A stretch of DNA of 64,000 nt from assembly GCF_048403405.1 (NCBI RefSeq), contig NZ_CP183129.1; one strand, given 5' to 3'. A program made the translations under genes and the position numbers. A model generated the notes under the pieces. The model was not told the origin of the DNA. It worked only from the letters and a program-made list of their open reading frames with translations, and did not search any database. This document shows, piece after piece, positions 1 through 64,000 of this stretch. Within the stretch, counting starts at the first letter, position 1, and the number at the start of each line of letters is the position of its first letter. Origin of the DNA: Escherichia coli. Its GTDB lineage: Bacteria > Pseudomonadota > Gammaproteobacteria > Enterobacterales > Enterobacteriaceae.

Positions 1-2
1 TA

Positions 3-644
3 TTGATTGCCGCCGTTTGCTATGTGCTCTCCACCACCGCGATTATGGGGATGATCCCTAATGCCGCACTGCGCGTTTCTGCCTCGCCATTCGGTGATGC
101 CGCACGGATGGCGTTGGGTGACACCGCCGGGGCCATTGTTTCCTTCTGCGCAGCTGCGGGTTGCTTAGGTTCACTGGGCGGCTGGACATTGCTGGCGGGT
201 CAAACGGCGAAAGCCGCTGCCGATGACGGACTGTTCCCACCAATTTTTGCCCGTGTAAATAAAGCGGGCACGCCAGTGGCGGGGCTGATTATCGTCGGTA
301 TTTTGATGACCATCTTCCAGCTCAGCAGCATTTCACCAAACGCGACCAAAGAGTTCGGTCTGGTTTCTTCCGTCTCGGTCATCTTTACACTGGTGCCATA
401 TCTTTACACCTGTGCGGCGTTACTGCTGCTCGGCCACGGTCACTTTGGTAAAGCACGTCCGGTATATCTGGCAGTTACTACCATTGCCTTCCTCTACTGC
501 ATCTGGGCCGTGGTGGGGTCCGGGGCGAAAGAGGTTATGTGGTCATTTGTCACCCTGATGGTCATCACCGCCATGTATGCGCTGAATTACAACCGGCTGC
601 ATAAAAACCCGTATCCCTTAGATGCACCAATAAGCAAAGATTAA
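3..644 (+). CDS. adiC: arginine:agmatine antiporter, C-terminal part (5' end lies upstream of the window)
   Basis: Frame open from window start; hydrophobic APC-family transporter C-terminus recognised as AdiC; stop TAA 642-644. Confidence 0.8.
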
Positions 645-655
645 TTCCCCTTAAT
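641..655 (+). promoter_or_regulatory. candidate BasR(PmrA)-type direct repeat TTAAT-N5-TTAAT upstream of eptA
   Basis: ttaattccccttaat read directly about 95 bp upstream of the eptA ATG; PmrA-family regulators bind YTTAAK direct repeats; half-site spacing not checked against footprint data. Confidence 0.3.
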
Positions 656-668
656 CCAGCAAACATAA

Positions 669-706
669 AAGCCAACCTTAAGAACTTAAGGTTGGCTTAA
701 TTTTGC
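669..706 (+). terminator. rho-independent terminator downstream of adiC
   Basis: Perfect 14-bp inverted repeat aagccaaccttaag / cttaaggttggctt (669-682 / 685-698) followed by T-rich run aattttg. Confidence 0.65.
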
Positions 707-747
707 TTTGCGAGCATATGCGCACTTTGTTCGATGGAAACACCGTG

Positions 748-2391
748 ATGTTGAAGCGCCTACTAAAAAGACCCTCTTTGAATTTACTCGCCTGGCTATT
801 ATTGGCCGCTTTTTATATCTCTATCTGCCTGAATATTGCCTTTTTTAAACAGGTGTTGCAGGCGCTGCCGCTGGACTCGCTGCATAACGTACTGGTTTTC
901 TTGTCGATGCCGGTCGTCGCCTTCAGCGTGATTAATATTGTCCTGACACTAAGCTCTTTCTTATGGCTTAATCGACCGCTGGCCTGCCTGTTTATTCTGG
1001 TCGGCGCGGCTGCACAATATTTCATAATGACTTACGGCATCGTCATCGACCGCTCGATGATTGCCAATATTATTGATACCACTCCGGCAGAAAGTTATGC
1101 GTTGATGACGCCGCAAATGTTATTAACGCTGGGATTCAGCGGCGTGCTTGCTGCGCTGATTGCCTGCTGGATTAAAATCAAACCAGCCACCTCGCGCCTG
1201 CGCAGTGTTCTTTTCCGTGGTGCCAATATTCTGGTTTCTGTACTGCTGATTTTGCTGGTCGCCGCACTGTTTTATAAAGACTACGCCTCGTTGTTTCGCA
1301 ATAACAAAGAGCTGGTGAAATCCTTAAGCCCCTCTAACAGCATTGTTGCCAGCTGGTCATGGTACTCCCATCAGCGACTGGCAAATCTGCCGCTGGTGCG
1401 AATTGGTGAAGACGCGCACCGCAACCCATTAATGCAGAAAGAGAAACGTAAAAATTTGACCATCCTGATTGTCGGCGAAACCTCGCGGGCGGAGAACTTC
1501 TCCCTCAATGGCTATCCGCGTGAAACTAACCCGCGGCTGGCAAAAGATAACGTGGTCTATTTCCCTAATACCGCATCTTGCGGCACGGCAACGGCAGTTT
1601 CAGTACCGTGCATGTTCTCGGATATGCCGCGTGAGCACTACAAAGAAGAGCTGGCACAGCACCAGGAAGGCGTGCTGGATATCATTCAGCGAGCGGGCAT
1701 CAACGTGCTGTGGAAAGACAACGATGGCGGCTGTAAAGGCGTTTGCGATCGCGTACCTCACCAGAACGTCACCGCGCTGAACCTGCCTGGTCAGTGCATC
1801 AACGGCGAATGCTATGACGAAGTGCTGTTCCACGGGCTGGAAGAGTACATCAATAACCTGCAGGGTGATGGCGTGATTGTCTTACACACCATCGGCAGCC
1901 ACGGTCCGACCTATTACAACCGCTATCCGCCGCAGTTCAGGAAATTTACCCCAACCTGCGATACTAACGAGATCCAGACCTGTACCAAAGAGCAACTGGT
2001 GAACACTTACGACAACACGTTGGTTTACGTCGACTATATTGTTGATAAAGCGATTAATCTGCTGAAAGAACATCAGGATAAATTCACCACCAGCCTGGTT
2101 TATCTTTCTGACCACGGTGAGTCGTTAGGTGAAAATGGCATCTATCTGCACGGTCTGCCTTATGCCATCGCCCCGGATAGCCAAAAACAGGTACCAATGC
2201 TGCTGTGGCTGTCGGAGGATTATCAAAAACGGTATCAGGTTGACCAGAACTGCCTGCAAAAACAGGCGCAAACGCAACACTATTCACAAGATAATTTATT
2301 CTCCACGCTATTGGGATTAACTGGCGTTGAGACGAAGTATTACCAGGCTGCGGATGATATTCTGCAAACTTGCAGGAGAGTGAGTGAATGA
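748..2391 (+). CDS. eptA: lipid A phosphoethanolamine transferase (sulfatase-family membrane enzyme)
   Basis: ORF 703-2391 trimmed to ATG 748 ([14 protein letters not shown]...), giving 547 aa; N-terminal TM helices plus sulfatase-like domain; stop overlaps basR start (ATGA). Confidence 0.9.
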
Positions 2392-3056
2392 AAATTCTGA
2401 TTGTTGAAGACGATACGCTGTTATTGCAGGGATTGATTCTGGCGGCGCAAACCGAAGGCTACGCGTGCGATGGCGTGACAACCGCGCGGATGGCGGAACA
2501 AAGCCTTGAGGCCGGTCATTACAGCCTGGTGGTACTGGATTTAGGGTTACCCGACGAAGATGGACTGCATTTTCTCGCCCGTATCCGGCAGAAAAAATAC
2601 ACCCTGCCGGTACTGATCCTCACCGCTCGCGATACGCTGACCGACAAAATCGCCGGGCTGGATGTCGGTGCCGATGACTATCTGGTGAAGCCTTTTGCGC
2701 TGGAAGAGTTACACGCCCGTATCCGCGCCCTGCTACGACGCCATAATAATCAGGGCGAAAGTGAGCTGATTGTTGGCAATCTGACGCTGAATATGGGTCG
2801 CCGTCAGGTATGGATGGGCGGTGAAGAGTTGATTCTGACGCCCAAAGAATATGCTCTGCTGTCACGGTTAATGCTCAAAGCAGGCAGTCCGGTGCATCGG
2901 GAAATTCTCTACAACGACATCTATAACTGGGACAATGAACCCTCGACTAACACCCTGGAAGTGCATATCCACAATCTGCGCGACAAAGTGGGCAAAGCCC
3001 GTATCCGCACCGTGCGCGGCTTTGGCTATATGCTGGTCGCAAATGAGGAAAACTAA
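2388..3056 (+). CDS. basR: two-component response regulator (OmpR/PhoB family)
   Basis: 222 aa; receiver domain plus winged-helix domain; sits between eptA and basS as in K-12. Confidence 0.9.
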
Positions 3057-3065
3057 TTGAATCTG

Positions 3066-4157
3066 ATGCGTTTTCTGCGCCGACCAATATCGCTGCGCCA
3101 ACGGCTGATATTGACCATTGGGGCCATTTTGTTGGTGTTTGAGCTGATCAGCGTCTTCTGGCTATGGCATGAAAGTACCGAGCAGATTCAGCTGTTTGAG
3201 CAGGCGCTACGCGACAATCGCAACAACGATCGCCACATCATGCGTGAGATCCGCGAGGCGGTCGCCAGCCTGATCGTCCCCGGCGTCTTTATGGTCAGCC
3301 TGACGCTATTTATCTGCTATCAGGCGGTACGCCGCATCACCCGCCCGCTGGCGGAGCTGCAAAAAGAGCTGGAAGCGCGCACCGCCGACAACTTAACGCC
3401 CATTGCCATTCACAGCGCCACCCTCGAAATCGAAGCGGTGGTTTCGGCGTTAAACGATCTGGTCAGTCGCCTGACCAACACGCTGGATAACGAAAGGTTG
3501 TTTACCGCTGACGTCGCGCACGAACTGCGAACGCCACTGGCGGGGGTGCGTTTGCATCTGGAACTGCTGGCGAAAACGCATCACATTGATGTAGCACCGT
3601 TAGTGGCACGGCTTGATCAGACGATGGAGAGCGTCTCCCAGCTGCTGCAACTGGCGCGTGCCGGACAGTCATTTTCTTCCGGTAATTATCAACATGTAAA
3701 ACTGCTGGAAGATGTCATTCTCCCCTCGTATGACGAACTCAGTACCATGCTCGACCAGCGACAGCAAACCCTGCTATTGCCAGAGAGCGCCGCCGACATC
3801 ACCGTTCAGGGTGATGCAACCCTGCTGCGGATGTTATTGCGAAACCTGGTAGAAAACGCCCATCGTTACAGCCCGCAAGGCAGCAACATTATGATTAAGC
3901 TGCAAGAAGATGGCGGAGCGGTCATGGCCGTTGAAGATGAAGGACCGGGTATTGATGAGAGTAAATGCGGGGAGTTGAGTAAAGCGTTTGTACGTATGGA
4001 CAGCCGTTATGGCGGGATTGGTCTGGGGTTAAGTATTGTCAGCCGCATTACACAGTTGCATCACGGGCAGTTTTTCCTGCAAAACCGGCAAGAGACTTCC
4101 GGCACGCGGGCCTGGGTACGGCTGAAGAAAGATCAGTACGTGGTAAACCAGATATAA
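3066..4157 (+). CDS. basS: two-component sensor histidine kinase
   Basis: ORF-track TTG start 3057 trimmed to ATG 3066 (MRFLRRPISL...), 363 aa; HAMP, H-box (ELRTPLA) and ATPase motifs. Confidence 0.88.
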   Translation: MRFLRRPISLRQRLILTIGAILLVFELISVFWLWHESTEQIQLFEQALRDNRNNDRHIMREIREAVASLIVPGVFMVSLTLFICYQAVRRITRPLAELQKELEARTADNLTPIAIHSATLEIEAVVSALNDLVSRLTNTLDNERLFTADVAHELRTPLAGVRLHLELLAKTHHIDVAPLVARLDQTMESVSQLLQLARAGQSFSSGNYQHVKLLEDVILPSYDELSTMLDQRQQTLLLPESAADITVQGDATLLRMLLRNLVENAHRYSPQGSNIMIKLQEDGGAVMAVEDEGPGIDESKCGELSKAFVRMDSRYGGIGLGLSIVSRITQLHHGQFFLQNRQETSGTRAWVRLKKDQYVVNQI

Positions 4158-4222
4158 AGAAAGCTGCTGACCACCAGCACGCTGAACACGGTAGTTAAAC
4201 TTTCATAAACACGGTTTTTCAT
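4133..4222 (-). CDS. pmrR: small membrane peptide PmrR, 29 aa (MKNRVYESLTTVFSVLVVSSFLYIWFTTY)
   Basis: Hand-translated minus-strand ORF: ATG at 4222-4220, stop TGA at 4135-4133; GGAGG Shine-Dalgarno 5-9 nt upstream; overlaps last 25 nt of basS on the opposite strand; below the 60-aa ORF-track cutoff. Confidence 0.7.
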   Translation of the reverse strand: MKNRVYESLTTVFSVLVVSSFLYIWFTTY

Positions 4223-4226
4223 TGCA

Positions 4227-4252
4227 CTCTCCTCCGTTAACCTGGAGGAGAG
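4227..4252. other. 9-bp stem inverted repeat ctctcctcc-N8-ggaggagag immediately upstream of pmrR
   Basis: Read directly; on the minus-strand RNA one arm is the pmrR Shine-Dalgarno GGAGGAGAG; no T-run on either side. Confidence 0.35.
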
Positions 4253-4292
4253 TATGCGCGTCAGAGATTAAGTGAACCTTAAGACTTCAATT

Positions 4293-4318
4293 GGCCTGAT
4301 AAGACAGCGTCTCAGGCC
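4293..4318 (-). terminator. REP-like hairpin downstream of proP (probable proP terminator)
   Basis: ggcctgataagacagcgtctcaggcc palindrome 13 bp beyond the proP stop codon. Confidence 0.45.
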
Positions 4319-4330
4319 ATCCGTTTCAGC

Positions 4331-5833
4331 TTATTCATCAATTCGCGGATGTTGCTGCACCAGGCGGGTACGTTTCGCCTGCAAATCGGCAATCTCGTGG
4401 TCAATATCATCGATTTTCTGCTCGATATTATCGTAATGCTCGACGAGAATTTCCTTCGCTTCCTGTATATCTGACGCCGCCGGTGTCGCACCTTTCAACG
4501 GACGATTTGCCGTCTCTTTCATGGTTACGCCGGTGATTAAACCAACCACCGCCACTACCATCAGGTAATAGGCAGGCATCATCAGATTCTGCGAGCTTTC
4601 GACCAGCCAGGCCGCCAGTGTTGGCGTCAGACCGGCAACCAGCACCGAAATATTAAATGCCGCCGCCAGCGCGCTGTATCGGATATGCGTCGGGAACATC
4701 GCTGGCAAGGTAGAAGCCATAACGCCCGTAAAGCAGTTAAGGATCACCGCCAGCATCAGTAACCCGGCAAAAATCAGGCCGATGACGTTACTGTTAATCA
4801 GAATAAACGCCGGGATCGCCAACACAAACAGTGCAACACTACCAAGTAGCACAAACGGACGACGGCCAAAACGGTCACTCAGCAAGCCCATCACCGGCTG
4901 GACAAACAGCATACCGATCATAATGGCGATAATAATCAGCACCCCGTGGTCTTCGGAGTAATGCAGGTTATGCGACAAATAACTCGGCATATAGGTCAGC
5001 AACATGTAGTAAGTCACGTTGGTGGCAATTACCAGACCAATACACGTCAACAGGCTGCGCCAGTGTTTGGTGGCAATCTCTTTAAACGAGACTTTCGGGC
5101 CATCCTGCAAACCTTCGCGGTCGCCCTGTTCCAGTTTATCAACATGCTGCTGGAACGCCGGAGTCTCTTCCAGCGCATGGCGCAGGTAAAGCCCGATAAT
5201 CCCTAACGGCAGAGCAATAAAGAACGGAATACGCCAGCCCCAGTCGAGGAAGTTCGCTTCGCCGACAATGGTCGAAATTAACACCACCACGCCCGCACCC
5301 AGCACAAACCCGGCAATAGAACCGAAGTCCAGCCAGCTGCCCATAAATCCACGTTTACGGTCAGGGGAGTATTCCGCAACAAATATCGACGCCCCGGTAT
5401 ATTCACCGCCGACCGAGAAACCTTGTGCCATCTTACAGATCAACAGCAGAATCGGTGCCCAAATACCAATCGTATCGTAGGACGGTATTAAGCCAATACA
5501 GAACGTACTGATCGACATAATCACAATAGTGATAGCGAGGATCTTCTGGCGACCATATTTATCGCCCAACATACCAAAGAAGAGTCCACCAAGCGGTCGA
5601 ATCAGAAAGGGAACGGAGAAAGTGGCAAGTGCAGCAACCATCTGCACGCTGGGGTCAGCCCCCGGGAAAAAAACTTTACCTAATGCGTAAGCAACAAAAC
5701 CATAAACACCAAAATCAAACCATTCCATTGCATTACCCAGTGATGCTGCGGTAATGGCTTTACGCAGTTTACCGTCATCAATAATGGTGACATCACGAAG
5801 GGTAATTGGTTTTACTTTTTTCCTTTTCAGCAT
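4331..5833 (-). CDS. proP: proline/glycine betaine:H+ symporter (MFS osmosensory transporter)
   Basis: ORF 4331-5866 trimmed to ATG 5833 (MLKRKKVKPITLRDV...), 500 aa; MFS fold with C-terminal coiled-coil extension. Confidence 0.9.
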   Translation of the reverse strand: MLKRKKVKPITLRDVTIIDDGKLRKAITAASLGNAMEWFDFGVYGFVAYALGKVFFPGADPSVQMVAALATFSVPFLIRPLGGLFFGMLGDKYGRQKILAITIVIMSISTFCIGLIPSYDTIGIWAPILLLICKMAQGFSVGGEYTGASIFVAEYSPDRKRGFMGSWLDFGSIAGFVLGAGVVVLISTIVGEANFLDWGWRIPFFIALPLGIIGLYLRHALEETPAFQQHVDKLEQGDREGLQDGPKVSFKEIATKHWRSLLTCIGLVIATNVTYYMLLTYMPSYLSHNLHYSEDHGVLIIIAIMIGMLFVQPVMGLLSDRFGRRPFVLLGSVALFVLAIPAFILINSNVIGLIFAGLLMLAVILNCFTGVMASTLPAMFPTHIRYSALAAAFNISVLVAGLTPTLAAWLVESSQNLMMPAYYLMVVAVVGLITGVTMKETANRPLKGATPAASDIQEAKEILVEHYDNIEQKIDDIDHEIADLQAKRTRLVQQHPRIDE

Positions 5834-6096
5834 AGCTTTCCTCGCAGAGTTGGCCCATTTCCGCAAACGCCAGAAAAATCAGCGCGACGGCCGCAAAAGG
5901 GGAGCGGGAATTGCAGGATGCAATCTCTGTAACAAGCGTAGCGGGTTTGCTTACACCCTCCGGTTAAGGAATGTACAATCAAACCAGTTGACGCCTGAAT
6001 TGGGCAGTTAATGACCTTTTTACCCTACCAGTGTTTAAATTTGTGATCAACTTCACACATGTATTTCGTTTAGGACTCATTGGTGTAACTGATTAT

Positions 6097-6975
6097 TTAC
6101 ACCAAATTTACAGAGAAGATTTCCTCGACCATTGCCCCCGCCAGACGCTGCGCTGAACAGAGTCGTGGCATCCCCAGCGCGACAGTTTGCCAGCGTTGGG
6201 TCACTGACCAGCAAACGGGTTGTTTATCTGCCGTGGTCCACTTTCCCAGCCAACTTAAAAAATCAGCATGATCCCCGCCCGTCGGAATGGTCGAAGAGGC
6301 AAACCACTGATGGTAATAGTGACGCGTGGTCGGTGCCGCATTGATACTCTCTGCCAGATGTTGTGTCGCTTTCTCGCGCAAATCACCCAGCAACAACGCC
6401 ACCGCTTGCGGGCTTCCCAGACGGCAGGCATCGCCAAATGCCCCCCAGCGCAACTCCTCCAGAACGATAAAACAGCGCCCAGGCAACGACCAGGCGTTAT
6501 ACGCCCCAGCACGCCAGCGGGTAAAAATTTGCTCGCTCTGTTCACCCGCCTGCACCAGTAGGCCTCGTTGCGTTAACGCCTTTTCCTTCCAGCGACAACG
6601 GGCTGAAAACCACTCATACAAGGCGGCAATTTGCTGGGGGAGCTCCGGGAAAGCAGAGTGCTGGCGGTGATCCATTTTTTGCAGCAGCGCCAGATGCTGC
6701 GCGATCTGCGTCAGCGCCAGATGACCGGGATCCAGCATCGACGCCAGTTTTTCCACCAATGTCAGACGCAGGCTAAGCGGCGCATTTAACATCCCGCCGT
6801 TCGTCCATGCCTGAAGCTGCACACGCGCAAGAAGTTCCTGCATCAGTCGTTCACGAAACTGCTGCTGATGGGTTTGTGGATGGCGGGCATCATCGCCCTG
6901 CGCCAGATCCACTAAAAAGCGCGGATGAACCGACTCCAGCACGCGACCGGGGCCGTCCAGTAACGTCTTGATCAA
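6097..6975 (-). CDS. yjcZ: uncharacterised protein, partner of the dynamin-like yjdA
   Basis: 292 aa ORF; start overlaps yjdA stop by 4 nt (translational coupling); matches K-12 YjcZ length and position. Confidence 0.8.
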   Translation of the reverse strand: MIKTLLDGPGRVLESVHPRFLVDLAQGDDARHPQTHQQQFRERLMQELLARVQLQAWTNGGMLNAPLSLRLTLVEKLASMLDPGHLALTQIAQHLALLQKMDHRQHSAFPELPQQIAALYEWFSARCRWKEKALTQRGLLVQAGEQSEQIFTRWRAGAYNAWSLPGRCFIVLEELRWGAFGDACRLGSPQAVALLLGDLREKATQHLAESINAAPTTRHYYHQWFASSTIPTGGDHADFLSWLGKWTTADKQPVCWSVTQRWQTVALGMPRLCSAQRLAGAMVEEIFSVNLV

Positions 6976-9200
6976 TATCGTTCTGCCGTGAAAAGTGTTT
7001 GAATATCATCGCGTAACAGCTGAGCGTCGGTGTAAATCCAGCTGTGAGTCATCACAGCCTGCTGCAATTGCTGCTGCATCAGCCTGACCACCGATTCATT
7101 TTGTTGACGCAGAGCCAGGCTTTCGCGTAAACGCGTCTGTAATTCCGTCAAACATGAAGCGAACTCAGCGAAAAAAGTATTCATGCCTGCCGTAACAGAT
7201 TCATCGACCTGCTCTGCCAGAACTTTAGCCATTTGTTGGCAATAAAGATCGACTTCTGCGCTTAATGCTCGTTGCAACACACTGTAATCAACCGTCTCTG
7301 TCGGGGATTTCTCATTTCCCCGTCCCCAGTCGGGCTGATTCAACCAGCGCGAAAAAGTCTCACGCACAACGCCTAAACGCGTGCTCTGCTCGTCCGTTGC
7401 TTCCTGGCGCGAAATGACTTCACTGAACAGCTGGCGAGTGTTGAAGTGGGGAACTGCGCCGTGAAAAACAGGAAAATGAAACCCAGGACGAAACCCTGAC
7501 TCGCTCAATTCCATTTTGACTTGTTGCTCAATGGGGCGAATAACATCGGTTAACACCCGGCAAAGGGTGGATTCCAGCTCGGCAAAACGCAGCGTAAAGT
7601 CGCGACTGATGGTGTTCTGCGCCGTCTGTAACAGTGTCTCACAGCGGGTACGAATCTCGCTTAACGGCTCCGAATCATCCTGAAACAAGGCGGCTAACTG
7701 CGCATTCACCGCATCTTGCTGTTGACGCAGAAAGTAGTTGGCGGAGGTCAGGGCCAGCTCGATTTCATGTTTAATTTCGCCGCTCACCTGCGCCTGATTG
7801 AGTTGCAATAGCTGCAAACTTTCTTCGATCTGATGGATATTTTGCCGCAATTGTTCACAAGCGACGTTTAACCCGTGCGCACGAAAATCCAGGTATTCCC
7901 GCGCCTGCTGCCCGTAATTCAACAGTTTATGCGCGGCAGATCGCAGAGCATACAACGAGGCGTTAGTGTAAGCGGCATGAAGCAACGCCTGAATTGGCTT
8001 GGCGAACAGCGAATCTTCCCACAACTGATCGGCAGCATGACGAATATGTTCGAGGTCCGCCAGATCGGCATGACGCCAGCGCCTGCCGAGCGCGGCATGG
8101 GCAAAATCTTCCACCCAGCGTTGTTGCTCTGGCGCGGGTAACTTACCGTTGTTGGCTAACTCATGGCGCGCCCGATTCGCCAGGTAGCCCCACATCGACG
8201 ACACTGGAAATATCTGCTGTGGCGTAATACAGCCTTTCATCAGCGTCCCGGAAATCAGTGCCCGCACCTGGTCGGCGTCGTCACTGTTACGATCCTGTTG
8301 ATCGAACTTATTGACCAGCACATACAGCGGCACCGATTGCCCCACCGCCAAAATCGCCTCACGGACCTCTTCATCGGAGATCGATTTCAGTTGCGTATAA
8401 TCCAGCACCGCCAGTACCGCCGAGGCGCGTGCCAGCTGCTGGTTAAGCATTTTTTGCAGATGCGGTTGCCCGGCTTCATTTGGCCCGGGGGTATCCAGTA
8501 ACGTCAACTGACCGGGATAACTCTCCAGCCCCGCCAGATGGACAAACTCCACTTCAATCACGGGAATATGCTCAATGGCGGCGTAAGCAGAAAAAGGAAA
8601 ATCGACGTCCAGCGCCTTCGCCAGTCGCACCAAATCATTCAAACTTTTCAGACAATGAAAAATAGGCTGGGCACCCAGATAATATTTTTCGAAAGCGACG
8701 CCATTTTCGATCCGCTGCATAAGCGCACGCATATCTTTATCTATTTCCAGCACATCGGTCAGATGCTTAATATCGCAATCACGCAGGCGCTGTTGTAATT
8801 TTTGAATTAAACAATCGATTGGCGCGACATGTGAAAAATGCAGTACCGGTTCCTTTTGCCCGGGCGTATGGCGAATAAGCGTCGGCAGCGCAGTCATTGG
8901 GCGATTACGATTAGGCAGAACCTCCGTACCAACAATGGCATTAATGGTGGTTGATTTCCCTGCTTTCATGGTACCGACAATCGCCAGCACCATTTCCAGT
9001 CGGGAAATTTTACGCAACTCATTATTCAGCATCGCGTGACGTTCGGCGATATTAGGCTGACTCCAGGGTAAAGCCAGTTGTGGCGCATCGTCTCCGGGGA
9101 CAGAGAGAGGCATTTTTTCCAGTAACTGCAACTGTTGGCGAGAAAGCTGTAACAGGCGTTCAGCCTCCTGACTTAACTCATACAGGGTCTGTGTGTACAT
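6972..9200 (-). CDS. yjdA: bacterial dynamin-like GTPase
   Basis: 742 aa; P-loop GTMKAGKSTTINAIVGTE and long coiled-coil regions; K-12 yjdA/crfC position. Confidence 0.85.
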   Translation of the reverse strand: MYTQTLYELSQEAERLLQLSRQQLQLLEKMPLSVPGDDAPQLALPWSQPNIAERHAMLNNELRKISRLEMVLAIVGTMKAGKSTTINAIVGTEVLPNRNRPMTALPTLIRHTPGQKEPVLHFSHVAPIDCLIQKLQQRLRDCDIKHLTDVLEIDKDMRALMQRIENGVAFEKYYLGAQPIFHCLKSLNDLVRLAKALDVDFPFSAYAAIEHIPVIEVEFVHLAGLESYPGQLTLLDTPGPNEAGQPHLQKMLNQQLARASAVLAVLDYTQLKSISDEEVREAILAVGQSVPLYVLVNKFDQQDRNSDDADQVRALISGTLMKGCITPQQIFPVSSMWGYLANRARHELANNGKLPAPEQQRWVEDFAHAALGRRWRHADLADLEHIRHAADQLWEDSLFAKPIQALLHAAYTNASLYALRSAAHKLLNYGQQAREYLDFRAHGLNVACEQLRQNIHQIEESLQLLQLNQAQVSGEIKHEIELALTSANYFLRQQQDAVNAQLAALFQDDSEPLSEIRTRCETLLQTAQNTISRDFTLRFAELESTLCRVLTDVIRPIEQQVKMELSESGFRPGFHFPVFHGAVPHFNTRQLFSEVISRQEATDEQSTRLGVVRETFSRWLNQPDWGRGNEKSPTETVDYSVLQRALSAEVDLYCQQMAKVLAEQVDESVTAGMNTFFAEFASCLTELQTRLRESLALRQQNESVVRLMQQQLQQAVMTHSWIYTDAQLLRDDIQTLFTAERY

Positions 9201-9601
9201 AGAAAATTCTTCCTTAAAGCAAATTTTGTTACTTTTATTTAGCCAGATTGTTTTTGAGTTCTGTTTTCGGCTTTTATAATTACTGCAAGAAATAATTTTA
9301 TATTTAGAGTGTTGTTTTTTATTAGAATAAATAACGTCTTCCGATACGTTTAAAACGTCAGAAAGATAAAAATATCATTTGAATTAAAAAAAGAACAAGT
9401 AGAGCATTAACCTTATCTTAAATAATAAATGGAGGCAAAAAGATTATTTTCTTTTTGCGTTTCCTTTCAAATGAAAACGATCGTCGTCTAAAATCAGCAG
9501 TACCCCCGACAAACTCAGGGATTTTGTGTATAATTGCGGCCTTTTTCGGCAATCTGCCGTTTTTTGGCGCTTTTGCCCTGCTGACTTTTGAGGAAATCCA
9601 C

Positions 9602-9937
9602 ATGTCATTACCACACTGCCCAAAATGCAACTCCGAATACACCTACGAAGATAACGGCATGTACATCTGCCCGGAATGTGCCTACGAATGGAACGACGCA
9701 GAACCTGCACAGGAAAGCGACGAGCTGATCGTTAAAGATGCTAACGGCAATCTGCTGGCTGACGGCGACAGCGTTACCATCATTAAAGATCTGAAGGTGA
9801 AAGGTAGCTCTTCGATGCTGAAAATTGGCACCAAAGTGAAAAACATCCGCCTGGTTGAAGGCGACCATAACATCGATTGCAAAATCGACGGTTTTGGTCC
9901 GATGAAACTGAAATCTGAGTTTGTGAAAAAGAACTGA
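9602..9937 (+). CDS. phnA: PhnA-family zinc-ribbon protein
   Basis: ORF 9455-9937 trimmed to ATG 9602 ([17 protein letters not shown]...), 111 aa; two CxxC pairs. Confidence 0.85.
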
Positions 9938-9955
9938 TTGTATTGTGATCGGTAA

Positions 9956-10031
9956 GCCGGATAAGGCGCTCGCGCCGCATCCGGCAACGATGCCGACTGC
10001 CTGATGCGACGCTGACCGCGTCTTATCAGGC
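9956..10031. repeat. REP (repetitive extragenic palindrome) pair
   Basis: gccggataaggcgctcgcgccgcatccggc and gcctgatgcgacgc...gcgtcttatcaggc read directly between phnA and phnB. Confidence 0.75.
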
Positions 10032-10096
10032 TTCCCTCTCATCTGTATAAATTTCGAACTACACTTAAGTGGCTTCTCTTAACTGAGGTCACCATC

Positions 10097-10540
10097 ATGC
10101 CGTTAAGTCCCTACCTCTCTTTTGCCGGTAACTGTGCCGACGCAATTGCTTATTATCAACGTACGTTGGGCGCTGAACTGCTCTATAAAATCAGCTTCGG
10201 CGAAATGCCAAAATCAGCGCAGGACAGCGCCGAGAACTGCCCTTCCGGAATGCAATTTCCCGATACCGCCATCGCCCACGCCAATGTGCGCATTGCCGGA
10301 AGCGATATCATGATGAGCGATGCTATACCGTCAGGAAAAGCCAGCTACTCCGGCTTTACGCTGGTGCTCGATTCGCAACAGGTCGAAGAAGGAAAACGCT
10401 GGTTTGACAACCTTGCCGCTAACGGAAAAATCGAAATGGCCTGGCAGGAAACTTTCTGGGCGCATGGCTTCGGCAAAGTCACCGATAAATTTGGCGTACC
10501 GTGGATGATTAATGTCGTCAAACAACAACCAACGCACTAA
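10097..10540 (+). CDS. phnB: glyoxalase/VOC-family protein
   Basis: 147 aa ORF; K-12 phnB/yjdN position upstream of phnC. Confidence 0.8.
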   Translation: MPLSPYLSFAGNCADAIAYYQRTLGAELLYKISFGEMPKSAQDSAENCPSGMQFPDTAIAHANVRIAGSDIMMSDAIPSGKASYSGFTLVLDSQQVEEGKRWFDNLAANGKIEMAWQETFWAHGFGKVTDKFGVPWMINVVKQQPTH

Positions 10541-10566
10541 CCCGCCGGGAGGGCCGCCCTCCCGCA

Positions 10567-10628
10567 CTGTCATCGAAATCTCGTTAACTCTTCATCCGTT
10601 AGTCACTTTTAGTTAACAAAATCGTCAC
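10567..10628 (+). promoter_or_regulatory. PhoB-dependent phnC promoter: array of Pho-box half-sites with 11-bp periodicity
   Basis: 7-mers ctgtcat(10567), atctcgt, tcttcat, tagtcac, agttaac, tcgtcac(10622) spaced every 11 bp, followed by -10-like aataat 10629-10634; phnC ATG at 10673. Confidence 0.6.
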
Positions 10629-10672
10629 AATAATCCGCCACGATGGAGCCACTTTTTTAGGGAGGCTGCATC

Positions 10673-11461
10673 ATGCAAACGATTATCCGTGTCGAGAAGC
10701 TCGCCAAAACCTTCAATCAGCATCAGGCGCTGCACGCGGTTGATCTGAACATTCATCACGGTGAAATGGTGGCTCTGCTTGGGCCGTCGGGTTCCGGCAA
10801 ATCCACCCTTTTACGTCACTTAAGCGGTTTGATTACCGGCGATAAATCTGCCGGTAGCCATATCGAGCTGCTGGGCCGCACAGTCCAGCGCGAAGGCCGC
10901 CTGGCCCGCGATATCCGCAAAAGCCGCGCCAACACCGGCTACATCTTCCAACAATTCAACCTGGTGAATCGCCTGAGCGTACTGGAGAACGTGCTGATTG
11001 GCGCGCTCGGCAGCACGCCATTCTGGCGCACCTGTTTTAGCTACTTCACTCGCGAGCAGAAACAGCGCGCGTTACAGGCGCTAACCCGCGTTGGCATGGT
11101 GCACTTTGCCCATCAGCGCGTTTCCACCCTCTCCGGCGGACAGCAGCAGCGTGTGGCGATTGCCCGCGCGCTGATGCAGCAGGCGAAGGTGATTCTGGCG
11201 GACGAACCCATCGCCTCGCTGGACCCGGAATCAGCGCGCATCGTGATGGACACCCTGCGCGACATCAACCAGAACGACGGCATTACCGTGGTCGTCACGC
11301 TGCATCAGGTGGATTACGCCCTGCGCTACTGCGAACGCATCGTCGCCCTGCGCCAGGGGCACGTCTTCTACGACGGCAGCAGCCAACAGTTTGATAACGA
11401 ACGCTTTGATCATCTCTATCGCAGCATCAACCGCGTCGAAGAGAACGCGAAAGCTGCCTGA
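10673..11461 (+). CDS. phnC: phosphonate ABC transporter ATP-binding protein
   Basis: 262 aa; Walker [13 protein letters not shown] signature LSGGQQQR. Confidence 0.92.
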
Positions 11462-11485
11462 CATCCCCATCATTGAGGAAAACGA

Positions 11486-12502
11486 ATGAACGCTAAGATA
11501 ATTGCCTCGCTGGCCTTCACCAGCATGTTCAGCCTCAGCACCCTGTTAAGCCCGGCGCACGCCGAAGAGCAGGAAAAGGCGCTGAATTTCGGCATTATTT
11601 CAACGGAATCACAGCAAAACCTGAAACCGCAATGGACGCCGTTCTTACGGGATATGGAGAAGAAGCTGGGCGTAAAGGTCAACGCCTTCTTTGCCCCGGA
11701 CTACGCGGGCATTATCCAGGGGATGCGCTTCAATAAAGTGGATATCGCCTGGTACGGCAACCTGTCGGCGATGGAAGCGGTGGATCGCGCCAACGGTCAG
11801 GTCTTCGCCCAGACGGTCGCGGCGGATGGATCGCCAGGTTACTGGAGCGTGTTGATCGTCAACAAAGACAGCCCGATCAACAACCTGAACGATCTGCTGG
11901 CGAAGCGGAAAGATCTCACCTTCGGTAATGGCGATCCTAACTCCACCTCTGGCTTCCTCGTCCCCGGTTACTACGTCTTCGCCAAAAACAATATCTCCGC
12001 CAGCGACTTCAAGCGCACCGTCAATGCCGGGCATGAAACCAACGCGCTGGCCGTCGCCAACAAGCAGGTGGATGTGGCGACCAACAACACCGAGAACCTC
12101 GACAAGCTGAAAACCTCCGCACCGGAGAAGCTCAAAGAGCTGAAAGTGATCTGGAAATCGCCGCTGATTCCAGGCGATCCGATCGTCTGGCGCAAAAATC
12201 TGTCCGAAACCACCAAAGACAAGATCTACGACTTCTTTATGAATTACGGCAAAACGCCGGAAGAGAAAGCGGTGCTGGAACGCCTGGGCTGGGCCCCGTT
12301 CCGCGCCTCCAGCGACCTGCAACTGGTACCGATTCGCCAGCTCGCGCTGTTTAAAGAGATGCAGGGCGTGAAAAGCAATAAAGGGCTGAATGAGCAGGAC
12401 AAGCTGGCGAAAACCACCGCGATTCAGGCGCAGCTGGATGACCTGGACCGCCTGAACAACGCGTTAAGCGCGATGAGTTCGGTAAGTAAAGCGGTGCAGT
12501 AA
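11486..12502 (+). CDS. phnD: phosphonate ABC transporter periplasmic binding protein
   Basis: 338 aa with N-terminal signal peptide (…LLSPAHA). Confidence 0.9.
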   Translation: MNAKIIASLAFTSMFSLSTLLSPAHAEEQEKALNFGIISTESQQNLKPQWTPFLRDMEKKLGVKVNAFFAPDYAGIIQGMRFNKVDIAWYGNLSAMEAVDRANGQVFAQTVAADGSPGYWSVLIVNKDSPINNLNDLLAKRKDLTFGNGDPNSTSGFLVPGYYVFAKNNISASDFKRTVNAGHETNALAVANKQVDVATNNTENLDKLKTSAPEKLKELKVIWKSPLIPGDPIVWRKNLSETTKDKIYDFFMNYGKTPEEKAVLERLGWAPFRASSDLQLVPIRQLALFKEMQGVKSNKGLNEQDKLAKTTAIQAQLDDLDRLNNALSAMSSVSKAVQ

Positions 12503-12516
12503 TGTGCTCGATCGAT

Positions 12517-12603
12517 CCCCTCTCCCTTGAGGGAGAGGGTTAGGGTGAGGGGGAAATGCGCACGCTGATGCCCTCACCCCGGCCCTCTCCCACAGGGAGA
12601 GGG
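12517..12603. repeat. GC-rich nested palindromic intergenic repeat (three hairpin modules)
   Basis: ccctctccc-ttga-gggagaggg (12518-12539), gggtgaggg...ccctcaccc (12543-12580), ccctctccc-aca-gggagaggg (12583-12603) read directly between phnD and phnE. Confidence 0.6.
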
Positions 12604-12627
12604 AGAAAACATTAAACGGAGCAATAT

Positions 12628-13407
12628 ATGCAAACCATCACCATCGCCCCACCCAAGCGCAGCTGGTTCTCGCTTCTGAGCTGGGCCATTGTACTCGCCG
12701 TGCTGGTCGTCTCGTGGCAGGGCGCGGAAATGGCCCCGCTCACGCTGATCAAAGACGGCGGCAACATGGCAACCTTCGCCGCCGACTTCTTCCCGCCCGA
12801 TTTCAGCCAGTGGCAGGATTACCTCACCGAAATGGCCGTCACGCTGCAAATCGCCGTCTGGGGCACCGCGCTGGCGGTGGTTCTCTCCATCCCCTTTGGC
12901 CTGATGAGCGCCGAAAACCTGGTGCCGTGGTGGGTTTACCAACCCGTTCGCCGCCTGATGGACGCCTGCCGCGCCATTAACGAGATGGTCTTCGCCATGC
13001 TGTTCGTGGTCGCCGTCGGTCTCGGTCCGTTCGCTGGCGTACTGGCGCTGTTTATCCACACCACCGGCGTGCTCTCCAAACTGCTTTCCGAAGCGGTAGA
13101 AGCAATTGAACCCGGCCCGGTGGAAGGTATTCGCGCCACCGGTGCCAACAAGCTGGAAGAGATTCTCTACGGCGTGCTGCCACAGGTGATGCCGCTGCTG
13201 ATCTCCTACTCCCTCTATCGCTTCGAATCCAACGTCCGCTCGGCGACCGTCGTCGGCATGGTCGGCGCGGGCGGGATCGGCGTCACCCTGTGGGAAGCGA
13301 TTCGCGGTTTCCAGTTCCAGCAAACCTGCGCCCTGATGGTGCTGATTATCGTCACGGTCAGCCTGCTGGATTTCCTCTCTCAACGGTTGCGTAAGCACTT
13401 TATCTGA
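12628..13407 (+). CDS. phnE: phosphonate ABC transporter permease, apparently intact
   Basis: Uninterrupted 259-codon ORF with GGAG Shine-Dalgarno 8 nt upstream; polytopic membrane protein. Confidence 0.85.
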
Positions 13408-13427
13408 TAAGCGAGGCATTGATATCT

Positions 13428-14153
13428 ATGCACTTGTCTACACATCCGACCAGCTACCCAACACGCTATCAGGAGATAGCCGCAAAACTTGAGCAGGAGC
13501 TTCGTCAACACTACCGCTGCGGCGACTATCTTCCCGCCGAGCAGCAACTGGCGGCGCGCTTTGAGGTGAACCGCCACACCCTGCGCCGCGCCATCGACCA
13601 ACTGGTGGAAAAAGGCTGGGTACAGCGCCGTCAGGGCGTCGGCGTGCTGGTGCTGATGCGCCCGTTCGATTACCCGCTCAACGCCCAGGCGCGTTTTAGC
13701 CAGAACCTGCTGGATCAGGGCAGCCATCCCACCAGCGAAAAACTGCTGTCTGTGCTGCGCCCGGCCTCCGGTCACGTCGCTGACGCGCTGGGGATAACCG
13801 AGGGCGAGAACGTTATCCACCTGCGCACCCTGCGTCGGGTCAACGGCGTCGCGCTCTGTTTAATCGACCACTACTTTGCGGACCTCACCCTCTGGCCGAC
13901 GCTGCAACGCTTCGACAGCGGCTCGCTGCACGATTTTCTGCGCGAGCAAACGGGGATTGCGCTGCGCCGCAGCCAGACGCGGATCAGCGCCCGCCGCGCC
14001 CAGGCCAAAGAGTGCCAGCGTCTTGAAATCCCGAATATGTCGCCGCTGCTGTGCGTGCGCACCCTTAACCACCGTGACGGTGAAAGCAGCCCGGCGGAGT
14101 ACTCCGTCAGCCTGACGCGCGCCGACATGATTGAATTCACTATGGAGCACTGA
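13428..14153 (+). CDS. phnF: GntR-family transcriptional regulator of the phn operon
   Basis: ORF-track TTG start 13419 trimmed to ATG 13428, 241 aa; N-terminal HTH. Confidence 0.85.
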   Translation: MHLSTHPTSYPTRYQEIAAKLEQELRQHYRCGDYLPAEQQLAARFEVNRHTLRRAIDQLVEKGWVQRRQGVGVLVLMRPFDYPLNAQARFSQNLLDQGSHPTSEKLLSVLRPASGHVADALGITEGENVIHLRTLRRVNGVALCLIDHYFADLTLWPTLQRFDSGSLHDFLREQTGIALRRSQTRISARRAQAKECQRLEIPNMSPLLCVRTLNHRDGESSPAEYSVSLTRADMIEFTMEH

Positions 14154-14606
14154 ATGCACGCAGATACCGCGACCCGCCAGCACTGGATGTCCGTGCTGGC
14201 ACACAGCCAACCGGCTGAACTGGCAGCCCGCCTGAAGGCGCTGAACATCACTGCCGACTATGAAGTAATCCGCGCCGCTGAAACCGGCCTGGTGCAGATT
14301 CAGGCGCGGATGGGTGGCACCGGCGAACGCTTTTTTGCTGGCGACGCCACGCTCACCCGCGCCGCCATACGCCTGACTGACGGCACGCTCGGCTACAGCT
14401 GGGTGCTGGGGCGCGACAAACAGCACGCCGAACGCTGCGCGCTGATCGACGCGCTGATGCAGCAAACCCGCCATTTTCAAAACTTATCAGAAACTCTTAT
14501 TGCCCCGCTGAACGCTGACCGTATGGCACGCATTGCCGCACGCCAGGCCGAAGTAAACGCCAGCCGGGTCGACTTCTTTACGATGGTTCGCGGAGACAAC
14601 GCATGA
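14154..14606 (+). CDS. phnG: C-P lyase core complex subunit
   Basis: 150 aa; start abuts phnF stop (TGAATG). Confidence 0.88.
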
Positions 14607-15187
14607 CCCTGGAAACCGCTTTTATGCTTCCCGTGCAGGATTCCCAGCACAGTTTTCGTCGCCTGTTAAAGGCCATGAGCGAGCCGGGCGTGATTGTCGC
14701 CCTGCATCAGCTCAAACGCGGCTGGCAGCCGCTGAATATCGCCACCACCAGCGTGCTGCTGACGCTGGCCGATAACGACACGCCGGTGTGGCTTTCTGCG
14801 CCATTAAGTAACGATATCGTCAGCCAGAGCCTGCGTTTTCATACCAACGCGCCGCTGGTCAATCAGCCGGAACTGGCGACCTTCGCGGTAACGGATGAGG
14901 CGATTTCCAGCGAACAGCTCAACGCTCTTTCCAGCGGCACCGCTGTTGCGCCGGAAGCGGGCGCGACGCTGATTTTACAGGTCGTCAGCCTGAGCGGCGG
15001 GCGCATGCTGCGCCTTACTGGCGCGGGTATTGCCGAAGAACGAATGATCGCTCCGCAGCTGCCGGAGTGCATTCTGCACGAACTCACCGAGCGCCCGCAC
15101 CCGTTCCCGCTCGGCATCGACCTGATCCTGACCTGCGGCGAGCGGCTGCTGGCTATCCCGCGAACCACTCATGTGGAGGTGTGCTGA
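14603..15187 (+). CDS. phnH: C-P lyase core complex subunit
   Basis: 194 aa; ATGA overlap with phnG. Confidence 0.88.
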
Positions 15188-16251
15188 TGTACGTTGCCGT
15201 GAAAGGGGGCGAGAAGGCGATCGACGCCGCCCACGCCCTGCAAGAGAGCCGACGCCGGGGCAATACCGATTTGCCTGAACTGAGCGTCGCCCAGATTGAA
15301 CAGCAGCTTAATCTTGCAGTAGATCGCGTGATGACCGAAGGCGGCATTGCCGACCGCGAACTGGCGGCGCTGGCGCTGAAACAGGCCAGCGGCGATAACG
15401 TCGAAGCGATTTTCCTGCTACGCGCCTACCGCACCACGCTGGCGAAGCTCGCGGTAAGCGAGCCGCTCGACACCACGGAGATGCGTCTCGAACGGCGTAT
15501 TTCAGCGGTTTATAAAGACATTCCCGGCGGCCAACTGCTTGGCCCAACCTACGACTACACCCATCGCCTGCTCGATTTCACCCTGCTGGCAAACGGCGAA
15601 GCGCCGACGCTGACCACCGCCGACAGCGAACAACAGCCGTCGCCGCACGTTTTCAGCCTGCTGGCGCGTCAGGGGCTGGCGAAGTTTGAAGAAGATAGCG
15701 GCGCACAGCCGGACGACATCACCCGCACGCCGCCGGTTTACCCCTGCTCACGCTCCTCCCGCCTGCAACAATTAATGCGCGGCGACGAAGGCTATTTGCT
15801 GGCGCTGGCCTACTCCACCCAGCGTGGTTACGGACGCAATCATCCGTTCGCAGGCGAAATCCGCAGCGGCTATATCCACGTGTCGATTGTGCCGGAAGAG
15901 CTGGGATTTGCGGTGAACGTCGGCGAACTGCTGATGACCGAATGTGAAATGGTCAACGGTTTTATCGACCCGCCGGATGAGCCGCCGCACTTCACGCGCG
16001 GCTACGGGCTGGTGTTCGGCATGAGCGAGCGCAAAGCGATGGCGATGGCGCTGGTTGACCGCGCTCTACAAGCCCCGGAGTACGGCGAGCACGCGACAGG
16101 CCCGGCGCAGGATGAAGAGTTCGTGCTGGCGCATGCCGACAACGTCGAAGCCGCAGGCTTTGTCTCGCACCTTAAACTCCCGCACTACGTCGATTTCCAG
16201 GCCGAACTGGAGCTACTCAAACGTCTGCAACAGGAGCAGAACCATGGCTAA
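15187..16251 (+). CDS. phnI: C-P lyase core complex subunit (nucleosidase-like)
   Basis: ORF 15067-16251 trimmed to ATG 15187 ([13 protein letters not shown]...), 354 aa; start overlaps phnH stop by 1 nt. Confidence 0.88.
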   Translation: MYVAVKGGEKAIDAAHALQESRRRGNTDLPELSVAQIEQQLNLAVDRVMTEGGIADRELAALALKQASGDNVEAIFLLRAYRTTLAKLAVSEPLDTTEMRLERRISAVYKDIPGGQLLGPTYDYTHRLLDFTLLANGEAPTLTTADSEQQPSPHVFSLLARQGLAKFEEDSGAQPDDITRTPPVYPCSRSSRLQQLMRGDEGYLLALAYSTQRGYGRNHPFAGEIRSGYIHVSIVPEELGFAVNVGELLMTECEMVNGFIDPPDEPPHFTRGYGLVFGMSERKAMAMALVDRALQAPEYGEHATGPAQDEEFVLAHADNVEAAGFVSHLKLPHYVDFQAELELLKRLQQEQNHG

Positions 16252-17089
16252 TCTGAGCGGCTACAACTTTGCCTACCTCGACGAGCAGACCAAACGCATG
16301 ATCCGCCGCGCCATCTTAAAAGCGGTGGCGATCCCCGGTTATCAGGTGCCGTTTGGCGGGCGCGAGATGCCGATGCCGTACGGCTGGGGAACTGGTGGTA
16401 TCCAGCTTACCGCCAGCGTGATTGGCGAAAGCGACGTGTTGAAGGTGATTGACCAGGGTGCGGATGACACCACCAACGCCGTGTCGATTCGCAACTTCTT
16501 TAAGCGCGTGACCGGGGTAAACACCACTGAACGTACGGACGATGCGACGCTTATCCAGACGCGTCACCGCATCCCCGAAACGCCGCTGACTGAAGATCAG
16601 ATCATTATCTTCCAGGTGCCAATCCCGGAACCGCTGCGCTTTATCGAGCCGCGCGAAACGGAGACCCGCACTATGCACGCGCTGGAGGAGTACGGCGTGA
16701 TGCAGGTGAAACTGTATGAAGATATCGCCCGCTTCGGTCATATCGCCACCACTTATGCCTATCCGGTGAAGGTGAACGGGCGCTACGTGATGGACCCGTC
16801 GCCGATCCCGAAATTCGATAACCCGAAAATGGACATGATGCCCGCCCTGCAGCTGTTCGGCGCAGGGCGCGAGAAGCGCATCTATGCGGTGCCGCCGTTT
16901 ACCCGCGTGGAAAGCCTCGATTTCGACGATCACCCGTTCACCGTTCAGCAGTGGAATGAGCCATGCGCCATCTGCGGATCGACCCACAGCTATCTTGATG
17001 AAGTGGTGCTGGATGACGCCGGAAACCGCATGTTTGTCTGCTCCGATACCGATTATTGCCGCCAACAGAGCGAGGCAAAAAACCAATGA
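16244..17089 (+). CDS. phnJ: C-P lyase catalytic subunit (radical SAM-type 4Cys cluster)
   Basis: ORF 16055-17089 trimmed to ATG 16244 (MANLSGYNFAYLDEQ...), 281 aa; C-terminal CxxC...C...C cysteine cluster. Confidence 0.9.
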   Translation: MANLSGYNFAYLDEQTKRMIRRAILKAVAIPGYQVPFGGREMPMPYGWGTGGIQLTASVIGESDVLKVIDQGADDTTNAVSIRNFFKRVTGVNTTERTDDATLIQTRHRIPETPLTEDQIIIFQVPIPEPLRFIEPRETETRTMHALEEYGVMQVKLYEDIARFGHIATTYAYPVKVNGRYVMDPSPIPKFDNPKMDMMPALQLFGAGREKRIYAVPPFTRVESLDFDDHPFTVQQWNEPCAICGSTHSYLDEVVLDDAGNRMFVCSDTDYCRQQSEAKNQ

Positions 17090-17844
17090 ATCAACCGTTA
17101 CTTTCGGTCAATAACCTGACCCACCTTTACGCGCCGGGCAAAGGCTTTAGCGATGTCTCTTTTGATTTATGGCCGGGGGAAGTGCTGGGCATCGTCGGGG
17201 AATCCGGCTCCGGGAAGACCACGCTGCTGAAATCAATCTCCGCGCGCCTGACGCCGCAGCAGGGGGAGATTCGCTATGAAAACCGCTCCCTCTATGGCAT
17301 GAGCGAAGCCGACCGCCGCCGTTTACTGCGCACCGAATGGGGCGTGGTACATCAGCATCCGCTCGACGGCCTGCGCCGCCAGGTGTCGGCAGGCGGCAAT
17401 ATCGGCGAGCGGCTGATGGCGACCGGGGCGCGTCATTACGGCGATATTCGCGCCACCGCGCAGAAGTGGCTGGAAGAGGTGGAGATTCCCGCTAACCGGA
17501 TCGACGACCTGCCAACCACCTTTTCCGGCGGCATGCAGCAGCGTTTGCAGATTGCCCGCAACCTGGTGACGCATCCGAAGCTGGTGTTTATGGACGAACC
17601 AACCGGCGGGCTGGATGTGTCGGTGCAGGCGCGCCTGCTCGACCTGCTGCGCGGCCTGGTGGTGGAGCTGAACCTGGCGGTGGTGATTGTCACCCACGAT
17701 TTAGGCGTCGCCCGCCTGCTGGCGGACCGTTTGCTGGTGATGAAGCAGGGGCAAGTAGTGGAGAGTGGGTTAACCGACCGCGTGCTCGACGACCCTCACC
17801 ATCCATATACCCAGCTGCTGGTGTCATCGGTTTTGCAGAATTGA
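17086..17844 (+). CDS. phnK: C-P lyase accessory ABC-type ATPase
   Basis: ORF trimmed to ATG 17086 ([11 protein letters not shown]...), 252 aa; Walker [10 protein letters not shown]. Confidence 0.9.
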
Positions 17845-17850
17845 GCCAGT

Positions 17851-17933
17851 GCCGGATACGGCGTAAACGCCTTATCCGGCCGACAAATGCGCTCCCCGTA
17901 GGTCGGATAAGACGCGTCAGCGTCGCATCCGAC
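17851..17933. repeat. REP pair inside the phn operon (phnK-phnL intercistronic)
   Basis: gccggatacggcgtaaacgccttatccggc and ggtcggataagacgcgtcagcgtcgcatccgac read directly. Confidence 0.75.
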
Positions 17934-17954
17934 ACCCGAACCACGAGGCGAAAA

Positions 17955-18635
17955 ATGATTAACGTACAAAACGTCAGTAAAACCTTCATCCTGCACCAGC
18001 AAAACGGCGTGCGCCTGCCCGTCTTACAACGTGCCTCGCTCACCGTCAACGCAGGCGAATGCGTGGTGCTTCACGGCCACTCCGGCAGCGGCAAATCAAC
18101 TCTGCTGCGCTCGCTGTACGCCAACTATCTGCCCGATGAAGGGCAAATCCAGATCAAACATGGTGACGAGTGGGTAGACCTGGTCACTGCGCCAGCGCGC
18201 AAAGTGGTGGAAATCCGCAAAACCACTGTCGGCTGGGTGAGCCAGTTTCTGCGCGTCATCCCGCGTATTTCGGCACTGGAAGTGGTGATGCAGCCTCTGC
18301 TCGATACCGGCGTACCGCGTGAAGCCTGCGCCGCTAAAGCCGCCCGATTACTGACGCGCCTGAACGTGCCTGAGCGCCTGTGGCACCTTGCGCCATCAAC
18401 CTTCTCCGGCGGTGAACAACAGCGCGTCAACATCGCCCGCGGCTTTATCGTCGACTACCCTATTCTGCTGCTCGACGAACCCACCGCCTCGCTGGACGCC
18501 AAAAACAGCGCCGCGGTGGTGGAACTAATTCGCGAAGCCAAAGCCCGTGGCGCGGCCATCGTCGGCATTTTCCATGACGAAGCCGTACGCAATGACGTCG
18601 CCGACCGCCTGCACCCAATGGGAGCCTCTTCATGA
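17955..18635 (+). CDS. phnL: C-P lyase accessory ABC-type ATPase
   Basis: ORF trimmed to ATG 17955 ([11 protein letters not shown]...), 226 aa; Walker [10 protein letters not shown]. Confidence 0.9.
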
Positions 18636-19768
18636 TTATCAATAACGTTAAGCTGGTGCTGGAAAACGAAGTGGTGCACGGTTCGCTGGAGATGCAGGAC
18701 GGTGAAATCCGCGCCTTTGCCGAAAGCCAGAGCCGCCTGCCGGACGCGATGGACGGCGAAGGTGGCTGGCTGCTGCCGGGGCTGATTGAGCTGCATACCG
18801 ATAATCTGGATAAATTCTTCACCCCGCGCCCGAAAGTTGACTGGCCCGCCCATTCAGCGATGAGCAGCCACGACGCGCTGATGGTGGCAAGCGGCATCAC
18901 CACCGTACTGGACGCCGTGGCGATTGGTGATGTGCGCGACGGCGGCGATCGGCTGGAGAATCTGGAGAAGATGATCAACGCCATCGAAGAGACGCAGAAA
19001 CGCGGCGTCAACCGCGCCGAGCACCGCCTGCACCTGCGCTGCGAACTGCCGCACCACACCACGTTGCCGCTGTTTGAAAAACTGGTGCAGCGCGAACCGG
19101 TGACGCTGGTATCGCTGATGGACCACTCGCCAGGCCAGCGCCAGTTCGCCAATCGCGAGAAGTATCGCGAATATTATCAGGGCAAATATTCCCTCACCGA
19201 TGCGCAGATGCAGCAGTACGAAGAAGAGCAATTGGCGCTCGCCGCACGCTGGTCGCAGCCAAATCGCGAAACCATCGCCGCAATGTGCCGCGCGCGACAC
19301 ATTGCGCTCGCCAGCCACGATGACGCCACGCACGCCCACGTTGCCGAATCCCACCAGCTTGGCAGCGTGATCGCCGAATTTCCCACCACGTTCGAAGCGG
19401 CAGAAGCCTCGCGCAAGCATGGCATGAACGTGCTGATGGGCGCGCCGAATATCGTGCGCGGCGGTTCGCACTCCGGCAACGTGGCGGCCAGTGAACTGGC
19501 GCAGCTTGGCCTGCTGGATATCCTCTCTTCCGACTACTACCCCGCCAGCCTGCTCGATGCGGCATTTCGCGTCGCCGATGACGAGAGCAACCGCTTTACG
19601 CTGCCGCAGGCGGTGAAGTTGGTGACCAAAAATCCGGCGCAGGCGCTTAATCTCCAGGATCGCGGGGTGATTGGCGAGGGCAAACGCGCCGACCTGGTGC
19701 TGGCGCATCGCAAGGGCAATCACATTCATATCGACCACGTCTGGCGTCAGGGTAAAAGGGTGTTCTGA
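18632..19768 (+). CDS. phnM: amidohydrolase-family C-P lyase pathway enzyme
   Basis: 378 aa; ATGA overlap with phnL. Confidence 0.9.
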
Positions 19769-20325
19769 TGACGGGAAAACTGATTTGGTTAATGGGGGCC
19801 TCTGGCTCCGGAAAAGACAGTCTGTTGACGGAACTCCGCCAGCGGGAACAAACTCAGCTACTGGTAGCGCATCGCTACATCACGCGCGCCGCCAGCGCCG
19901 GAAGTGAAAACCATATCGCCCTGAGCGAGCAGGAGTTTTTTACCCGCGCGGGGCAAAATCTGCTGGCCTTAAGCTGGCACGCTAACGGCCTGTATTATGG
20001 CGTCGGCGTCGAGATTGACCTCTGGCTGCACGCTGGATTTGACGTGATGGTCAACGGCTCACGCGCCCATCTGCCGCAGGCGCGGGCGCGCTATCAATCG
20101 GCGCTGCTGCCCGTTTGTTTACAGGTTTCGCCGGAGATCCTGCGCCAGCGCCTCGAAAACCGTGGTCGTGAAAATGCCAGTGAAATTAACGCCCGACTGG
20201 CACGCGCTGCCCGCTATACTCCTCAGGATTGTCTTACGCTCAATAATGACGGCAGCCTGCGCCAGTCGGTCGACAAGCTGCTGACGCTGATTCATCAGAA
20301 GGAGAAACACCATGCCTGCTTGTGA
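19768..20325 (+). CDS. phnN: ribose 1,5-bisphosphate phosphokinase
   Basis: 185 aa; P-loop GASGSGKDS; start overlaps phnM stop. Confidence 0.9.
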
Positions 20326-20746
20326 GCTTCGCCCGGCTACGCAGTACGACATCGACGCAGTTTACGCGCTGATTTGTGAGCTAAAACAGGCGGAGTTTGA
20401 CCACCACGCGTTTCGCGTGGGGTTTAACGCCAATCTGCGCGACCCGAACATGCGCTACCATTTGGCGCTGCTGGATGGCGAGGTTGTCGGCATGATCGGT
20501 CTGCATTTGCAGTTTCATCTGCATCATGTCAACTGGATCGGCGAAATTCAGGAACTGGTGGTGATGCCGCAGGCGCGCGGTCTGAACGTCGGTAGTAAAT
20601 TACTGGCATGGGCAGAAGAAGAAGCCCGCCAGGCCGGGGCAGAAATGACCGAGCTTTCCACCAACGTCAAGCGCCACGACGCGCACCGTTTCTATCTGCG
20701 CGAAGGCTATGAGCAGAGCCACTTCCGCTTCACCAAGGCGCTGTAA
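20312..20746 (+). CDS. phnO: GNAT-family aminoalkylphosphonate N-acetyltransferase
   Basis: 144 aa; 14-nt overlap with phnN. Confidence 0.88.
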
Positions 20747-20747
20747 C

Positions 20748-21506
20748 ATGAGCCTGACCCTCACACTTACTGGCACTGGCGGCGCACAGGGCGTTCCCGC
20801 ATGGGGCTGTGAGTGCGCGGCCTGCGCCAGAGCGCGGCGCTCATCGCAGTATCGCCGCCAGCCATGCAGCGGCGTCGTGAAGTTTAACGACGCGATCACC
20901 CTGATCGACGCCGGGCTGCACGATCTCGCCGATCGCTGGTCGCCCGGATCGTTCCAGCAGTTTTTGCTGACGCACTACCATATGGATCACGTGCAGGGGC
21001 TGTTTCCGCTGCGCTGGGGCGTGGGCGATTCGATCCCGATCTACGGCCCGCCGGATGAACAGGGCTGCGACGATCTGTTTAAACATCCGGGCCTGCTTGA
21101 TTTCAGCCACACGATGGAACCGTTTGTGGTGTTTGATTTACAGGGGTTACAGGTCACGCCCCTGCCGCTCAACCACTCAAAACTGACCTTCGGTTATCTG
21201 CTGGAAACGGCACACAGCCTGGTGGCGTGGCTGTCTGACACCGCTGGCTTGCCGGAAAAAACGCTGAAATTTTTACGCAATAATCAGCCGCAGGTAATGG
21301 TGATTGATTGCAGCCATCCGCCGCGTGCGGATGCGCCGCGTAATCACTGTGATTTAAACACCGTGCTGGCGCTGAATGAGGTTATCCGCTCGCCACGGGT
21401 GATTCTGACGCATATCAGCCACCAGTTTGATGCGTGGCTGATGGAAAACGCACTGCCGTCGGGGTTTGAGGCGGGGTTTGATGGGATGGAGATTGGGGTG
21501 GCGTGA
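20748..21506 (+). CDS. phnP: metallo-beta-lactamase-fold phosphodiesterase
   Basis: ORF 20709-21506 trimmed to ATG 20748 ([12 protein letters not shown]...), 252 aa; HxHxDH motif (THYHMDH). Confidence 0.9.
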
Positions 21507-21560
21507 TGGGATGGAGATTGGGGTGGCGTGATGGGATGGAGATTGGGGTGGCGTGATGGG
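21480..21560. repeat. tandem direct repeat, 25-bp unit gatgggatggagattggggtggcgt x3 plus a partial copy
   Basis: Units at 21480-21504, 21505-21529, 21530-21554 are identical; the first unit encodes the last phnP codons and the stop TGA 21504-21506. Confidence 0.9.
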
Positions 21561-21597
21561 GAGAATGTGCTCGCTGGCCCCCTCACCCGAGCCTACC

Positions 21598-21927
21598 TCA
21601 TCGCCCATACTCATCTTCCATTCTCCGCTCTTCATCCTCCAGTTGCCGACGCTCCTGATCAAGCTGGCGCTGGCGATCGTCCAGCTGCCTGCGGCGATCT
21701 TCAAACTGGCGGCGGCGGTCGTCATATTGTCTGCGCCGATCGTCGCTCACTTCACGCTGCCAGCCGTCGTCGTGCGAATCTTCATAGTCTCGCCCACGGT
21801 CAGGGTTATAAGCATCGTTAATCGCCTGCTGAATATTGCCAATGGTGTCGTCGATAATATCGGCCTGGGCCGGAACGGTGGACAGCGTGAGCAGGGTGAA
21901 TAAAAGAAATAGCGGAAAGCGTTTCAT
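21598..21927 (-). CDS. yjdP: secreted low-complexity protein with charged DDRRRQ-type repeats
   Basis: 109 aa; N-terminal signal peptide followed by RRRQ/DDRRRQ repeats; convergent with phnP. Confidence 0.8.
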   Translation of the reverse strand: MKRFPLFLLFTLLTLSTVPAQADIIDDTIGNIQQAINDAYNPDRGRDYEDSHDDGWQREVSDDRRRQYDDRRRQFEDRRRQLDDRQRQLDQERRQLEDEERRMEDEYGR

Positions 21928-21995
21928 TAGCCAACCTCAAAAAGAAACTCTATCCACATTAGTCATTACTCATCCATGCAAGTAGTGGATGAATC

Positions 21996-22313
21996 TCAAT
22001 TTCTCCGCTGCTCTATTGCCGTAATCGCCTCCACGTGTTGTTGATGACGACCGCCTTCGTACTGCGCGCCCAGCCACGCATCCACAATCATTTTTGCCAG
22101 TTCGAGGCCAACCACTCGTGAACCAAAAGCCAGTGCAACTTCACTGGCATAATGCGGATAATCAGTGCGCTCTGACGACCTGGTGTCTTTATCAATCACC
22201 TCACTCATTGACCATGAATAAAAGGCTGGCACAGCAACGCAGAATCCTGCGGTGCCAGCGACATGACCGCCCATTGCTCCGGTACGTTTTTTAATAAAAA
22301 ACACCGGTTGCAT
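21996..22313 (-). pseudogene. rpiB: degraded ribose-5-phosphate isomerase B remnant
   Basis: Translation ends ...FGSRVVGLELAKMIVDAWLGAQYEGGRHQQHVEAITAIEQRRN, matching the RpiB C-terminus as I recall it, and contains SERTDYPHYAS; about 52 internal residues including the ICGTG active-site Cys region are missing and the N-terminal GCDHVG motif reads GGHVAG. Confidence 0.6.
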
Positions 22314-22565
22314 TGATTAATTGTGCTCAGTATTTGCCGAAGTACAATATATATAATAAATATATAAAACACCTCATATTATTTACAGAGATAATAAATT
22401 CGCGTAATTTTCCCTCTTCAGCACAAATGCCTAATAAAATGGCGCGTTCAGCTCACACTTCTACTTATTAAAGTCGCAATTTCCCAATTATGATAACGCC
22501 AGCTTTAAATGACGTATTTTGCATGGATTACATATTTACGACACAAATGATAAATGGAGATTTAT

Positions 22566-24551
22566 ATGAATAACTCTCGGTTATTCCGTTTGAGCAGGAT
22601 TGTTATTGCGTTAACTGCCGCCAGCGGCATGATGGTAAATACCGCTTACGCAACAGATGAAGCGAAAGCCGCCACTCAATATACCCAACAGATTAATCAG
22701 AATTACGCCAAATCATTACCGTTTAGCGATCGTCAGGATTTTGACGATGCCCAGCGTGGATTTATCGCCCCGCTGCTGGATGAAGGTATTCTGCGTGATG
22801 CTAACGGTAAAGTTTACTACCGCGCAGACGATTACAAATTTGATATTAATGCCGCTGCGCCGGAAACCGTAAACCCCAGCCTGTGGCGTCAGTCGCAAAT
22901 CAACGGTATTTCTGGCCTGTTCAAAGTCACCGATAAAATGTATCAGGTGCGCGGCCAGGATATCTCTAACATTACGTTCGTTGAGGGCGAGAAAGGCATT
23001 ATTGTTATCGACCCACTGGTGACGCCGCCTACCGCAAAAGCCGCACTTGATCTTTACTTCCAGCATCGTCCGCAAAAACCGATTGTTGCTGTGATTTACA
23101 CCCACAGCCACGCCGACCATTATGGCGGTGTGAAAGGCATTATCTCTGAAGCCGATGTTAAATCCGGCAAAGTTCAGGTGATTGCTCCAGCTGGCTTTAT
23201 GGACGAAGCCATCAGCGAAAACGTGCTGGCGGGTAACATCATGAGCCGCCGTGCGCTCTACTCTTACGGTCTGTTACTGCCGCACAACGCGCAAGGCAAC
23301 GTGGGCAACGGCCTTGGCGTGACGCTGGCAACGGGCGACCCGAGCATTATTGCACCGACTAAAACTATCGTCAGAACTGGCGAGAAGATGATTATCGACG
23401 GCCTGGAGTTTGACTTCCTGATGACCCCAGGTAGCGAAGCGCCAGCCGAAATGCACTTCTATATTCCGGCCCTGAAAGCCCTGTGTACCGCCGAGAACGC
23501 CACGCATACCCTGCACAACTTCTACACTCTGCGCGGCGCGAAAACCCGCGATACCAGCAAGTGGACCGAGTACCTGAACGAAACGCTGGATATGTGGGGT
23601 AACGACGCGGAAGTACTGTTTATGCCGCACACCTGGCCGGTCTGGGGCAATAAGCATATCAATGATTATATTGGTAAATATCGCGATACTATCAAGTACA
23701 TTCACGACCAGACCCTGCACCTGGCGAACCAGGGCTACACCATGAATGAAATCGGCGACATGATTAAGCTGCCGCCTGCGCTTGCCAATAATTGGGCCAG
23801 CCGCGGCTATTACGGTTCTGTCAGCCACAACGCCCGCGCGGTATATAACTTCTATCTTGGCTATTACGACGGTAACCCGGCTAACCTGCATCCCTATGGT
23901 CAGGTGGAGATGGGTAAACGTTACGTGCAGGCGCTGGGCGGTTCTGCCCGTGTCATCAACCTGGCGCAAGAAGCGAACAAGCAAGGTGATTACCGTTGGT
24001 CGGCAGAACTGCTGAAACAGGTGATTGCCGCCAACCCAGGTGACCAGGTCGCGAAGAATCTGCAAGCGAATAACTTTGAACAGCTGGGCTATCAGGCCGA
24101 GTCCGCCACCTGGCGCGGTTTCTACCTGACCGGCGCGAAAGAGCTGCGCGAAGGGGTACATAAGTTCAGCCACAGCTCCACCGGTTCCCCGGACACCCTT
24201 CGCGGGATGTCGGTCGAAATGCTATTCGACTTTATGGCCGTTCGCCTCGATAGCGCGAAAGCCGCAGGTAAGAATATCAGCCTGAACTTCAATATGAGCA
24301 ACGGCGATAACCTCAACCTGACGCTGAACGATAGCGTGCTTAACTACCGTAAAACGCTGCAACCTGAAGCCAACGCCTCTTTCTACATCAGCCGTGAAGA
24401 TCTTCACGCCGTGCTGACCGGACAAGCCAAAATGGCGGATCTGGTAAAAGCGAAGAAAGCCAAAATTATTGGCAATGGTGCGAAACTGGAAGAAATTATT
24501 GCCTGTCTGGATAATTTCGATTTGTGGGTGAATATCGTAACCCCAAATTAA
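22566..24551 (+). CDS. yjcS: alkyl/aryl-sulfatase-like metallo-beta-lactamase-fold protein, secreted
   Basis: ORF trimmed to ATG 22566 (GGAG 8 nt upstream), 661 aa; signal peptide; HxHxDH motif YTHSHADH. Confidence 0.85.
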
Positions 24552-24561
24552 TGCCACTCAC

Positions 24562-24598
24562 TTTTGGGGGCCCTTAAGCCCCCAAAAGCATTTATTTA
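24562..24598 (+). terminator. rho-independent terminator of yjcS
   Basis: 10-bp stem ttttgggggc / gcccccaaaa with 6-nt loop, followed by catttatttaaaaaa. Confidence 0.7.
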
Positions 24599-24759
24599 AA
24601 AAATATATACAGCAAATTAATACATAAAATATATAAGTTATGAATGCGGTGGCTGAATAAAGCTATTTTTATTCATCGAGAAAATAGCCATACTGACGCC
24701 TTCAATGGATATTGATATTCACTACAGATATTGTTCGCAGCAGACAGGATGTATTTAAT

Positions 24760-25035
24760 ATGCCAACAGTTCTCTCTCGCATGGCGATGCAACTCAAAAA
24801 AACAGCCTGGATAATTCCCGTCTTCATGGTTTCGGGATGCTCATTATCTCCGGCAATCCCGGTGATCGGCGCTTATTATCCCAGCTGGTTTTTCTGCGCC
24901 ATTGCCAGCCTTATTTTGACGCTCATCACGAGGCGAATTATTCAGCGGGCAAATATCAATCTGGCATTTGTCGGAATTATTTATACCGCCCTTTTTGCTC
25001 TCTACGCCATGCTGCTCTGGCTGGCATTTTTCTAA
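24760..25035 (+). CDS. ytcA: small lipoprotein-like membrane protein upstream of mdtN
   Basis: ORF trimmed to ATG 24760 (MPTVLSRMAMQLKK...), 91 aa; lipobox-like VSGCSL. Confidence 0.75.
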   Translation: MPTVLSRMAMQLKKTAWIIPVFMVSGCSLSPAIPVIGAYYPSWFFCAIASLILTLITRRIIQRANINLAFVGIIYTALFALYAMLLWLAFF

Positions 25036-25053
25036 TTTATTTGAGACGCGCTC

Positions 25054-26085
25054 ATGGAAAGTACGCCGAAAAAAGCTCCTCGCAGTAAATTCCCTGCTCT
25101 GTTAGTGGTTGCGTTGGCGCTGGTTGCCCTTGTTTTCGTTATCTGGCGCGTAGACAGTGCGCCATCAACTAATGACGCCTACGCGTCAGCAGATACCATT
25201 GATGTGGTGCCGGAAGTCAGCGGTCGCATTGTAGAACTGGCGGTCACCGACAACCAAGCGGTGAAACAGGGCGATTTGCTGTTCCGCATCGACCCGCGCC
25301 CGTACGAAGCCAATCTGGCGAAAGCCGAAGCCTCCCTCGCGGCGCTGGATAAGCAAATTATGCTCACCCAGCGTAGCGTTGACGCGCAACAGTTTGGTGC
25401 CGACTCGGTTAATGCCACGGTAGAAAAAGCCCGTGCCGCCGCGAAACAGGCCACAGATACATTACGCCGCACCGAGCCATTACTGAAAGAAGGTTTTGTC
25501 TCAGCGGAAGACGTTGACCGTGCAAGAACTGCGCAGCGCGCTGCAGAAGCGGATCTTAATGCCGTATTGTTACAGGCGCAGTCAGCCGCCAGCGCCGTCA
25601 GCGGCGTCGATGCGCTGGTGGCGCAACGTGCGGCGGTCGAAGCGGATATTGCCCTGACCAAACTGCATCTGGAAATGGCGACCGTTCGCGCGCCGTTTGA
25701 TGGCCGGGTCATTTCCCTCAAAACCTCCGTCGGGCAATTTGCTTCTGCCATGCGCCCTATTTTCACCCTAATCGACACTCGTCACTGGTACGTGATCGCC
25801 AATTTCCGCGAAACTGATCTGAAAAATATTCGCTCAGGTACACCCGCAACGATTCGCCTGATGAGCGACAGCGGCAAAACCTTCGAGGGTAAAGTGGATT
25901 CGATTGGCTACGGCGTGCTACCGGATGACGGCGGCCTGGTGCTGGGCGGCCTGCCGAAAGTGTCTCGTTCTATTAACTGGGTCCGCGTTGCCCAGCGTTT
26001 TCCGGTCAAAATCATGGTTGATAAACCTGACCCGGAAATGTTCCGCATCGGCGCTTCGGCAGTCGCTAATCTTGAGCCGCAATAA
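25054..26085 (+). CDS. mdtN: efflux pump membrane fusion protein (HlyD family)
   Basis: 343 aa; single N-terminal TM helix then coiled-coil periplasmic domain. Confidence 0.88.
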   Translation: MESTPKKAPRSKFPALLVVALALVALVFVIWRVDSAPSTNDAYASADTIDVVPEVSGRIVELAVTDNQAVKQGDLLFRIDPRPYEANLAKAEASLAALDKQIMLTQRSVDAQQFGADSVNATVEKARAAAKQATDTLRRTEPLLKEGFVSAEDVDRARTAQRAAEADLNAVLLQAQSAASAVSGVDALVAQRAAVEADIALTKLHLEMATVRAPFDGRVISLKTSVGQFASAMRPIFTLIDTRHWYVIANFRETDLKNIRSGTPATIRLMSDSGKTFEGKVDSIGYGVLPDDGGLVLGGLPKVSRSINWVRVAQRFPVKIMVDKPDPEMFRIGASAVANLEPQ

Positions 26086-28136
26086 TGAGCGCGCTCAACT
26101 CCCTGCCATTACCGGTGGTCAGGCTGCTGGCGTTCTTTCATGAAGAGTTAAGCGAGCGGCGACCAGGCCGCGTGCCGCAGACTATGCAACTCTGGGTAGG
26201 CTGCCTGCTGGTGATTCTGATCTCGATGACTTTTGAGATCCCTTTTGTGGCGTTATCACTGGCAGTGCTGTTTTACGGTATTCAGTCGAACGCGTTTTAC
26301 ACCAAATTTGTGGCGATCTTGTTTGTGGTCGCCACGATGCTGGAAATCGCCAGCCTGTTTTTGATCTACAAATGGTCATATGGCGAACCGTTGATCCGAT
26401 TGATCATTGCCGGACCGATCCTGATGGGCTGCATGTTTTTGATGCGCACCCATCGGTTGGGGCTGGTCTTTTTCGCCGTCGCCATTGTCGCTATTTACGG
26501 GCAAACCTTCCCCGCCATGCTCGACTATCCGGAAGTGGTCGTGCGCTTAACCCTGTGGTGTATCGTTGTTGGCCTCTATCCAACCTTGCTGATGACGTTA
26601 ATCGGCGTGCTGTGGTTTCCCAGCCGCACCATTACGCAAATGCATCAAGCGCTTAATGATCGGCTTGATGATGCCATTAGTCACCTGACGGACAGCCTCG
26701 CACCGCTACCCGAAACGCGGATTGAAAGAGAGGCGCTGGCGCTGCAAAAACTCAATGTCTTTTGCCTCGCGGACGATGCCAACTGGCGAACTCAGAGCGC
26801 ATGGTGGCAAAGCTGCGTGGCAACGGTAACCTACATTTACTCGACGCTGAATCGCTACGATCCCACCTCTTTTGCTGATTCTCAGGCAATTATTGAATTT
26901 CGGCAAAAATTAGCCACAGAAATCAACAAACTGCAGCATGCCATTGCCGAAGGTCAGTGCTGGCAAAGCGACTGGCGGATCACTGAAAGTGAAGCGATGG
27001 CGGCACGGGAATGTAACCTGGAGAATATCTGCCAGACATTGTTGCAACTGGGTCAGATGGACCCGAATACGCCGCCAACGCCCGCCACCAAACCGCCATC
27101 AATGGTCGCCGACGCTTTTACCAATCCAGACTATATGCGCTACGCGGTAAAAACGCTGCTCGCCTGTTTGATCTGTTACACCTTCTACAGCGGCGTGGAC
27201 TGGGAAGGCATTCACACCTGTATGCTGACCTGCGTGATCGTCGCTAACCCGAATGTTGGTTCGTCGTATCAGAAAATGGCGCTGCGTTTTGGCGGTGCCT
27301 TCTGCGGTGCAATTCTGGCGCTGTTATTCACGCTACTGGTCATGCCCTGGCTGGACAATATTGTCGAATTGCTGTTTGTGCTGGCACCGATTTTCCTGTT
27401 GGGCGCATGGATTGCCACCAGCTCTGAACGCTCTTCTTATATCGGCACACAGATGGTGGTTACCTTCGCGCTCGCCACGCTCGAAAATGTTTTTGGCCCG
27501 GTGTACGACCTGGTGGAAATTCGCGATCGCGCCCTGGGTATCATCATTGGTACCGTGGTGTCCGCGGTGATTTACACCTTTGTCTGGCCTGAAAGTGAAG
27601 CGCGCACACTGCCGCAAAAACTGGCTGGCGCGCTGGGTATGTTGAGTAAAGTAATGCGGATCCCACGCCAGCAGGAAGTCACGGCTCTGCGCACTTATCT
27701 GCAAATTCGTATAGGTCTGCATGCGGCGTTTAATGCCTGTGAAGAGATGTGCCAACGCGTGGCGCTGGAGCGTCAACTGGACAGCGAAGAACGCGCTTTA
27801 CTGATTGAACGTTCGCAAACGGTTATTCGTCAGGGCCGCGATATTCTTCACGCCTGGGATGCAACCTGGAACTCGGCGCAAGCGCTGGATAACGCACTAC
27901 AGCCGGACAGAGCAGGTCAGTTTGCCGACGCACTGGAGAAATACGCCGCCGGTCTGGCAACCGCACTCAGCCGTTCTCCTCAAATAACGCTTGAAGAAAC
28001 ACCCGCCTCGCAGGCCATCCTGCCGACCTTATTAAAACAGGAGCAACACGTCTGCCAGCTTTTCGCCCGCTTGCCAGACTGGACAGCCCCGGCATTAACG
28101 CCCGCCACGGAACAGGTACAAGGAGCCACGCAATGA
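26085..28136 (+). CDS. mdtO: efflux pump inner-membrane component (FUSC/ArAE-like)
   Basis: 683 aa; two hydrophobic TM blocks; start overlaps mdtN stop. Confidence 0.88.
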   Translation: MSALNSLPLPVVRLLAFFHEELSERRPGRVPQTMQLWVGCLLVILISMTFEIPFVALSLAVLFYGIQSNAFYTKFVAILFVVATMLEIASLFLIYKWSYGEPLIRLIIAGPILMGCMFLMRTHRLGLVFFAVAIVAIYGQTFPAMLDYPEVVVRLTLWCIVVGLYPTLLMTLIGVLWFPSRTITQMHQALNDRLDDAISHLTDSLAPLPETRIEREALALQKLNVFCLADDANWRTQSAWWQSCVATVTYIYSTLNRYDPTSFADSQAIIEFRQKLATEINKLQHAIAEGQCWQSDWRITESEAMAARECNLENICQTLLQLGQMDPNTPPTPATKPPSMVADAFTNPDYMRYAVKTLLACLICYTFYSGVDWEGIHTCMLTCVIVANPNVGSSYQKMALRFGGAFCGAILALLFTLLVMPWLDNIVELLFVLAPIFLLGAWIATSSERSSYIGTQMVVTFALATLENVFGPVYDLVEIRDRALGIIIGTVVSAVIYTFVWPESEARTLPQKLAGALGMLSKVMRIPRQQEVTALRTYLQIRIGLHAAFNACEEMCQRVALERQLDSEERALLIERSQTVIRQGRDILHAWDATWNSAQALDNALQPDRAGQFADALEKYAAGLATALSRSPQITLEETPASQAILPTLLKQEQHVCQLFARLPDWTAPALTPATEQVQGATQ

Positions 28137-29599
28137 TCAATCGTCAACTTTCACGTCTGCTGTTGTGCAGCATTCTCGGCAGCACGACGCTGATTTCCGG
28201 CTGTGCCCTGGTACGCAAGGATTCTGCGCCTCATCAACAGCTCAAACCTGAACAAATCAAACTGGCCGATGATATTCATCTTGCCAGCTCCGGCTGGCCG
28301 CAGGCGCAGTGGTGGAAACAACTCAATGACCCGCAGTTGGATGCCCTGATCCAACGGACGCTAAGTGGTTCACACACCCTCGCCGAAGCGAAACTGCGGG
28401 AAGAAAAAGCGCAGTCCCAGGCCGATTTGTTAGATGCTGGTTCACAGTTGCAGGTGGCAGCGTTAGGGATGCTCAACCGCCAACGTGTCTCGGCGAACGG
28501 CTTTTTAAGCCCTTATGCGATGGATGCGCCCGCACTGGGGATGGACGGGCCGTACTATACGGAAGCCACAGTCGGTTTGTTTGCCGGATTGGATCTTGAT
28601 TTGTGGGGTGTGCATCGCTCAGCGGTTGCCGCCGCCATTGGCGCGCATAATGCCGCGCTGGCAGAAACCGCAGCAGTAGAGCTATCGCTGACCACGGGCG
28701 TAGCGCAGCTTTATTACAGTATGCAGGCCAGCTATCAGATGCTCGATCTGTTAGAACAAACTCGCGATGTGATTGATTACGCGGTAAAAGCGCACCAGAG
28801 TAAAGTGGCGCACGGTCTGGAAGCGCAAGTGCCTTTCCACGGCGCGCGGGCACAGATTCTGGCGGTCGATAAACAAATTGCTGCCGTTAAAGGGCAAATC
28901 TCCGAAACGCGAGAATCTCTGCGCGCATTGATTGGCGCGGGAGCCAGCGATATGCCGGAGATCAGACCGGTGGCATTACCGCAAGTCCAGACCGGCATTC
29001 CGGCGACACTCTCTTATGAGTTGCTCGCCAGACGCCCGGATCTGCAAGCCATGCGCTGGTATGTTCAGGCGTCATTAGATCAGGTGGATTCCGCGCGGGC
29101 GTTGTTCTACCCGAGCTTTGATATCAAAGCGTTTTTCGGCCTGGATTCTATCCACCTGGATACCTTATTCAAAAAAACCAGTCGCCAGTTCAACTTTATC
29201 CCAGGTCTGAAATTGCCGCTGTTTGACGGTGGACGGTTGAATGCCAATCTCGAAGGCACTCGCGCCGCCAGCAACATGATGATTGAACGTTACAACCAGT
29301 CAGTGCTGAATGCGGTGCGCGACGTTGCCGTCAACGGCACGCGTCTGCAAACGCTCAACGACGAGCGAGAGATGCAGGCTGAACGCGTGGAAGCAACGCG
29401 CTTCACCCAGCGCGCTGCCGAGGCCGCCTATCAGCGCGGCTTAACCAGCCGCTTACAGGCCACCGAAGCCCGGTTGCCAGTGCTTGCCGAGGAGATGTCA
29501 TTACTGATGCTGGACAGCCGCCGGGTGATCCAAAGCATTCAGTTGATGAAATCGCTGGGCGGCGGGTATCAGGCAAGTCCCGTCGTCGAGAAAAAATAA
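28133..29599 (+). CDS. mdtP: outer membrane efflux channel lipoprotein (TolC/OMF family)
   Basis: 488 aa; lipoprotein signal LISGCAL; ATGA overlap with mdtO. Confidence 0.88.
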   Translation: MINRQLSRLLLCSILGSTTLISGCALVRKDSAPHQQLKPEQIKLADDIHLASSGWPQAQWWKQLNDPQLDALIQRTLSGSHTLAEAKLREEKAQSQADLLDAGSQLQVAALGMLNRQRVSANGFLSPYAMDAPALGMDGPYYTEATVGLFAGLDLDLWGVHRSAVAAAIGAHNAALAETAAVELSLTTGVAQLYYSMQASYQMLDLLEQTRDVIDYAVKAHQSKVAHGLEAQVPFHGARAQILAVDKQIAAVKGQISETRESLRALIGAGASDMPEIRPVALPQVQTGIPATLSYELLARRPDLQAMRWYVQASLDQVDSARALFYPSFDIKAFFGLDSIHLDTLFKKTSRQFNFIPGLKLPLFDGGRLNANLEGTRAASNMMIERYNQSVLNAVRDVAVNGTRLQTLNDEREMQAERVEATRFTQRAAEAAYQRGLTSRLQATEARLPVLAEEMSLLMLDSRRVIQSIQLMKSLGGGYQASPVVEKK

Positions 29600-29729
29600 A
29601 ATGTCTGCCGCGTGATGGCTGTCACGCGGTATTTCGTTTCGTCACGTCAAAACTGACGACAGCCTGTTTTTCGTCAGAGTTTTGAATAAATAGTGCCCGT
29701 AATATCAGGGAATGACCCCAAATAAAATG

Positions 29730-29745
29730 TGGCATAAAAGATGCA
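29730..29745 (+). promoter_or_regulatory. sigma-54 (-24/-12) promoter of fdhF
   Basis: TGGCATaaaagATGCA, with GG and GC 12 bp apart, 52-67 bp upstream of the fdhF ATG; fdhF is a known FhlA/sigma-54 target. Confidence 0.65.
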
Positions 29746-29796
29746 TACTGTAGTCGAGAGCGCGTATGCGTGATTTGATTAACTGGAGCGAGACCG

Positions 29797-31944
29797 ATGA
29801 AAAAAGTCGTCACGGTTTGCCCCTATTGCGCATCAGGTTGCAAAATCAACCTGGTCGTCGATAACGGCAAAATCGTCCGGGCGGAGGCAGCGCAGGGGAA
29901 AACCAACCAGGGTACCCTGTGTCTGAAGGGTTATTATGGCTGGGACTTCATTAACGATACCCAGATCCTGACCCCGCGCCTGAAAACCCCCATGATCCGT
30001 CGCCAGCGTGGCGGCAAACTCGAACCTGTTTCCTGGGATGAGGCACTGAATTACGTTGCCGAGCGCCTGAGCGCCATCAAAGAGAAGTACGGTCCGGATG
30101 CCATCCAGACGACCGGCTCCTCGCGTGGTACGGGTAACGAAACCAACTATGTAATGCAAAAATTTGCGCGCGCCGTTATTGGTACCAATAACGTTGACTG
30201 CTGCGCTCGTGTCTGACACGGCCCATCGGTTGCAGGTCTGCACCAATCGGTCGGTAATGGCGCAATGAGCAATGCTATTAACGAAATTGATAATACCGAT
30301 TTAGTGTTCGTTTTCGGGTACAACCCGGCGGATTCCCACCCAATCGTGGCGAACCACGTAATTAACGCTAAACGTAACGGGGCGAAAATTATAGTCTGCG
30401 ATCCACGCAAAATTGAAACCGCGCGCATTGCGGACATGCACATTGCACTGAAAAACGGCTCGAACATCGCGCTGTTGAATGCGATGGGCCATGTCATTAT
30501 TGAAGAAAATCTGTACGACAAAGCATTCGTCGCTTCCCGTACAGAAGGCTTTGAAGAGTATCGTAAAATCGTTGAAGGCTACACGCCGGAGTCGGTTGAA
30601 GATATCACCGGCGTCAGCGCCAGTGAGATTCGTCAGGCGGCACGGATGTATGCCCAGGCGAAAAGCGCCGCCATCCTGTGGGGCATGGGTGTAACCCAGT
30701 TCTACCAGGGCGTGGAAACCGTGCGTTCTCTGACCAGCCTCGCGATGCTGACCGGTAACCTCGGTAAGCCGCATGCGGGTGTAAACCCGGTTCGTGGTCA
30801 GAACAACGTGCAGGGTGCCTGCGATATGGGCGCGCTGCCGGATACGTATCCGGGATACCAGTACGTGAAAGATCCAGCTAACCGTGAGAAATTCGCCAAA
30901 GCCTGGGGCGTGGAAAGCCTGCCAGCGCATACCGGCTATCGCATCAGCGAGCTGCCGCACCGCGTAGCGCATGGCGAAGTGCGTGCCGCGTACATTATGG
31001 GCGAAGATCCGCTGCAAACTGACGCGGAGCTGTCGGCAGTACGTAAAGCCTTTGAAGATCTGGAACTGGTTATCGTTCAGGACATCTTTATGACCAAAAC
31101 CGCGTCGGCGGCGGATGTTATTTTACCGTCAACGTCGTGGGGCGAGCATGAAGGCGTGTTTACTGCGGCTGACCGTGGCTTCCAGCGTTTCTTCAAAGCA
31201 GTTGAGCCGAAATGGGATCTGAAAACGGACTGGCAAATCATCAGTGAAATTGCCACTCGTATGGGTTATCCGATGCACTACAACAACACCCAGGAGATCT
31301 GGGATGAGTTGCGTCATCTGTGCCCGGATTTCTACGGTGCGACTTACGAGAAAATGGGCGAACTGGGCTTCATTCAGTGGCCTTGCCGCGATACTTCAGA
31401 TGCCGATCAGGGGACTTCTTATCTGTTTAAAGAGAAGTTTGATACCCCGAACGGTCTGGCGCAGTTCTTCACCTGCGACTGGGTAGCGCCAATCGACAAA
31501 CTCACCGACGAGTATCCGATGGTACTGTCAACGGTGCGTGAAGTTGGTCACTACTCTTGCCGTTCGATGACCGGTAACTGTGCGGCACTGGCGGCGCTGG
31601 CTGATGAACCTGGCTACGCACAAATCAATACCGAAGACGCCAAACGTCTGGGTATTGAAGATGAGGCATTGGTTTGGGTGCACTCGCGTAAAGGCAAAAT
31701 TATCACCCGTGCGCAGGTCAGCGATCGTCCGAACAAAGGGGCGATTTATATGACCTACCAGTGGTGGATTGGTGCCTGTAACGAGCTGGTTACCGAAAAC
31801 TTAAGCCCGATTACGAAAACGCCGGAATACAAATACTGCGCCGTGCGCGTCGAGCCGATCGCCGATCAGCGCGCCGCCGAGCAGTACGTGATTGACGAGT
31901 ACAACAAGTTGAAAACTCGCCTGCGCGAAGCGGCACTGGCGTAA
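29797..31944 (+). CDS. fdhF: formate dehydrogenase H, selenocysteine-containing molybdoenzyme (in-frame UGA at codon 140 is read as Sec)
   Basis: ORF-track ORFs 29797-30216 and 30265-31944 are in the same frame, separated only by TGA 30214-30216 with a SECIS hairpin directly downstream; N-terminal 4Fe-4S Cys motif CPYCASGC; joined length 715 aa. Confidence 0.93.
30214..30258 (+). other. UGA-Sec codon plus SECIS stem-loop
   Basis: tga cacggcccatcggttgcaggtctgcaccaatcggtcggtaatgg read directly; matches the fdhF SECIS as I recall it. Confidence 0.85.
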
Positions 31945-31957
31945 TACAGTCCTTTCT

Positions 31958-31987
31958 ACAGCCTCCTTTCGGAGGCTGTTTTTTTAT
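31958..31987 (+). terminator. rho-independent terminator of fdhF
   Basis: 9-bp stem acagcctcc / ggaggctgt with loop tttc, followed by a run of 8 T. Confidence 0.8.
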
Positions 31988-32037
31988 CCATTCGAACTCT
32001 TTATACTGGTTACTCCCTACCCAATCGTATTATCAAA

Positions 32038-46996: not shown

Positions 46997-48646
46997 TTAC
47001 TGATTTTCCTCAATCAACAACGCTTCAAGCAAATCGAGATCGTGCAGTAATTTTTGCAGCGTTTCGTTGCTGATCTCCCGCGTGGCGCGCAGGTGGTACA
47101 GTTCAGCACGTTCAGAACGCAATGCCGCCAGACGGAAGCGACGCTCAAGGTTCTCTTCCTGCACGGAACTTTCAACGTCGTTACGTCCATCGGCGCGACG
47201 ACGCAGGTTACCAATGACGCGAGAACTGACCTCCGTGAGCAGCTGGTTATCGATATTCTCTTCGGTATCCGCCGCCAGACGCTCCTCCATTTTCTGGATC
47301 GCCACAATCGCCACTTCTGCCGTTGCCGCTCGCGCAATACGTTCCTCTTTCAATTGTTGCGAATGGTCCGCGACTTCAATGTGTTGTAGCAGAATAGGCA
47401 ACATCACCACGCCGACAAACAACGAGAAGAGAATGACACCAGCCGCCAGGAATACCAGCTCATAGCGCGCCGGGAAGACGTTACCATCCGGCAAGAGCAG
47501 CGGGATAGAGAGCACACCAGCCAGAGTGATCGCCCCACGCACCCCGGCGAAAGACGCGATCAGGATTTCTCGTGTGGTCCACGAACCAAACTCCATCGGC
47601 TTCTTCTTCAGGAAGCGGTTGCTGAACTTTTTCATCGTCCACAGCCAGCCGAAACGGACCAGCATCAGCGCCGCATAAATCAGAATGATATCGGTAAACA
47701 GCATCCAGATTTCGACGTTAGGGTCGATTTCTGCCGCCATCAGCGACGTCTCCAGAATACCCGGCAGCTGCAGACCTAACAGCAGGAACACCATACCGTT
47801 AAAGACAAATTCCAGCATCGCCCAGGTGCTGTTTGCGCGCAGGCGCATTGCCAGCGGCGCACGGCGCATCACACCGGAGCGGGTGATGGTCATCCCGGCG
47901 GCAACCGCAGCGAGGATGCCGGAAACGCCAATATGTTCGGCAATCAGATAAGAAGCGAATGGCAGCAAGAACAGTAGAACAATCTGCGTCGCAGGTTCAT
48001 CACCGCCCCAGCGGCTGAGGAATCGCAGCGAGCGACCATACAGCCAGCTCACTACAAAACCGGCGAGAATACCGCCAATGGCCACTTTCATAAATTCGAC
48101 CGTTGCACCGCCGACGGTGAAGATCATCGTCCCCATCGCCACTGCTACGGCAAACTTCAACGACACCAGGCCAGAGGCGTCATTCATCAACGCTTCGCCC
48201 TGCAAAATGCCCATGATTTTTTTCGGGATGCGCCCTTCGCCAACAATCCCGGAGAGCGCCACAGCATCGGTCGGAGAAAGCACCGCCGCCAGCGCAAAGG
48301 CGGGGATCAGCGGAATGCCCGGCACCACCCAGTAAATAAGGAAGCCAATGCCGACCACGGTGACCACCACCAGCGCCAGCGCGAGGCCGAAAATCTCTCG
48401 ACCATGTTCGAGAAATTCACGGGTCGGCGTTTTCCAGCCATCAGCGAACAGCAACGGCGGGATAAACAAGACTAAAAAGAGTTCAGGATCAAACTCCACA
48501 TGCAAACCAAACGTCGGCCACGCCAGTAGCGCACCGATGGCGATTTGCATAAGCGGAAGCGGGATCTGAAAGGGCATGACACGAGTGACCACCCCGGACA
48601 GCGAGACCACGAGGGTCATTATCAGTATGGTGAAGAAGATTTCCAT
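46997..48646 (-). CDS. yjcE: Na+/H+ exchanger (CPA1 family)
   Basis: 549 aa polytopic membrane protein. Confidence 0.85.
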   Translation of the reverse strand: MEIFFTILIMTLVVSLSGVVTRVMPFQIPLPLMQIAIGALLAWPTFGLHVEFDPELFLVLFIPPLLFADGWKTPTREFLEHGREIFGLALALVVVTVVGIGFLIYWVVPGIPLIPAFALAAVLSPTDAVALSGIVGEGRIPKKIMGILQGEALMNDASGLVSLKFAVAVAMGTMIFTVGGATVEFMKVAIGGILAGFVVSWLYGRSLRFLSRWGGDEPATQIVLLFLLPFASYLIAEHIGVSGILAAVAAGMTITRSGVMRRAPLAMRLRANSTWAMLEFVFNGMVFLLLGLQLPGILETSLMAAEIDPNVEIWMLFTDIILIYAALMLVRFGWLWTMKKFSNRFLKKKPMEFGSWTTREILIASFAGVRGAITLAGVLSIPLLLPDGNVFPARYELVFLAAGVILFSLFVGVVMLPILLQHIEVADHSQQLKEERIARAATAEVAIVAIQKMEERLAADTEENIDNQLLTEVSSRVIGNLRRRADGRNDVESSVQEENLERRFRLAALRSERAELYHLRATREISNETLQKLLHDLDLLEALLIEENQ

Positions 48647-48744
48647 GCGTTCCCTGTTTGCGATGTTTTTTATGATCTGAGAAAGACGTTATGCCTGAAT
48701 TCTCATTTTTTCAGAATATCGCAAAAGCTCACACAATGTGCGGA

Positions 48745-48779
48745 GAAAATAAAAACGGGCAGCCATTGCCACCCGTTTT
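48745..48779 (-). terminator. rho-independent terminator of ghxP
   Basis: Stem aaaacggg / cccgtttt; on the minus strand followed by a U-rich run. Confidence 0.6.
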
Positions 48780-48796
48780 CAGAATCATATGAAAGA

Positions 48797-50146
48797 TTAG
48801 ATAGCCCAGCCACCCGCATAGAAGGTCACCAGCGCCACAGCGATAACGACCGTACCGATGTTCAACTTGCGCCATTCGCCGGAAACCAGACGACCAATCA
48901 CCAGAGTCGCGAAGCCGATCATGATGCCTGTTACGATGTTACAGGTCAGCACGATGAATACCGCCGTAACCAGACCCGCCATCGCATCAACAAAATCAGC
49001 AAAGTCGATTTTCGCCACGTTACTCAGCATCAGCAGGCCAACGTACATCAGCGCCGGAGCCGTTGCATACCCCGGAACGAGGTAAGAGAGCGGAGAGAGG
49101 AACAGAATCAGCAGGAACAGCACGCCAACGGTGATAGCCGTCAACCCGGTTTTACCGCCCGCCGCCGTACCCGCCGCAGACTCGATGTATACCGCTGCCG
49201 GAGCTGCACCCACCAGGCCAGAGAAAACGCTGCTCATGGAGTCAGTGGTCAGTGCTTTACCGCCGTCGATGATCTGCCCATCTTTATCCAGCAGGTTCGC
49301 CTGACCGGCGACGGCGCGGATAGTTCCGGTGGCATCAAATACTGCCGTCATCACCAGCGCCAGAACGCTTGGCAGGACTACAGGATTCAGCGCGCCCATA
49401 ATGTCCAGGCTGCCAATCAGTGAATTGCCGTTTTCATCGCTCAATGAAGGCATGGCGAAAACGCCGGAGAAATGGACGTTAGGATCGAAGATCAAACCGA
49501 CAATTGAGATACCGATAATGGTCAGCAGAATGCCACCAGGGACTTTCAGTTTTTCCAGGCCGATGATCACCGCCAGACCTACCAGTGACATAATCACCGG
49601 GAAGGTCGCGAAATCACCCAGCGCAACGGGCAGACCATCAAGCGGGTTTTTAATCACCAGACCGACACCATTAGCGGCAATGAGCAGCAGGAACAGACCG
49701 ATACCGATCCCCGTGCCGTGCGCCACACCGTGCGGCAAGTTGCGCAAAATCCAGCTACGGATACCCGTGGCAGAAATTACCGTAAACAGTACACCCATCA
49801 GGAACACGGCACCCAGCGCGACAGGTACGCTAATATGTTGCCCCAGCACCAGACTGAATGCGGTAAACGCCGTCAGGGAGATGGCGCAACCAATCGCCAA
49901 CGGCAGATTAGCCCACAGACCCATCACGATAGAACCGAGTCCGGCAACCAGACAGGTCGCAACGAAAACTGCCGCAGGCGGGAAGCCTGCTTTACCCAAC
50001 ATGCCTGGAACGACGATAACCGAGTAGACCATCGCCAGAAATGTTGTTAACCCGGCAACCACTTCCTGACGGACAGTGCTTCCACGTTGTGAAATTTTAA
50101 ACCAGGCGTCGAGTGAACCGCCGGTACGCGCTGATGGCGTAGACAT
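48797..50146 (-). CDS. ghxP: guanine/hypoxanthine permease (NCS2 family)
   Basis: 449 aa; recognised as K-12 yjcD/ghxP. Confidence 0.88.
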
Positions 50147-50260
50147 AAGAAAACATCCCCTGAGAGTTTAATTTTCGTCAAGATGCGTGGCGGACAATCC
50201 CCTGCCAGCGAAACGTTATCTTCCTGCTCCAGGTTTGCGACAAATTGGTGCGTCGCAAAA

Positions 50261-50275
50261 AAGCAAACGTTTAGC
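50261..50275. promoter_or_regulatory. PurR-box-like operator upstream of ghxP
   Basis: AGCAAACGTTTAGCT resembles the PurR consensus ACGCAAACGTTTGCGT; two weaker copies at 50303-50317 and 50401-50417. Confidence 0.5.
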
Positions 50276-50562
50276 TCCGCGCATACAAAACGGGTGGTAA
50301 AAAAAGCAAACGATTATCCGGCGATCATAGCGGCTTTTTCAACCGAAGTTTGCTGCTTTTTTCTCTTTTATTGTCTTGACGATGAAAAACCAGGCAATTG
50401 ATGCGCAAACGTTATCGTCGATGCGCAAGATTGCAGCGTTATCGAGCCGCATACCGTTCAGGATTGCGATAAAAAATCGTCTGAGATGACAAAAATATTG
50501 CGGCTAAAAAGTGTACTTTTACACTGGCGAAGAAACGCCGGTGACATACAATTAAAGCATCA

Positions 50563-50702
50563 ACACCAACCGGAACCTCCACCACGTGCTCGAATGAGGT
50601 GTGTTGACGTCGGGGGAAACCCTCCTGTGTACCAGCGGGATAGAGAGAAAGACAAAGACCGGAAAACAAACTAAAGCGCCCTTGTGGCGCTTTAGTTTTG
50701 TT
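50563..50702 (+). ncRNA. ryjA: candidate small RNA convergent with and overlapping the soxR 3' end (position of K-12 ryjA)
   Basis: Plus-strand intrinsic terminator (stem aaagcgcc / ggcgcttt 50673-50693, then uuuaguuuuguu) with no plus-strand CDS upstream; 5' end is a guess from the ~140 nt length I recall for RyjA. Confidence 0.4.
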
Positions 50703-51156
50703 CATCTTCCAGCAAGCGTGCGCCGGTACCTTCTTCTCCTAAGCGGTCGCCCGGGTTACGCAATGGGCAATCACTGCGCGAAAGGCAGCCACAACCAATA
50801 CATCCGTCCAGCTCGTCACGCAGCGCCACTAAGGTATGAATGCGCCGATCCAACTCTTCTCGCCATTGGGACGAAAGCTGTTTCCACTCTTTCGCACTTA
50901 ATGTATGCCCTTCGGGCAACACGCCAAATGCTTCACGAATGGTCGCCAGCGGAATGCCAATACGCTGAGCAATTTTGATGATTGCGACATATCGCAACAC
51001 ATCACGTTTATATCGCCGCTGATTGCCACTATTACGGATACTGCTAATCAACCCTTTGCTTTCATAGAAATGCAGCGCCGATACCGCCACACCGCTGCGT
51101 TTTGCCACTTCGCCGGGGGTTAGCAGCGCTTTAATGCGGGGTAATTTCTTTTCCAT
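50692..51156 (-). CDS. soxR: redox-sensing MerR-family regulator with 2Fe-2S cluster
   Basis: 154 aa; C-terminal [12 protein letters not shown] cluster motif. Confidence 0.95.
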
Positions 51157-51167
51157 AAATCGCTTTA

Positions 51168-51185
51168 CCTCAAGTTAACTTGAGG
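51168..51185. promoter_or_regulatory. SoxR operator within the soxS promoter
   Basis: Perfect palindrome CCTCAAGTTAACTTGAGG in the soxR-soxS divergent spacer. Confidence 0.85.
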
Positions 51186-51241
51186 AATTATACTCCCCAA
51201 CAGATGAATTAACGAACTGAACACTGAAAAGAGGCAGATTT

Positions 51242-51565
51242 ATGTCCCATCAGAAAATTATTCAGGATCTTATCGCATGGATTGACGAGCATATTGACCA
51301 GCCGCTTAACATTGATGTCGTCGCAAAAAAATCAGGCTATTCAAAGTGGTACTTACAGCGGATGTTCCGCACGGTGACGCATCAGACACTTGGTGATTAC
51401 ATTCGCCAACGCCGCCTGTTACTGGCCGCCGTTGAGTTGCGCACCACCGAGCGTCCGATTTTTGATATCGCAATGGACCTGGGTTATGTCTCGCAGCAGA
51501 CCTTCTCCCGCGTTTTCCGTCGGCAGTTTGATCGCACTCCCAGCGATTATCGCCACCGCCTGTAG
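51242..51565 (+). CDS. soxS: AraC/XylS-family superoxide response activator
   Basis: 107 aa; recognised SoxS sequence. Confidence 0.95.
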   Translation: MSHQKIIQDLIAWIDEHIDQPLNIDVVAKKSGYSKWYLQRMFRTVTHQTLGDYIRQRRLLLAAVELRTTERPIFDIAMDLGYVSQQTFSRVFRRQFDRTPSDYRHRL

Positions 51566-51567
51566 TT

Positions 51568-53154
51568 TTATTGCCCGCGCGTTAACTCCCGCGCGGGTAA
51601 TTGCTCCATCCATTGCATAAACACCTGCGGCGGCATCGCCTTCGCAAAGAACCATCCCTGGCAATAGCGCACGCCGCGTTTGCGCAGCCAGTTAACCTGC
51701 TCCTCAGTTTCGACGCCTTCAGCGATCGTTTTTAACCCCAGACTGTGCGCCAGCTCGATGATGTGTTCCGCAATCAAATGACTGGTTTTATGGGTGGTCA
51801 GCGTCTCAACAAACGATTTATCGATTTTCAAAATATCGACATTCAATGATTTAAGGTTATGCAAGTTAGAGTAGCCAATACCAAAATCATCAATTGCCAC
51901 TTCGTAACCAGCCTGGCGGAAAGCCAGAATAATTGGTGTCATTTTGTCGACATCAAGAAATGCATGTTCAGTCACTTCAAATTTAATTTGCTGTGGACGC
52001 ACCGCGTATTGCTCTGTTTTCTGATTGGTTCGCGCTATCAACCGTGACGTATGAAAATCGGAGGCCGACAGGTTAATAGAAACATAGCGATCGGCATGTG
52101 TTGCCAGGTACGCGCCCAGATCGCGGAAGACATTATCAATAACATAATCAGTTACCTGTCCGATCATCCCCTCCTTTTCTGCCAGCGGAATAAACTCTGC
52201 CGGATTCATTACTTGCCCCTGCTCACCAGGCCAACGTAACAATGCTTCAGCGCCGATACATTTTTCTGTTTTGATATCGATTATTGGCTGGTAATAAAGG
52301 CAAAGTTGATGTTTTTCGAGGGCGCGTTGCAATTTGCGTTTGGGAGACAAATAGTTTTGCCGAATACGTAGCCAGAGTAATAACAGAACAAGACTCCCCA
52401 AAATACCGGCGGGTAACGCAAAAATAAGATGATTATAAAAATGCGCTATAAGACGTTGATATGAAGTCGCAACAATGGCTGCAATTGGGCGTTTTGTCGA
52501 ATAAACTGTCGCATATAAATAGCCATTTCTTTGTACGGTTAAATCATTCAAATGAATCAGTGGAGAAAACGTTGCTGCCGAGGCCTCGTTGCTTAACGAG
52601 AAAAAGGTTTTCGTTACCGTATCATACACACCCCATTGCAATGTCGGATCATCAGACATCACTTCACTCCAGAAGAGAGGGTTGATGACCACCACATAAT
52701 TTCCCCGCTGCATATAGGTCATTTTATAGCCAGAGAAAAAAGGCGTATCGCGGTAATAATAGATAGAAACGTTAGGTTCACGCTTATAATCGGCCGGTGC
52801 AATCGTATAGCCGTTTACAGGCGCTATCAGCGATGAGCATAAAAAATGGTTATCACGGGCATAGATCAATTCATTAATATAAAGATAGCCACGAATAATA
52901 TTCAACATTCGCTTTTGATGGGTTGGAGTGCAAACTTGCCCCTGATAGCGTTCAGCAGCATCGCTCACTAAATCTGCCTGGCGAATGACCAGCTCGGATT
53001 TATCCAGCGCCAGCTGAGCAAAAGTTTGGAGCTGACTATTCACTTCTGATTTTGCCCAAAGGAAGGCAATCCATAGCGACAGAATGATGGGAAAGAGAAC
53101 TAAAAAGATAATGCCCGGCAACGCCAGTAATTGGTGTCGTGCACGATGACTCAT
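51568..53154 (-). CDS. pdeC: c-di-GMP phosphodiesterase (CSS-motif sensor with EAL domain)
   Basis: ORF trimmed to ATG 53154 ([12 protein letters not shown]...), 528 aa; EAL-domain motifs. Confidence 0.85.
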
Positions 53155-53583
53155 TGCTATCAATTTCCTGCCTGTTTATACCCGGTCATTGCAAGGCGAG
53201 AACCCTGGTTATCGACGTCTTTAGATAAATCTTACGGTATAAATAGCACTTTTGCCTGATTTGAAATTGATACCTTTTTAATCGTCACCTGAATAAAAAT
53301 AATTCATTGATATTCAAAACTAATTTCCTACAGGAATGCAGAGGCGGTGGGAAGATATACCCTTAATGCCGCTGAAAAAACACATAATCTGTACGGCAAT
53401 AAAAATCACGGCCTAATCTGGCTAACAAACAATCAATTGTGATATAGTTCACAAAATTAATGAAACAAACAGAGTGTTTCATTTTTGTGTCCTGCAAGCC
53501 CCGCGATAGCCAGAGTGTACCACGCCTCCCGTGAACAACGCCGCGCTGTCCGAGGCATCGGCTCTTTTCAGAGGAATTGTTTG

Positions 53584-53865
53584 ATGGCTACCCTCACCAC
53601 TGGCGTGGTTCTTCTTCGCTGGCAACTTCTTAGTGCCGTAATGATGTTTCTGGCCAGCACACTCAACATCCGTTTTCGTCGGTCTGATTATGTCGGGCTT
53701 GCAGTGATCAGCAGCGGTCTGGGCGTGGTTTCTGCCTGCTGGTTCGCAATGGGGTTGCTTGGCATCACAATGGCGGATATCACCGCCATCTGGCACAACA
53801 TCGAGTCGGTGATGATAGAAGAGATGAATCAGACACCGCCACAATGGCCAATGATTTTGACTTGA
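53584..53865 (+). CDS. yjcB: small inner membrane protein
   Basis: ORF-track GTG start 53485 trimmed to ATG 53584 (GAGG Shine-Dalgarno upstream), 93 aa; two TM helices. Confidence 0.7.
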   Translation: MATLTTGVVLLRWQLLSAVMMFLASTLNIRFRRSDYVGLAVISSGLGVVSACWFAMGLLGITMADITAIWHNIESVMIEEMNQTPPQWPMILT

Positions 53866-53871
53866 TATGTA

Positions 53872-53900
53872 GAAGCCTCCAAAACGGAGGCTTCTTTTTT
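53872..53900. terminator. bidirectional rho-independent terminator between yjcB and ssb
   Basis: 9-bp stem gaagcctcc / ggaggcttc, loop aaaac, then a run of 6 T. Confidence 0.75.
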
Positions 53901-53963
53901 ACGGCTGGCAGATGTTTTAATCATCCACCTTAAAACAATATAACCTATTGTTTTAATGAAAAA

Positions 53964-54500
53964 TCAGAACGGAATATCGTCATCAAAGTCCATCGGCGGC
54001 TCATTAGACGGTGCTGCCGGAGCAGACTGCTGCGGGCGAGACTGCGCGCCGCCGCTGAACTGATTGCCGCCCTGCGGCTGCTGAGGCTGACCCCAACCGC
54101 CCTGCGGCTGACCACCACCGATATTGCCACCTGCAGGAGCGCCACCACCCTGACGACCACCCAACATCTGCATGGTGCCGCCAACGTTCACCACGACTTC
54201 TGTGGTGTAGCGATCCTGACCGGATTGATCGGTCCATTTGCGGGTACGCAGCTGACCTTCGATATAAACCTGAGAACCTTTACGCAGATATTCGCTGGCC
54301 ACTTCTGCCAGTTTGCCGAACAGCACAACGCGGTGCCATTCAGTCTGCTCTTTCATCTCGCCGGTCGCTTTATCACGCCAGGATTCGGAAGTAGCCAGCG
54401 TAATGTTGGCAACTGCGCCACCATTTGGCATGTAGCGTACTTCCGGGTCCTGACCCAGATTACCAACGAGAATAACCTTGTTTACGCCTCTGCTGGCCAT
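53964..54500 (-). CDS. ssb: single-stranded DNA-binding protein
   Basis: 178 aa; OB fold, Gly/Gln-rich tail, C-terminal DDDIPF. Confidence 0.97.
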
Positions 54501-54653
54501 GTTCGTGTCTCCTGAAAAAAAATCGTTCTGAATAAGTGTAAACGCGCGATTGTACCATTACCAATAGCGCTTTTACTATGTTGTGACCTCGGTTCCGGGA
54601 AACAAACCTGGCCAGACATTGTTACACAACACTCCGGGTAATGCATTCCAATA

Positions 54654-54669
54654 CTGTATATTCATTCAG
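54654..54669. promoter_or_regulatory. LexA box (SOS operator) shared by divergent ssb and uvrA promoters
   Basis: CTGTATATTCATTCAG matches CTG-N10-CAG. Confidence 0.85.
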
Positions 54670-54754
54670 GTTAATTTGTGTCATAATTAACCGTTTGTGA
54701 TCGCCGGTAGCACCATGCCACCGGGCAAAAAAGCGTTTAATCCGGGAAAGGTGA

Positions 54755-57577
54755 ATGGATAAGATCGAAGTTCGGGGCGCCCGCACCCATAATCTCAAAA
54801 ACATCAACCTCGTTATCCCCCGCGACAAGCTCATTGTCGTGACCGGGCTTTCGGGTTCTGGCAAATCCTCGCTCGCTTTCGACACCTTATATGCCGAAGG
54901 GCAGCGCCGTTACGTTGAATCCCTTTCCGCCTACGCGCGGCAGTTTCTGTCACTGATGGAAAAGCCGGACGTCGACCATATTGAGGGGCTTTCTCCTGCC
55001 ATCTCAATTGAGCAGAAATCGACGTCTCATAACCCGCGTTCTACGGTGGGGACAATCACCGAAATCCACGACTATTTGCGTTTGTTGTTCGCCCGCGTTG
55101 GCGAGCCGCGCTGTCCGGACCACGACGTCCCGCTGGCGGCGCAAACCGTCAGCCAGATGGTGGATAACGTGCTGTCGCAGCCGGAAGGCAAGCGTCTGAT
55201 GCTACTCGCGCCAATCATTAAAGAGCGCAAAGGCGAACACACCAAAACGCTGGAAAATCTGGCAAGCCAGGGTTACATCCGTGCTCGTATTGATGGCGAA
55301 GTCTGCGATCTTTCCGATCCGCCGAAACTGGAACTGCAAAAGAAACATACCATTGAAGTGGTGGTTGATCGCTTCAAGGTGCGTGATGATCTTTCCCAAC
55401 GTCTTGCCGAGTCGTTTGAAACTGCGCTGGAGCTTTCCGGTGGTACCGCGGTAGTTGCGGATATGGACGACCCGAAAGCGGAAGAGCTGCTGTTCTCCGC
55501 TAATTTCGCCTGCCCAATTTGCGGCTACAGTATGCGCGAGCTGGAGCCGCGACTGTTTTCGTTTAACAACCCGGCAGGGGCCTGCCCGACCTGTGACGGC
55601 CTTGGCGTGCAGCAATATTTCGATCCTGACCGCGTGATCCAGAATCCGGAACTGTCGCTGGCTGGCGGTGCGATCCGAGGCTGGGATCGCCGCAACTTCT
55701 ATTACTTCCAGATGCTGAAATCGCTGGCAGATCACTATAAGTTCGACGTCGAAGCGCCGTGGGGCAGCCTGAGCGCGAACGTGCATAAAGTGGTGTTGTA
55801 CGGTTCTGGCAAAGAAAACATTGAATTCAAATACATGAACGATCGTGGCGATACCTCCATTCGTCGTCATCCGTTCGAAGGCGTGCTGCACAATATGGAG
55901 CGCCGTTATAAAGAGACGGAATCCAGTGCGGTACGCGAAGAATTAGCCAAGTTTATCAGCAATCGCCCGTGCGCCAGCTGCGAAGGGACGCGTCTGCGTC
56001 GGGAAGCGCGCCATGTGTATGTCGAGAATACGCCGCTGCCTGCTATCTCCGACATGAGCATCGGTCATGCGATGGAATTCTTCAACAATCTCAAACTCGC
56101 AGGTCAGCGAGCTAAGATTGCGGAAAAAATTCTTAAAGAGATTGGCGATCGCCTGAAATTCCTCGTTAACGTAGGCCTGAATTACCTGACACTTTCCCGC
56201 TCGGCAGAGACACTTTCTGGCGGTGAAGCCCAGCGTATCCGTCTGGCGAGCCAGATTGGTGCGGGCCTGGTTGGCGTTATGTACGTGCTGGACGAGCCGT
56301 CTATCGGCCTGCACCAGCGCGATAACGAGCGCCTGTTGGGTACGCTTATCCATCTGCGCGATCTCGGTAATACCGTGATTGTGGTGGAGCACGACGAAGA
56401 CGCGATTCGCGCCGCTGACCATGTGATCGACATTGGCCCGGGCGCAGGTGTACACGGCGGTGAAGTGGTCGCAGAAGGTCCACTGGAAGCGATTATGGCA
56501 GTGCCTGAGTCGTTGACCGGGCAGTACATGAGCGGTAAACGCAAGATTGAAGTGCCGAAGAAACGCGTTCCGGCGAATCCGGAAAAAGTGCTGAAGCTGA
56601 CAGGCGCACACGGTAATAACCTGAAAGACGTGACGCTGACGCTGCCAGTCGGTCTGTTTACCTGCATCACAGGGGTTTCAGGTTCCGGTAAATCGACACT
56701 GATTAACGACACACTGTTCCCGATTGCCCAACGCCAGTTGAATGGGGCGACCATCGCCGAACCGGCACCGTATCGCGATATTCAGGGGCTGGAGCATTTC
56801 GATAAAGTGATCGATATCGACCAAAGCCCAATTGGTCGTACTCCGCGTTCTAACCCGGCGACCTATACCGGCGTGTTTACGCCTGTGCGCGAACTGTTTG
56901 CGGGCGTACCGGAATCCCGTGCGCGCGGTTATACGCCAGGACGTTTCAGCTTTAACGTCCGTGGCGGACGCTGCGAAGCCTGTCAGGGCGACGGCGTGAT
57001 CAAAGTGGAGATGCACTTCCTGCCGGATATCTACGTGCCGTGCGACCAGTGCAAAGGTAAACGCTATAACCGTGAAACGCTGGAGATTAAGTACAAAGGC
57101 AAAACCATCCACGAAGTGCTGGATATGACCATCGAAGAGGCGCGTGAGTTCTTTGATGCGGTGCCAGCTCTGGCGCGTAAGCTGCAAACGTTGATGGACG
57201 TTGGCCTGACGTACATTCGCCTCGGGCAGTCCGCAACCACCCTTTCTGGTGGTGAAGCCCAGCGCGTGAAGCTGGCGCGTGAGCTGTCAAAACGCGGCAC
57301 CGGGCAGACACTGTATATTCTTGATGAGCCGACCACCGGTCTGCACTTCGCCGATATTCAGCAACTGCTCGACGTACTGCATAAACTGCGCGATCAGGGC
57401 AATACCATTGTGGTGATTGAACACAATCTCGACGTGATCAAAACCGCTGACTGGATTGTCGACCTGGGACCGGAAGGCGGCAGTGGTGGCGGCGAGATCC
57501 TCGTCTCCGGTACGCCAGAAACCGTCGCGGAGTGCGAAGCTTCGCATACGGCACGCTTCCTCAAGCCGATGCTGTAA
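54755..57577 (+). CDS. uvrA: excinuclease ABC subunit A
   Basis: 940 aa; two ABC ATPase modules (GLSGSGKSS and GVSGSGKST) and zinc-finger Cys clusters. Confidence 0.97.
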
Positions 57578-57582
57578 TCGTT

Positions 57583-57610
57583 AAGGCCGCTTTCTGAGCG
57601 GCCTTTTCCT
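57583..57610. terminator. bidirectional terminator between uvrA and yjbR
   Basis: 8-bp stem aaggccgc / gcggcctt, loop tttctga, then T-rich run. Confidence 0.7.
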
Positions 57611-57611
57611 T

Positions 57612-57968
57612 TCAGAGTTGCACCAGCAATTTACGTTTTTCTTCCGGCAGCAAATTCACCGCCTGCTGATAAGACGCATCCACCAGATAATAGATTTGCG
57701 AATCCGGTAGCGATCCGTCGAGATACACGGTGCTCCAGTGCGCTTTATTCAGATGGCGGCTTGGACGCACATCGCTGTGCTGCTGACGTAGCAGCTCCGC
57801 CAGCTCCGGGCTGGTTTTCAGCGAAACCGCCGGGCGATTTTCTACTTCTTTCACCATCGCAAACAGTACATCTTCCACTTTGATCTGCGTCGCTTTCCAG
57901 TCGTTATGCACGCTCTGTTCTGCGCCTGGTTTTGCCATGCAATATTGTAGCAACTCCGAAATGGTCAT
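57612..57968 (-). CDS. yjbR: MmcQ/YjbR-family protein
   Basis: 118 aa; position after uvrA as in K-12. Confidence 0.8.
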   Translation of the reverse strand: MTISELLQYCMAKPGAEQSVHNDWKATQIKVEDVLFAMVKEVENRPAVSLKTSPELAELLRQQHSDVRPSRHLNKAHWSTVYLDGSLPDSQIYYLVDASYQQAVNLLPEEKRKLLVQL

Positions 57969-57971
57969 TTT

Positions 57972-58388
57972 TTACTCCCCTTGTAGTGTCGCGATAATGC
58001 GACGCGATCCGCCGTGGATGCGATGTTCCCCCAGCCAGATGCCTTGCCAGGTGCCGGTCTGAATACGCCCTTTATGCACCGGCAATACAAGCGATGTTCC
58101 CAGCATTGAGGATTTGATATGAGAAGGCATATCGTCTGCTCCCTCATAGTCATGCTCATAATTTCCGTTGTCGGGAACGGTGCGGAGGAAAAAACGCTCC
58201 ATGTCGTGGCGTACGGTGGGATCGCAGTTCTCATTAAGTGTCAGAGAGGCGGAGGTATGTTGCAGCAACAGATGCAGTAAACCGATGTTAACGCGCGGCA
58301 TATCAGCCAGCTGATTCAGAATTTCATCCGTTACCAGATGAAACCCACGAGATTTGGCGCTAAGCGTGAGCGTCTTTTGATACCACAT
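57972..58388 (-). CDS. yjbQ: YjbQ/UPF0047-family protein
   Basis: 138 aa; position as in K-12. Confidence 0.8.
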
Positions 58389-58455
58389 GTGCTGCTCCTT
58401 GATAAAACTCTCTTAATCAGTTTGCAGCAAGACAGAGAAAGGATAAAGGTGTGAT

Positions 58456-58493
58456 TAAAAAAACAGCATTCGGGAGAGTGTCACGCTCTCCCG
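58456..58493 (-). terminator. rho-independent terminator of aphA
   Basis: 8-bp stem cgggagag / ctctcccg 5 nt after the aphA stop; minus-strand run of 7 U follows. Confidence 0.7.
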
Positions 58494-58498
58494 CTCTG

Positions 58499-59401
<903 letters not shown>

Positions 59402-59612
59402 TCAATGAAGGATACATTAATTTTACGTTTATTATGATGAATCCTCTGCAAATGAGCGAAATTTGATAGAACATTTATCTGCTGTACGATTTAATGAACT
59501 TAATGATACAGCATTACAAAAACAATCGAAGTTTATAAAGATGATTTCTGATTGACCAGAACCCTACCCTACAATGGTGACTAATTTTATTACTCTCGAA
59601 GGAGATGATGAT

Positions 59613-64000: not shown

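Follow-up and report, generated by a model that had tools for sequence, protein, structure and literature searches.

In IS10/Tn10 fold-back inhibition, reportedly described by Davis, Simons and Kleckner in 1985 (Cell 43:379), externally initiated transcripts are said to be silenced, while the element's own mRNA is translatable. IS50 is a similar case. In Rho-terminated transcripts, stem-loops can protect the RNA 3' ends (Dar and Sorek, 2018, as summarised in PMC7815308). PmrR is a peptide described from Salmonella enterica and E. coli (Kato et al., 2012, Mol Cell, as cited in PMC8004244 and PMC8129183). Its function in E. coli was established by genetic suppression by lpxT deletion, and deletion of the PmrA box abolishes that function (PMC8129183). 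PmrR is translated, as indicated by a Ribo-RET initiation signal at pmrR, and it is membrane-associated by fractionation (PMC11429745). It sets LpxT versus EptA modification of lipid A and, through this, the balance between polymyxin and bile-salt resistance. Growth is impaired both by loss of PmrR and by its ectopic expression, the latter without stress (PMC11429745). The pair pmrR-basS is also listed as a convergent "excludon" in E. coli (ExcludonFinder, PMC12288877). In the window (the whole 64,000-nt stretch of E. coli DNA analyzed here, from contig NZ_CP183129.1), the hairpin over the pmrR ribosome-binding site is real and conserved. We think it rather likely that this hairpin is an insulator and the 3'-end structure of proP mRNA, and not a regulator of the PmrA-driven mRNA.

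The small open reading frame at 4133..4222 on the minus strand is E. coli pmrR, a gene known before this analysis; the literature already covers the gene and its PmrA box as well as its function and translation. It has an ATG start and 29 codons plus a stop, and it encodes the LpxT activity modulator PmrR. The 29-aa product, MKNRVYESLTTVFSVLVVSSFLYIWFTTY in the ORF list, matches the NCBIfam equivalog NF033224 (PmrR) at 73.9 bits against a cutoff of 30 over residues 1-29 of 29. RefSeq annotates the gene as pmrR (CDS WP_000797658.1) in a 100%-identical strain. Residue 27 is T in this strain and A in most E. coli. A sequence-only reading of this DNA had already taken the frame for pmrR, antisense to the 3' end of basS and encoding a PmrA-regulated membrane peptide, and the family match and the annotation bear this out. 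The 25-nt overlap that it described is also correct. The sensor kinase gene basS/pmrB (3057..4157, plus strand, stop included) converges on pmrR tail to tail, and the two share 4133..4157, a 25-bp overlap noted previously (PMC8004244). In 66 loci pmrR adjoins and converges on pmrB. Across them the two genes overlap by as much as 57 nt or stand as much as 8 nt apart; in Salmonella they are 7 nt apart, without overlap. The overlap as a conserved regulatory feature was rejected as general because of this size range (-8 to +57 nt) and its absence in Salmonella. Osmotic stress and stationary phase induce proP (4331..5833, minus strand), the co-directional gene upstream of pmrR, and proP transcripts run on into the hairpin. 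As a gene, pmrR is textbook knowledge; the gain is a specific, testable mechanism, not a discovery.

The hairpin is a GC-rich stem-loop formed by a perfect inverted repeat (10-nt arms at 4226-4235 and 4244-4253, 100% complementary, with an 8-nt loop), and six of its 10 bp are G-C pairs. On the minus strand, the 5' arm ACTCTCCTCC (4244..4253) is an anti-Shine-Dalgarno (anti-SD) sequence at promoter positions of about -10 to -1. The loop AGGTTAAC (4236..4243) has A4243 as its first base. The 3' arm GGAGGAGAGT (4226..4235) holds the Shine-Dalgarno (SD) sequence GGAGG at 4235..4231 and ends 3 nt before the pmrR ATG. The SD had been placed correctly within a stem, which was given as 9 bp ending at 4252 and was one pair short. 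The RNA fold of 4262..4200 (minus strand) has an energy of -22.3 kcal/mol, compared to -10.9 +/- 2.7 for shuffled sequences (z = -4.2, 0/200 as stable). Nine distinct perfect inverted repeats of at least 10 bp (loop 3-12) occur in the window, against a mean of 0.75 in dinucleotide shuffles, with nested registers each counted separately in the shuffle count.

Conservation was assessed in a structure-blind MAFFT alignment of 62 Enterobacteriaceae sequences, and the hairpin is conserved with covariation in these relatives. Paired cells make up 80.3% of the hairpin columns, compared to 74.2 +/- 0.8% after shuffling (0/500) and 38-54% in slid registers. The covariation score is 0.225 versus 0.130 in shuffles (0/500). 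The alignment pair 35-56, for example, occurs as CG26/AU17/GC6/GU6, and RNAalifold recovers the core helix independently. The core GG of the SD arm is invariant. In all species the SD is in the 3' arm, which ends 0-5 nt before the ATG, and the hairpin is kept behind two different co-directional upstream genes, proP or, in other genera, uvrB.

PmrA-dependent transcription of pmrR can be located from promoter geometry. A perfect PmrA box, CTTAAGGTTCACTTAAT, lies upstream of position 4252 on the minus strand (4267..4283), 44 nt before the ATG (consensus used, YTTAAK-N5-YTTAAK), and such a box is found 41-46 nt before the pmrR ATG in 66/66 loci. Only two perfect boxes occur in the window, the second at the eptA promoter. 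The eptA promoter is similarly nested, and its PmrA box forms the 3' arm of the adiC terminator. Ten nucleotides after the pmrR box is the -10 hexamer CATACT (4251..4256, minus strand), in which positions 2 and 6 are A and T in every sequence (62/62, alignment columns 29-34), and the 5' arm of the hairpin starts inside this hexamer. The eptA promoters have the same box-10 nt-nAnnnT geometry in 52/58 cases without the hairpin (median stem 5 bp and -6.2 kcal/mol versus 10 bp and -17.5 at pmrR). On the mapped pbgP promoter of K. pneumoniae, the PmrA footprint edge is at -19/-22. With the start placed at the -10 hexamer plus 7-8 nt, PmrA-dependent transcription of pmrR is predicted to begin at about A4243 (about +/-2 nt), in the hairpin loop, giving a 21-nt leader; the predicted +1 is A in 51/62 sequences. 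The predicted placement in the loop follows from geometry. The Cappable-seq supplement has no entry at the corresponding coordinates, and when the literature was searched for further PmrA promoters whose starts had been mapped, the one paper found was on PreA/PreB and unrelated. A sigma-70 consensus scan called no promoter at pmrR, which was not counted against the promoter because an activator-dependent promoter without a -35 element is expected to escape such a scan. Transcriptional reporters of pmrR and proP-pmrR gave no response to low Mg (PMC11429745).

We propose that pmrR is insulated by transcript origin. On a class II PmrA promoter (box 4283..4267, 10-nt spacer, CATACT 4256..4251), transcription would start at about A4243, and the short leader would leave GGAGG exposed. 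The inverted repeat would straddle the start site, with the SD as its 3' arm and, as its 5' arm, promoter DNA that would be absent from PmrA-driven mRNA because it occupies the stretch from the -10 hexamer to the predicted start. Both arms would be present only in RNA entering from proP (here) or from uvrB (in other genera). In this read-through RNA the hairpin would bury the pmrR ribosome-binding site, and pmrR would not be translated. The untranslated RNA would be terminated by Rho about 350 nt further on and then trimmed back to the stem, which would form the stable 3' end of proP mRNA. Computed opening energies are in line with the predicted translational silencing of proP read-through RNA. 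Opening the ribosome-binding site would cost a median of 17.2 kcal/mol in read-through RNA versus 6.4 from the predicted start (higher in 62/62), and 19.7 versus 5.2 kcal/mol in the window, a difference that follows by construction after one arm is removed. The hairpin had been read earlier as a translational control element of pmrR. For the PmrA-dependent mRNA this is unlikely, the 5' arm being predicted absent, and masking of the SD survives as a prediction only for RNA reading in from proP. Ectopic PmrR is harmful to growth, and there is therefore reason to insulate pmrR.

Read-through from upstream is expected because the upstream gene is co-directional in 65/66 loci, terminator-like sites before the PmrA box are rare (7/64 loci), and the gaps between the upstream gene and the box are short (0-10 nt in several loci; the Salmonella proP stop is 8 nt from the box). 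Transcripts from upstream have an RNA 3' end at the pmrR start codon (4220..4222, minus strand; MG1655 4332116-4332118). Term-seq at LB OD 2.0 places it 4 nt past the stem (PMC7815308), and RNAtag-seq gives TRS summits at 4332117/4332118 with a termination index of 0.5-0.7 (PMC10687069), so that the ends mapped in two independent data sets are 2-6 nt after the stem. SEnd-seq shows termination of the upstream gene within the pmrR CDS. RNA of the pmrR strand reaches 100 nt or more into antisense basS (PMC10687069). An approximate Rho-dependent termination region (3860..3880, minus strand; MG1655 4332468), pmrR-sense and antisense to basS, is found about 350 nt beyond the stem. In DirectRNA-seq with and without BCM, reads downstream of it rise from 32 to 443 (Rho score 8.58, p = 2.7e-37; PMC7815308, supplement 2). 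The 800 nt upstream of MG1655 4332468, which span the hairpin and pmrR, have 248 reads without BCM (PMC7815308). A REP-like 8-bp hairpin without a U-tract directly follows the proP stop (4292..4319, minus strand), and no curated 3' end falls between the proP stop and the hairpin site, the REP-like hairpin included.

The position of these 3' ends in both data sets, with no other curated end after the proP stop, would also fit a true factor-independent terminator of proP in which the overlap with the SD is incidental. This reading is improbable. The stem is followed by no U-tract (the tail CAATGAAA has one U in 8 nt), the terminator scan makes no call, and a U-rich tail (at least 5 U) follows the stem in only 1/62 species. 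The termination index is just 0.5-0.7, reads pass the stem and increase beyond MG1655 4332468 under Rho inhibition, and the SD occupies the 3' arm in every case, something for which a plain terminator would have no use. Trimming at the stem, not termination, is the process that we infer. The claim that the hairpin ends the proP transcript is supported by the published 3'-end maps as far as a relation to the proP 3' end goes. It fails for a canonical terminator, given the missing U-tract, the partial index and Rho stopping the read-through downstream. Loci that have a terminator-like site upstream and loci that lack one show no difference in hairpin strength (Mann-Whitney p = 0.43), and the correlation of hairpin strength with gap length (rho 0.40) is confounded by phylogeny and deserves little weight.

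The hairpin might instead serve the other strand, where it would stabilise the 3' end of the eptA-basRS (pmrCAB) mRNA or terminate this mRNA. The perfect stem folds equally well on the plus, basS-sense strand (-20.2 versus -19.9 kcal/mol), and the construct series of Xu et al. (2021) links colistin MIC and pmrB mRNA to the end point of pmrB constructs. The MIC was 0.5 for the construct ending at +86 (window 4243, hairpin halved), 4 at +103 (4260, hairpin complete) and 16 at +126, and pmrB mRNA at +86 was down about 315-fold relative to +126 (Xu et al., 2021). However, half-lives were equal at +86 and +126, and mRNA was most abundant with the ORF-only construct, which conferred no resistance (Xu et al., 2021). 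This data set is also confounded because constructs that reach +103 or +126 regain the -10 hexamer of pmrR and its PmrA box. The strand was judged from non-Watson-Crick pairs because a comparison of minimum free energies does not discriminate (33 versus 33 loci). Read on the pmrR-sense strand, 45 distinct helices contain 30 G.U and 12 A.C pairs, an asymmetry partly confounded by constraint on the SD guanines. On the plus strand no U-tract follows the stem, and there is no curated basS-strand 3' end nearby, with basS expression low in those conditions. A basS-strand role is thus unlikely.

The hairpin might lie in the 5' untranslated region of the PmrA-dependent pmrR mRNA and gate its translation, for instance if it had to be melted by temperature, a factor or an sRNA. 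Such a gate would agree with the constant position of the SD in a 3' arm that stops 0-5 nt before the ATG, with covariation favoring the pmrR-sense strand, and with the 27-fold enrichment of RNA from this region with Hfq in Salmonella. The promoter, however, leaves little room for it. The gap from box to ATG is only 41-46 nt, the invariant -10 hexamer follows the box after a 10-nt spacer, and the start of the 5' arm falls within that hexamer. The whole arm could be transcribed only from a start no more than about 13 nt from the PmrA box, a distance that a sigma-70 promoter activated from that box does not allow, and eptA has the same promoter geometry. We regard this gate as quite doubtful. 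A chance palindrome without function, to which the low complexity of GGAGG/CCTCC runs might lend itself, is scarcely credible and was rejected in view of the fold (z = -4.2), compensatory changes conserved across two genomic contexts, eptA control leaders without the hairpin, the excess of inverted repeats over shuffles, and the RNA 3' end that maps to the hairpin.

If insulation by transcript origin is true, it would explain the strict PmrA control of a 29-aa regulator 8-110 nt behind a strongly expressed transporter gene. The Term-seq "internal" 3' end within pmrR would be explained as the 3' end of proP mRNA. The need for a "pmrB 3'-downstream region" (Xu et al., 2021) is open to reinterpretation because the constructs were cut at places that fall on the hairpin, on the -10 hexamer of pmrR and on its PmrA box. 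A wider formulation is that of a conserved promoter-inside-a-hairpin insulator, in which the -10-to-+1 segment doubles as the anti-SD arm, transcript origin decides translation, and eptA is nested similarly; we see the case for and against this formulation as evenly balanced. On this formulation, the nesting of pmrR and eptA would suggest a general way to plug a horizontally mobile pmr module behind unrelated genes.

Compared with PmrR of Salmonella enterica and E. coli, the gene here shows no difference: it encodes a 29-aa membrane peptide and LpxT inhibitor, has an upstream PmrA box and is convergent with pmrB. In the PmrR literature examined, no discussion of the hairpin in relation to pmrR was found. 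Rfam family RF02052 (enterobacterial sRNA STnc630) matches 4291..4126 on the minus strand of the window at 183.1 bits against a threshold of 55 (model 1-166 of 166), and the main stem of its consensus structure is the pmrR hairpin. The family is labelled an sRNA, whereas the element here encodes the translated protein PmrR. A literature text search for STnc630 gave no match, and its origin is found only in a supplement, as an Hfq co-immunoprecipitation candidate with Northern "nd". Because the coordinates of the source candidate are the whole Salmonella proP/basS intergenic region, RF02052 takes in the PmrA box and the promoter together with all of the pmrR ORF. RF02052 is a small-protein gene, not a demonstrated sRNA.

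The excludon listing agrees with this locus in the overlapping convergent transcription of pmrR and basS; the hairpin and the origin of the antisense RNA are absent from it. Much of the pmrR-strand antisense RNA may be proP read-through rather than pmrR mRNA. The ends of Dar and Sorek (2018), as summarised in PMC7815308, resemble the one here in that the 3' end is at the base of a stable stem, without a U-tract and with a BCM-sensitive region downstream. Relative to that summary, the stem here differs in that it also holds the SD of the next gene and part of its promoter.

Fold-back inhibition in IS10/Tn10 is the closest parallel to the proposed logic. In IS10 the ribosome-binding site pairs with sequence ahead of the element's own transcription start, and the pmrR site would do likewise if transcription begins where predicted; in either case the inhibitory hairpin would be formed only by read-through transcripts from outside. 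Such external transcripts do enter the pmrR region, as seen from the 3' ends at the stem, from SEnd-seq and from read-through to the Rho site; for the translational block, the likeness is predicted by analogy. The differences are that pmrR is a chromosomal small-protein gene and not a transposase, that its anti-SD arm falls on the stretch from -10 to +1 of a promoter that depends on an activator, and that the upstream mRNA has its mapped 3' end at this very stem. In its logic the hairpin adds a modest new case to a principle that is already known.

The open reading frame at 4133..4222 on the minus strand, present in the ORF list, encodes MKNRVYESLTTVFSVLVVSSFLYIWFTTY. RefSeq names this product "LpxT activity modulator PmrR," and its score with the NCBIfam PmrR equivalog is 73.9 bits (cutoff 30). 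Strain TUM14771 shows 100% identity over region 3900-4500, which has matches in 5,412 of the 5,426 complete genomes of E. coli. Codon 27 (4139-4141, minus strand) specifies Thr27 here (WP_000797658.1) and Ala27 (WP_000797657.1) in other strains examined. The pmrR gene is already known and is not new. Its 90-bp ORF and a 25-bp overlap have been mentioned (Xu et al., 2021; PMC8004244), and the 25-nt overlap with basS (pmrB) described in an earlier, sequence-only reading was confirmed, with basS ending at 4157. A published figure includes E. coli pmrR, its PmrA box, and the pmrB overlap; deletion of the PmrA box makes a pmrA-constitutive strain polymyxin sensitive, and lpxT deletion undoes this sensitivity (Tian et al., 2021; PMC8129183). 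In a preprint, the Ribo-RET signal at the pmrR start codon increased 5-fold in low Mg, PmrR was membrane-associated, and both pmrR deletion and ectopic expression caused growth defects (PMC11429745). A ribosome-profiling signal for pmrR translation therefore exists.

Directly upstream of pmrR is a perfect 10-bp inverted repeat (arms 4226-4235 and 4244-4253, 8-nt loop). Read on the pmrR strand, its 3' arm (GGAGGAGAGT) includes the GGAGG and stops 3 nt short of the ATG. The hairpin and its Shine-Dalgarno (SD) placement had thus been read correctly from the sequence, but the stem is 10 bp and not 9 bp. The predicted RNA fold has -22.3 kcal/mol (z = -4.2 vs. shuffles), and the window holds about 10 times as many inverted repeats of such quality as shuffled sequence does.

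A BasS search with one genome per species yielded 80 loci, and a convergent pmrR-like ORF of 28-33 codons lies beside pmrB in 65 of them (66 with the window). The PmrR peptide is strongly divergent among loci; the Klebsiella version is MQKINFREYLAVATALVIIVAFFHQWVLTF. Divergent PmrR-like peptides of 28-33 aa (L021-L076; for example, L034 of Klebsiella pneumoniae, 3550-3657) occur at the same position with a PmrA box in front in Klebsiella, Raoultella, Kosakonia, Kluyvera, Phytobacter, and other genera, and the NCBIfam PmrR model did not recognize the two tested (Klebsiella and Kluyvera). L084 (Salmonella sp. plasmid pPJT1-452kb, 1-1547) is a chromosomal-type pmrB-pmrR-proP segment whose 453-kb IncHI2A record carries the label of a conjugative plasmid; in the collection that contains this record, several "plasmid" entries of multi-megabase size are evidently chromosomes. 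In a structure-blind MAFFT alignment of 62 distinct promoter-leader sequences, 80.3% of helix cells were paired, compared to 74.2 +/- 0.8% after shuffling and 38-54% in slid registers. The covariation score was 0.225, compared to 0.130 after shuffling and at most 0.148 in slid registers, and 0/500 shuffles reached the observed value for either measure. A single helix pair varies among C-G (26), A-U (17), G-C (6), and G-U (6), and RNAalifold recovered the core helix independently. The pairing and covariation therefore indicate that the hairpin is conserved in relatives.

The PmrA-box search suggested in the sequence-only reading was positive, with a perfect CTTAAGGTTCACTTAAT at 4283..4267. Only two perfect boxes occur in the 64 kb, this one and one at the eptA promoter. 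The distance from box end to ATG is 41-46 nt in 66/66 loci. An nAnACT hexamer lies 10 nt past the box (CATACT, 4256..4251, in the window), and its A at position 2 and T at position 6 are invariant (62/62), even where their pairing partners vary. These are the key bases of the sigma-70 -10 element. The same layout (box, 10 nt, nAnnnT) is found at 52 of 58 eptA promoters of these loci, and the PmrA footprint edge is at -19/-22 at the mapped K. pneumoniae pbgP promoter (PMC2565834). Promoter geometry, with the start taken as 7-8 nt past the -10 hexamer, places the predicted 5' end of pmrR mRNA at about A4243, the first loop base; 51 of the 62 sequences have A at the predicted +1, and in 61 the leader would be 19-22 nt long. 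Thus, the 5' arm (4253..4244) should be promoter DNA, missing from the PmrA-dependent mRNA. Including the whole arm would require a start no more than about 13 nt from the PmrA box, for which the geometry leaves scant room. Translational control of pmrR's own mRNA by the hairpin, as first proposed, is disfavored on these grounds.

RNA with both arms could come from the gene upstream of pmrR, which is co-directional in 65/66 loci. Escherichia and Citrobacter have proP in this position, and uvrB takes its place in Klebsiella, Raoultella, Kosakonia, Kluyvera, Phytobacter, and other genera. A terminator-like site between it and the PmrA box was found in only 7/64 loci, and the gap is 0-10 nt at several loci (8 nt from the proP stop codon in Salmonella). 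The only locus with a divergent upstream neighbor (L073, Pantoea sp. A4, 3490-3654) has a near-absent SD hairpin (4-5 bp stem), a single case that fits the read-through model. Term-seq mapped a pmrR-strand 3' end to the start-codon A (MG1655 4332116; LB, OD 2.0), and no other curated 3' end lies between the proP stop and this position (PMC7815308). A published RNAtag-seq analysis has the same terminus (summits 4332117 and 4332118, termination index 0.5-0.7). Rho inhibition raised reads downstream of the region at about 4332468 from 32 to 443 (Rho score 8.6, p = 3e-37; PMC7815308); this region is at about 3870 in the window (minus strand), antisense to basS. These published ends agree with the upstream gene as the source of two-armed RNA, and a large share of antisense-basS RNA may be of proP origin. 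The hairpin had also been read as a possible proP terminator. As a true intrinsic terminator it is disfavored: the stem lacks a following U-tract in the window and in 61/62 species' sequences, and transcripts read through past the stem.

Several other features were observed in this region. A second published pmrR-sense 3' terminus (MG1655 4332305, window about 4033) lies some 100 nt beyond the stop codon of pmrR and is antisense to basS, and the pmrR-basS pair has been catalogued as a convergent excludon. Behind the proP stop, the REP-like hairpin (4292-4319) is missing 3 nt (TGT) relative to two other aligned E. coli strains, and E. coli matches over this region are mostly 604 nt, compared to 601 nt here; none of the curated RNA 3' ends falls on this hairpin. 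A terminator-like site inside the pmrR ORF (4155-4179, minus strand; UGCUGGUGGUCAGCA then GCUUUCUUUA) appears as a helix in the Rfam consensus too and could form only on untranslated RNA; its conservation is inseparable from that of the coding sequence.

A perfect stem can fold on both strands, and comparison of minimum free energies did not discriminate between them (33 vs. 33 loci). When helices were defined with equal penalty for G.U and A.C, 45 distinct helices contained 416 Watson-Crick pairs, 30 G.U pairs (pmrR-sense strand), and 12 A.C pairs, the last mostly at the outer helix end within the -10 hexamer. This asymmetry favors folding of pmrR-sense RNA, with a separate constraint on the SD guanines as a caveat. 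A role in basS-sense RNA has low probability: pmrB 3' truncations at +86, +103, and +126 gave colistin MICs of 0.5, 4, and 16 (Xu et al., 2021; PMC8004244), but they end (within about 3 nt) at 4243 (loop end), 4260 (just beyond hairpin and -10 hexamer), and 4283 (distal PmrA-box edge), and the series therefore confounds stem completion with pmrR promoter restoration.

In the read-through model, polymerase exiting proP would transcribe the PmrA box, both hairpin arms, and pmrR, and the hairpin would close the pmrR ribosome-binding site. Rho acts on untranslated RNA and would stop this transcript within antisense basS, and exonuclease trimming back to the stem would leave the proP mRNA 3' end. 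With active PmrA, transcription would start in the loop and leave the SD free. In the window, opening the ribosome-binding site is computed to cost 19.7 kcal/mol in read-through RNA, compared to 5.2 kcal/mol in RNA from the predicted start (medians across species 17.2 vs. 6.4 kcal/mol; higher for read-through RNA in 62/62), a difference built in by construction when one arm is removed. The eptA leaders, controls with the same promoter type, have best stems of only 5 bp and -6.2 kcal/mol (pmrR leaders, -17.5), which makes the hairpin a pmrR-specific feature.

Upstream of eptA, a 13-bp perfect palindrome at 669-705 (plus strand; AAGCCAACCTTAAG-AA-CTTAAGGTTGGCTT, then AATTTTG) was called as a terminator and coincides with the published primary adiC 3' terminus (MG1655 4335633, window 705; termination index 1). 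The eptA PmrA box (685-701) forms the 3' arm of this palindrome. Each of the locus's two PmrA-dependent promoters is thus nested in the hairpin at the 3' end of the co-directional gene upstream of it.

Rfam RF02052, "enterobacterial sRNA STnc630," matches 4126-4291 (minus strand) at full length with 183 bits. It originates from an Hfq co-IP candidate comprising the entire Salmonella proP/basS intergenic region (27 reads vs. 1 in control; Northern marked "nd") (Sittka, 2008). What RF02052 represents is actually the promoter, leader, and ORF of pmrR, and the "sRNA" label appears to be wrong. Comparative and published transcriptome data back our reading of the hairpin, in which the start site and translational block are predicted, and we hold it with moderate confidence. 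As far as the literature examined shows, fold-back protection has not been described for pmrR. The principle is known from IS10 and IS50, and by analogy the pmrR hairpin may act like their fold-back protection against outside transcripts.

Follow-up and report, generated by a model that had tools for sequence, protein, structure and literature searches.

The question raised by this locus is what two overlapping genes of Escherichia coli, described in an earlier note as a dynamin-like GTPase pair of incompletely understood role, contribute to the cell, and whether they belong with the bacterial dynamins linked to membrane remodelling and stress protection. Both genes lie on the minus strand of the window, that is, the whole stretch of 64,000 nucleotides that was analysed. 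The first, rdcA (also crfC or yjdA; 6972..9200), encodes a soluble dynamin-like GTPase of 742 aa, recognised through its open reading frame, NCBIfam, Pfam and RefSeq; the second, rdcB (yjcZ; 6097..6975), encodes an all-helical partner of 292 aa with a TTG start, recognised through its open reading frame and the Pfam family YjcZ. The 742-aa gene is named crfC/rdcA in RefSeq, and its product scores 1587.6 bits against the NCBIfam CrfC equivalog (NF007368, cut-off 1146) over residues 1-742 of 742. These names and scores, with the Pfam YjcZ match of the partner, bear out the earlier naming of the pair as yjdA-yjcZ. The locus is the characterised rdcA(crfC/yjdA)-rdcB(yjcZ) operon of E. coli, already known and ordinary, and since a characterised operon is re-identified, the flagged finding itself adds nothing new. 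What is new here is the conservation across genera of a flagellar promoter within rdcA, and the existence of mobile, uncharacterised three-gene relatives of rdcA-rdcB that carry a phospholipase.

The pair occurs in 5399 of 5426 complete E. coli genomes and keeps its synteny with the divergent neighbour yjdM (phnA; open reading frame at 9602..9937, plus strand), which agrees with its description as conserved core and not a new insertion. On the other side, proP is the next gene after rdcB, at a distance of 230 bp. The strain is not K-12, and the locus is near-identical to that of strain TUM14771. RdcA and RdcB differ from their K-12 counterparts by 13 and 12 residues, respectively (98% identity), and none of these 25 substitutions falls inside the G motifs or the clamp motif of RdcA; the spacer upstream of rdcA, 401 bp against 400 bp in K-12, shows 7 substitutions and one 1-bp indel. 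A scan of positions 5800-9700 against Rfam, with E up to 1, returned no RNA family.

The dynamin-like nature of RdcA and its P-loop, both noticed earlier, are confirmed by a Pfam Dynamin_N match over residues 72-277 (3e-18) and by a complete set of G motifs, G76TMKAGKS, T103, D236TPG and N297KFD. The P-loop GTMKAGKS (codons 76-83; 8952..8975, minus strand) contains K82, and the codon of T103, the catalytic switch-1 threonine, lies at 8892..8894 on the same strand; both residues are intact. Similarity to solved dynamin-like proteins is restricted to about 50 residues that comprise the P-loop and switch 1. A segment of 32 residues is deleted from the Escherichia protein. Neither protein contains a hydrophobic or transmembrane segment or a paddle, the maximal Kyte-Doolittle mean over 19 residues being 1.21 for RdcA and 0.93 for RdcB, and RdcA is reported to be soluble (PMC6510439).

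RdcB is not a dynamin and has no GTPase domain. Its sole Pfam match is YjcZ (PF13990; 8.2e-144, positions 1-272 of the 272 of the model), and an AF2 model built on a 98-sequence alignment is all-helical with a pLDDT of 93 (65.6 when 24 close sequences were used). No relative of this fold was found among solved structures, and a sequence profile search of the PDB with RdcB gave zero matches. The pair is thus not of the DLP1/DLP2, LeoA/LeoBC or IniA/IniC type, in which both members are dynamins, and the term 'dynamin-like pair' has to be abandoned for want of a second dynamin. In the core clade, Cys168, Cys184, Cys273, His219 and His222 of RdcB are invariant; a metal or redox site formed by these residues was considered and rejected, as they are not conserved in distant members of the family. 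Whether RdcB works as a GAP, an exchange factor or an adaptor is a matter of proposals only (PMC6510439). Among the best 80 of 131 genome matches, a YjcZ family member always directly follows an RdcA-type dynamin-like GTPase, and outside Enterobacteriaceae, or within them on mobile elements, it is always followed in turn by a patatin; this arrangement suggests that RdcB connects the GTPase to a target as an adaptor, or acts as a co-regulator. The biochemical role of RdcB matters to c-di-GMP signalling, and the adaptor idea is testable.

The two genes share four bases, TTGA, at 6972..6975 on the minus strand, where the TGA stop of rdcA and the TTG start of rdcB overlap within the sequence CGATATTGATCAAG. 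The 4-nt overlap reported earlier is therefore real. The same TTG start codon is found in K-12, and the annotated start is supported by conservation of the RdcB N-terminus across genera from residue 1 on. Of 49 orthologous two-gene loci, 41 have ATGA at this point, so the TTG of E. coli is derived. The claim of a simple bicistron joined by translational coupling has to be qualified by a promoter inside rdcA that had been missed.

This promoter, TAAAGTTC-N11-GTCGATGA, is recognised by sigma-28 (FliA), lies in the 3' end of rdcA (7200..7227, minus strand; −10 element at 7207..7200) and drives rdcB, with transcription probably starting at roughly 7192. The window carries an exact match to the intragenic FliA site defined by ChIP-seq and RNA-seq (PMC4183435); in that study, loss of fliA lowers yjcZ expression from 52 to 1, and FliA-dependent lacZ activity has been described for the site (bioRxiv 10.1101/188474). 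On these published binding and expression data, rdcB is a member of the FliA regulon. The read count of yjdA also drops in the fliA mutant, from 111 to 11 (PMC4183435), for which the internal promoter alone provides no obvious explanation. Conservation was assessed in 10 representatives of 8 genera other than that of the window, with a 40-sequence alignment as a second view. In the representatives, 415 invariant residues are encoded by degenerate codons, of which just 27 are unchanged at the DNA level, and the whole of rdcA contains only two invariant runs of at least 8 nt, CGTAAAGCTTT and CAGGTCGAT, which contain the −35 and −10 elements of the sigma-28 promoter. The promoter is missing from basal enterobacterial lineages.

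A second control region separates rdcA from yjdM (9201..9601, unstranded, 401 bp), with an AT-rich core at about 9201-9430. The earlier description of a very AT-rich spacer divergent from phnA holds, as its GC content is 31.7% compared with 52.8% for the window. The lowest GC content of any 200-bp segment of the entire 64 kb, 0.23, is located at 9273 within the spacer core, and just 0.3% of all segments of this size have a value of 0.27 or less. The 400 bp upstream of rdcA are AT-rich in 49 of 49 two-gene loci, and this region is bound by H-NS, which represses crfC (PMC6374313). A sigma-70-like promoter candidate, TTGAAA-16-AATAAT (9443..9470, minus strand), agrees with the consensus at 10 of 12 positions, and a perfect DnaA box, TTATACACA, is present by sequence match at 9525..9533 on the minus strand; DnaA boxes are mentioned for the crfC promoter region (PMC6374313). 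No canonical sigma-28 promoter was detected in 9150-9650 (at most 6 mismatches in total and 2 in the −10 element), in agreement with the conclusion of PMC4183435 that a FliA promoter upstream of the gene is a misprediction.

The census of loci covered the best 80 of 131 genome matches. Among these, the two-gene pairs group into one syntenic clade that lacks a patatin and is restricted to Enterobacteriaceae. Divergent yjdM accompanies 48 of 49 two-gene loci, the exception being a short contig, and loci with both yjdM and the AT-rich upstream region occur in 13 or more named enterobacterial genera, some of which carry an extra gene, kdgT, between rdcB and proP. The sister group of this clade consists of triads annotated in RefSeq as 'dynamin family protein | RdcB family protein | patatin-like phospholipase', which are uncharacterised. 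A midpoint-rooted NJ tree splits pairs and triads cleanly and roughly tracks the species tree; being midpoint-rooted, it does not give the direction of change, that is, loss or gain of the patatin. Triads are present in about half of the complete E. coli genomes (2612 of 5426), in one to five copies, including O157, O26 and O145 strains. They reside on CP4-type islands, where WYL regulators and other defence-type genes are often near, on 44 plasmids and in several proteobacterial orders. The GGGxxG, GxSxG and DGG motifs of their patatin are intact. YjcZ relatives were absent from IMG/VR viral contigs, and the window contains neither a triad copy nor any patatin match.

What the core pair does has been addressed by experiments in K-12, and the statement that its role is incompletely understood is outdated. 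RdcA and RdcB directly switch on DgcE, the main diguanylate cyclase for biofilm matrix, by way of its MASE1 domain; knockouts of rdcA, rdcB and dgcE phenocopy one another and are non-additive, two-hybrid interactions link RdcA to MASE1 and to RdcB, and of the two mutated residues, T103 and K82, the T103D variant is inactive while K82A is active (PMC6510439). Independently, a genome-wide transposon screen of 2026 recovered dgcE, rdcA and rdcB among low-c-di-GMP mutants (PMC13031359), and a clamp-related role is known under the name CrfC (PMC6374313). We are therefore confident that the locus, taken with the mechanism of the K-12 papers, is an operon for DgcE activation with two expression inputs and a CrfC add-on, forming an effector-less branch of its family. 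According to this literature, RdcA of K-12 is a soluble, oligomerising dynamin-like GTPase that binds RdcB and, when not locked in the GTP state, docks on the membrane MASE1 domain of DgcE, encoded outside the window, to render the cyclase active. The resulting c-di-GMP turns on csgD, curli and cellulose via PdeR, DgcM and MlrA, and slows the flagella via YcgR. For GTP an inhibitory role is proposed in PMC6510439, in which case the drop in GTP as cells enter stationary phase would serve as the signal. As for expression, the literature shows that the H-NS-bound AT-rich region silences or limits rdcA, and that the sigma-28 promoter, whose conservation was seen here, gives rdcB its own flagellar-regulon transcript.

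A different primary function is proposed in the CrfC literature, where nucleoid partition is the main role (PMC6374313). CrfC (Ozaki 2013, as cited in PMC6374313; Taniguchi 2019, PMC6374313) is the same protein as RdcA, and its beta-clamp-binding motif QLALP, as defined in PMC6374313, occupies codons 41-45 (9066..9080, minus strand). Oligomers of CrfC on the beta-clamps of nascent DNA would hold sister forks together and position nucleoids, c-di-GMP being secondary. Anucleate cells in deletion and Q41A mutants, the dependence of nucleoid-pole foci on HU, SlmA and H-NS, and the DnaA boxes of the promoter favour this proposal (PMC6374313), and both QLALP and a perfect DnaA box are present in the window. 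However, none of the 18 aligned orthologues from outside E. coli has Q41LALP: PLTLP stands in its place in a cluster of non-coli Escherichia, and in 17 orthologues of other genera the linker is longer and variable, with a VLPLHF-like sequence at its end. The clamp activity thus looks E. coli-specific, whereas the pair, its synteny and the sigma-28 promoter persist in genera devoid of the motif. Moreover, RdcB has no role in the CrfC work ('yjcZ' appears 0 times in PMC6374313), and the replication role of RdcA is argued to be moonlighting in PMC6510439. A primarily chromosomal function is accordingly considered unlikely, and the clamp-binding role is best regarded as a probable lineage-specific addition to DgcE activation.

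The link to membrane remodelling, stress protection or phage defence, in the manner of BDLP, DynA or LeoABC (Eleos), is less probable still, and we give it very little credence. It draws on the dynamin-type G domain of RdcA, on low-scoring matches in PADLOC to LeoBC (8.5e-6) and LeoA (4e-5), and on the finding that the closest non-orthologous relatives stand in patatin triads with island-like contexts. Yet the Leo matches, which lie at the level of the G domain and cover the models in part, score no more than 23.2 and 20.9 bits, so that PADLOC places the pair outside Eleos; RdcB has no PADLOC match, and neither RdcA, RdcB nor the triad proteins were assigned to any known or candidate defence system. 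Likeness to solved dynamin-like proteins is confined to a short stretch, the hydrophobic segment is missing from soluble RdcA, the partner gene does not encode a dynamin, and the locus is vertically inherited outside islands. Nor is there an effector gene: proP comes after rdcB, and neither a patatin nor a remnant of one was detected downstream of rdcB in the window or in any two-gene locus. The core pair itself thus shows no feature of membrane remodelling or phage defence. A more tentative possibility, to which we attach a minor but appreciable probability, is that the core pair is a domesticated branch of a mobile three-gene module in which a dynamin/YjcZ GTP switch controls a membrane-degrading patatin, and that Enterobacteriaceae rewired this switch to the MASE1 domain of DgcE under sigma-28 and H-NS. 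Such a module might, for instance, serve abortive infection or competition and fire upon a fall in GTP or a perturbation of the membrane. Homology, fixed gene order, an intact patatin active site and an island or plasmid context are observed; to these the scenario would add the order of evolutionary events, the logic of regulation and any part in defence. The triad is a candidate for a new membrane-targeting or defence system and a worthwhile side lead.

Comparison with known systems places the operon of the window closest to K-12 RdcA/RdcB (Pfiffer et al. 2019, PMC6510439), with which genes, TTGA junction and key residues are all shared. With the BDLPs (Nostoc BDLP, 2j68; Campylobacter DLP1/2, 5owv; LeoA/LeoBC), RdcA shares a dynamin-type G domain and a large, presumably helical C-terminal half, but the likeness is confined to the G domain, paddle and hydrophobic segment are lacking, and the partner is no second dynamin, in contrast to paired BDLPs; the pair acts by activating a signalling enzyme (PMC6510439) rather than by membrane fusion or fission. 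The triads resemble the core pair in gene order, in a stop/start overlap of mostly 4 nt and in full-length homology of the first two genes (35% identity across 697 aa for the first and 31% across 281 aa for the second, against an E. coli accessory copy). They differ from it in their patatin third gene and their mobility, and have neither yjdM as a syntenic neighbour nor an AT-rich leader or a sigma-28 promoter. From this core branch, vertically inherited and probably effector-less, the other branch would thus be distinguished by its phospholipase. For the promoter, the nearest parallel is that of motA inside flhC (bioRxiv 10.1101/188474), where a sigma-28 promoter within the upstream gene likewise generates the mRNA of the downstream gene and is conserved beyond the needs of the protein. 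In the preprint, flhC is presented as the one case with broad conservation, whereas the promoter inside rdcA is kept in at least nine genera here.

The pair consists of two minus-strand open reading frames, rdcA (also crfC or yjdA; 6972..9200, 742 amino acids) and rdcB (yjcZ; 6097..6975, 292 amino acids), as placed by the earlier note. Its proposed 4-nt overlap is borne out, since the bases TTGA are common to the TGA stop of rdcA and the TTG start of rdcB (junction CGATATTGATCAAG). This TTG start is also found in K-12, and its assignment is supported by the N-terminus of RdcB, conserved across genera from residue 1. At this junction 41 of 49 loci from other genera have ATGA, which marks the weak TTG start as derived in Escherichia. 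The identity of the pair, a bacterial dynamin-like GTPase with YjcZ, also holds: the NCBIfam CrfC equivalog covers RdcA from end to end (1587.6 bits, cut-off 1146), Pfam Dynamin_N also matches it (3e-18), and the sole Pfam match of RdcB is YjcZ (8e-144). RefSeq names the large gene crfC or rdcA and the small one rdcB. Of 5426 complete E. coli genomes, 5399 contain the 3.8-kb pair region at ≥80% coverage, which makes the pair core. The description ‘conserved K-12 core’ is correct in this respect; the DNA itself is not that of K-12, with 13 residue differences in RdcA and 12 in RdcB, and, compared with strain TUM14771, it has only 5 mismatched positions in 49,922 b.

The functions of RdcA and RdcB have been described in several studies. 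Knocking out rdcA, rdcB or dgcE, the last of which encodes a diguanylate cyclase, alters CsgD, curli, cellulose and c-di-GMP identically and non-additively; RdcA associates with itself and binds both RdcB and the MASE1 domain of DgcE; the GTPase-dead, GTP-locked variant RdcA-T103D is inactive and loses DgcE binding, and RdcA-K82A remains functional (PMC6510439). On the basis of these results, the authors proposed that GTP is inhibitory and that its fall in stationary phase is the input (PMC6510439). A transposon screen of 2026 based on c-di-GMP biosensors again picked out dgcE, rdcA and rdcB. Described as CrfC, RdcA carries a 41-QLALP clamp-binding motif and has a role in nucleoid partition, clamp binding being reportedly abolished by Q41A (PMC6374313). 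RdcA of the window possesses K82, T103, Q41LALP and the motifs DxxG and NKxD, and no substitution relative to K-12 touches any of the motifs checked. Given this published work and the features found here, it is out of date both to call the pair's role incompletely understood and to view it in the light of membrane remodelling, stress or phage. The observation is genuine and its identification right, but the locus is a known one and nothing unusual for E. coli. With high confidence, it is best explained as the RdcA/RdcB-DgcE switch of the literature, which receives inputs from H-NS and sigma-28, together with a clamp-binding add-on particular to E. coli.

The AT-rich divergent region described upstream of yjdA is confirmed as a 401-bp spacer (9201-9601) ending at the ATG of yjdM/phnA (9602), with a GC content of 31.7% versus 52.8% for the window. 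The lowest GC of any 200 bp in the 64 kb (0.23 at 9273) falls within it; values ≤0.27 occur in only 0.3% of 200-bp windows. H-NS binds the crfC promoter region and represses crfC (PMC6374313). A perfect DnaA box is present as a sequence match at 9533..9525 (minus strand). No canonical sigma-28 site was found in the spacer, and a FliA promoter predicted earlier to lie upstream of yjdA is stated to be wrong (PMC4183435). Two hairpin-forming inverted repeats, each followed by T-rich runs (9435-9458 and 9547-9559, plus strand), match a terminator-like consensus in the GC-normal part adjoining yjdM.

Other features of the window lie outside this locus. The other strongly AT-rich patches (45390-46520 and 59292-60300, GC over 200 bp down to ~0.26) correspond to espX5, a pentapeptide-repeat gene of T3SS effector-like type, and to a partial hypothetical gene close to aphA. 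The yjdM-yjdN spacer (9938-10096, 159 bp) holds one REP/BIME-like unit, versus about six tandem units of ~100 bp in K-12 (657 bp). The gene phnE (~12628-13407) is annotated intact in the matching strain, K-12 having a phnE1 pseudogene. The D-allose operon of K-12 (alsK, alsE, alsC, alsA, alsB, alsR) is absent at ~21996-22566, between yjcS and a 318-bp rpiB remnant.

Across genera, yjdM is divergent from rdcA in 48 of 49 two-gene loci, the exception being a short contig, and the 400 bp upstream are AT-rich in all 49 (GC 0.31-0.46 versus 0.47-0.59 per whole locus). These loci come from Citrobacter, Enterobacter, Kosakonia, Lelliottia, Leclercia, Phytobacter, Huaxiibacter, Pseudescherichia, Franconibacter, Siccibacter, Mangrovibacter, Cedecea and Buttiauxella; in other genera kdgT lies between rdcB and proP. 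Such conservation argues that the locus architecture is old. The clamp motif QLALP looks specific to E. coli: a non-coli Escherichia cluster (88% identity) has PLTLP, and 17 orthologues from other genera have a variable linker 8 residues longer with a VLPLHF-like end. These other genera may have a divergent clamp-binding motif. Escherichia RdcA (742 aa versus ~784 aa) lacks a variable 32-residue segment of the helical half.

An exhaustive RdcB profile search returned 264 cluster representatives, mostly only 20-30% identical. Three of four distant representatives inspected show the order dynamin (~800 aa), YjcZ-like protein (~300-350 aa) and patatin (~340-380 aa), usually with 4-nt overlaps. 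In the fourth (L007, 6001-7599), a DUF3944-YjcZ fusion precedes patatin and no dynamin lies upstream; the fusion (532 aa) comprises DUF3944, a Ubiq_cyt_C_chap-like region and the YjcZ domain. A census with one genome per species (79 loci from the best 80 of 131 hits, sorted by our own ORF calling and phmmer seeds) gave a clean split into 30 triads and 49 two-gene loci. Within these best 80 hits, triads come from E. albertii, Pantoea, Erwinia, Budvicia, eight Pseudomonas, purple sulfur bacteria, several Burkholderiales and Neisseriales relatives, and MAGs, and all named two-gene loci are from Enterobacteriaceae. A midpoint-rooted neighbour-joining tree places every pair in one clade and every triad in the other, a rooting under which either state may be ancestral. 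The two-gene loci show no detectable trace of a patatin gene, and the 64-kb window holds no triad copy. YjcZ-family proteins are thus probably obligate partners of the RdcA-type dynamin subtype, and the enterobacterial core pair would be the branch without an effector, in a family in which the mobile branch would control a phospholipase. This relationship is a modest, testable side result.

The GGGxxG, GxSxG and DGG motifs are kept in ≥90% of 33 triad patatins. The E. coli accessory triad (L003, 5620-9973) resides in CP4-type islands adjoining Ag43, a YeeP-type GTPase, KlcA, RadC and CbtA/CbeA, and 2612 of the 5426 complete E. coli genomes carry it, as many as 5 times in one genome; other triad loci noted are L010-L034, L038, L041 and L043-L045. 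Relatives occur on 44 plasmids, 16 of them predicted conjugative, and on no IMG/VR viral contigs. Among the genes around 27 non-redundant triads are those for WYL/WCX regulators (6-7 proteins), JukA (4), integrases, transposases, SNF2 helicases, PIN, DUF4143 and a type I methylase; toxin-antitoxin genes are also seen. The triad may be a candidate defence system. No PADLOC model matches its YjcZ-like protein, and a full-text literature search found no functional study, a 2026 genomics paper listing the genes in an island. A small family lacking a Pfam match, directly 3′ of patatin (L012 8034-8837, L022 7993-8727, L045 8004-8825), could be a fourth component. In one proteobacterial MAG (L033), paralogous membrane-anchored GGDEF diguanylate cyclases (1632-2846 and 8255-9391) flank the triad on both sides, a single anecdotal link of this branch to c-di-GMP enzymes. 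For E. coli ATCC25922, 122 ‘mutations’ are reported for crfC, 75 for a patatin gene and 10 for yeeP (PMC7696260); since triad islands are multi-copy, these look less like selection than like reads mis-mapped from one paralogous copy to another.

Alternative readings of the pair as a paired-dynamin, membrane-active or Eleos-type system fail on their defining tests. RdcB is not a second dynamin: YjcZ is its only Pfam match. Likeness of RdcA to Nostoc BDLP and Campylobacter DLP1/2 is confined to a stretch of ~50 residues at the P-loop and switch 1, RdcA and RdcB both lack a hydrophobic segment, and in PADLOC the resemblance to Eleos is limited to weak matches of RdcA to LeoA and LeoBC (~21-23 bits), RdcB having none.

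The RdcA/RdcB-DgcE switch also has an intragenic input, a FliA promoter driving yjcZ having been mapped inside yjdA (PMC4183435). In the window, the 28-nt sigma-28 site (7227..7200, minus strand) matches the published one exactly. Its elements (T-AAA-GCT-TT ... GTC-GAT) lie at the same codons in 39 crown-group orthologues, while the spacer codons vary freely. In a whole-gene test of DNA invariance (10 representatives, 8 non-Escherichia genera), of the 415 degenerate codons whose amino acid never varies, only 27 (6.5%) are also invariant as DNA, and the only two invariant runs ≥8 nt in rdcA are CGTAAAGCTTT (11 nt), containing the -35 element, and CAGGTCGAT (9 nt), containing the -10 element. 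This pattern argues that the promoter is under selection as DNA. It is missing from basal Cedecea, Mangrovibacter, Franconibacter and Siccibacter and from the triads, and is partial in Buttiauxella. Its conservation is likewise a modest, testable side result. In a 2017 preprint on intragenic FliA promoters, only the flhC-internal one was singled out as broadly conserved; judged from these alignments, the rdcA-internal promoter looks like a second of this kind.

Follow-up and report, generated by a model that had tools for sequence, protein, structure and literature searches.

The 11-bp-phased array at positions 10567–10634 of the window, by which we mean the entire 64,000-nucleotide stretch of Escherichia coli DNA analyzed here, is the known PhoB-activated, phosphate-starvation promoter phnC (psiD) of the Pho regulon. 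Our overall explanation is that this promoter, phnCp, depends on PhoB and sigma-70 and drives the operon for phosphonate uptake and C-P lyase, with a core Pho box and additional PhoB bound upstream of it, and we assign this reading a probability of about 0.72. Since both phnCp as a Pho promoter and multi-box Pho promoters (pstS and ugpB) are already known, our analysis is a small refinement, which adds (i) a corrected anatomy, in which the last two of the six 7-mers u1 to u6 form the core, CACGAT, and not AATAAT, is the probable −10, and transcription probably begins near 10651, as well as (ii) three upstream half-sites that are held in register across the Enterobacteriaceae.

The features of the region are listed below, with half-site scores in bits from the matrix described further on.

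10544–10565, plus strand: GC-rich stem-loop directly after the yjdN stop, at the upstream edge of the promoter region.
10567–10573, plus strand: u1, 7-mer CTGTCAT, register start 10568 (TGTCATC), 9.09 bits.
10578–10584, plus strand: u2, 7-mer ATCTCGT, register start 10579 (TCTCGTT), −9.06 bits.
10586–10595, plus strand: conserved block AACTCTTCAT, made up of the tail of u2 and of u3 (TCTTCAT at 10589–10595, a weak TTTCAT-type half-site).
10589–10595, plus strand: u3, 7-mer TCTTCAT, register start 10590 (CTTCATC), 3.73 bits.
10600–10606, plus strand: u4, 7-mer TAGTCAC, register start 10601 (AGTCACT), 5.02 bits.
10611–10617, plus strand: u5, 7-mer AGTTAAC, register start 10612 (GTTAACA), 3.99 bits.
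10622–10628, plus strand: u6, 7-mer TCGTCAC, register start 10623 (CGTCACA), 7.37 bits.
10611–10628, plus strand: core Pho box, u5 (AGTTAAC) plus u6 (TCGTCAC), at approximately −40 to −23 from the predicted start, 18-mer score 14.78 bits.
10629–10634, plus strand: AATAAT, directly after u6, probably the A/T-rich 3′ extension of u6 together with the spacer between the box and the −10.
10639–10644, plus strand: CACGAT, probable −10, from its spacing to the box and its conservation.
10651, plus strand: probable start A (K-12 4325187), an invariant A 7 nt after the putative −10.
10660–10665, plus strand: Shine-Dalgarno sequence GGGAGG, upstream of the phnC ATG at 10673–10675.

According to the ORFs and to the annotation of matching genomes, the gene order in the window is yjdN (phnB), phnC, phnD. 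The ORFs place the end of yjdN at 10540 (stop codon 10538–10540) and phnC at 10673–11461, followed by phnD, and the 132-bp region between yjdN and phnC, which contains the array, is the promoter of the phnCDEFGHIJKLMNOP operon. Positions 10400–10800 find matches, annotated as yjdN and then phnC, in 5,414 of 5,426 complete E. coli genomes. Both the gene order and these matches bear out an earlier sequence-only reading of the window, which had placed the array at the phnC promoter and whose coordinates for the six 7-mers and for AATAAT are exact. Positions were converted to K-12 coordinates as 4335838 minus the window position. The stem-loop at 10544–10565 has a predicted RNA fold of −15.8 kcal/mol (z = −2.0) without a U tract; its stem is retained in other genera despite changed loop and stem bases, and a REP-like sequence stands in its place in some genomes of Enterobacter and Lelliottia. 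An Rfam scan of positions 10300–10900 returned no match at E ≤ 1.

To score the individual units, we built a PhoB matrix from the 58 ChIP-seq sites of Fitzgerald et al. (PMC10294691, Table 1), with phnC excluded, pooling 116 half-sites in the TGTCATA register. The training half-sites themselves score from −1.5 to 10.6 bits, with a 10th percentile of 3.3, and every one of them (116/116) has an A at position 5. Five of the units (u1, u3, u4, u5, and u6) fall within this training range, while u2 lies far below it; u2 is not a PhoB half-site, because a G replaces the A found in all 116 training half-sites. The sequence-only reading had proposed six CTGTCAT-related repeats, one every 11 bp across 62 bp, and the register holds throughout, with five repeats scoring as half-sites, but the second repeat drops out at −9.06 bits. 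Scoring each repeat against the matrix thus leaves far more than the first two repeats as half-sites; indeed, u2 is the single failure.

A half-site score of at least 3.7 occurs at 0.95% of window positions, and at least five such scores in six 11-bp-phased slots occur once in ∼128,000 positions (the 64-kb window on both strands), which is this array. The four consecutive phased matches from u3 to u6 are likewise found only here in the 64-kb window. Between 10540 and 10660, all plus-strand half-sites scoring at least 2 are in the phase of the array, except for one marginal match. The phased array is therefore real, with five units and one dead slot (u2), and its single occurrence in ∼128,000 window positions rules out a chance origin. 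Two other uses of the GTTAAC sequence were considered and rejected: as an out-of-phase half-site at 10583 it scores below 2 and sits only 7 bp from u3, and as a GntR/PhnF-type palindrome it is not conserved, being CTCAAC in most genera.

We next scored pairs of units with an 18-mer dimer matrix from the same 58 ChIP-seq sites, whose own scores range from 6.95 to 24.3 bits. At 14.78 bits, u5+u6 has the top dimer score in the whole window on either strand (12.96 bits for the K-12 allele), and the pair scores 10.2–15.0 bits in 28 of 28 Enterobacteriaceae. It also has the form of a Pho box, namely two direct CTGTCAT-like 7-mers with a 4-bp A/T-rich spacer (AAAA) and an 11-bp repeat. The other adjacent pairs in the window strain score 7.85 (u4u5), 6.24 (u3u4), 2.91 (u1u2), and −5.13 bits (u2u3). 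The u3u4 pair reaches 7.0 bits in K-12, where the weakest of the 58 real sites is 6.95, and ∼0.07% of random positions reach 6.2 bits with the dimer matrix. Only u5+u6 scores as a full dimer box, and the functional core is thus the last pair of the array. A functional box made of u4+u5 with AATAAT was rejected, as this pair scores 7.9 bits in the window strain and negatively in the Enterobacter group, and its spacing would be 11 rather than 10 bp.

The phnC promoter was reportedly first mapped by Makino et al. (1991), and Gao & Stock (2015) reportedly lay out its Pho boxes in Text S1 and Table S2. Both genome-wide studies of PhoB in K-12 give one 18-bp motif at phnC (PMC3465305, PMC10294691), which is the u5+u6 pair in each case, written as AATTAACCAAATCGTCAC in the ChIP-chip study (PMC3465305) and as ATTAACCAAATCGTCACA in the ChIP-seq study (PMC10294691). 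The center of the ChIP-seq peak (K-12 4325211; PMC10294691) corresponds to window position 10627, which places it on the core box or slightly downstream and not in the middle of the array. The phnC promoter as a PhoB target, another point of the earlier reading, is supported in K-12 by ChIP-chip, ChIP-seq, EMSA, and RNA-seq (PMC3465305, PMC10294691, PMC6194859). In RNA-seq, phnC RNA amounts to 32,470 in the wild type and 13 in a phoB deletion, a ∼2,500-fold PhoB dependence, and sigma-70 occupancy at phnC is >2-fold lower without PhoB (PMC10294691). The ChIP enrichment score at phnC is 2, compared with 35–38 at ugpB and pstS (PMC10294691). PhoB binding at phnC has also been measured by EMSA and BLI; EMSA gave a KD of 1.7 µM, the lowest affinity of the promoters tested, and among these promoters phnC has the fastest off-rate of PhoB and is the last to come on (PMC4447250, PMC6194859). 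The two genome-wide motif tables and the papers on phnC affinity and timing make no mention of upstream phased units at phnC.

The position of the −10 follows from the core box. At four reference Pho promoters from K-12, namely phoA (TATAGT), phoB (CATAAT), pstS (TATTTT), and phoE (TAAAAA), 9 nt separate the box in its MEME register from the −10, and the same 9-nt rule applied to u5u6 leads to CACGAT at 10639–10644. Within this hexamer, C10639, A10640, A10643, and T10644 (CAnnAT) are invariant in 28 Enterobacteriaceae. With CACGAT, u5+u6 is a box that replaces the −35 and lies ∼10 bp before the −10, an arrangement that does not hold with AATAAT. The −10 of phnCp is therefore likely to be CACGAT, and the start probably lies near A10651, as judged from spacing and conservation. 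A generic sigma-70 scan found no −35/−10 consensus pair in the intergenic region, its sole hit being at 10404–10431 inside yjdN, which is the expected outcome for a promoter without a −35.

The hexamer AATAAT was rejected as the −10, as it could not serve if u6 were bound, it is not conserved, and the reference Pho promoters have their −10 9 nt after the box. Elsewhere in the Enterobacteriaceae, its positions read ATTAAT, ATTGAT, ATTGTT, ATTTCA, ACTTCC, or TTTCGA; position 2 is T in most genera, and only T10631 is invariant among the 28 species. The invariance of T10631 fits the 4-bp extension of the 22-bp PhoB site, which prefers A/T (Gao & Stock, PMC4447250). The sequence-only reading had the array run directly into a −10-like hexamer, and such a string is indeed present at that place, but, being unconserved, wrongly spaced, and directly adjacent to u6, it is unlikely to be a promoter element.

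We then examined the conservation of the upstream units in an alignment of the phnC upstream regions of the window strain, K-12, and 26 other Enterobacteriaceae, which were fetched via PhnC homology. The alignment of these 28 regions is free of gaps from CTGTCAT to the leader. Taking the core of each unit as half-site positions 2–5 and the spacer as positions 8–11, core and spacer conservation amount to 1.49 versus 0.43 bits for u1, 2.00 versus 0.53 for u3, 1.34 versus 0.30 for u4, 1.91 versus 1.11 for u5, and 1.89 versus 1.04 for u6. In u2, the order is reversed (core 0.48 and spacer 1.62 bits), and its half-site score, which ranges from −1.2 to −21.9 across the 28 species, is above zero in none of them. 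Because of this reversal in u2, the cross-species conservation profile of the full array has a flat autocorrelation at lag 11 (r = 0.04), and we therefore claim no global periodic conservation but only the contrast between core and spacer in the individual units. The A at position 5 is invariant in u3 to u6 and is present in 86% of species at u1. With core conservation of 1.3–2.0 bits versus spacer conservation of 0.3–0.5 bits and with gap-free spacing, u1, u3, and u4 are under selection.

Unit u1, which contains the consensus half-site CTGTCATC (10567–10574, plus strand), lies four 11-bp turns (44 bp) upstream of u5. Of the 28 Enterobacteriaceae, 23 keep its TGTCAT/C sequence at an unchanged, gap-free distance, among them Hafnia and Shimwellia, whose flanks are otherwise unrelated; Buttiauxella, Cedecea, and three more have lost it. 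In u4, A10605 is invariant, G10602 is present in 96%, and C10606 in 93% of the 28 species; other genera contain GTAAC, GCAAC, or GAAAC, with scores from −0.3 to 5.95, and in the Enterobacter group the unit drops to ∼0 bits. The u3u4 pair of Hafnia makes a strong box by itself (13.7 bits). No stretch of the upstream array is more strongly conserved in the 28 Enterobacteriaceae than the AACTCTTCAT block, in which A10587 and TTCA at 10591–10594 are invariant. This constraint exceeds what a 3.7-bit half-site needs, and it may be due to another factor or to a particular contact made by PhoB. Among the phnC promoters of distant Proteobacteria, 4–5 phased units are found in Paenalcaligenes, Pollutimonas, Pseudomonas alcaliphila, and Agarivorans, and tandem boxes upstream of phnC thus seem to be a recurrent design outside the Enterobacteriaceae. 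The distant phased units sit ∼85–120 bp upstream of phnC.

The mechanism that we propose would begin with phosphate starvation, upon which a phosphorylated PhoB dimer would bind u5+u6 (10611–10628) head-to-tail. The core box would then substitute for the −35 and recruit RNA polymerase via sigma-70, which would use the weak −10 CACGAT (10639–10644) and start near A10651. For this core part, in which phosphorylated PhoB occupies u5+u6 and sigma-70 polymerase occupies CACGAT, the published binding and expression data, together with the geometry described above, make us highly confident. Further PhoB would occupy the upstream half-sites on the same helical face, as a dimer on u3+u4 and as a dimer or monomer anchored on u1, and would stabilize the occupancy of the weak core box and sharpen the response, in the manner of the tandem pstS and ugpB boxes. 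From phasing and conservation, we consider it somewhat probable that such additional PhoB on u3+u4 and at u1 stabilizes the core box. Points that speak against it are the u3u4 dimer score, which is no better than that of the weakest real ChIP site, the decay of u4 in the Enterobacter group, the low affinity and low ChIP enrichment of phnC, the location of the ChIP-seq peak center, the one motif given by each genome-wide study, the flat lag-11 autocorrelation, and the excess conservation of AACTCTTCAT. Cooperative binding of several PhoB dimers, which the sequence-only reading had suggested, is plausible, given that the cores of u1, u3, and u4 persist from genus to genus.

A bolder extension, which we regard as speculative and doubtful, would have the units u4, u3, the dead u2, and u1 act as a cooperative ladder, imposing a high threshold of phosphorylated PhoB and producing a steep, late switch. 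The late place of this costly 14-gene operon in the temporal hierarchy of the Pho regulon would then depend on the architecture of the array and not on how tightly a single box binds PhoB, and AACTCTTCAT would hold a PhoB monomer on a nonconsensus slot via protein-protein and minor-groove contacts.

Three other readings of the array were weighed against ours. PhoB might bind u5+u6 only, with the upstream units being kept for a second regulator, DNA curvature, a UP-like contact, or signals at the 3′ end of yjdN, or else being inert weak decoys. In favor of such a single box, only u5u6 lies within the score range of real sites, the published motif tables name one site, the ChIP-seq peak center is over the core box, phnC is the weakest PhoB binder of the tested promoters, many E. 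coli PhoB sites are transcriptionally inert (PMC10294691), and the constraint on AACTCTTCAT goes beyond the needs of a PhoB half-site. However, the conserved bases are exactly those that specify PhoB (the A at position 5, the TCA core, and the G at position 2 in u4), and the upstream units lie at strict 11-bp multiples from the core, without gaps, in 23–28 of 28 genera. Moreover, five of six phased matches are found only here in the window, and u3u4 is a full-strength box in Hafnia. We consequently judge the single box unlikely, although it is the most serious of the three alternatives.

That all six repeats bind PhoB as three dimers, with the array abutting a true −10 at AATAAT (10629–10634), is in our view very improbable. 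The equal spacing of the six 7-mers and the agreement of AATAAT with TATAAT at 5/6 positions speak for it, but u2 scores −9.1 and is not conserved, and PhoB on u6 would cover −19 to −13 of a promoter with this −10, while the boxes of the four reference promoters end 9–10 bp before the −10. Further, AATAAT is replaced in other genera, whereas the CAnnAT located 10 bp downstream is invariant. A different register, with the box CTGTTAG-TCAC-TTTTAAT (in K-12; window 10597–10614) and a −10 at CACAAT (10626–10631), is what we take to be the classical phnC assignment. It profits from the invariance of A10627 and T10631, by which CACAAT or CACATT retains A2 and T6, the key bases of a −10; these two bases are, however, already explained as positions 5 and 9 of u6. 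Its half-sites, with T at position 4 and G at position 6, are strongly penalized, no 18-mer of at least 6 bits starts there, positions 10597–10600 vary across genera (the window strain has CCGTTAG), and both ChIP studies chose u5u6, so that we give this register almost no credence. Our preferred reading remains a core box at u5+u6 with additional PhoB on the upstream units.

Over the phnC promoter, the window strain is 95% identical to K-12, with five substitutions within 41 bp (10578, 10581, 10597, 10612, and 10618), all of which are outside the half-site cores. K-12 and five other diverse E. coli strains share the other allele, and the window strain carries a minority haplotype. With these changes, u5 scores 4.0 bits in the window strain compared with 2.1 for the K-12 allele, and the core box scores 14.8 instead of 13.0 bits (∼1.8 bits up). 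Across 10400–10800, approximately 270 of 5,416 genome records share at least 99% identity with the window, and these may reflect the haplotype of the window strain.

Elsewhere in the window, two overlapping in-phase PhoB-like 18-mers, AATAACCACTCTGTCACA (13.1 bits) and TGTCACAAGTCCATCACA (14.2 bits), amount to three phased half-sites at 45602–45630, a short way into a 430-aa ORF (45551–46843) from its 5′ end. The published ChIP-seq table (PMC10294691) contains no PhoB peak at the matching K-12 position. Another PhoB-like 18-mer, ATTAATCGTTCTGTAATA, is located on the minus strand at 61771–61788 and, at 14.4 bits, is second in the window to the phnC box.

If the upstream units are functional, they would help to explain the combination of ∼2,500-fold induction and late onset at a promoter that has the lowest affinity of the five studied by Gao & Stock. 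Beyond annotation, the significance is little, as phnCp is a textbook Pho-regulon promoter, and one real PhoB box with three conserved, weaker upstream half-sites on the same face of the DNA is ordinary for its class.

Among known systems, pstS (two boxes) resembles phnC in having 11-bp-phased half-sites upstream of a promoter-proximal box, its four units scoring 10.6, 10.6, 4.9, and 8.6 bits. The ugp promoter, described as having 'multiple PHO boxes' (PMC4415409), contains phased units of 5.8, 9.1, 5.5, −1.9, and 9.1 bits at ugpB, followed by more, and thus includes one dead slot, like u2 of phnC. Both differ from phnC in that several of their adjacent pairs reach 12–24 bits, with ChIP enrichment of 35–38, while phnC has one such pair and an enrichment of 2. 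OmpR, which belongs to the same response-regulator family as PhoB, fills three tandem dimer sites on one face of the DNA in a hierarchical order at ompF (F1-F2-F3) and ompC (C1-C2-C3); with another regulator, another motif, and a 10-bp repeat, it offers a mechanistic analogy only. Both the layout and the logic proposed for phnC recur in the class III 'complex operators' of Streptomyces coelicolor PhoP, which are arrays of up to six 11-nt direct repeats, some of them poorly conserved (PMC2275107). There, the regulator is PhoP (Actinobacteria) and the unit is of the GTTCACC type, and the protection of weak units was footprinted, whereas at phnC it is inferred. The S. coelicolor complex operators fill cooperatively from their conserved core units (PMC2275107).

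Follow-up and report, generated by a model that had tools for sequence, protein, structure and literature searches.

An inverted pair of BoxC repeats between phnD and phnE of Escherichia coli, in an operon slot that is nearly always filled by a stable palindrome

A GC-rich palindrome lies between phnD and phnE in the E. coli DNA studied here (the window, meaning the whole 64-kb stretch that was analysed), and it raises the question of what this element is and whether it matters to the transporter genes on either side of it. The identity of the genes was clear. PhnD scored 375 bits against the NCBIfam equivalog TIGR03431 (cut-off 261), PhnE scored 311 bits against TIGR01097 (cut-off 217), and PhnC too lay above its NCBIfam equivalog cut-off. 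The RefSeq record of E. coli strain C4 is 100% identical to the region, and the genes are named phnD and phnE there. The gap from the phnD stop to the phnE start measures 125 nt, and the element is intergenic, standing between the two coding sequences. As a separate observation, phnE is intact in the window (259 amino acids), versus an annotated frameshifted pseudogene in K-12 ER2796. The features of the spacer and its two neighbours are as follows.

11486-12502, + strand: phnD, phosphonate ABC transporter substrate-binding protein, with its stop TAA at 12500-12502 (ORF list, TIGR03431 and RefSeq)
12503-12610 (108 nt), no strand given: composite repeat unit, made of left flank, BoxC type A, spacer, inverted BoxC type B and right flank (paralog alignment)
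12503-12517, + strand: left flank TGTGCTCGATCGATC, conserved among paralogous pairs
12518-12552, + strand: BoxC/TMECO type A unit, CCCTCTCCC TTGA GGGAGAGGG TTA GGGTGAGGG G (regex match to the TMECO pattern)
12553-12569, no strand given: central spacer, the loop of the long hairpin (sequence and fold)
12570-12603, - strand: BoxC/TMECO type B unit, reverse complement CCCTCTCCC TGT GGGAGAGGG CCG GGGTGAGGG C (regex match)
12604-12610, + strand: right flank AGAAAAC, conserved among paralogous pairs
12618-12621, + strand: phnE Shine-Dalgarno GGAG, outside the repeat and 6 nt 5' of the ATG (from sequence)
12628-13407, + strand: phnE, phosphonate ABC transporter permease, intact, with its ATG at 12628 (ORF list and TIGR01097)

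The first-pass annotation had described three nested hairpin modules at 12517-12603, and these were borne out by the sequence, by the inverted repeat with 27-nt arms that 12517-12603 forms as a whole, and by the predicted fold. Hairpin 1 is CCCTCTCCC-TTGA-GGGAGAGGG (12518-12539), the central hairpin is GGGTGAGGG...CCCTCACCC (12543-12579), and hairpin 3 is CCCTCTCCC-ACA-GGGAGAGGG (12583-12603), all read from the sequence. Since the halves of the element are inverted copies of one another, the RNA may fold either as three hairpins or as one nested long hairpin; the predicted energy was -57.6 kcal/mol for three separate hairpins versus -67.8 kcal/mol for the nested form. The 131-nt spacer fold reached -72 kcal/mol, versus -41.9 +/- 3.5 kcal/mol for 200 dinucleotide shuffles, none of which folded as well (z = -8.55). 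Shuffling the 64-kb window gave an expected count of 0.00 for the motifs that define the element, and the window itself contains them nowhere else. In the predicted minimum-energy structure the stem ends more than 20 nt 5' of the phnE start and leaves the conserved GGAG largely free; an ACGGAG motif is kept in nearly all of 79 orthologous phnD-phnE spacers from other species, whichever repeat is present. The same structure also contains a weak 5-bp helix closing a large loop, in which UGCUC of the left flank (12505-12509) pairs with GAGCA (12619-12623), overlapping the phnE Shine-Dalgarno sequence. This helix was predicted in a shorter E. coli allele with a 65-bp deletion as well, and was absent from the fold of the K-12 allele.

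The palindrome is almost certainly made of two BoxC repeats (alternative names PIT and TMECO) in inverted arrangement, type A on the + strand and type B on the - strand. The pattern CCCTCNCCC N3-6 GGGNGAGGG N3 GGGNGAGGG, applied as a regular expression, matched at 12518-12551 (+) and 12571-12603 (-), and nowhere else in the 64 kb. The - strand unit at 12570-12603 is letter-for-letter TMECO no. 1 of MG1655, and the + strand unit at 12518-12552 differs from TMECO no. 2 in its final base alone (PMC4666352, Table 1). In the window a type A unit, with a TTA loop, is thus paired in inverted orientation with a type B unit, with a CCG loop, and the same A+B inverted pairing is the rule for all five pairs of K-12 (PMC4666352). 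The closest relative of the element is the hrpB-mrcB pair of E. coli K-12, with about 94% identity over 108 nt. Alignment with that copy, in K-12 and BL21, showed homology running from TGTGCTC (12503) to GAGAAAAC (12610) and unrelated sequence beyond, so that of the extent first proposed, 12517-12603, the hairpins stood and the size of the repeat unit had to be revised. Four K-12 pairs have the same architecture and flanks, and in the three besides hrpB-mrcB the central spacer is 10 nt longer than in the window copy.

A search for further copies led to the same family. The 110-nt stretch 12503-12612, which contains the 108-nt unit, was used as the query against complete E. coli genomes, and 5,330 of 5,426 were matched, thousands of them at 94% over 108 nt, with a median of 10 and a maximum of 23 BoxC-related places per genome; the finding of no other copies, which would have told against the first-pass annotation, did not arise. 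Related places were found 53,962 times on chromosomes versus 39 times on plasmids. The identity of the element is in itself known, since the BoxC family, a dispersed and GC-rich one that occurs in E. coli and related bacteria, was described about 30 years ago, in the 1990s. Bergler in 1992, the Bachellier reviews, and Hoyne and Maher in 2000 and 2002 are said to have given the earlier accounts of the repeat. Its name changed over time from BoxC to PIT element and then to TMECO, and 23 copies have been catalogued in K-12, with 63 loci mapped in 56 strains (PMC4666352). The motif should therefore carry its proper name, rather than be presented as a novel repeat or regulatory RNA.

Several other readings of the element failed. 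It had been held to be unlike the REP units found elsewhere in the window, and indeed the REP core GCC(G/T)GATGCG(A/G)CG, with two substitutions allowed, had no match in 12503-12610, whereas clusters of it were found elsewhere in the window, including 9956-10031 (upstream of phnC), 17851-17933 and 32733-32765. One REP cluster lies inside the phn operon itself, in the phnK-phnL spacer, and is a second intercistronic palindrome of the operon; upstream of phnC, a partial, sub-threshold Rfam match to naRNA4, which is REP-derived, was seen at 10000-10032. A scan of 10000-15000 against Rfam 15 (E <= 1) placed no family on the hairpin at gathering threshold. The matches on the hairpin were eukaryotic miRNA models, at 20-27 bits versus thresholds of 55-88, and were taken as chance. 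The element is not a Rho-independent terminator either: no U-run follows the stem on either strand, the tail being AGAAAACAUUAAA. Nor does it resemble a MITE, as no target-site duplication was seen at the two insertion sites compared (the phnD-phnE and hrpB-mrcB junctions), its ends TGTGCTC and GAGAAAAC are not inverted repeats, and outside the BoxC cores it lacks terminal inverted repeats.

The other end of the operon also carries repeats. From the last codons of phnP onward, a perfect 25-bp tandem repeat, TGATGGGATGGAGATTGGGGTGGCG, runs for 3.3 copies (21479-21560), and the first copy still ends in the phnP stop (21504-21506); in a K-12-like strain the 25-bp unit is present once. Downstream of phnP, at 21566-21590, lies a truncated BoxC remnant, TGTGCTCGCTGGCCCCCTCACCC. 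The K-12-like strain has about 104 bp more after phnP; this extra stretch includes a complete BoxC, which is no. 22 in the TMECO list of Holder et al., as well as another hairpin. Among E. coli genomes the length of the phnP-yjdP spacer varies, matches to it spanning 274-396 bp. Among the supplementary entries covered here, Holder et al. name phnP-yjdP, and not phnD-phnE, as the phn TMECO of K-12 (PMC4666352).

The phnD-phnE spacer was followed through the 5,426 complete E. coli genomes, with spacers aligned from several strains. The alleles were distributed as follows.

REP-unit pair (K-12, NU14; including a variant shorter by 16 bp): 3,874 genomes, 71.4%
Full BoxC pair, window type: 348 genomes, 6.4%
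65-bp deletion derivative (strain EC1): about 897 genomes, 16.5% (obtained by subtracting the 348 full-pair genomes from the 1,245 in which the longer query was covered to 80% or more)
Lone BoxC-like hairpin, inverted together with its flanks (DSM 101139): 187 genomes, 3.4%

In the deletion derivative, the sequence between two direct CCCTCTCCC repeats has been lost and one perfect 9-bp hairpin is kept. In the inverted allele of strain DSM 101139, the left flank is found reverse-complemented together with the hairpin. All four of the other E. coli alleles folded were stable as well, at -50.5, -35.4, -24 and -23.5 kcal/mol. Comparison of these alleles shows a slot that, as read from their sequences, is unstable at the DNA level in E. 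coli, through deletion, inversion and replacement. All three kinds of change at BoxC sites are known as TMECO-associated instability, and deletions that leave a hairpin behind have been called the "palindrome effect" (PMC4666352).

This instability raises the possibility that the element matters as DNA: a triplex or cruciform would stall replication and drive local rearrangement, and its significance would be genome instability. We regard this as rather improbable. The locus does show a 65-bp deletion between direct repeats, an inversion and a replacement, and the second BoxC, after phnP, is truncated in the window. Type A and type B consensus oligonucleotides (purine-rich strand) formed an intrastrand triplex in vitro by CD and NMR, stable triplexes being obtained from oligonucleotides, and control sites vary less than TMECO loci; however, DMS footprinting gave no triplex in vivo, and a duplex formed whenever the complementary strand was present (PMC4666352). 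Instability is moreover a property rather than a demonstrated benefit, and a DNA-level role would leave unexplained the unrelated hairpins that stand in the same slot in distant genera. It is also compatible with a role in RNA, and the two are not exclusive.

From 80 PhnD-encoding loci of other species, with no Escherichia genome among them, 79 phnD-phnE spacers were extracted, and 77 of these contained a stable predicted palindrome, where stable means a minimum free energy of -15 kcal/mol or lower and a z of -2 or lower against mononucleotide shuffles, the 79 species not being phylogenetically independent. BoxC-type spacers made up 40 of the 79 and came from Enterobacter, Leclercia, Lelliottia, Kluyvera, Pseudocitrobacter, Buttiauxella and Yokenella, in the form of convergent pairs, divergent pairs, singles, deletion remnants and one double pair; independent deletions, a duplication and both orientations of BoxC were seen across these genera. 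REP-like spacers made up another 24 (Citrobacter, Salmonella arizonae, Cedecea). The remaining 15 were mostly other hairpins, a few of them REP-like in appearance, and the hairpins of Atlantibacter, Enterobacillus and two Vibrio were neither BoxC nor REP. A bare spacer of 22-23 nt without a hairpin was found in two genomes only, both Enterobacteriaceae (L084 and L085). The phnC-phnD spacer, taken from these loci as a control, had a median length of 24 nt and a median minimum free energy of -2.1 kcal/mol, and was 64 nt or longer in only 13 of 80. These 13 expanded spacers measured 64-309 nt, versus the usual 23-24 nt, with energies down to -104 kcal/mol; repeats therefore occasionally enter the phnC-phnD junction too.

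Two relatives deserve separate mention. PhnD of Pseudocitrobacter faecalis and of P. vendiensis is 99% identical to that of the window, versus 88-92% for Citrobacter and Enterobacter, and both species carry the same BoxC element with its flanks, P. faecalis as four units in a 251-nt spacer and P. vendiensis as a different, 64-bp deletion derivative in which the TTGA loop is kept. The identity of PhnD together with the shared BoxC suggests, from sequence likeness, that the phn region was recently exchanged with E. coli.

The same survey can be read in another way, namely that the element is a neutral selfish or junk repeat in a tolerant gap, with no effect on phn expression, and that the hairpins result from repeated insertion and replacement at a permissive site. 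This reading is a serious contender, although we consider it the less probable side of the question, at about a third of our confidence. It would account for four alleles at one site in E. coli, for the mixture of orientations, duplications and deletions across genera, for the 13 of 80 genomes in which the phnC-phnD spacer is expanded as well, and for L084 and L085, which do without any hairpin; published work likewise gives neither a function nor a positional pattern (PMC4666352). It sits poorly, however, with an occupancy of 77 of 79 at phnD-phnE versus 13 of 80 at phnC-phnD next to it, and with the unrelated, non-repeat hairpins found in the same slot in Atlantibacter, Enterobacillus and Vibrio. 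Furthermore, any mRNA stem of -60 kcal/mol is physically expected to hinder 3' exonucleases. The mildly new point of this work is the slot rather than the repeat: a stable palindrome from one of several interchangeable families nearly always occupies the position after phnD, and E. coli adds an allelic series of its own. The pattern holds in nearly all Enterobacteriaceae examined and in two Vibrio, while the neighbouring junction of the operon is usually bare.

That the BoxC pair acts at the RNA level, as an intercistronic stabilising or processing hairpin along the lines of the first-pass annotation, is in our estimate close to an even call, if anything falling slightly short of one; the broader statement, that the element is a BoxC pair and has a function in RNA, we would put a little on the favourable side of even. 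The proposed course of events is as follows. The pair would be transcribed within the phnC-P mRNA, because the spacer has no promoter-like or terminator-like signal (none of either was found in 12300-12800, terminators being scanned on both strands). In the mRNA it would fold into a very stable stem-loop just past phnD, and the stem would form a barrier to 3'-to-5' exonucleases such as PNPase and RNase II, as the REP structure after malE does; the near-continuous stem of about 30 bp might perhaps, speculatively, be a target of RNase III. After endonucleolytic cleavage in the poorly protected downstream region, phnCD mRNA would persist longer than phnE-P mRNA, and binding protein would be made in excess over permease. 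What evolution retains would then be "a stable hairpin after phnD" and not a sequence, BoxC being one of several interchangeable fillers.

A precedent for such an arrangement exists. Stem-loops at 3' ends protect the upstream segment of operons, including malEFG and other transporters, and in five E. coli ABC transporter operons the stabilised gene always encodes the substrate-binding subunit (Dar and Sorek 2018, PMC5927463). The window copy agrees with the malE-malF type in predicted structure: a stem-loop predicted at -68 to -72 kcal/mol stands right 3' of phnD, the gene whose product is expected in excess. The phn operon itself has no mention in Dar and Sorek 2018 (PMC5927463), and we found no literature on a phnD/phnE stem-loop. 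In K-12 under phosphate starvation, RNA coverage is uneven or falls along the phn operon (PMC3734233), a pattern compatible with differential decay, for the REP allele and at the scale of the operon rather than of this junction.

Other observations weigh on the opposite side. About 94% of E. coli genomes lack the element at this position, so this particular sequence is dispensable. The hairpin that survives in the deletion derivative needs no selection to explain it, because a deletion between direct repeats leaves a hairpin mechanically (the "palindrome effect", PMC4666352). Hoyne and Maher, as summarised by Holder et al. 2015, found for BoxC neither promoter nor terminator activity and no effects on RNA polymerase, and the TMECO of K-12 follow no positional or functional pattern (PMC4666352).

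Two further readings place the effect in the mRNA at other steps. A stem so close to phnD could disturb ribosome termination or release and thus lower PhnD output, a translation brake that we consider quite unlikely. The main stem begins at 12516-12517, that is 14-15 nt past the last base of the phnD stop (12502), and in the K-12 REP allele it begins 6 nt past the stop; Liang, Rudd and Deutscher reportedly observed in 2015 (Mol Cell) that REP within 15 nt of stop codons interferes with translation. The distance in the window, however, lies at the outer limit of the reported REP effect, distances from stop to stem vary widely among alleles and species, and such an effect would run against the surplus of binding protein that is expected to be needed. 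Stop-to-stem and stem-to-ATG distances read from minimum-energy structures of whole spacers proved unreliable, as their values depend on weak outer pairs, and were left out of account. Still less likely, and in our view very improbable, is a transcription attenuator or terminator that would allow just a fraction of transcripts to reach phnE-P. In its favour are the strong GC stem of the nascent RNA and the coverage that falls along the K-12 phn operon (PMC3734233), but there is no U-run past the stem on either strand, no terminator-like site was called, PIT/BoxC had no terminator activity in published tests (summarised in PMC4666352), and the 12 downstream genes, with no promoter-like site here, need read-through.

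Returning to an RNA-level stabilising hairpin, a more ambitious version of it may be put forward, though with distinctly less confidence. BoxC and REP would do the same job, as cassettes that protect mRNA and can be exchanged for one another; selection would be for "some very stable hairpin" after phnD, lineages would recruit BoxC, REP or a private hairpin to provide it, and the alleles of E. coli would tune the PhnD:PhnE ratio. We hold this only tentatively, as a possibility. The natural allelic series of E. coli offers a cheap test both of whether BoxC functions at the RNA level and of whether repeat turnover tunes the stoichiometry of ABC transporters.

The element may finally be set beside known systems. 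MITE-like enterobacterial repeats (ERIC/IRU, RSA, YPAL) are likewise short (about 100 nt), non-coding and dispersed, form a long hairpin, and may stand in either orientation at one site; the BoxC pair differs from them in having neither terminal inverted repeats past the cores nor a target-site duplication at two junctions. We know of no transposase for BoxC, the RAYT type included. With REP and BIME it shares a GC-rich extragenic palindrome right after the gene of an ABC binding protein, in a polycistronic mRNA, but the two sequence families are unrelated; stabilisation of mRNA has been demonstrated for REP and, to our knowledge, never for BoxC. The 3' protective structures of Dar and Sorek are alike in that a stable stem-loop bounds the segment expected to be more abundant and the structure is conserved across species. 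They differ in being defined by half-lives and Term-seq 3' ends, many of them inside coding regions, whereas the phnD-phnE hairpin is a prediction. The phnD-phnE copy is not among the 23 copies listed for K-12, because K-12 has REP there. From BoxC/PIT/TMECO as described, nothing essential differs in the window copy: both are intergenic and multi-copy with local instability, including deletion by the "palindrome effect", and the copy described here sits inside an operon, at a site where K-12 has REP.

Follow-up and report, generated by a model that had tools for sequence, protein, structure and literature searches.

An intact two-unit phnE allele within a complete C-P lyase operon of an Escherichia coli chromosome outside the K-12 lineage

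INTRODUCTION

In Escherichia coli K-12, phnE is cryptic through an 8-bp tandem unit (PMC6469041). Experiments have shown that deletion of GCTGGCGT at nucleotides 407-414 of the open reading frame (ORF) restores transport by PhnCDE, and phnE+ revertants of K-12 arise readily (PMC6469041, PMC4759930). In a K-12 revertant, whose PhnE is one residue away from the protein described here, PhnE acts with PhnC and PhnD to transport phosphonate and Pi (PMC6469041). Reversible switching of phnE is reported in literature cited by PMC6469041.

PhnE is the membrane permease of the binding-protein-dependent ABC importer PhnCDE, which takes up phosphonates and also phosphate. Here we describe phnE and its surroundings in a 64,000-nucleotide stretch of an E. 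coli chromosome (contig NZ_CP183129.1, assembly GCF_048403405.1), referred to below as the window, and compare the locus with its counterparts in K-12 and in other complete E. coli genomes.

RESULTS

An uninterrupted 259-codon phnE had been proposed for this locus, and the ORF table agrees: the frame opens with ATG, has 0 internal stops in its translation and ends with TGA at 13405-13407, directly followed by TAA. The good Shine-Dalgarno sequence named in the same prediction is also present (Table 1). A longer PhnE N-terminus is impossible because an in-frame TAA at 12613-12615, 15 nt 5' of phnE, shuts the frame upstream. Against the NCBIfam equivalog TIGR01097, which has a curated cutoff of 216.7 bits, PhnE scored 311.3 bits with profile positions 8-251 of 252 covered, and Pfam BPD_transp_1 (PF00528) matched residues 88-258 with 91.8 bits. 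The protein has both the membrane domain of binding-protein-dependent transporters and an EAA-type coupling loop; the stretch EGIRATGA...LP, read in the translation at residues 166-185, is what we take to be this EAA-like cytoplasmic loop. The gene order is phnC (ATPase), phnD (binding protein), phnE and phnF-P (C-P lyase genes). By its profile matches and its alignment with K-12 phnE, the ORF encodes a homologue of PhnE rather than arising by chance. Strain 4621 has an identical gene, whose annotation gives an intact product (WP_001193496.1).

The pairwise alignment of phnE from the window with that of K-12 DH5a contained one gap of 8 columns (K-12 GCTGGCGTGCTGGCGTGCTGGCGC, window GCTGGCGTACTGGCGC). 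K-12 (DH5a, MG1655) carries three 8-bp units from ORF nucleotide 406, in the context TTC GCTGGCGT GCTGGCGT GCTGGCGC TGTTT, whereas the window reads TTC GCTGGCGT ACTGGCGC TGTTT; the second unit of the window starts with A, as a Val codon has changed synonymously from GTG to GTA. In K-12 the frame runs through 140 native residues and 49 out-of-frame residues to a stop at codon 190, and this truncation drops the EAA-like loop. PGAP annotates phnE of DH5a as "frameshifted" and phnE1 of MG1655 as a pseudogene. The statement in the original prediction that an 8-bp tandem duplication makes K-12 phnE cryptic by a frameshift is thus correct by alignment, by the stop at codon 190 and by the literature (PMC6469041). 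The K-12-type allele with three units and a +8 frameshift is not what the window holds; it has two units and an open frame. Tandem Repeats Finder (TRF) called the 8-bp array in K-12, but not in window positions 12500-13500 even at the lowest score. A terminator-like match at 13032-13047 was rejected, as it consists of the two 8-bp units pairing within the coding sequence.

When the window phnE was compared with an in silico 8-bp-deletion revertant of K-12 phnE (780 bp), 23 nucleotides and a single residue (V21I) differed; five other E. coli phnE alleles differed from the window by 23-38 nucleotides and one or two residues. As 22 of the 23 differences from the K-12 revertant are synonymous, the substitution ratio indicates strong purifying selection; V21I is a conservative change.

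Table 1. Features of the phn locus in the window
Feature	Position	Strand	Basis or remark
PhoB-box region, phnC promoter	10596..10628	+	three substitutions vs MG1655: 10597 T>C, 10612 A>G, 10618 C>A
phnC, ABC transporter ATPase, full length	10673..11461	+	98.5% aa identity to K-12, gap-free
phnD, periplasmic phosphonate-binding protein, full length	11486..12502	+	99.4% aa identity to K-12
phnD-phnE spacer, palindromic dispersed repeat	12503..12627		arms 12525-12551 and 12571-12597; no homology to REP-containing spacer of K-12
phnE Shine-Dalgarno sequence GGAG	12618-12621	+	6 nt before ATG; GGAG also in K-12
phnE, phosphonate ABC transporter permease gene, intact, 259 codons	12628..13407	+	ORF listing, translation, profile match
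phnE slippage site, two 8-bp units GCTGGCGT ACTGGCGC	13033..13048	+	alignment with K-12
phnF-phnP, all full length	13428..21506	+	protein alignment, BLASTN, annotation of strain 4621
phnF	13428-14153	+	full length
phnG	14154-14606	+	full length
phnH	14603-15187	+	full length
phnI	15187-16251	+	full length
phnJ	16244-17089	+	full length
phnK	17086-17844	+	full length
phnL	17955-18635	+	full length
phnM	18632-19768	+	full length
phnN	19768-20325	+	full length
phnO	20312-20746	+	full length
phnP	20748-21506	+	full length
rpiB remnant, 105-aa ORF	21999..22313	-	only C-terminal 37 residues match LacAB_rpiB domain

All 14 K-12 Phn proteins aligned to the window at full length and without gaps (95.7-100% identity), and the phn genes of the identical locus in strain 4621 are annotated as intact. 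In a BLASTN comparison of window positions 9000-27000 with MG1655, the 8-bp unit was the sole indel across 12617-21515, a stretch of 8.9 kb that begins with the phnE ribosome site and runs through phnP. With 14 full-length phn genes and no other indel, a working operon would be the expected phenotype, in line with the predicted function without reversion, which is qualified by three substitutions in the phnC promoter.

These substitutions (CTGTTAG>CCGTTAG, TTTTAAT>TTTTAGT and CAAATCG>AAAATCG) lie in a region that is presumably the Pho box of the phnC promoter, and the T>C change affects the first CTGT half-site. Pho-box half-sites usually keep the T at their second position, and its replacement could weaken the induction of the phn operon by PhoB. 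They are the only real caveat to an operon that functions without reversion: intact ORFs might be combined with poor inducibility, yielding a Phn-weak strain. We consider this improbable, since the promoter haplotype, shared by 418 genomes, is kept alongside intact genes, and since strong purifying selection downstream, as seen in the mostly synonymous changes in phnE, would be surprising if the operon were silent. Moreover, the promoter region has 0 indels relative to MG1655 and matches K-12 exactly in the -10 region, at the phnC ribosome site and at the start codon.

Several repeats accompany the operon. The G+C-rich element in the phnD-phnE spacer has 27-nt arms with the cores CCCTCTCCC/GGGAGAGGG and is dispersed in E. 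coli (2 places per genome at the median, 5 at most), with the K-12 copies lying elsewhere; by analogy to REP, this palindrome may stabilise the upstream phnD message. The phnK-phnL spacer contains at 17846-17929 a REP-like element in inverted orientation, with about 78% similarity to the REP325 units of K-12. The last phnP codons and the stop codon open a perfect tandem array at 21479-21560, in which the 25-bp unit TGATGGGATGGAGATTGGGGTGGCG occurs 3.3 times; the PhnP protein is unchanged because the extra copies come after the stop. K-12 has a single copy of this 25-bp sequence, and 18 of 5426 genomes cover the stretch at 80% or more. A scan of window positions 9000-23000 against Rfam found nothing in or adjoining phnE, the sole match being one naRNA4/REP325 unit (RF02564, 87.5 bits) at 9955-10032 between yjdM and yjdN; in the same place MG1655 has 5.8 tandem 100-bp REP325 copies (L003 23806-24385).

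Short tandem repeats are prone to indel errors, and the open frame might in principle be an assembly or sequencing error that hides a true sequence of three units. However, window positions 9000-23000 are 100% identical over 14 kb to six independent complete chromosomes of clinical-type E. coli (4621, MS 69-1, TUM1226, OX030728, TUM14771 and GN02461), the next-best match having 98.1% identity, and a 33-mer across the two-unit GTA site is found in 408 genomes, compared to 0 of 5426 for a three-unit GTA form. Because six assemblies share the exact sequence and the 33-mer recurs in 408 genomes, a sequencing artefact can be ruled out for practical purposes, and we regard the two-unit site as genuine.

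The absence of the als operon had also been predicted, and this absence holds. Homologues of alsR, alsB, alsA, alsC, alsE and alsK were not found in the window, alsA giving only matches to ABC-ATPase paralogues. At the junction around 22204-22341 the alsR-alsBACEK genes of K-12, about 6.6 kb in MG1655, are missing. The scar at 21999-22341 consists of the rpiB remnant, which has lost about 150 bp internally, followed by about 140 bp without a K-12 counterpart. The identity to MG1655 over the phn operon is 95.7%, and the lineage is, by these sequence comparisons, not K-12. This part of the original prediction stands, but the two markers on which it had been based are not distinctive, intact phnE occurring in about 81% of complete E. 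coli genomes and als being absent (as judged from alsB) from about 37%; the lack of als shows "not K-12" and, like intact phnE, nothing more specific. Although K-12 revertants with a slipped repeat are easily obtained (PMC6469041, PMC4759930), the window cannot stem from a phnE+ revertant of K-12, given 23 nucleotide differences in phnE alone, the operon identity of 95.7%, another phnD-phnE spacer, the absence of alsR-alsBACEK and one REP325 unit instead of 5.8. An antisense ORF of 281 codons (12574..13419, -) is a little longer than phnE but was likewise rejected as the true gene: it matches no Pfam family, the product of the + frame is a full-length PhnE equivalog, and substitutions between strains are synonymous in that + frame. 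We interpret it as an artefact, antisense to a G+C-rich gene.

The distribution of phnE alleles was determined in 5426 complete E. coli genomes, 5394 of which contained phnE, with short queries that seed only across a given repeat junction. Three-unit phnE of the K-12 type occurred in about 1010 genomes (1010-1012; 18.6% of 5426), the two-unit GTG form in 2259 and the two-unit GTA form of the window in 408. Of about 5391 genomes, 3677 were classed by these queries; the others have nearby SNPs that break the 28-mer seed. Such SNP-bearing in-frame alleles were found in O157:H7 (GCTGGTGT GCTGGCGC) and in D5 and CFSAN064035 (CTATTTAT). Of 39 full-length phnE matches sampled evenly, 31 were 780 bp and 8 were 788 bp long; with the remaining genomes judged in frame from this sample, intact phnE is the majority state in about 81% of complete genomes. 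In O157:H7 F7508 (NZ_CP038357.1; L005 1-45) phnD is annotated as "frameshifted" and phnE is intact, and phosphonate uptake in this lineage may be lost by a route other than phnE.

The three-unit carriers among the sampled matches included isolates from human, pig, chicken, sewage/wastewater and kangaroo, and one of the pig isolates is annotated as "frameshifted", as is K-12. The frameshift allele is therefore neither specific to K-12 nor a laboratory oddity, since wild isolates carry it. E. coli OkiPb01713 (NZ_AP042682.1; L010 706-761) has a frameshifted phnE of 820 bp with seven 8-bp units on a different haplotype, showing that the phnE tract varies in nature. At the level of the species, the locus thus has the property of a slipped-strand phase-variable (contingency) one, with 2, 3 or 7 units across genomes and switching of the frame.

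In the window, the core repeated between the units GCTGGCGT and ACTGGCGC comprises 6 nt, compared to 7 nt in the GTG form. Alleles with perfect repeats expand in nature: about 1010 genomes have three units and one has seven. None of the 5426 genomes has a GTA allele extended to three units, which would agree with a repeat weakened by the A but is weak evidence, as the 408 GTA carriers are related. It is conceivable, if somewhat doubtful, that GTG>GTA has made this haplotype of about 408 genomes "locked-ON" for phnE, so that it rarely slips OFF. If true, this would be of modest interest.

DISCUSSION

The window very probably carries the wild-type, in-frame "ON" form of phnE in a complete C-P lyase operon, which would provide a full permease and phosphonate import without reversion. 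The sequence state, the completeness of the genes and the frequency in the population were observed, and from them we infer expression and transport. In K-12, the third unit shifts the frame such that the protein ends before the EAA-like loop that couples the permease to the PhnC ATPase. With two units in the window, the full six-helix permease should be made, encoded within the complete phnCDEFGHIJKLMNOP operon. Upon phosphate limitation, PhoB would switch on the phnC promoter, and phosphonates could be imported and cleaved with no prior reversion by slippage.

Intact phnE is a common and already published state and its presence here is no discovery; it matters little beyond annotation, K-12 being the exception. 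For annotators, phnE at this locus is an ordinary 259-codon CDS, and the predicted phenotype of the strain is Phn+. A modestly useful by-product is that about one in five complete E. coli genomes has the "cryptic" allele of K-12, wild isolates making up many of the carriers. This frequency, together with the seven-unit isolate, is in keeping with the description of phnE in the literature as a naturally occurring slippage switch.

Beyond the phn locus, PhnE resembles MetI, the permease of the methionine ABC importer (PDB 3dhw, 6cvl). A PDB sequence search did not find any PhnE sequence, and MetI is the closest solved structure by sequence. Both share the BPD_transp_1 core (PhnE residues 125-254), but MetI is a distant relative (E about 6e-6, 29 bits) with another substrate. 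Far closer is the cryptic phnE of K-12 (phnE1/phnE2, b4583/b4104), the orthologous locus with 96% nucleotide identity and the same ribosome site and start codon. The extra GCTGGCGT unit of K-12, the frameshift after residue 140 and the stop at codon 190 are absent from the window, which also differs by 23 mostly synonymous nucleotide changes, by the initial A (GTA) of the second unit and by another palindromic repeat in the phnD-phnE spacer. The best counterpart is phnE+ as found in E. coli B, in most natural isolates and in 8-bp-deletion revertants of K-12, with which the window shares the gene, its place in the operon, the length of 780 bp and two units at ORF nucleotide 406; PhnE of the K-12 revertant is the same protein as that of the window except for V21I.

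Follow-up and report, generated by a model that had tools for sequence, protein, structure and literature searches.

The REP pair in the phnK-phnL spacer of the Escherichia coli phn operon and the RNA step at this junction

The reading frames of the E. coli phn operon from phnF to phnP follow each other so closely that they overlap or abut, with one exception: phnK and phnL are separated by a spacer occupied by two palindromic repeats, and theirs is the only junction in this part of the operon without translational coupling. The question raised by this locus is what these repeats are, and whether they influence the expression of the genes on their two sides. The operon lies on the + strand of the analyzed window, a stretch of 64,000 nt from E. 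coli contig NZ_CP183129.1. The distances between consecutive genes, in the order from phnF to phnP, are 0, -4, -1, -8, -4, +110, -4, -1, -14 and +1 nt (with the same ORF ends in the window). According to the initial annotation of this DNA, overlapping or abutting neighbors are the rule for nearly all phn genes; this is correct for phnF-phnP and does not extend to the whole operon, as the phnC-phnD spacer is 24 nt long and the phnD-phnE spacer is 125 nt long (12503-12627). This second long spacer had been missed. The phnC-phnD spacer and the phnE-phnF spacer (20 nt) are both repeat-free. The features of the phnK-phnL junction are listed in Table 1, together with the RNA levels considered below.

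Table 1. Features of the phnK-phnL junction and RNA levels of phn genes. Positions are those of the window; RNA levels are counts/kb in MG1655 at low phosphate (PMC10294691 Table S1).
Feature	Position	Strand	RNA, counts/kb	Remarks
phnC			41k	
phnD			140k	
phnF			15.1k	
phnG			15.7k	
phnH			11.2k	
phnI			14.8k	
phnJ			20.3k	
phnK CDS	17086..17844	+	29.6k	stop TGA 17842-17844; translation; PhnK annotation in matching E. coli records
phnK-phnL intercistronic spacer	17845..17954	+		110 nt; identical length in K-12
REP unit 1, y-type	17850..17884	-		inverted copy on + strand and mRNA, TGCCGGATACGGCGTAAACGCCTTATCCGGCCGAC; stem 17851-17880
Tail-to-tail linker	17885..17897			AAATGCGCTCCCC; 13 nt, short S-type; between REP units 1 and 2
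REP unit 2, z2-type	17898..17934	+		5' GTAG 17898-17901; stem 17902-17933; 2x2 internal mismatch
phnL Shine-Dalgarno GAGG	17945..17948	+		6 nt 5' of ATG; outside the hairpins
phnL CDS	17955..18635	+	3.6k	ATG 17955; PhnL annotation in matching records
C-rich, G-poor stretch at phnL start	17967..18044	+		C/G ratio 2.14
phnM			7.0k	
phnN			9.9k	
phnO			5.8k	
phnP			2.2k	

The element is, beyond reasonable doubt, a REP pair of the E. coli family. Unit 1 agrees with the Y consensus at 30 of 32 positions and unit 2 agrees with the Z2 core at 23 of 24, on opposite strands. All the REP features examined are found here: imperfect palindromes of 35 and 37 nt, within the 30-40 nt of E. coli REPs, that can form hairpins, with stem mismatches, the GTAG tetranucleotide, inverted orientation of the units, extragenic position and high copy number. 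In particular, the 93-nt stretch is found at no fewer than 40 places per genome in 5409 E. coli records, and other REPs are present in the window at 9956-10031, 32729-32766, 43196-43231 and 61727-61758. In the published description, REPs carry a conserved GTAG tetranucleotide on the 5' side of the palindrome foot, and E. coli units are of the y, z1 and z2 types (PMC3333891). The presence of two REP units in this spacer, proposed in the initial annotation for 17851-17933, is thereby borne out, as both palindromic stems match this interval.

Each unit has arms of 14 nt, with complementarity of 93% in unit 1 and 86% in unit 2, and the first stem begins 6 nt past the phnK stop codon. Folded as RNA, unit 1 yields -21.4 kcal/mol (z = -5.5), unit 2 yields -21.3 kcal/mol (z = -5.8), and the whole spacer yields -48.4 kcal/mol (z = -4.8), with none of 200 shuffled sequences folding as well. 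The same 110-nt pair, with three substitutions relative to the window, is present in MG1655, whose RefSeq feature table lists no repeat features. Hence a REP pair at phnK-phnL is already known in kind from the long-sequenced K-12 operon.

By its sequence, the pair is a single BIME-2-type unit, that is, y and z2 units inverted and joined tail to tail. BIME-2 elements combine y and z2 in inverted orientation with a short linker S and typically occur in multiple tandem copies (PMC3333891), whereas the phnK-phnL element is a single pair both in the window and in K-12, and its y unit in the window strain has no GTAG and only one mismatch. BIME-1 (or RIP, consisting of z1 and y with a long L linker that carries an IHF site) is excluded by the 13-nt linker and by the presence of z2 without z1. 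The linker is identical in all eight E. coli strains compared and resembles the tail-to-tail linkers AAATTCCCGCACCCTCC of the K-12 REP325 array.

The two changes in the y unit of the window strain are located at position 17882, which is G (T in K-12), so that the tail reads CGAC instead of CTAC (GTCG on the - strand, while unit 2 retains GTAG), and at position 17858, which is A (G in K-12), so that a 1x1 stem mismatch is left where K-12 has two mismatched bases. The GTAG of the y unit is kept in K-12 and in five of seven other aligned strains, and strain NR329 shares both changes (G-to-A at 17858 and T-to-G at 17882). TnpA-REP needs both GTAG and the stem mismatch for binding in vitro (PMC3333891), and the y unit of the window strain, having lost GTAG and one of the two mismatched bases, is therefore probably no longer mobilizable. 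With its one stem mismatch this unit also folds slightly more stably.

The same y and z2 hairpins form REP325/naRNA4 (y-l-z2), located upstream of phn between yjdM and yjdN, 8 kb away in the window. Unlike REP325/naRNA4, the phnK-phnL units are joined tail to tail and not by the l linker, and they are part of an mRNA, not a separate RNA. Assignment of the spacer to naRNA4 (Rfam RF02564) was rejected, as its matches score 41, 39 and 29.5 bits, below the gathering score of 59.5. The window itself contains a single naRNA4 unit (9955-10032, y-l-z2, 87.5 bits) between yjdM and yjdN, while REP325 of K-12 consists of six tandem units. The K-12 units have been reported to yield HU-binding nucleoid RNAs; the window strain would make at most one naRNA4.

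Comparison of complete E. coli genomes shows that the occupant of the phnK-phnL spacer is variable. The REP pair is found in 4841 of 5426 genomes, a 176-nt inverted BoxC pair occupies the identical slot in 546 (about 10%, e.g. O104:H4), and a form with three REPs is present in two. All these alleles have in common the TGA left flank and the right flank ...GAACCACGAGGCGAAAAATG. The BoxC (PIT, TMECO) repeats, which are intrastrand-triplex motifs, resemble the REP pair in filling the same slot, from the phnK stop to the phnL ribosome-binding site, in forming inverted pairs and in being highly structured, but they belong to an unrelated sequence family (CCCTCTCCC...GGGAGAGGGTTAGGGTGAGGGG); BoxC/PIT elements have been reported to lack terminator and promoter activity (PMC4666352). 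Since about a tenth of E. coli genomes carry such a pair instead of REPs, with no activity of either kind reported for it, the REP sequence itself is dispensable at phnK-phnL, which counts against the RNA-level reading proposed below.

The phnD-phnE spacer is occupied as well. In the window, two BoxC/TMECO triplex motifs lie there in inverted orientation (12519-12553 and 12571-12604, consensus from PMC4666352), and in K-12 the same slot is filled by a head-to-head REP pair, z2 and y. About 1244 of the 5426 genomes have this BoxC-type phnD-phnE spacer. The phn operon thus has two internal repeat slots, phnD-phnE and phnK-phnL. In the K-12 RefSeq record the start of the phnE1 pseudogene is annotated inside the REPs, and hence the spacer appears to be 54 nt long. 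At the distal end of the operon, a perfect 25-bp tandem repeat (21479-21560, 3.3 copies of TGATGGGATGGAGATTGGGGTGGCG, one copy in K-12) spans the phnP stop codon and leaves the protein unchanged, as the first copy supplies the stop; the BoxC element found 3' of phnP in K-12 is a remnant in the window strain.

The REP-allele spacer is about five times less variable than its surroundings: in eight E. coli strains, a small and non-randomly chosen sample of differing divergence, 6 of 110 spacer sites segregate, versus 24 of 96 flanking third codon positions (Fisher p = 1e-4). The six variable sites are confined to a loop, a mismatched stem position, the tetranucleotide of the tail and the flanks, and none of them affects a paired stem base (chance 0.03). 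The low diversity of the spacer fits either structural selection or gene conversion among REP copies.

Among 79 species that have a PhnL relative, phnK and phnL overlap in three only, the median gap being 25 nt, while -4 or -11 is the usual distance at J-K and L-M. Where close relatives lack an insert (Leclercia, Citrobacter FP75, Cedecea neteri, Hafnia and Shimwellia, among others), the gap is 7-9 nt, with the arrangement TGA-GAGGC(G/C)AAC-ATG, so that GAGGC(G/C)AA(C/A) directly follows the phnK stop. Palindromic repeats are found in the K-L gap of 9 of 17 sampled Enterobacteriaceae species loci, in addition to E. coli. Kluyvera, Lelliottia, strain RIT691, two Enterobacter species, Citrobacter werkmanii, Pluralibacter and Cedecea sulfonylureivorans have REPs of a type of their own genus at this place, and the Pseudocitrobacter record has four BoxC-like copies. 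In all tabulated occupied spacers the first helix starts 0-14 nt past the stop codon, except for Lelliottia, where the distance is 29 nt. Because several Enterobacteriaceae loci share the layout iREP-CTAC / GTAG-REP and a similar flank from the REP to the ribosome-binding site, a single old insertion followed by turnover appears as plausible as repeated independent insertions.

The spacer with the four BoxC-like copies belongs to Pseudocitrobacter faecalis DSM 27453 (1203-1500 of the record; 298 nt, predicted fold -156 kcal/mol), where the phnJ-K and phnL-M DNA is 92% identical to the window. Large palindromic repeats are also found in the K-L spacers of Pelagibacterium, Devosia and Pseudomonas sp. 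UBA2684 (210, 253 and 116 nt, respectively; folds of -61 to -128 kcal/mol), and some of these spacers of distant Proteobacteria contain CCCCTC...GAGGGG motifs reminiscent of BoxC.

The initial annotation suggested that the REP pair could decouple the expression of phnLMNOP from that of phnC-K, in which case RNA coverage should not be uniform across the spacer. Published RNA-seq data compare MG1655 with a phoB deletion strain at 0.2 mM phosphate and are given as DESeq2-normalized counts (PMC10294691 Table S1); here, the per-gene counts were divided by gene length (one K-12 dataset, two replicates). Coverage is not uniform: from phnK (29.6k counts/kb) to phnL (3.6k) RNA falls 8.2-fold in both replicates, whereas no other pair of neighbors in phnF-phnP differs by more than 2.7-fold. 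As these are per-gene counts, the boundary is resolved to the gene level only. A 9.3-fold fall is observed in K-12 from phnD to phnF, across a repeat-bearing spacer with the REP pair 3' of phnD, though this step is confounded by the phnE frameshift. The RNA level rises toward each repeat junction (from phnC to phnD and from phnH to phnK) and collapses after it. The suggested decoupling fits the step at phnK-phnL, as a correlation, but the upstream part of the proposal does not stand, since phnC-K is divided by the step between phnD and phnF and is not one block. Moreover, phnL has less RNA than phnM and phnN, so a property of the phnL segment itself also plays a part. The supplement of another study (PMC7657598) provides log fold-changes only, from very low counts and with NA p-values, and is uninformative on this point.

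Our preferred reading, to which we assign a probability of roughly 0.55, is that the REP pair acts at the RNA level, as a barrier to 3' exonucleases and as an uncoupler inside the phn mRNA. The pair is transcribed within the PhoB-driven phnC-P mRNA and forms two stable hairpins right behind the phnK stop. These hairpins would block 3'-to-5' exonucleases, and decay fragments ending at the REPs (phnF-K, chiefly phnJ-K) would outlast the phnL-P part. The structured 110-nt gap would uncouple the translation of phnL from that of phnK, so that RNase E, and possibly Rho, could reach the phnL start. A single promoter would thereby supply phnG-K message at several times the level of phnL-P message. Decay intermediates protected at the 3' end are favored because RNA climbs from phnH/phnI to phnK, and pure termination gives no such climb. 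The anatomy of the pair, its family, its conservation and the RNA step in K-12 are direct observations, while the causal role of the REPs in this step, and the route, are what we infer. The general premise, also present in the initial annotation, that REPs inside operons can stabilize upstream mRNA or cause partial termination is well established, as stabilization of upstream mRNA and attenuation of transcription are both reviewed in PMC3333891. In the searched literature, several older phn papers being outside its scope, we found no experiment (deletion or half-life measurement) on the role of the REP pair in phn.

Similar arrangements are known at malE-malF, hisJ-hisQ and pstS-pstC, where intercistronic REP hairpins likewise interrupt a polycistronic mRNA whose upstream segment greatly exceeds the downstream one. 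The REPs of these systems have reportedly been tested by deletion and half-life measurement, unlike the phnK-phnL pair, which is known from RNA counts and sequence. Another difference is that the upstream gene in these systems encodes a periplasmic binding protein, while PhnK is a cytoplasmic ATPase subunit; the repeat junction phnD-phnE is a closer formal parallel to them than phnK-phnL. At low phosphate, pstS has 239k and pstC 39.5k counts (PMC10294691 Table S1).

The RNA step could also be produced during transcription, if Rho loaded on the C-rich phnL start behind an untranslated structured gap and stopped some of the polymerases. Such attenuation as the main effect is possible but doubtful. 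It would account for the 8-fold fall at the junction, and BIME-associated attenuation is known (Espeli et al. 2001, as cited in PMC3333891). The C-rich, G-poor stretch 17967-18044 has the fourth highest C/G ratio among non-overlapping 78-nt windows of the operon (98.7th percentile), but comparable C-rich windows exist elsewhere in phn, and as a candidate Rho-loading stretch it is a weak lead. Any termination here would be factor-dependent, because a T-run is missing behind both hairpins and a scan of the spacer found no intrinsic terminator. Attenuation alone explains neither the rise from phnH to phnK nor the excess of phnM and phnN over phnL. Since cells cannot use phosphonates without phnL and phnM, read-through must be substantial. 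The main rival to the RNA-level reading is that the pair is a neutral passenger, as REPs, being mobile and non-autonomous, persist only in non-coding DNA, and K-L is the sole junction in phnF-P with free bases; the RNA step would then be caused by phnL itself, for example by weak translation or RNase E sites. We consider this unlikely, although several observations agree with it: the rarity of K-L overlaps across species as compared with J-K and L-M, the interchangeable occupants (REP pair, three REPs or BoxC pair in E. coli, genus-own REPs elsewhere), the fact that Leclercia, Citrobacter FP75 and Cedecea neteri cope with short gaps and no hairpin, and the level of phnL RNA, lower than that of phnM and phnN. 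On the other hand, a passenger would not be expected to sit exactly at the biggest RNA step of phnF-P, with a climb toward it, nor to be less variable than nearby third codon positions with its stems untouched, and the phnC-phnD and phnE-phnF spacers are free yet empty.

A REP less than 16 nt past a stop codon lowers the amount of the upstream protein (Liang, Rudd and Deutscher 2015, as summarized in PMC12306157), and this effect, absent from the initial annotation, applies at phnK, where the first stem lies well inside that distance. The hairpin would stall the terminating ribosome, tmRNA would act, and the yield of PhnK would fall. The position of the first helix in occupied spacers of other species, with the exception of Lelliottia, is consistent with this brake, but such proximity is forced by an ancestral gap of about 9 nt, and we regard the brake as rather improbable; no PhnK protein data were found in the searched literature. 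It could operate alongside the RNA-level reading, which we still prefer, rather than in its place; both Rho attenuation and reduced PhnK translation may add to the RNA-level effect. A broader proposal, that the K-L junction is a selected punctuation site, kept occupied in enterobacteria, where interchangeable repeats (REP/BIME of the host's type, or BoxC) set the ratio of the core C-P lyase subunits PhnG-K to PhnL and the downstream enzymes, acting via 3'-end protection, translational uncoupling and ribosome stalling, and likewise at phnD-phnE, seems distinctly improbable at present. Still less probable is a role at the DNA level, with the y-z2 unit serving as a DNA gyrase target that relieves supercoils of a heavily induced 11-kb operon: y and z2 with a short linker are indeed of the BIME-2 type (PMC3333891), and BIME-2 elements have been reported as gyrase targets (Espeli and Boccard 1997, as cited in PMC3333891), but BIME-2 is usually tandem and here forms a single pair, and 546 genomes have the BoxC pair instead. 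Least credible of all is a function encoded in the spacer, be it a promoter driving phnL-P, a naRNA-like small RNA or a longer N-terminus of PhnL. The phnL frame is open back to TTG 17841, and there are the sub-threshold Rfam naRNA4 matches of 29-41 bits, to be compared with 87.5 bits of the genuine unit in the window. An internal phnL promoter was rejected: the spacer has no promoter-like site, and with phoB deleted phnL is down to about 6 counts (PMC10294691 Table S1), which argues that the spacer contains no constitutive promoter. An extension from 17841 was rejected too, since in the relatives with a 9-nt gap PhnL homologues begin with MINVQNVS right after GAGG, at the same Met directly behind the ribosome-binding site. 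The TTG codon overlaps the phnK stop, and the absence of stops in the phnL frame across 17841-17954 is probably a coincidence of REP composition.

The presence of a textbook repeat in a long-sequenced operon is in itself no news. Still, phn is a clean natural test case, with one PhoB promoter, 14 genes and two slots occupied by REP or BoxC alleles, and the published RNA data show an 8-9-fold drop at each repeat slot. Useful by-products of the analysis are the connection with available RNA-seq data and the picture of two slots with two alleles. If the repeats cause the steps, they would set the supply of C-P lyase subunits (PhnGHIJK versus PhnL), which would be relevant to reconstituting or engineering phosphonate and glyphosate degradation, and the natural REP and BoxC alleles would allow for a direct comparison of the effects of the two repeat families on mRNA.

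Follow-up and report, generated by a model that had tools for sequence, protein, structure and literature searches.

A 25-bp tandem repeat of variable copy number at the phnP stop codon of Escherichia coli

Introduction

How does a perfect tandem repeat come to lie across the stop codon of a gene, and does a change in its copy number matter to the protein or to the RNA made there? This question is raised by the 3′ end of phnP in a strain of Escherichia coli, where a 25-bp unit is repeated without a mismatch at the junction with yjdP. The original prediction, made from the letters of the window (the 64,000-nucleotide stretch of E. coli DNA analyzed here), held that the array had expanded recently, that it varies among strains, and that copy-number change by slipped-strand mispairing could alter the PhnP C-terminus. 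The array is real, a rare tandem repeat of a well-known kind that expanded recently and continues to change. It is very probably a lineage-restricted VNTR with a 25-bp unit in one, two or three copies, made and resized by replication slippage, with its added copies 3′ of the stop codon and most likely neutral.

Structure of the array and its gene setting

The phnP gene is the last of the phnC-P operon, and its product aligns over residues 1–252 with the PDB entry 3g1p, "Protein phnP" (E = 1.5e-174); the K-12 protein has the same C-terminus. Downstream lies yjdP on the opposite strand, and the convergent arrangement of the two genes that had been described for this junction is therefore confirmed. 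The features of the locus are as follows.

20748–21506, plus strand: phnP, 252 codons and a TGA stop (open reading frame list, alignment with PDB 3g1p and RefSeq annotation of an identical sequence)
21461–21484, plus strand: imperfect 12-bp in-frame repeat, GGGGTTTGAGGC / GGGGTTTGATGG, encoding GFEA/GFDG (sequence and repeat-family analysis)
21479–21503, plus strand: unit 1 of the 25-bp repeat, encoding the last eight phnP codons (DGMEIGVA)
21504–21528, plus strand: unit 2, of which the first three bases, TGA (21504–21506), are the phnP stop and the remainder is non-coding
21529–21553, plus strand: unit 3, non-coding, missing from two-copy alleles
21554–21560, plus strand: partial unit TGATGGG, 7 nt, the downstream copy of the ancestral 7-bp direct repeat
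21561–21597, no strand assigned: rest of the phnP-yjdP spacer, a remnant (…GCTGGCCCCCTCACCC…) of a GC-rich element
21598–21927, minus strand: yjdP, encoding a 109-aa DDRRRQL-repeat protein with a signal peptide (open reading frame list, RefSeq annotation and Pfam PF28054 YjdP)

TRF places the array at 21479–21560, with a period of 25, 3.3 copies, 100% matches and a score of 164, which is the highest of any array in the 64-kb window; the runner-up, with a score of 76, is a coding repeat within yjdP. The exact unit TGATGGGATGGAGATTGGGGTGGCG starts at 21479, 21504 and 21529, and the units follow one another head-to-tail with no spacers between them. These results bear out the description of three identical 25-bp units and a partial fourth. 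The span first given for the array, 21460–21562, stands less well, as it began 19 nt too early. The 19 nt wrongly included upstream belong to the imperfect 12-bp repeat at 21461–21484, a separate slippage-prone motif that sits inside phnP and overlaps the start of unit 1. A search of the 64-kb window for further copies of TGATGGGATGGAGATTGGGGTGGCG, with up to three mismatches allowed, returned no other match, and none was expected from 100 shuffles. A CRISPR array was considered and rejected, since the repeat spacing equals the unit length and leaves no unique spacers.

Unit 1 encodes the terminal phnP codons, as had been stated, and it is the sole unit in nearly all E. coli. The stop codon had been assigned to the same unit, and this part of the description requires correction, as the stop TGA is itself the first triplet of unit 2.

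Several features of the surrounding DNA may be recorded here in their own right. Within yjdP, a diverged 21-bp coding tandem repeat (21672–21744; 3.5 copies, 75% identity) encodes DDRRRQ(L/F/Y) heptads, and in strain PEC1003 yjdP is annotated with an internal stop. Beside yjdP lies an open reading frame of 105 aa annotated as "RpiB/LacA/LacB family" (21996–22313, minus strand), which is an rpiB remnant: relative to the 149-aa RpiB of K-12-like strains it lacks 53 internal residues and its N-terminus differs, and yjcS is directly next to it. Consequently, the rpiB/als neighbourhood of K-12-type loci is missing from the lineage of the window.

Distribution of copy-number alleles

Copy number was compared across 5,426 complete E. 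coli genomes. A flanked 381-bp query matched 5,404 of them, with locus spans of 317–448 bp, and this variation in span stems from the spacer 3′ of the unit, which measures 27–158 bp. Tandem units were sought with junction queries composed of a flank of 60 or 200 nt, two units and TGATGGG, for which full coverage is impossible in a single-copy genome; these matched 4,980 and 5,357 of the 5,426 genomes. The unit-unit junction is present in only six, each of which has exactly three units and is identical to the window over 381 of 381 positions, and nearly all of the 5,426 genomes have one unit. Of the six, two are from Japan, three from the USA and one from Spain. They are closely clonal, with no more than 2 mismatches in 24 kb, and the best match outside the group reaches 98.4% identity. 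A look-up of YjdP added the GenBank record CP088348.1, a complete genome of unrecorded source that also has three copies and brings their number to seven.

A two-copy allele was retrieved by an exact look-up of the PhnP protein from at least two GenBank assemblies, GCA_045618685.1 and GCA_974496725.1, and from none of the RefSeq complete genomes. In the assembly collection, 575 blocks index this PhnP allele; the 24 longest contigs were read, two of them as DNA, so the two-copy count is a lower bound. Both records are WGS-level assemblies, read here as assembled sequence. Over 20.8 kb, GCA_045618685.1 and the window are separated by 2 SNPs and a single clean gap of 25 bp, which makes this genome a member of the three-copy clone; at the locus itself it differs only by the gap, which corresponds to unit 3. 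GCA_974496725.1 diverges from the window by about 2% in the phn operon and in the DNA downstream of it, yet it is identical to the window for about 4 kb (about 19000–23000) around phnN-phnP-yjdP. This pattern marks the genome as a mosaic, in which the expanded allele resides on a recombinant or shared tract between two lineages. Between two- and three-copy alleles, the flanks show either no difference or 2 mismatches in 3.7 kb.

An allele of the progenitor type, with a single unit in the same context, is found in strain 06-00048, which carries the spacer of the window with one unit only, arranged as TGATGGG-ATGGAGATTGGGGTGGCG-TGATGGG-GAGAATG with 18 nt between the heptamers. The wider flanks of this strain differ from the window by 42 and 63 mismatches in 3.3 kb, which places it outside the three-copy clone. 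Alleles with one, two and three units thus share an identical spacer, so that copy number varies while the flanks are kept. The comparison bears out a strain-variable locus; copy number is not fixed across E. coli, as alleles with one to three copies were seen. The proposal of recent expansion fares equally well, in that two or three copies occur on one shared haplotype, with perfectly identical units, and one copy elsewhere. The expanded alleles are limited to one clone and one recombinant, and account for about 0.1% of complete genomes.

Two scans of wider collections add little to this distribution. A metagenome scan for the unit-unit junction gave 0 matches, a weak negative, and a genome-collection scan with a 19-mer present in every examined E. 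coli phnP returned no Escherichia, only chance matches and Klebsiella indica. The latter scan missed E. coli itself, a failed positive control, and the negatives from both collection scans are therefore weak.

Direction of change within the clone

The position of the two-copy genome GCA_045618685.1 was probed by polarizing SNPs with outgroups. The derived SNP at 13025 (G>C) is found in GCA_045618685.1 and in the three-copy strains TUM14771 and GN02461, and the derived SNPs at 48635 (G>A) and 51874 (G>A) are common to GCA_045618685.1 and TUM14771 only. By these three derived SNPs, the two-copy genome and the three-copy TUM14771 are sisters and fall within the three-copy clone. By parsimony this nesting favors a contraction from three copies to two, which requires one step as compared to at least three for the alternative. 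The placement, which draws on one genome and three SNPs, implies that at least one loss of a unit has probably occurred. A whole-unit change is accordingly seen inside a clonal lineage, in this one genome, and with the contraction the array has both grown and shrunk. Slipped-strand mispairing, the process first proposed for the locus, fits the contraction that the phylogeny reveals in the clone; slippage as such is inferred from the alleles.

The same comparison drew attention to espX5 (45551–46843), which encodes a pentapeptide-repeat effector. Over 31 kb, TUM14771 and the window differ by five SNPs, two of which lie in this gene, at 46457 and 46661, within 205 bp of one another, and the EspX5 protein accession differs between TUM14771 and GN02461. 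This pair of SNPs may reflect a small recombination or a repeat-associated mutation cluster.

Origin of the array

The single unit is bracketed by a 7-bp direct repeat, TGATGGG, and the same is true in several other lineages. The second heptamer arises from the context of the stop codon, GCG-TGA-TGGG. Instead of TGATGGG, the sequence is TGATGAG in K-12 and O157 and TGAGGG in B2 strains, and phnP of Klebsiella indica has a TAA stop and is without the second heptamer. A first duplication would follow from mispairing between the two heptamers, which would copy the 25-bp segment and take the locus from one unit to two. The 32-nt homology made by that duplication would allow a further gain, from two units to three, and later the return from three to two.

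The separate 12-bp repeat has also expanded. Strains A37 and Q5 have three copies of GFEA, giving a 783-bp gene and a PhnP longer by 8 aa, and strain 700481 has a PhnP longer by 4 aa. These rare expansions do alter the PhnP C-terminus, unlike the 25-bp array. Their independent occurrence in other strains marks the G-rich 3′ end of phnP as prone to slippage.

Base composition and a possible role at the RNA level

The alternative that survives best holds that the array is a functional RNA element. In one form, copy number would set the termination of read-through from yjdP, which is antisense to phnP, in the manner of a rut site; in another, a G4-like 3′ end of the phn mRNA would affect its decay. 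The case for such an element begins with composition. With 14 G to a single C per unit, the array shows the strongest G/C skew of any 78-nt stretch in the window: G − C is 40–42, as compared to 30 both for the one-copy allele and for the most skewed stretch outside the array. The tract in which G exceeds C runs from 21450 to 21529 in the one-copy allele and from 21450 to 21579 in the window, a lengthening from about 80 to about 130 nt, and relaxed G4 motifs (loops ≤12) increase from 4 to 10. Of the 82 nt of the array read as minus-strand RNA, 46 are C and 3 are G, or about 56% and 4%, and the folding energy of this RNA is 0 kcal/mol. It therefore has, in composition only, the character of a rut site, that is, about 70–80 nt or more of C-rich, G-poor, unstructured RNA. 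Furthermore, neither promoter-like nor terminator-like sites were found in the spacer, whether of the window or of K-12, and the convergent junction is thus without a site resembling an intrinsic terminator.

However, other results speak against a functional element. Nearly all E. coli manage with one copy, the expanded allele is rare, and the loss of one copy has been tolerated. Other lineages fill the spacer with entirely different sequence, over lengths of 27–158 bp. A canonical G4 motif with loops of at most 7 is absent from the array, as are inverted repeats, and a search of Rfam gave no match at E ≤ 1. The plus-strand RNA of the array folds at −8.6 kcal/mol (z = −1.5), and the spacer gave z = +1.2 and +1.0, no better than shuffles. 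The original prediction had called for a check of RNA structure at this site, and none was found, with folding no better than in shuffled controls.

On balance, a functional RNA element is unlikely, and its most specific version, in which copy number tunes the loading of Rho and with it termination or antisense transcription at a junction lacking an intrinsic terminator, as a reversible "rut-length" dial, is slightly less likely again. Given the extreme skew, the array may nonetheless have an effect at the RNA level on 3′ end formation or antisense transcription. The absence of signals leads us to infer that the copy-number polymorphism is most likely neutral.

Reading frame and the PhnP C-terminus

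A unit whose length is not divisible by three, and whose copy number varies, could mark a contingency (phase-variable) locus, in which slippage would shift the phnP frame and give switchable PhnP C-termini. A slippage switch at an 8-bp repeat is documented for K-12 phnE, in the same operon (PMC6469041). The position of the stop codon argues otherwise. The stop falls at the first unit boundary, and the first in-frame TGA lies at the start of unit 2 or, in one-copy alleles, in the partial unit that supplies the stop. Consequently, whole-unit gains and losses are all 3′ of the stop, and for phnP it makes no difference that 25 cannot be divided by three. On the plus strand, all three frames meet a TGA of the 21504–21506 type within the array.

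Comparison of the proteins leads to the same result. The end position of phnP is the same in all eight length classes of the locus, and the PhnP accession WP_000059935.1 is common to the three-copy genomes. The two-copy loci were retrieved by an exact-sequence look-up of the 252-aa PhnP of the window, which means that two- and three-copy alleles encode the identical protein, and the C-terminal residues in single-copy strains are the same as in the window. The added copies leave PhnP unchanged and only put a further 25 or 50 bp between the convergent genes. The prediction that copy-number change could alter the PhnP C-terminus is thus not upheld, and a contingency locus acting through the phnP frame is refuted for whole-unit changes and very improbable overall. 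A phase-variable switch through promoter spacing was likewise rejected: the varying repeat is neither upstream of the phnP stop nor between promoter elements, no promoter-like site is present, and both genes end here.

Two small open reading frames were also considered as genes and rejected. One, of 16 codons, lies in the array and is opened by a TGATG stop/start overlap; the other, of 116 aa, is antisense to yjdP (21553–21903). In the K-12 spacer, the start equivalent to that of the TGATG-opened frame is followed by a stop after 37 codons. The closure of the K-12 frame, the different spacers of other lineages and the frequency with which open frames occur opposite low-complexity genes together account for the rejection.

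The last alternative, an assembly or sequencing artefact in the form of a collapsed or inflated repeat, has in its favor that tandem repeats are prone to mis-assembly and that the two-copy alleles come from WGS-level assemblies, but its probability is close to nil, as the 82-bp array is shorter than ordinary reads, the same 3.3-copy sequence is found in seven complete genomes (six RefSeq and one GenBank) from different laboratories and at least three countries, and two unrelated assemblies show the two-copy allele, in each case differing cleanly by one unit.

Comparison with known systems

VNTR, or minisatellite, loci serve in the MLVA typing of E. coli. The phnP array resembles these loci in its head-to-tail, perfect, short units, its intergenic position, its conserved flanks, its whole-unit alleles, and its history of both gain and loss. 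It differs from them in the narrow range of copy number (1–3), in its restriction to one clone and one recombinant, and in that the first unit is coding. Variation confined to about 0.1% of complete genomes gives the array little value for typing. In the literature searched, neither phnP nor yjdP is connected with a tandem repeat or VNTR.

The lacI CTGG hotspot is the classic case of slippage between short direct repeats, and short homologies of this kind give rise to deletions and duplications. The similarity to the phnP locus lies in the prior short direct repeat (7 bp, 25 bp apart), which sets the exact end points of the duplication, and in the longer homology that is present after duplication and favors further gain or loss. 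The event at phnP is read from natural alleles and not from a mutation assay.

The spacer also bears comparison with the HPG1 and HPG2 elements, which may correspond to the classical "box C". These are GC-rich G-quadruplex/hairpin elements, one of which lies between yjdP and phnP in K-12 (PMC5100583). The likeness is one of place and composition, as the elements occupy the same spacer in other strains, where the spacer is 27–158 bp long, and are rich in G-tracts. The 25-bp array differs in having neither dyad symmetry nor a canonical G4 motif, nor any dispersed copies in the 64-kb window searched. Membership of the array in the REP/BIME or HPG1/HPG2 families was accordingly rejected, there being no hairpin or inverted repeat and no dispersed copies of the unit in the 64 kb.

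Separately, a GC-rich element of the spacer, CCCTCACCCTAACCCTCTCCCC...GGGGCGAGGG, is variably present among E. coli lineages and is listed as an HPG1 motif in K-12 (PMC5100583). Its variable presence accounts for the range of spacer lengths, 27–158 bp, and in the lineage of the window it is reduced to a remnant. Motifs of the HPG1/HPG2 type were also observed as a head-to-head pair in the phnD-phnE spacer (12531–12551, minus strand, and 12571–12591, plus strand), where TRF flags 12528–12551. The phnD-phnE spacer is 65 bp shorter in strain 118UI, and the HPG-type element there appears to be variably present.

The closest parallel within the operon is the 8-bp repeat switch of K-12 phnE (Makino 1991 and Iqbal 2004, as cited in PMC6469041). 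There the repeat lies within the open reading frame, and the permease is switched off when a repeat is gained and on when it is lost (PMC6469041). The two loci share an operon, a presumed origin by slippage at a short direct repeat, and a unit not divisible by three. They differ in consequence, as variation of the phnP array is wholly beyond the stop codon and changes no protein. In the window, phnE (12628–13407) is intact and encodes 259 aa, with a single GCTGGCGT at site 13033 (position 406 of the open reading frame). Judged from its sequence, the window strain has a functional phnE allele and not the 8-bp insertion of K-12 that makes the phosphonate transporter cryptic.

Biological significance

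The biological weight of the array is small: it is a striking perfect repeat over a stop codon that has no effect on the protein. Were copy number to act as a dial on Rho loading, the locus would represent heritable, reversible tuning instead of a neutral polymorphism. As a lineage marker, the array identifies one clone of human-associated E. coli and a segment of about 4 kb that this clone shares with another lineage. The array and the independent 12-bp expansions, the latter adding 4 or 8 residues to PhnP, together show the G-rich 3′ end of the gene to be slippage-prone. The locus also shows cleanly, in natural alleles, how a 7-bp direct repeat that lies by chance at a stop codon can seed a tandem array that grows and shrinks.

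Follow-up and report, generated by a model that had tools for sequence, protein, structure and literature searches.

The window analysed here, a stretch of 64,000 nucleotides of Escherichia coli DNA, carries the gene yjdP on its minus strand. The features of the gene and of its product are the following:

21598..21927, minus strand: yjdP coding sequence, ATG to TGA, 109 codons plus stop (NF041443, E 7.2e-44)
21935..21938, minus strand: Shine-Dalgarno sequence GAGG, 7 nt before the ATG, as read from the sequence
21862..21927, minus strand: signal peptide, aa 1-22 (MKRFPLFLLFTLLTLSTVPAQA), with predicted signal peptidase I (SPase I) cleavage after A22
21874..21900, minus strand: imperfect 9-bp units TTCACCCTG, CTCACGCTG and TCCACCGTT in the h-region of the signal peptide (the window carries the standard-length allele)
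21805..21861, minus strand: N-terminal amphipathic helix, aa 23-41 (DIIDDTIGNIQQAINDAYN), near-identical across genera
21766..21804, minus strand: acidic linker, aa 42-54, poorly conserved and differing in length and sequence between genera
21601..21765, minus strand: long charged helix, aa 55-109 (AF2 helix 54-108)
21619-21744, minus strand: six heptads, aa 62-103
21672..21744, no strand assigned: DNA-level repeat (TRF: period 21, 3.5 copies, 75% matches), the only stretch in which the repeat is visible in the DNA

The product matches the NCBIfam equivalog model NF041443 ('DDRRRQL repeat protein YjdP') with 148.2 bits (E 7.2e-44), well above the curated cutoff of 90, and the alignment runs end to end, with residues 1-103 covering profile positions 1-101 of 101. 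The architecture of the family, as seen in alignments with 12 and with 56 relatives, is a signal peptide followed by an A-D-I-I-D helix, an acidic linker and the DDRRRQL heptads. The 701 nt around yjdP are 100% identical to E. coli TUM14771, in whose record (NZ_CP128875) the gene is annotated as yjdP and is flanked by phnP and an rpiB remnant. YjdP of the window is 99% identical to YjdP of K-12, the single substitution being H52 for R, and the synteny is the same. The window gene is thus the E. coli member of the YjdP family (NF041443; Pfam PF28054 in precomputed annotations), with no difference from it. The name yjdP used in the preliminary description is correct according to both the NF041443 match (148 bits, cutoff 90) and the RefSeq annotation; yjdP is an already known, annotated gene, and its family has been named. 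A literature search on yjdP and on the DDRRRQL repeat found no functional study. A CsiR ChIP-seq/RNA-seq report mentions yjdP with 3.5-fold repression and a 'genic' peak, an observation that we judged too weak for use.

A yjdP match was present in 5,404 of 5,426 complete E. coli genomes. The family is tiny: among 1.84 billion proteins only 50 cluster representatives were found at E ≤1e-3. A scan of species-representative genomes detected yjdP in at least ~20 genera, and among the matches listed all were Enterobacteriaceae; the genera include Escherichia, Citrobacter, Enterobacter, Klebsiella (K. oxytoca), Raoultella, Kosakonia, Kluyvera, Leclercia, Buttiauxella, Phytobacter and Cedecea. Judged from these matches, yjdP is a real, conserved gene confined to Enterobacteriaceae. 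The gene preceding it varies: it is rpiB-als in K-12, the rpiB remnant in the window and yjcS in some genera. In O157 the upstream neighbour is the OI167 histidine kinase (PMC10128022).

The preliminary description had taken the product for a secreted protein, and the signal peptide behind this call is supported by the orthologues, all 57 of which conserve its features. In the window the signal peptide opens with a positively charged n-region (MKR), continues with a hydrophobic core of 15 residues and ends in A-Q-A ahead of D23. All 57 orthologues have Ala at -1, Ala or Val at -3 and Asp at +1, an n-region charge of +1 or +2 and a best 10-residue Kyte-Doolittle mean between 1.6 and 2.8. The sequence hallmarks of Sec-dependent export and SPase I cleavage (positive n-region, h-region of 7-15 residues, small residues at -3 and -1) are therefore present. 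Those of a lipoprotein are not: the lipobox L-[AS]-[GA]-C was found in 0 of 57 orthologues, and the mature part contains no Cys in any of them. The signal peptide evolves fast (dN/dS 0.13-0.68) but retains its physical features as the sequence drifts, which is what genuine cleavable signals generally show. YjdP is probably exported to the periplasm via Sec and cleaved by signal peptidase I after Ala22. In the literature searched, export of YjdP was represented only by the mention of a 'putative signal peptide'.

The commonly length-variable site of yjdP is located in the signal peptide, not in the heptads, and did not figure in the preliminary description. In ST131-type strains (SE15, MNCRE44 and records labelled O25b:H4-ST131) the codons of the h-region form a perfect (TTCACGCTG)n array, which encodes (F-T-L)n. 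Alleles of this VNTR with n = 3, 5, 6 and 7 specify proteins of 112, 118, 121 and 124 aa (genes of 339, 357, 366 and 375 nt, respectively). With the 118-aa allele as probe, the expanded array was found in ~9-10% of complete E. coli genomes (ranks to ~460-550 of 5,398 records). Commonest among these alleles is n = 5, represented by 298 records at ≥99% identity. The imperfect 9-bp units of the window are the ancestral state of the VNTR site. An h-region lengthened to 24-30 residues might hinder cleavage by signal peptidase or alter targeting. The VNTR is a possible typing marker for the pandemic ST131 lineage, and it offers a natural experiment on signal-peptide length.

Upstream of the gene two further elements were recognized, the first of them inferred from a block of conserved alignment columns at fixed spacing:

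21956..21961, minus strand: putative -10 hexamer TAATGT
21985..21998, minus strand: RcsB-box-like 14-mer TGAGATTCATCCAC, within the conserved block TTGAGATTCATCCACTAC (21982-21999)

The block upstream of yjdP (TTGAGAtTCCTCCGCTAC) was compared in 53 distinct orthologous upstream regions. Its family form is (A)ATTGAGAtTCCTCCGCTAC, it always lies 72-75 nt from the ATG, and in the alignment of the 53 orthologues no conservation was detected further upstream. The block is followed by a variable 13-nt spacer and then by a hexamer of the family consensus TAnnnT, which is TAACGT or TACCGT in most orthologues and TAATGT in the window. The block is conserved in 53/53 orthologues although the upstream gene differs between genera; in the window the 14-mer overlaps the stop codon of the rpiB remnant. 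All 53 regions match the RcsB-box core TNRGAN4TCY. The published box of the RcsB homodimer is TN(G/A)GAN4TC(T/C)NA (PMC7913699). Seven of its eight specified positions are matched in 53/53 orthologues, and the terminal A is absent in all 53. RcsB boxes are degenerate, and the 7-position core TNRGAN4TCY, taken without the final NA, has 12 matches in the 64-kb window.

With the hexamer taken as the -10 element, the centre of the box would fall near -42.5 from the inferred start, and the -35 region would be a poor one. A generic sigma-70 scan upstream of yjdP did not return a full promoter, a result that a poor -35 region and the need for an activator would explain, since this is the layout of an activator-dependent promoter. 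The 'terminators' called inside the yjdP coding sequence were rejected as GC-rich codon runs.

Two RcsB sites were available for comparison: that of rprA, which has been crystallised (TTGAGACGAATCTGA) and spans -33 to -53, and the RcsB box of osmC, TGAGATTTATCCTA (PMC7913699). TTGAGA opens the yjdP block as it does the rprA site, and the two occupy the same position; relative to the osmC box, the first 7 bases are identical and 11 of the 14 positions of the window 14-mer match. The core TGAGA-N4-TCC is thus common to yjdP and to these RcsB-activated promoters, in which the box stands beside the -35 region. In contrast to them, the yjdP box is without the terminal consensus A and has an extra conserved CCGCTAC on the promoter side.

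A published RNA-seq experiment bears on the same question. On inhibition of LolCDE the yjdP mRNA increased 9.5- and 10.6-fold, and osmB, bdm, wca genes, rcsA, ivy, yjbEFGH, spy and cpxP were co-induced (PMC5105897). The list of induced genes is dominated by Rcs targets, to which Cpx and RpoS genes are added; because it includes RpoS- and Cpx-dependent genes, the induction of yjdP could be indirect. Taken together, the conserved putative box and the published RNA-seq suggest that transcription of yjdP is activated by RcsB, and direct control by RcsB through the candidate box appears likely from the match and its position. The RcsB-box-like block is a new lead of this analysis. An RcsB-type candidate promoter element would place yjdP in the envelope-stress response, and RcsB activation would place its product among the small periplasmic proteins made under envelope stress.

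The mature protein of 87 residues (~10 kDa after processing) has no enzyme-like features. Its high charge, pointed out in the preliminary description, was confirmed: D19, R19, Q10 and E9 make up 66% of it, the net charge is -9, and 64% of the residues of the repeat region are charged. The N-terminal helix carries Ile at positions 25, 29, 32 and 36. AF2, run with a 13-sequence alignment, predicted a low-confidence helix at 18-40 (pLDDT 57-66), an unstructured stretch at 41-53 (pLDDT below 50 at 46-50) and a single continuous helix of ~55 residues at 54-108, with 10-residue block means of pLDDT between 88 and 97 over residues 61-100 (pTM 0.35).

The degenerate heptads reported earlier are present as six units, DDRRRQY DDRRRQF EDRRRQL DDRQRQL DQERRQL EDEERRM, followed by EDEYGR. 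The self-identity of the protein at lag 7 is 0.39 vs 0.12 in 2,000 composition shuffles, none of which reached 0.39 (z = 7.8). A consensus taken over 57 orthologues reads [DE][DE]R[RQ]RQL for the heptad, with Arg in 94% at position 5, Gln in 76% at position 6 and Leu in 84% at position 7, and in 56/57 orthologues the hydrophobic residues at exact 7-residue spacing form a chain of six. On the helical wheel this leucine stripe is flanked by Arg3 and Arg4. Counting charge pairs at i/i+3 and i/i+4 gave 36 opposite and 4 like pairs; shuffles gave ~21 and 20, and none of 5,000 was as extreme.

Pairwise comparison with orthologues gave an overall dN/dS of 0.04-0.14. Constraint is strongest in the repeat region: its dN is ~0.03-0.05 with synonymous sites saturated, and its dN/dS is near 0.01-0.07. 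The N-terminal mature helix, compared with Citrobacter orthologues with unsaturated dS, gave 0.03-0.09. The DDRRRQL repeat is under strong purifying selection and is not a drifting low-complexity tail.

Searches for structural or domain relatives gave little. The PDB sequence search returned 0 matches at E up to 1, and local Pfam yielded only sub-threshold coiled-coil-like matches, e.g. DUF7900 (E = 0.029). NCBIfam matches to FlbB, RNase Y and MutS2 were confined to the charged helix and far below the cutoffs, and were rejected as composition matches, as were the JGI names 'Skp family chaperone' and 'RNase H-like nuclease' attached to relatives. In Rfam only a chance match to mir-48 was found (E = 0.97).

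Ordered pairing of opposite charges at i/i+3 and i/i+4 stabilises single alpha-helix (SAH) domains. The heptads of YjdP have the dense opposite-charge pairs of such domains (36 vs 4), and AF2 predicts an isolated helix; as to the absence of a hydrophobic seam, which is also characteristic of SAH domains, YjdP has its conserved leucine stripe. In the structure that we favour, the mature protein would consist of a conserved, Ile-rich amphipathic helix, a floppy acidic linker and a straight helix of six heptads, ~8 nm long, in which Asp/Glu and Arg at i/i+3 and i/i+4 would form a continuous ladder of intrahelical salt bridges. With one Leu per heptad, the hydrophobic surface would be a narrow stripe flanked by Arg. 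The long helix would then be a rod of fixed length, stabilised by salt bridges and possessing one conserved face for binding or self-association, rather than disordered filler. Single alpha-helix domains do not typically conserve a Leu stripe and a Gln, and these features point to a partner or to self-association. We argue from the leucine stripe and the position-specific conservation that one face of the helix binds a partner or another copy of the protein, and the likeliest mode of action of YjdP would be binding, not catalysis. The lower helix propensity of Asp, compared with that of Glu, counts against the rod.

The same heptads could instead form a canonical coiled coil, a parallel or antiparallel dimer or a trimer with a Leu core and inter-helix Arg/Asp salt bridges, in which the Ile-rich N-helix would be a second element of oligomerisation. 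The strict 7-residue periodicity with a conserved Leu is what such a structure demands, a Leu at d would put Arg and Asp at g and e in the pattern of g-e' salt bridges, and position-specific conservation is stronger than is usual for single helices. Fusing two mature copies through a 45-residue Gly/Ser linker raised the pTM of the AF2 model from 0.35 to 0.44, a change to be read with the restriction that contacts between the copies were not readable. However, the hydrophobic residues at both a and d of a canonical coiled coil were not found: there is one per heptad, at position 7, and positions 3-5 are Arg, or Gln at position 4. Almost every repeat would thus place an Arg at the second core position, a serious obstacle to a stable core, and a single hydrophobic residue per heptad sets YjdP apart from the classical coiled coil. 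The charge pattern, moreover, is already fully satisfied within a single helix, and in the tandem fusion the N-helices lost confidence. Foldseek against the PDB gave no useful match for either the monomer or the tandem fusion, and no two-helix match. We regard a canonical coiled coil as possible, though doubtful.

It is more improbable still that the mature protein is essentially disordered and acts through bulk charge, either protecting the periplasm in the manner of a hydrophilin or soaking up cations or cationic antimicrobial peptides. A net charge of -9, a repeat region that is 64% charged, the lack of Cys and of any PDB or fold relative, the variable acidic linker and the induction together with desiccation, osmotic and envelope-stress genes would all suit such a protein. 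But bulk charge leaves unexplained why six heptads are conserved, with 94% Arg at position 5, 84% Leu at position 7 and invariant residues, and why dN/dS in the repeats is near 0.01-0.07. The confident AF2 helix and an order of charges far from random also speak for the salt-bridged rod and against disorder.

A constant length of this rod was indicated by the number of heptads, which is six in 56 of 57 orthologues from ~20 genera of Enterobacteriaceae. The preliminary description had expected the internal repetition of the DNA to make the gene prone to changes in repeat number. The repetition is real (TRF, 21 bp x 3.5) but weak: copies match at 75%, the DNA shifted by 21 nt has an identity of 0.58 with itself, and no exact direct repeat is longer than 8-9 nt. 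Rare in-frame losses and a gain of heptads do occur. A 309-nt gene with a one-heptad deletion was found in at least 22 of 5,405 complete E. coli records (~0.4%), and the complete genomes contained three independent exact 21-nt deletions (TUM14697 type, ST2747 and EC42405); all one-heptad deletions recovered in complete genomes fall among the first three units (21672-21744). In a large protein database the 102-aa alleles have at least five junctions, e.g. Y-NDRRRQL, F-EDRQRQL, loss of EDEERRM, Y-EDRRRQL and S-DDRRRQF. An allele of E. albertii (123 aa) has gained two heptads (+14 aa). Every length variant observed was in frame. Three rare alleles, each on 6-11 contigs, have indels of 1-5 residues inside the repeats, which implies that the heptad register is not absolutely required.

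These variants are accounted for by slippage between short CGCCGC-type microhomologies, by which exactly one or two units are now and then lost or gained, in frame. The units of 21 bp are only ~58-75% alike, and selection maintains six heptads almost everywhere. The instability foreseen earlier is thus confined to rare in-frame events, at ~0.4% of complete genomes and under purifying selection, and across strains the repeat number is near-invariant at six, which comes close to the outcome that the preliminary description had named as contradicting it. Change of heptad number is real but rare and selected against, and the length of the rod is held by selection.

The idea implied by the preliminary description, that yjdP evolves rapidly and often changes its repeat number between strains, like a contingency or antigenic-variation locus, is largely refuted, and we consider it highly improbable. 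Several independent one-heptad deletions, a two-heptad gain and the separate 9-bp VNTR of the signal peptide, which varies from n = 3 to 7 in ST131-type strains, agree with it. Against it stand the low frequency of heptad-number variants (~0.4% of complete genomes), the six heptads of 56/57 species, DNA units that share exact matches of only 8-9 nt, and the strong purifying selection. Phase variation would require a repeat unit that is not a multiple of 3, or one placed in a promoter, whereas units of 21 and 9 bp cannot switch the frame and all alleles observed are in frame.

The position of yjdP tail-to-tail with phnP, found in 68 of 79 loci from ~20 genera, could suggest that YjdP works with the phosphonate (C-P lyase) pathway, but there is hardly any chance of this: the two genes are convergent and therefore not co-transcribed, the conserved block upstream of yjdP resembles an RcsB box, and where phnC-P are absent (Phytobacter, Kosakonia sp. 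S29) yjdP is kept, adjoining homologues of phnA/yjdM and crfC. Since yjdP persists at loci lacking phnC-P, its association with phn is positional and not functional, and a functional yjdP-phn operon link was rejected.

The model that we favour combines these elements: an exported YjdP with a fixed-length, salt-bridged rod of six heptads, transcription activated by RcsB, and in-frame slippage checked by selection. Taken as a whole, it seems to us reasonably probable. A bolder version, which we consider rather improbable, would make YjdP a direct RcsB-activated, free-standing periplasmic SAH of ~8 nm, serving as a rod or spacer that presents the N-helix or the Arg-flanked Leu stripe to an envelope partner in stress; the expanded signal peptide of ST131, with an h-region of up to ~30 residues, would then give a membrane-tethered form. 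If this were true, the bacterial periplasm would gain in YjdP its first stand-alone protein of the SAH type.

Among known systems the SAH (ER/K-type) domains of myosin VI/X and caldesmon and the trichohyalin-like repeats have in common with YjdP the dense, ordered opposite charges and a predicted long isolated helix, and weak matches of the yjdP repeat to giant charged-repeat proteins were seen. YjdP differs from them in using Asp, Arg and Gln instead of Glu and Lys, and in its strict heptad, its conserved Leu stripe and its position-specific conservation; furthermore, it is a small, stand-alone protein, predicted to be periplasmic, and is no spacer segment of a larger polypeptide. TolA domain II and Braun's lipoprotein Lpp are elongated periplasmic helices built from short repeats, and their length is a functional variable. 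Unlike them, YjdP has no membrane anchor, lipobox or terminal binding domain; there is no sequence similarity, and the canonical a/d hydrophobic core of Lpp is absent. Spy, CpxP and ZraP resemble YjdP in being small, helical, exported (by prediction in the case of YjdP) and induced by envelope stress, and spy and cpxP appear in the same RNA-seq. YjdP is far more charged and repetitive than these proteins, to which it has neither a Pfam/NCBIfam nor a fold match.

yjdP belongs to the conserved E. coli genes without assigned function, and the analysis provides testable statements on export, the helix and the promoter. The expected instability of the heptads is minor. The gene is known, and the finding as a whole is ordinary.

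Two open reading frames on the opposite strand, also listed in the preliminary description, overlap the gene:

21528..21821, plus strand: antisense ORF of 97 aa, GTG start, spurious
21553..21903, plus strand: antisense ORF of 116 aa, GTG start, in the codon-aligned antisense frame, spurious

Both are present and spurious as had been described, but their cause is the amino-acid composition more than the DNA repetition to which they had been attributed. Synonymous resampling of the whole gene predicts as many antisense stops as were counted. When the repeat region was resampled in this way, two of its antisense frames were open in 64% and 80% of cases, vs 51% and 6% for ordinary composition; they stay open because codons for D, E, R and Q seldom place a stop on the opposite strand. 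Both GTG starts (21528 and 21553) sit in a strain-specific intergenic 25-bp tandem repeat. As genes the two ORFs were rejected, given the resampling expectation and starts and lengths that are not conserved: both differ between K-12, O157, ST131 and the strain with the 102-aa allele.

Members of the YjdP family differ in length mainly in the acidic linker and in the signal peptide rather than in the charged heptads. In ST131-type E. coli strains the h-region of the signal peptide holds a 9-bp VNTR, (TTCACGCTG)n, with n = 3, 5, 6 or 7, giving proteins of 112 to 124 amino acids. The positions of the array and of the alleles that carry it are as follows.

Window 21874-21900, minus strand: 9-bp VNTR region in the signal-peptide h-region of yjdP
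L003 401-757; L004 401-739; L087 371-736; L088 371-745: ST131-type yjdP alleles with the VNTR

The expanded array is found in about 9-10% of complete genomes, and the yjdP allele in the window represents its imperfect, ancestral form. The expansion may affect the predicted cleavage or targeting of the signal peptide. In the Raoultella orthologues (L049, L074, L041) it is the linker that has short repeats of its own, DDDRY or DDGRY, whose copy number varies among species, yielding proteins of 111 to 116 amino acids. In one complete genome, that of E. coli FLI21, an IS1X2 element lies inside yjdP (L007 574-1679). Since the element interrupts the gene, yjdP is dispensable at least in this strain.

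The spacer separating yjdP from the convergent phnP gene is highly variable in length among the E. coli strains compared.

Window 21507-21597: phnP-yjdP spacer, 91 nt
L002 2608-2753: the same spacer in K-12, 146 nt
L003 758-784: ST131-type strains, 27 nt
L005 715-790: O157, 76 nt
Window 21479-21560, plus strand: perfect 25-bp tandem repeat, 3.3 copies, TGATGGGATGGAGATTGGGGTGGCG

The K-12 spacer contains a REP-like element with strong folding (z = -3.0), which has been catalogued as a hairpin-G-quadruplex element (PMC5100583). In the window spacer neither significant structure (z = 0.3) nor a terminator-like site was found; phn read-through transcripts would therefore run antisense to yjdP. The TGATGGGATGGAGATTGGGGTGGCG repeat begins within the final phnP codons and extends into the spacer. 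The phnP stop TGA recurs in every copy, which puts a stop into each of the three frames (21504, 21529 and 21554). The 701-nt region around yjdP was matched at ≥99% in only 8 of 5,405 records; the triplication is thus rare.

On its 5′ side yjdP is preceded by a conserved block and, at fixed spacing, a hexamer.

Window 21982-21999, minus strand: conserved block, TTGAGAtTCCTCCGCTAC
Window 21956-21961, minus strand: TAnnnT hexamer
Window 21996-22313, minus strand: ORF annotated 'RpiB/LacA/LacB family isomerase' (rpiB remnant)

The block is present in 53/53 orthologous upstream regions, despite the differing upstream gene. By its sequence, the deeply conserved block resembles an RcsB box and is a candidate site for this regulator. 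It also has a conserved CCGCTAC, additional to the RcsB-box-like part.

The stop codon of the rpiB remnant sits within the RcsB-box-like site, and the HK gene annotated upstream of yjdP in O157 stops at the same TGA. The remnant keeps just the last ~41 RpiB residues (profile positions 103-143, score below cutoff). The entire K-12 alsR-alsBACEK-rpiB region is missing from the window (21996-22313 and 22314-22553), and the start of yjcS lies at 22554. The haplotype with this deletion is a common one in E. coli; the OI167 island occupies the slot in O157.

In many genera, Escherichia not among them, a GCCAG...CTGGC inverted repeat flanks the Shine-Dalgarno region of yjdP.

~10-35 nt upstream of the yjdP ATG: GCCAG...CTGGC inverted repeat (L011, L033, L041 and other non-Escherichia loci)

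This putative 5′-UTR hairpin could act on yjdP translation.

Follow-up and report, generated by a model that had tools for sequence, protein, structure and literature searches.

The interval between yjdP and yjcS in the stretch of Escherichia coli DNA analysed here (64,000 nucleotides, referred to as the window) is understood, with high confidence, as the scar left by two deletions in a yjdP-rpiB-alsRBACEK-yjcS locus, a shared and old allele in which rpiB persists as a pseudogene. The interval measures 638 bp in the window versus 7,270 bp in a K-12-type genome, where the order of genes is yjdP-rpiB-alsR-alsB-alsA-alsC-alsE-alsK-yjcS. The first-pass annotation of this DNA, made from the letters alone, had given ~630 bp for the gap and had placed rpiB plus the als genes (~7 kb) there in K-12, correctly in both respects. 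According to the passages of PMC2808357 that cite Kim et al. 1997, Sorensen & Hove-Jensen 1996 and Poulsen et al. 1999, rpiB-alsRBACEK of K-12 is a D-allose locus. It occupies the same yjdP-yjcS site, and the pieces found in the scar are homologous to its rpiB codons 29-53 and 107-149 and to the end of alsK with the terminator that follows; compared to the K-12 locus, the scar is short of 159 bp and ~6.56 kb, holds no als gene, and retains rpiB without promoter, N-terminus and catalytic core. The parts of the interval and its neighbours are collected in Table 1.

Table 1. Features of the yjdP-yjcS interval and its flanking genes (window coordinates).
Feature	Position	Strand	Content or basis
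yjdP (DDRRRQL repeat protein), intact left neighbour	21598-21927	-	NCBIfam NF041443 (DDRRRQL_YjdP), 148 bits, cutoff 90
yjdP-rpiB spacer, 68 bp	21928-21995		within the 98.7% blastn block; equal in length to K-12
rpiB 3' piece	21996-22127	-	stop codon and codons for RpiB residues 107-149
Junction 1	22124-22133		retained copy CAAAAGCCAG of an imperfect 10-bp direct repeat flanking the 159-bp in-frame deletion
rpiB internal piece	22128-22203	-	codons for RpiB residues 29-53
Junction 2	22204-22211		8 nt of filler CTCATTGA at the ~6.56-kb deletion
Last 6 nt of alsK and als operon terminator hairpin	22212-22263	+	79% to L001 19323-19374
Private 78 bp of the remnant allele	22264-22341		AT-rich hairpin CCGGT...GTTTTTTAATAAAAAAC...ACCGG; supplies the ORF ATG at 22313
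yjcS upstream region	22342-22565	+	homologous to the K-12 alsK-yjcS intergenic region
yjcS (alkyl sulfatase), intact right neighbour	22566-24551	+	RefSeq annotation of identical genome; ORF listing

The genes on either side are close to their K-12 counterparts. The phn operon ends with phnP (up to 21506), yjdP is 99.1% identical to K-12, and yjcS, for which a longer ORF begins at 22554, is 97.3% identical. Window 21598-22600 is 100% identical to E. coli TUM14771 (NZ_CP128875.1), the annotation of which also names yjdP. Two repeats were observed in this flank. Window 21479-21560 holds a perfect 25-bp tandem repeat, TGATGGGATGGAGATTGGGGTGGCG, in 3.3 copies across the phnP stop, each copy re-creating the last phnP codons and TGA; one exact copy is present in K-12 and five other alleles, three are present only in the window's lineage, and none is present in 042, DFS.1, the APEC strain and E600003. 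Within yjdP, an imperfect 21-bp tandem repeat (21672-21744; 3.5 copies, 75% matches) encodes the DDRRRQL repeats, and the length of the gene varies by strain, with 330 nt here versus 357 nt in DFS.1.

Against the K-12-type locus taken as reference for coordinates (L001), blastn resolves the interval and its edges into four collinear blocks. The first (window 21592-22133, L001 11995-12536, 98.7%) comprises yjdP, the 68-bp spacer and 138 nt at the rpiB 3' end, with yjdP ending at 12330 and rpiB running from 12399 in the reference. The second (22124-22203, L001 12686-12765, 87.5%) corresponds to rpiB codons 29-53, the third (22212-22263, L001 19323-19374, 79%) to the last 6 nt of alsK and downstream sequence, and the fourth (22342-22700, L001 19376-19735, 93.9%) to the yjcS upstream region together with the yjcS start. 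In a 100-bp profile of that upstream region, the first ~100 bp are 86% identical to K-12 and the remainder is near-identical. The similarity of the scar to rpiB and alsK lies far beyond chance, with blastn giving E = 0 for the rpiB 3' piece, 2e-23 for its internal piece of 80 bp and 1e-6 for the 52 bp from the alsK end. The mapping of endpoints against K-12, which the first-pass annotation had proposed as a check, thus located two deletions, one of 159 bp and one of ~6.56 kb.

The smaller deletion lies between imperfect 10-bp direct repeats, of which K-12 has the copies CAAAAGCCAG at L001 12527-12536 and CAACAGCCAG at 12686-12695, and the window sequence aligns to both. It removed RpiB residues 54-106 in frame, including Cys66, Thr68, His99 and Asn100, and may have come about by slippage or by microhomology-mediated deletion between the two copies. 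The larger deletion corresponds to L001 12766-19322 (6,557 bp). It took rpiB codons 1-28, the divergent rpiB/alsR control region, alsR, alsB, alsA, alsC, alsE and all of alsK except the last 6 nt, so that the als operon is indeed missing here, as had been claimed. No microhomology is recognisable at junction 2, and because 8 nt of filler were left there, an illegitimate join is the probable route. From an ancestor with the standard Escherichia arrangement yjdP-rpiB-alsRBACEK-yjcS, the two events together would have produced the present 638 bp. Nor were the lost genes found elsewhere in the material covered: a tblastn search for als genes, likewise foreseen at first pass, returned solely weak ABC-ATPase paralog matches (24-30% identity) from the 64-kb window, and the identical chromosome of TUM14771 carries no further rpiB, both rpiB-containing probes matching it in one place only.

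What remains of alsK leads into the als operon terminator, whose stem arms (22225-22236 and 22248-22259) form an inverted repeat of 12 nt with 92% complementarity. The fold is retained (about -22 kcal/mol in the window versus -21 in K-12), and the stem differs from K-12 by a compensatory T-A to C-G change. The 78 bp that follow are private to the remnant allele. They fold into an AT-rich hairpin (CCGGTACGTTTTTTAATAAAAAACACCGG; MFE -16.8 kcal/mol) and match none of the loci compared (K-12, B2, DFS.1, the lyxose island, E. whittamii and other outgroups).

The minus-strand ORF at 21996-22313 (105 codons, 318 nt) is a composite product of this scar. By blastp and tblastn, its residues 38-62 correspond to RpiB 29-53 and its residues 63-105 to RpiB 107-149; between the two stretches, 53 RpiB residues (54-106) are skipped. 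The first 37 codons show no alignment to RpiB and run, in antisense, over the end of alsK, the als terminator and the private 78 bp; the two rpiB fragments would by chance have come to lie in frame with these antisense codons, giving the 105-codon ORF. The 3' piece differs from K-12 by one synonymous and one nonsynonymous change, and the R137H substitution occurs in the window's lineage only, being absent from six other remnant alleles. The internal piece has nine nucleotide differences, six of them at third codon positions, and three amino-acid changes. The earlier reading of this ORF had held that the RpiB C-terminus is kept and that about 52 internal residues including the catalytic Cys are lost, both of which are borne out, the alignment giving 53. 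It had further taken the N-terminal motif to be altered, which has to be corrected: RpiB residues 1-28 are gone altogether, and 37 codons of unrelated DNA stand in their place.

The losses fall on the parts of RpiB that carry catalysis. The N-terminal strand with Asp9-His10 is absent from the ORF, as it lies within the deleted residues 1-28; the role of these two residues we take to be that indicated by the E. coli RpiB structure (PDB 1nn4, 2vvr). Cys66, the Thr68/Gly loop and His99 are missing as well, having been lost with residues 54-106. In E. coli RpiB, Cys66 serves as the catalytic base (PMC4783025, PMC11585597), and His99 acts in ring opening, an H99N exchange lowering kcat (PMC4783025). 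The family profiles agree: the ORF reaches 78.3 bits against TIGR01120 for rpiB (cutoff 138.65), 60.7 against TIGR00689 (cutoff 88.3) and 51.6 against NF004051 (cutoff 135), remaining below every curated family cutoff, and only profile positions ~103-143 match well. Descent from rpiB is nevertheless clear from phmmer, which aligns the ORF to PDB 1nn4 in two stretches (E = 9e-34). A full-length functional RpiB, the finding that by the earlier account would have spoken against a remnant, does not emerge from the alignment, which consists of two pieces only, with the Cys66/His99 region absent.

Signals for expression are equally scarce. The native rpiB promoter region was deleted, as gene coordinates place it within the sequence lost at junction 2; a consensus scan of 21900-22620 found no sigma-70-like promoter, and no clear Shine-Dalgarno sequence is readable upstream of the ORF ATG. 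The two terminator-like matches in 21900-22620 (0.6 expected) are unremarkable, and an Rfam scan of 21400-22800 with E up to 1 returned nothing. These signs suggest that the ORF is not expressed. Because it is without the promoter region, Asp9-His10, the Cys66/Thr68 loop and His99, the ORF, as judged from its sequence, cannot be a sugar-phosphate isomerase and is to be considered a pseudogene.

Whether the ORF could instead be a functional shortened protein of the RpiB/LacAB family, or a new small protein, has to be weighed against this background. The frame is open over its 318 nt in 8/8 remnant genomes inspected, it departs little from RpiB over the C-terminal 43 residues, and RefSeq/PGAP calls it an intact CDS, "RpiB/LacA/LacB family sugar-phosphate isomerase" (WP_001183284.1, besides five or more variants), rather than a pseudogene, as seen in the equivalents of window 21996-22313 at L002, L008-L013 and L094. 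The open frame, however, is weak counter-evidence to pseudogene status, because a frame of 105 codons is expected to survive by chance at 2-4% divergence. Against a function stand the scores below all curated cutoffs, the missing RpiB residues 1-28 and 54-106, the 37 leading codons antisense to the terminator hairpin, and the lack of promoter, sigma-70-like site and clear Shine-Dalgarno sequence. The alleles themselves vary mostly at nonsynonymous positions: among seven remnant alleles, a small sample, eight of the 12 variable sites are nonsynonymous and four synonymous, and the variants include Y-to-S and A-to-V in the conserved TDYPHYAS stretch. In this small set of seven, variation among the remnant copies looks neutral. 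A functional product of the ORF is thus considered very improbable.

With respect to the direction of change, one representative genome per species was scanned, and the intact order rpiB then alsRBACEK was found in E. whittamii, a divergent Escherichia (SCPM-O-B-8794), Citrobacter amalonaticus, C. koseri, Enterobacter and Cedecea. It lies between yjdP and yjcS in both Escherichia and adjoins phnP in the four others. The scar was found in none of the species representatives (one genome per species). Since the outgroups keep rpiB-als at the site, the als operon is ancestral there and the scar derived. The opposite polarity would have the short junction as the ancestral form and rpiB-als as an island gained in K-12-type strains, a proposal to which the site lends some appeal as a hotspot that carries another sugar island in 411 genomes. 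It is barely credible, however, given that two rpiB fragments and the alsK end with its terminator can only be leftovers, and that rpiB-alsRBACEK occupies the same position in six outgroup species. The claim of a loss at the locus therefore holds. As to the "reductive evolution" that had been read from it, the deletion is derived, but the process is neither ongoing nor lineage-specific: what is seen is one old allele, the junctions of which recur in many complete genomes.

How widely they recur was determined with a 236-bp probe spanning both junctions, counted as present if at least 80% covered, among 5,426 complete E. coli genomes. The scar with both junctions is present in 1,569 of them (~29%), at a median of one and at most two places per genome. 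Records at 95% identity or more number 1,574, that is, the 1,569 plus at most a handful; four records fall at 90-95%, and the 3,402 records whose best match lies outside the remnant are all in the 80-90% band. The scar was also seen in O111:H8 and in the mastitis strain ECC-1470. A single origin of the allele is what the shared junctions suggest. With such a frequency, an assembly artefact or a collapsed region can practically be discounted as the source of the junction, the same sequence being present in 1,569 independently finished genomes. Use of the locus as a marker of a "non-K-12" strain, as had been put forward, is true but weak, since the same allele occurs in so large a part of the species.

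A recent, lineage-specific reductive event in the clone of this strain would be the other way of explaining the loss. The exact allele is rare, with 4.8 kb around the scar identical in only six genomes (TUM14771, GN02461, 4621, MS 69-1, TUM1226 and OX030728), and R137H is private to it; relatives of MS 69-1 are, we presume, of group D. Yet the junctions are identical in all the carriers counted above, EAEC 042 (group D) and O111:H8 among them, and in the core, carriers differ by up to ~4% from one another and by 11-23% from intact alleles, which leaves a recent loss highly unlikely. The deletion is better understood as an old allele held in common.

The als operon and the scar are two of three states in which the site is found. 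Using an alsB-alsA probe, 3,400 of the 5,426 genomes are als-bearing, and using an island probe, 411, mostly O157:H7 and O145, carry a lyxose-type island. The three counts sum to 5,380, so that the states practically exclude one another at a single hotspot; the ~46 genomes showing none of them, like the four records at 90-95% identity, could represent intermediate or further alleles. The lyxose-type island (L005-L007, e.g., L007 561-9711) occupies the same site as window 21928-22345, homology with the window on the right side starting at 22346. It is a different cassette of ~9.2 kb that, unlike the scar, holds no rpiB pieces, and its genes encode a hybrid sensor kinase, a sugar ABC transporter, a D-lyxose/D-mannose isomerase, a ketose-bisphosphate aldolase, a kinase and a response regulator. 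Because this allele also has 68 bp of spacing after yjdP, a shared rpiB 3' end was considered; the idea was dropped, there being no blastn similarity past window 21914. The literature on the O157 lyxose isomerase locus (Z5688) yielded nothing on the yjdP-yjcS site. Among alleles that retain als, the pathway was seen decaying independently in the APEC strain O2:K1:H7 of group B2 (L004 11156-14708), with a frameshift in alsB and an internal stop in alsC, and an IS5 was seen inserted in alsA of an als-bearing pig isolate (NZ_CP062908.1).

The divergence of the scar core sets it apart from the sequence around it. Identity to intact alleles is 77-89% in the core, compared with 97-99% to K-12 in the flanks and ~95% in the phn genes. 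For the rpiB internal piece, identity is 87.5% with K-12 and 88-89% with the B2 and DFS.1 alleles; the species representatives (one genome each) come closest with the divergent Escherichia (91%) and E. whittamii (88.6%), and a search for its source met no intact E. coli allele above 90%. Against intact alleles the terminator piece reaches 77-79% identity, and the remnant alleles differ mutually by up to ~4% in the core. Because of the diverged internal and terminator pieces and the spread among remnants, the allele is judged to be old. The step in identity from 98.7% to 87.5% falls exactly at junction 1, for which simple decay offers no direct explanation; homogenisation of the flank by recombination or a divergent donor is required. 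Probably, the allele passed among E. coli lineages and recombination with als-bearing chromosomes repeatedly refreshed its flanks up to the junctions, while the ~300-bp private core, not refreshable in this way, drifted. As an observation on the right flank, the 5' half of yjcS (window 22554-23530) is 87-89% identical to ECC-1470 and O111:H8 (L010, L011), the scars of which are 98% identical; the yjcS alleles are deeply diverged, and the region is a recombination mosaic.

The placement of six of the nine substitutions in the internal piece at third codon positions (P ~0.04, binomial, equal rates) hints that part of its divergence may predate inactivation, a lead only, given the small numbers. 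Because the core is as far from all E. coli rpiB/als (77-89%) as it is from E. whittamii, and given this third-position excess, one might suppose an introgressed or very ancient allele that stems from a working gene in a lineage outside the sampled intact alleles, kept in a long-lived three-way polymorphism with als and the lyxose-type island by niche-dependent selection on rare-sugar use. We advance this reading tentatively, considering it possible and on balance rather unlikely.

Strains without als have been described before, and the scar is an ordinary instance of the known als presence/absence polymorphism. EAEC 042 (group D) is als-negative and does not use allose in Biolog data (PMC2808357). 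Its locus has the same order of yjcS, a 318-nt remnant ORF, yjdP and phnP, and over its full length the core shares 96.2% identity with that of the window (~4% different), R137H of the window allele being absent. The published description of rpiB and als in this strain as a "complete absence" (PMC2808357) appears slightly inaccurate for rpiB, of which a two-piece fragment persists. E. coli W (ATCC 9637, phylogroup B1) is likewise reported to miss alsBACEK and not to grow on allose (PMC3032704), and resembles the window strain in its loss of als, as far as the published report goes. Mildly new compared to these descriptions are the scar's anatomy at base level, a frequency of ~29% among complete genomes, the three states of the site, a core divergence at the level seen between species, and the status of the remnant in RefSeq.

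Lastly, the scar has consequences for how E. coli genomes are read. Annotation of the remnant as an isomerase probably affects about 1,500 complete genomes, and metabolic reconstructions could wrongly include a second ribose-5-phosphate isomerase on its account. Beyond such housekeeping, the scar is of little importance. It does predict an allose-negative phenotype: because EAEC 042, which has the same scar, was shown experimentally to be unable to use the sugar, the window strain is expected not to grow on D-allose. For the species, the yjdP-yjcS interval presents itself as a three-state hotspot of sugar utilisation, occupied by the als operon, by the lyxose-type island or by the scar.
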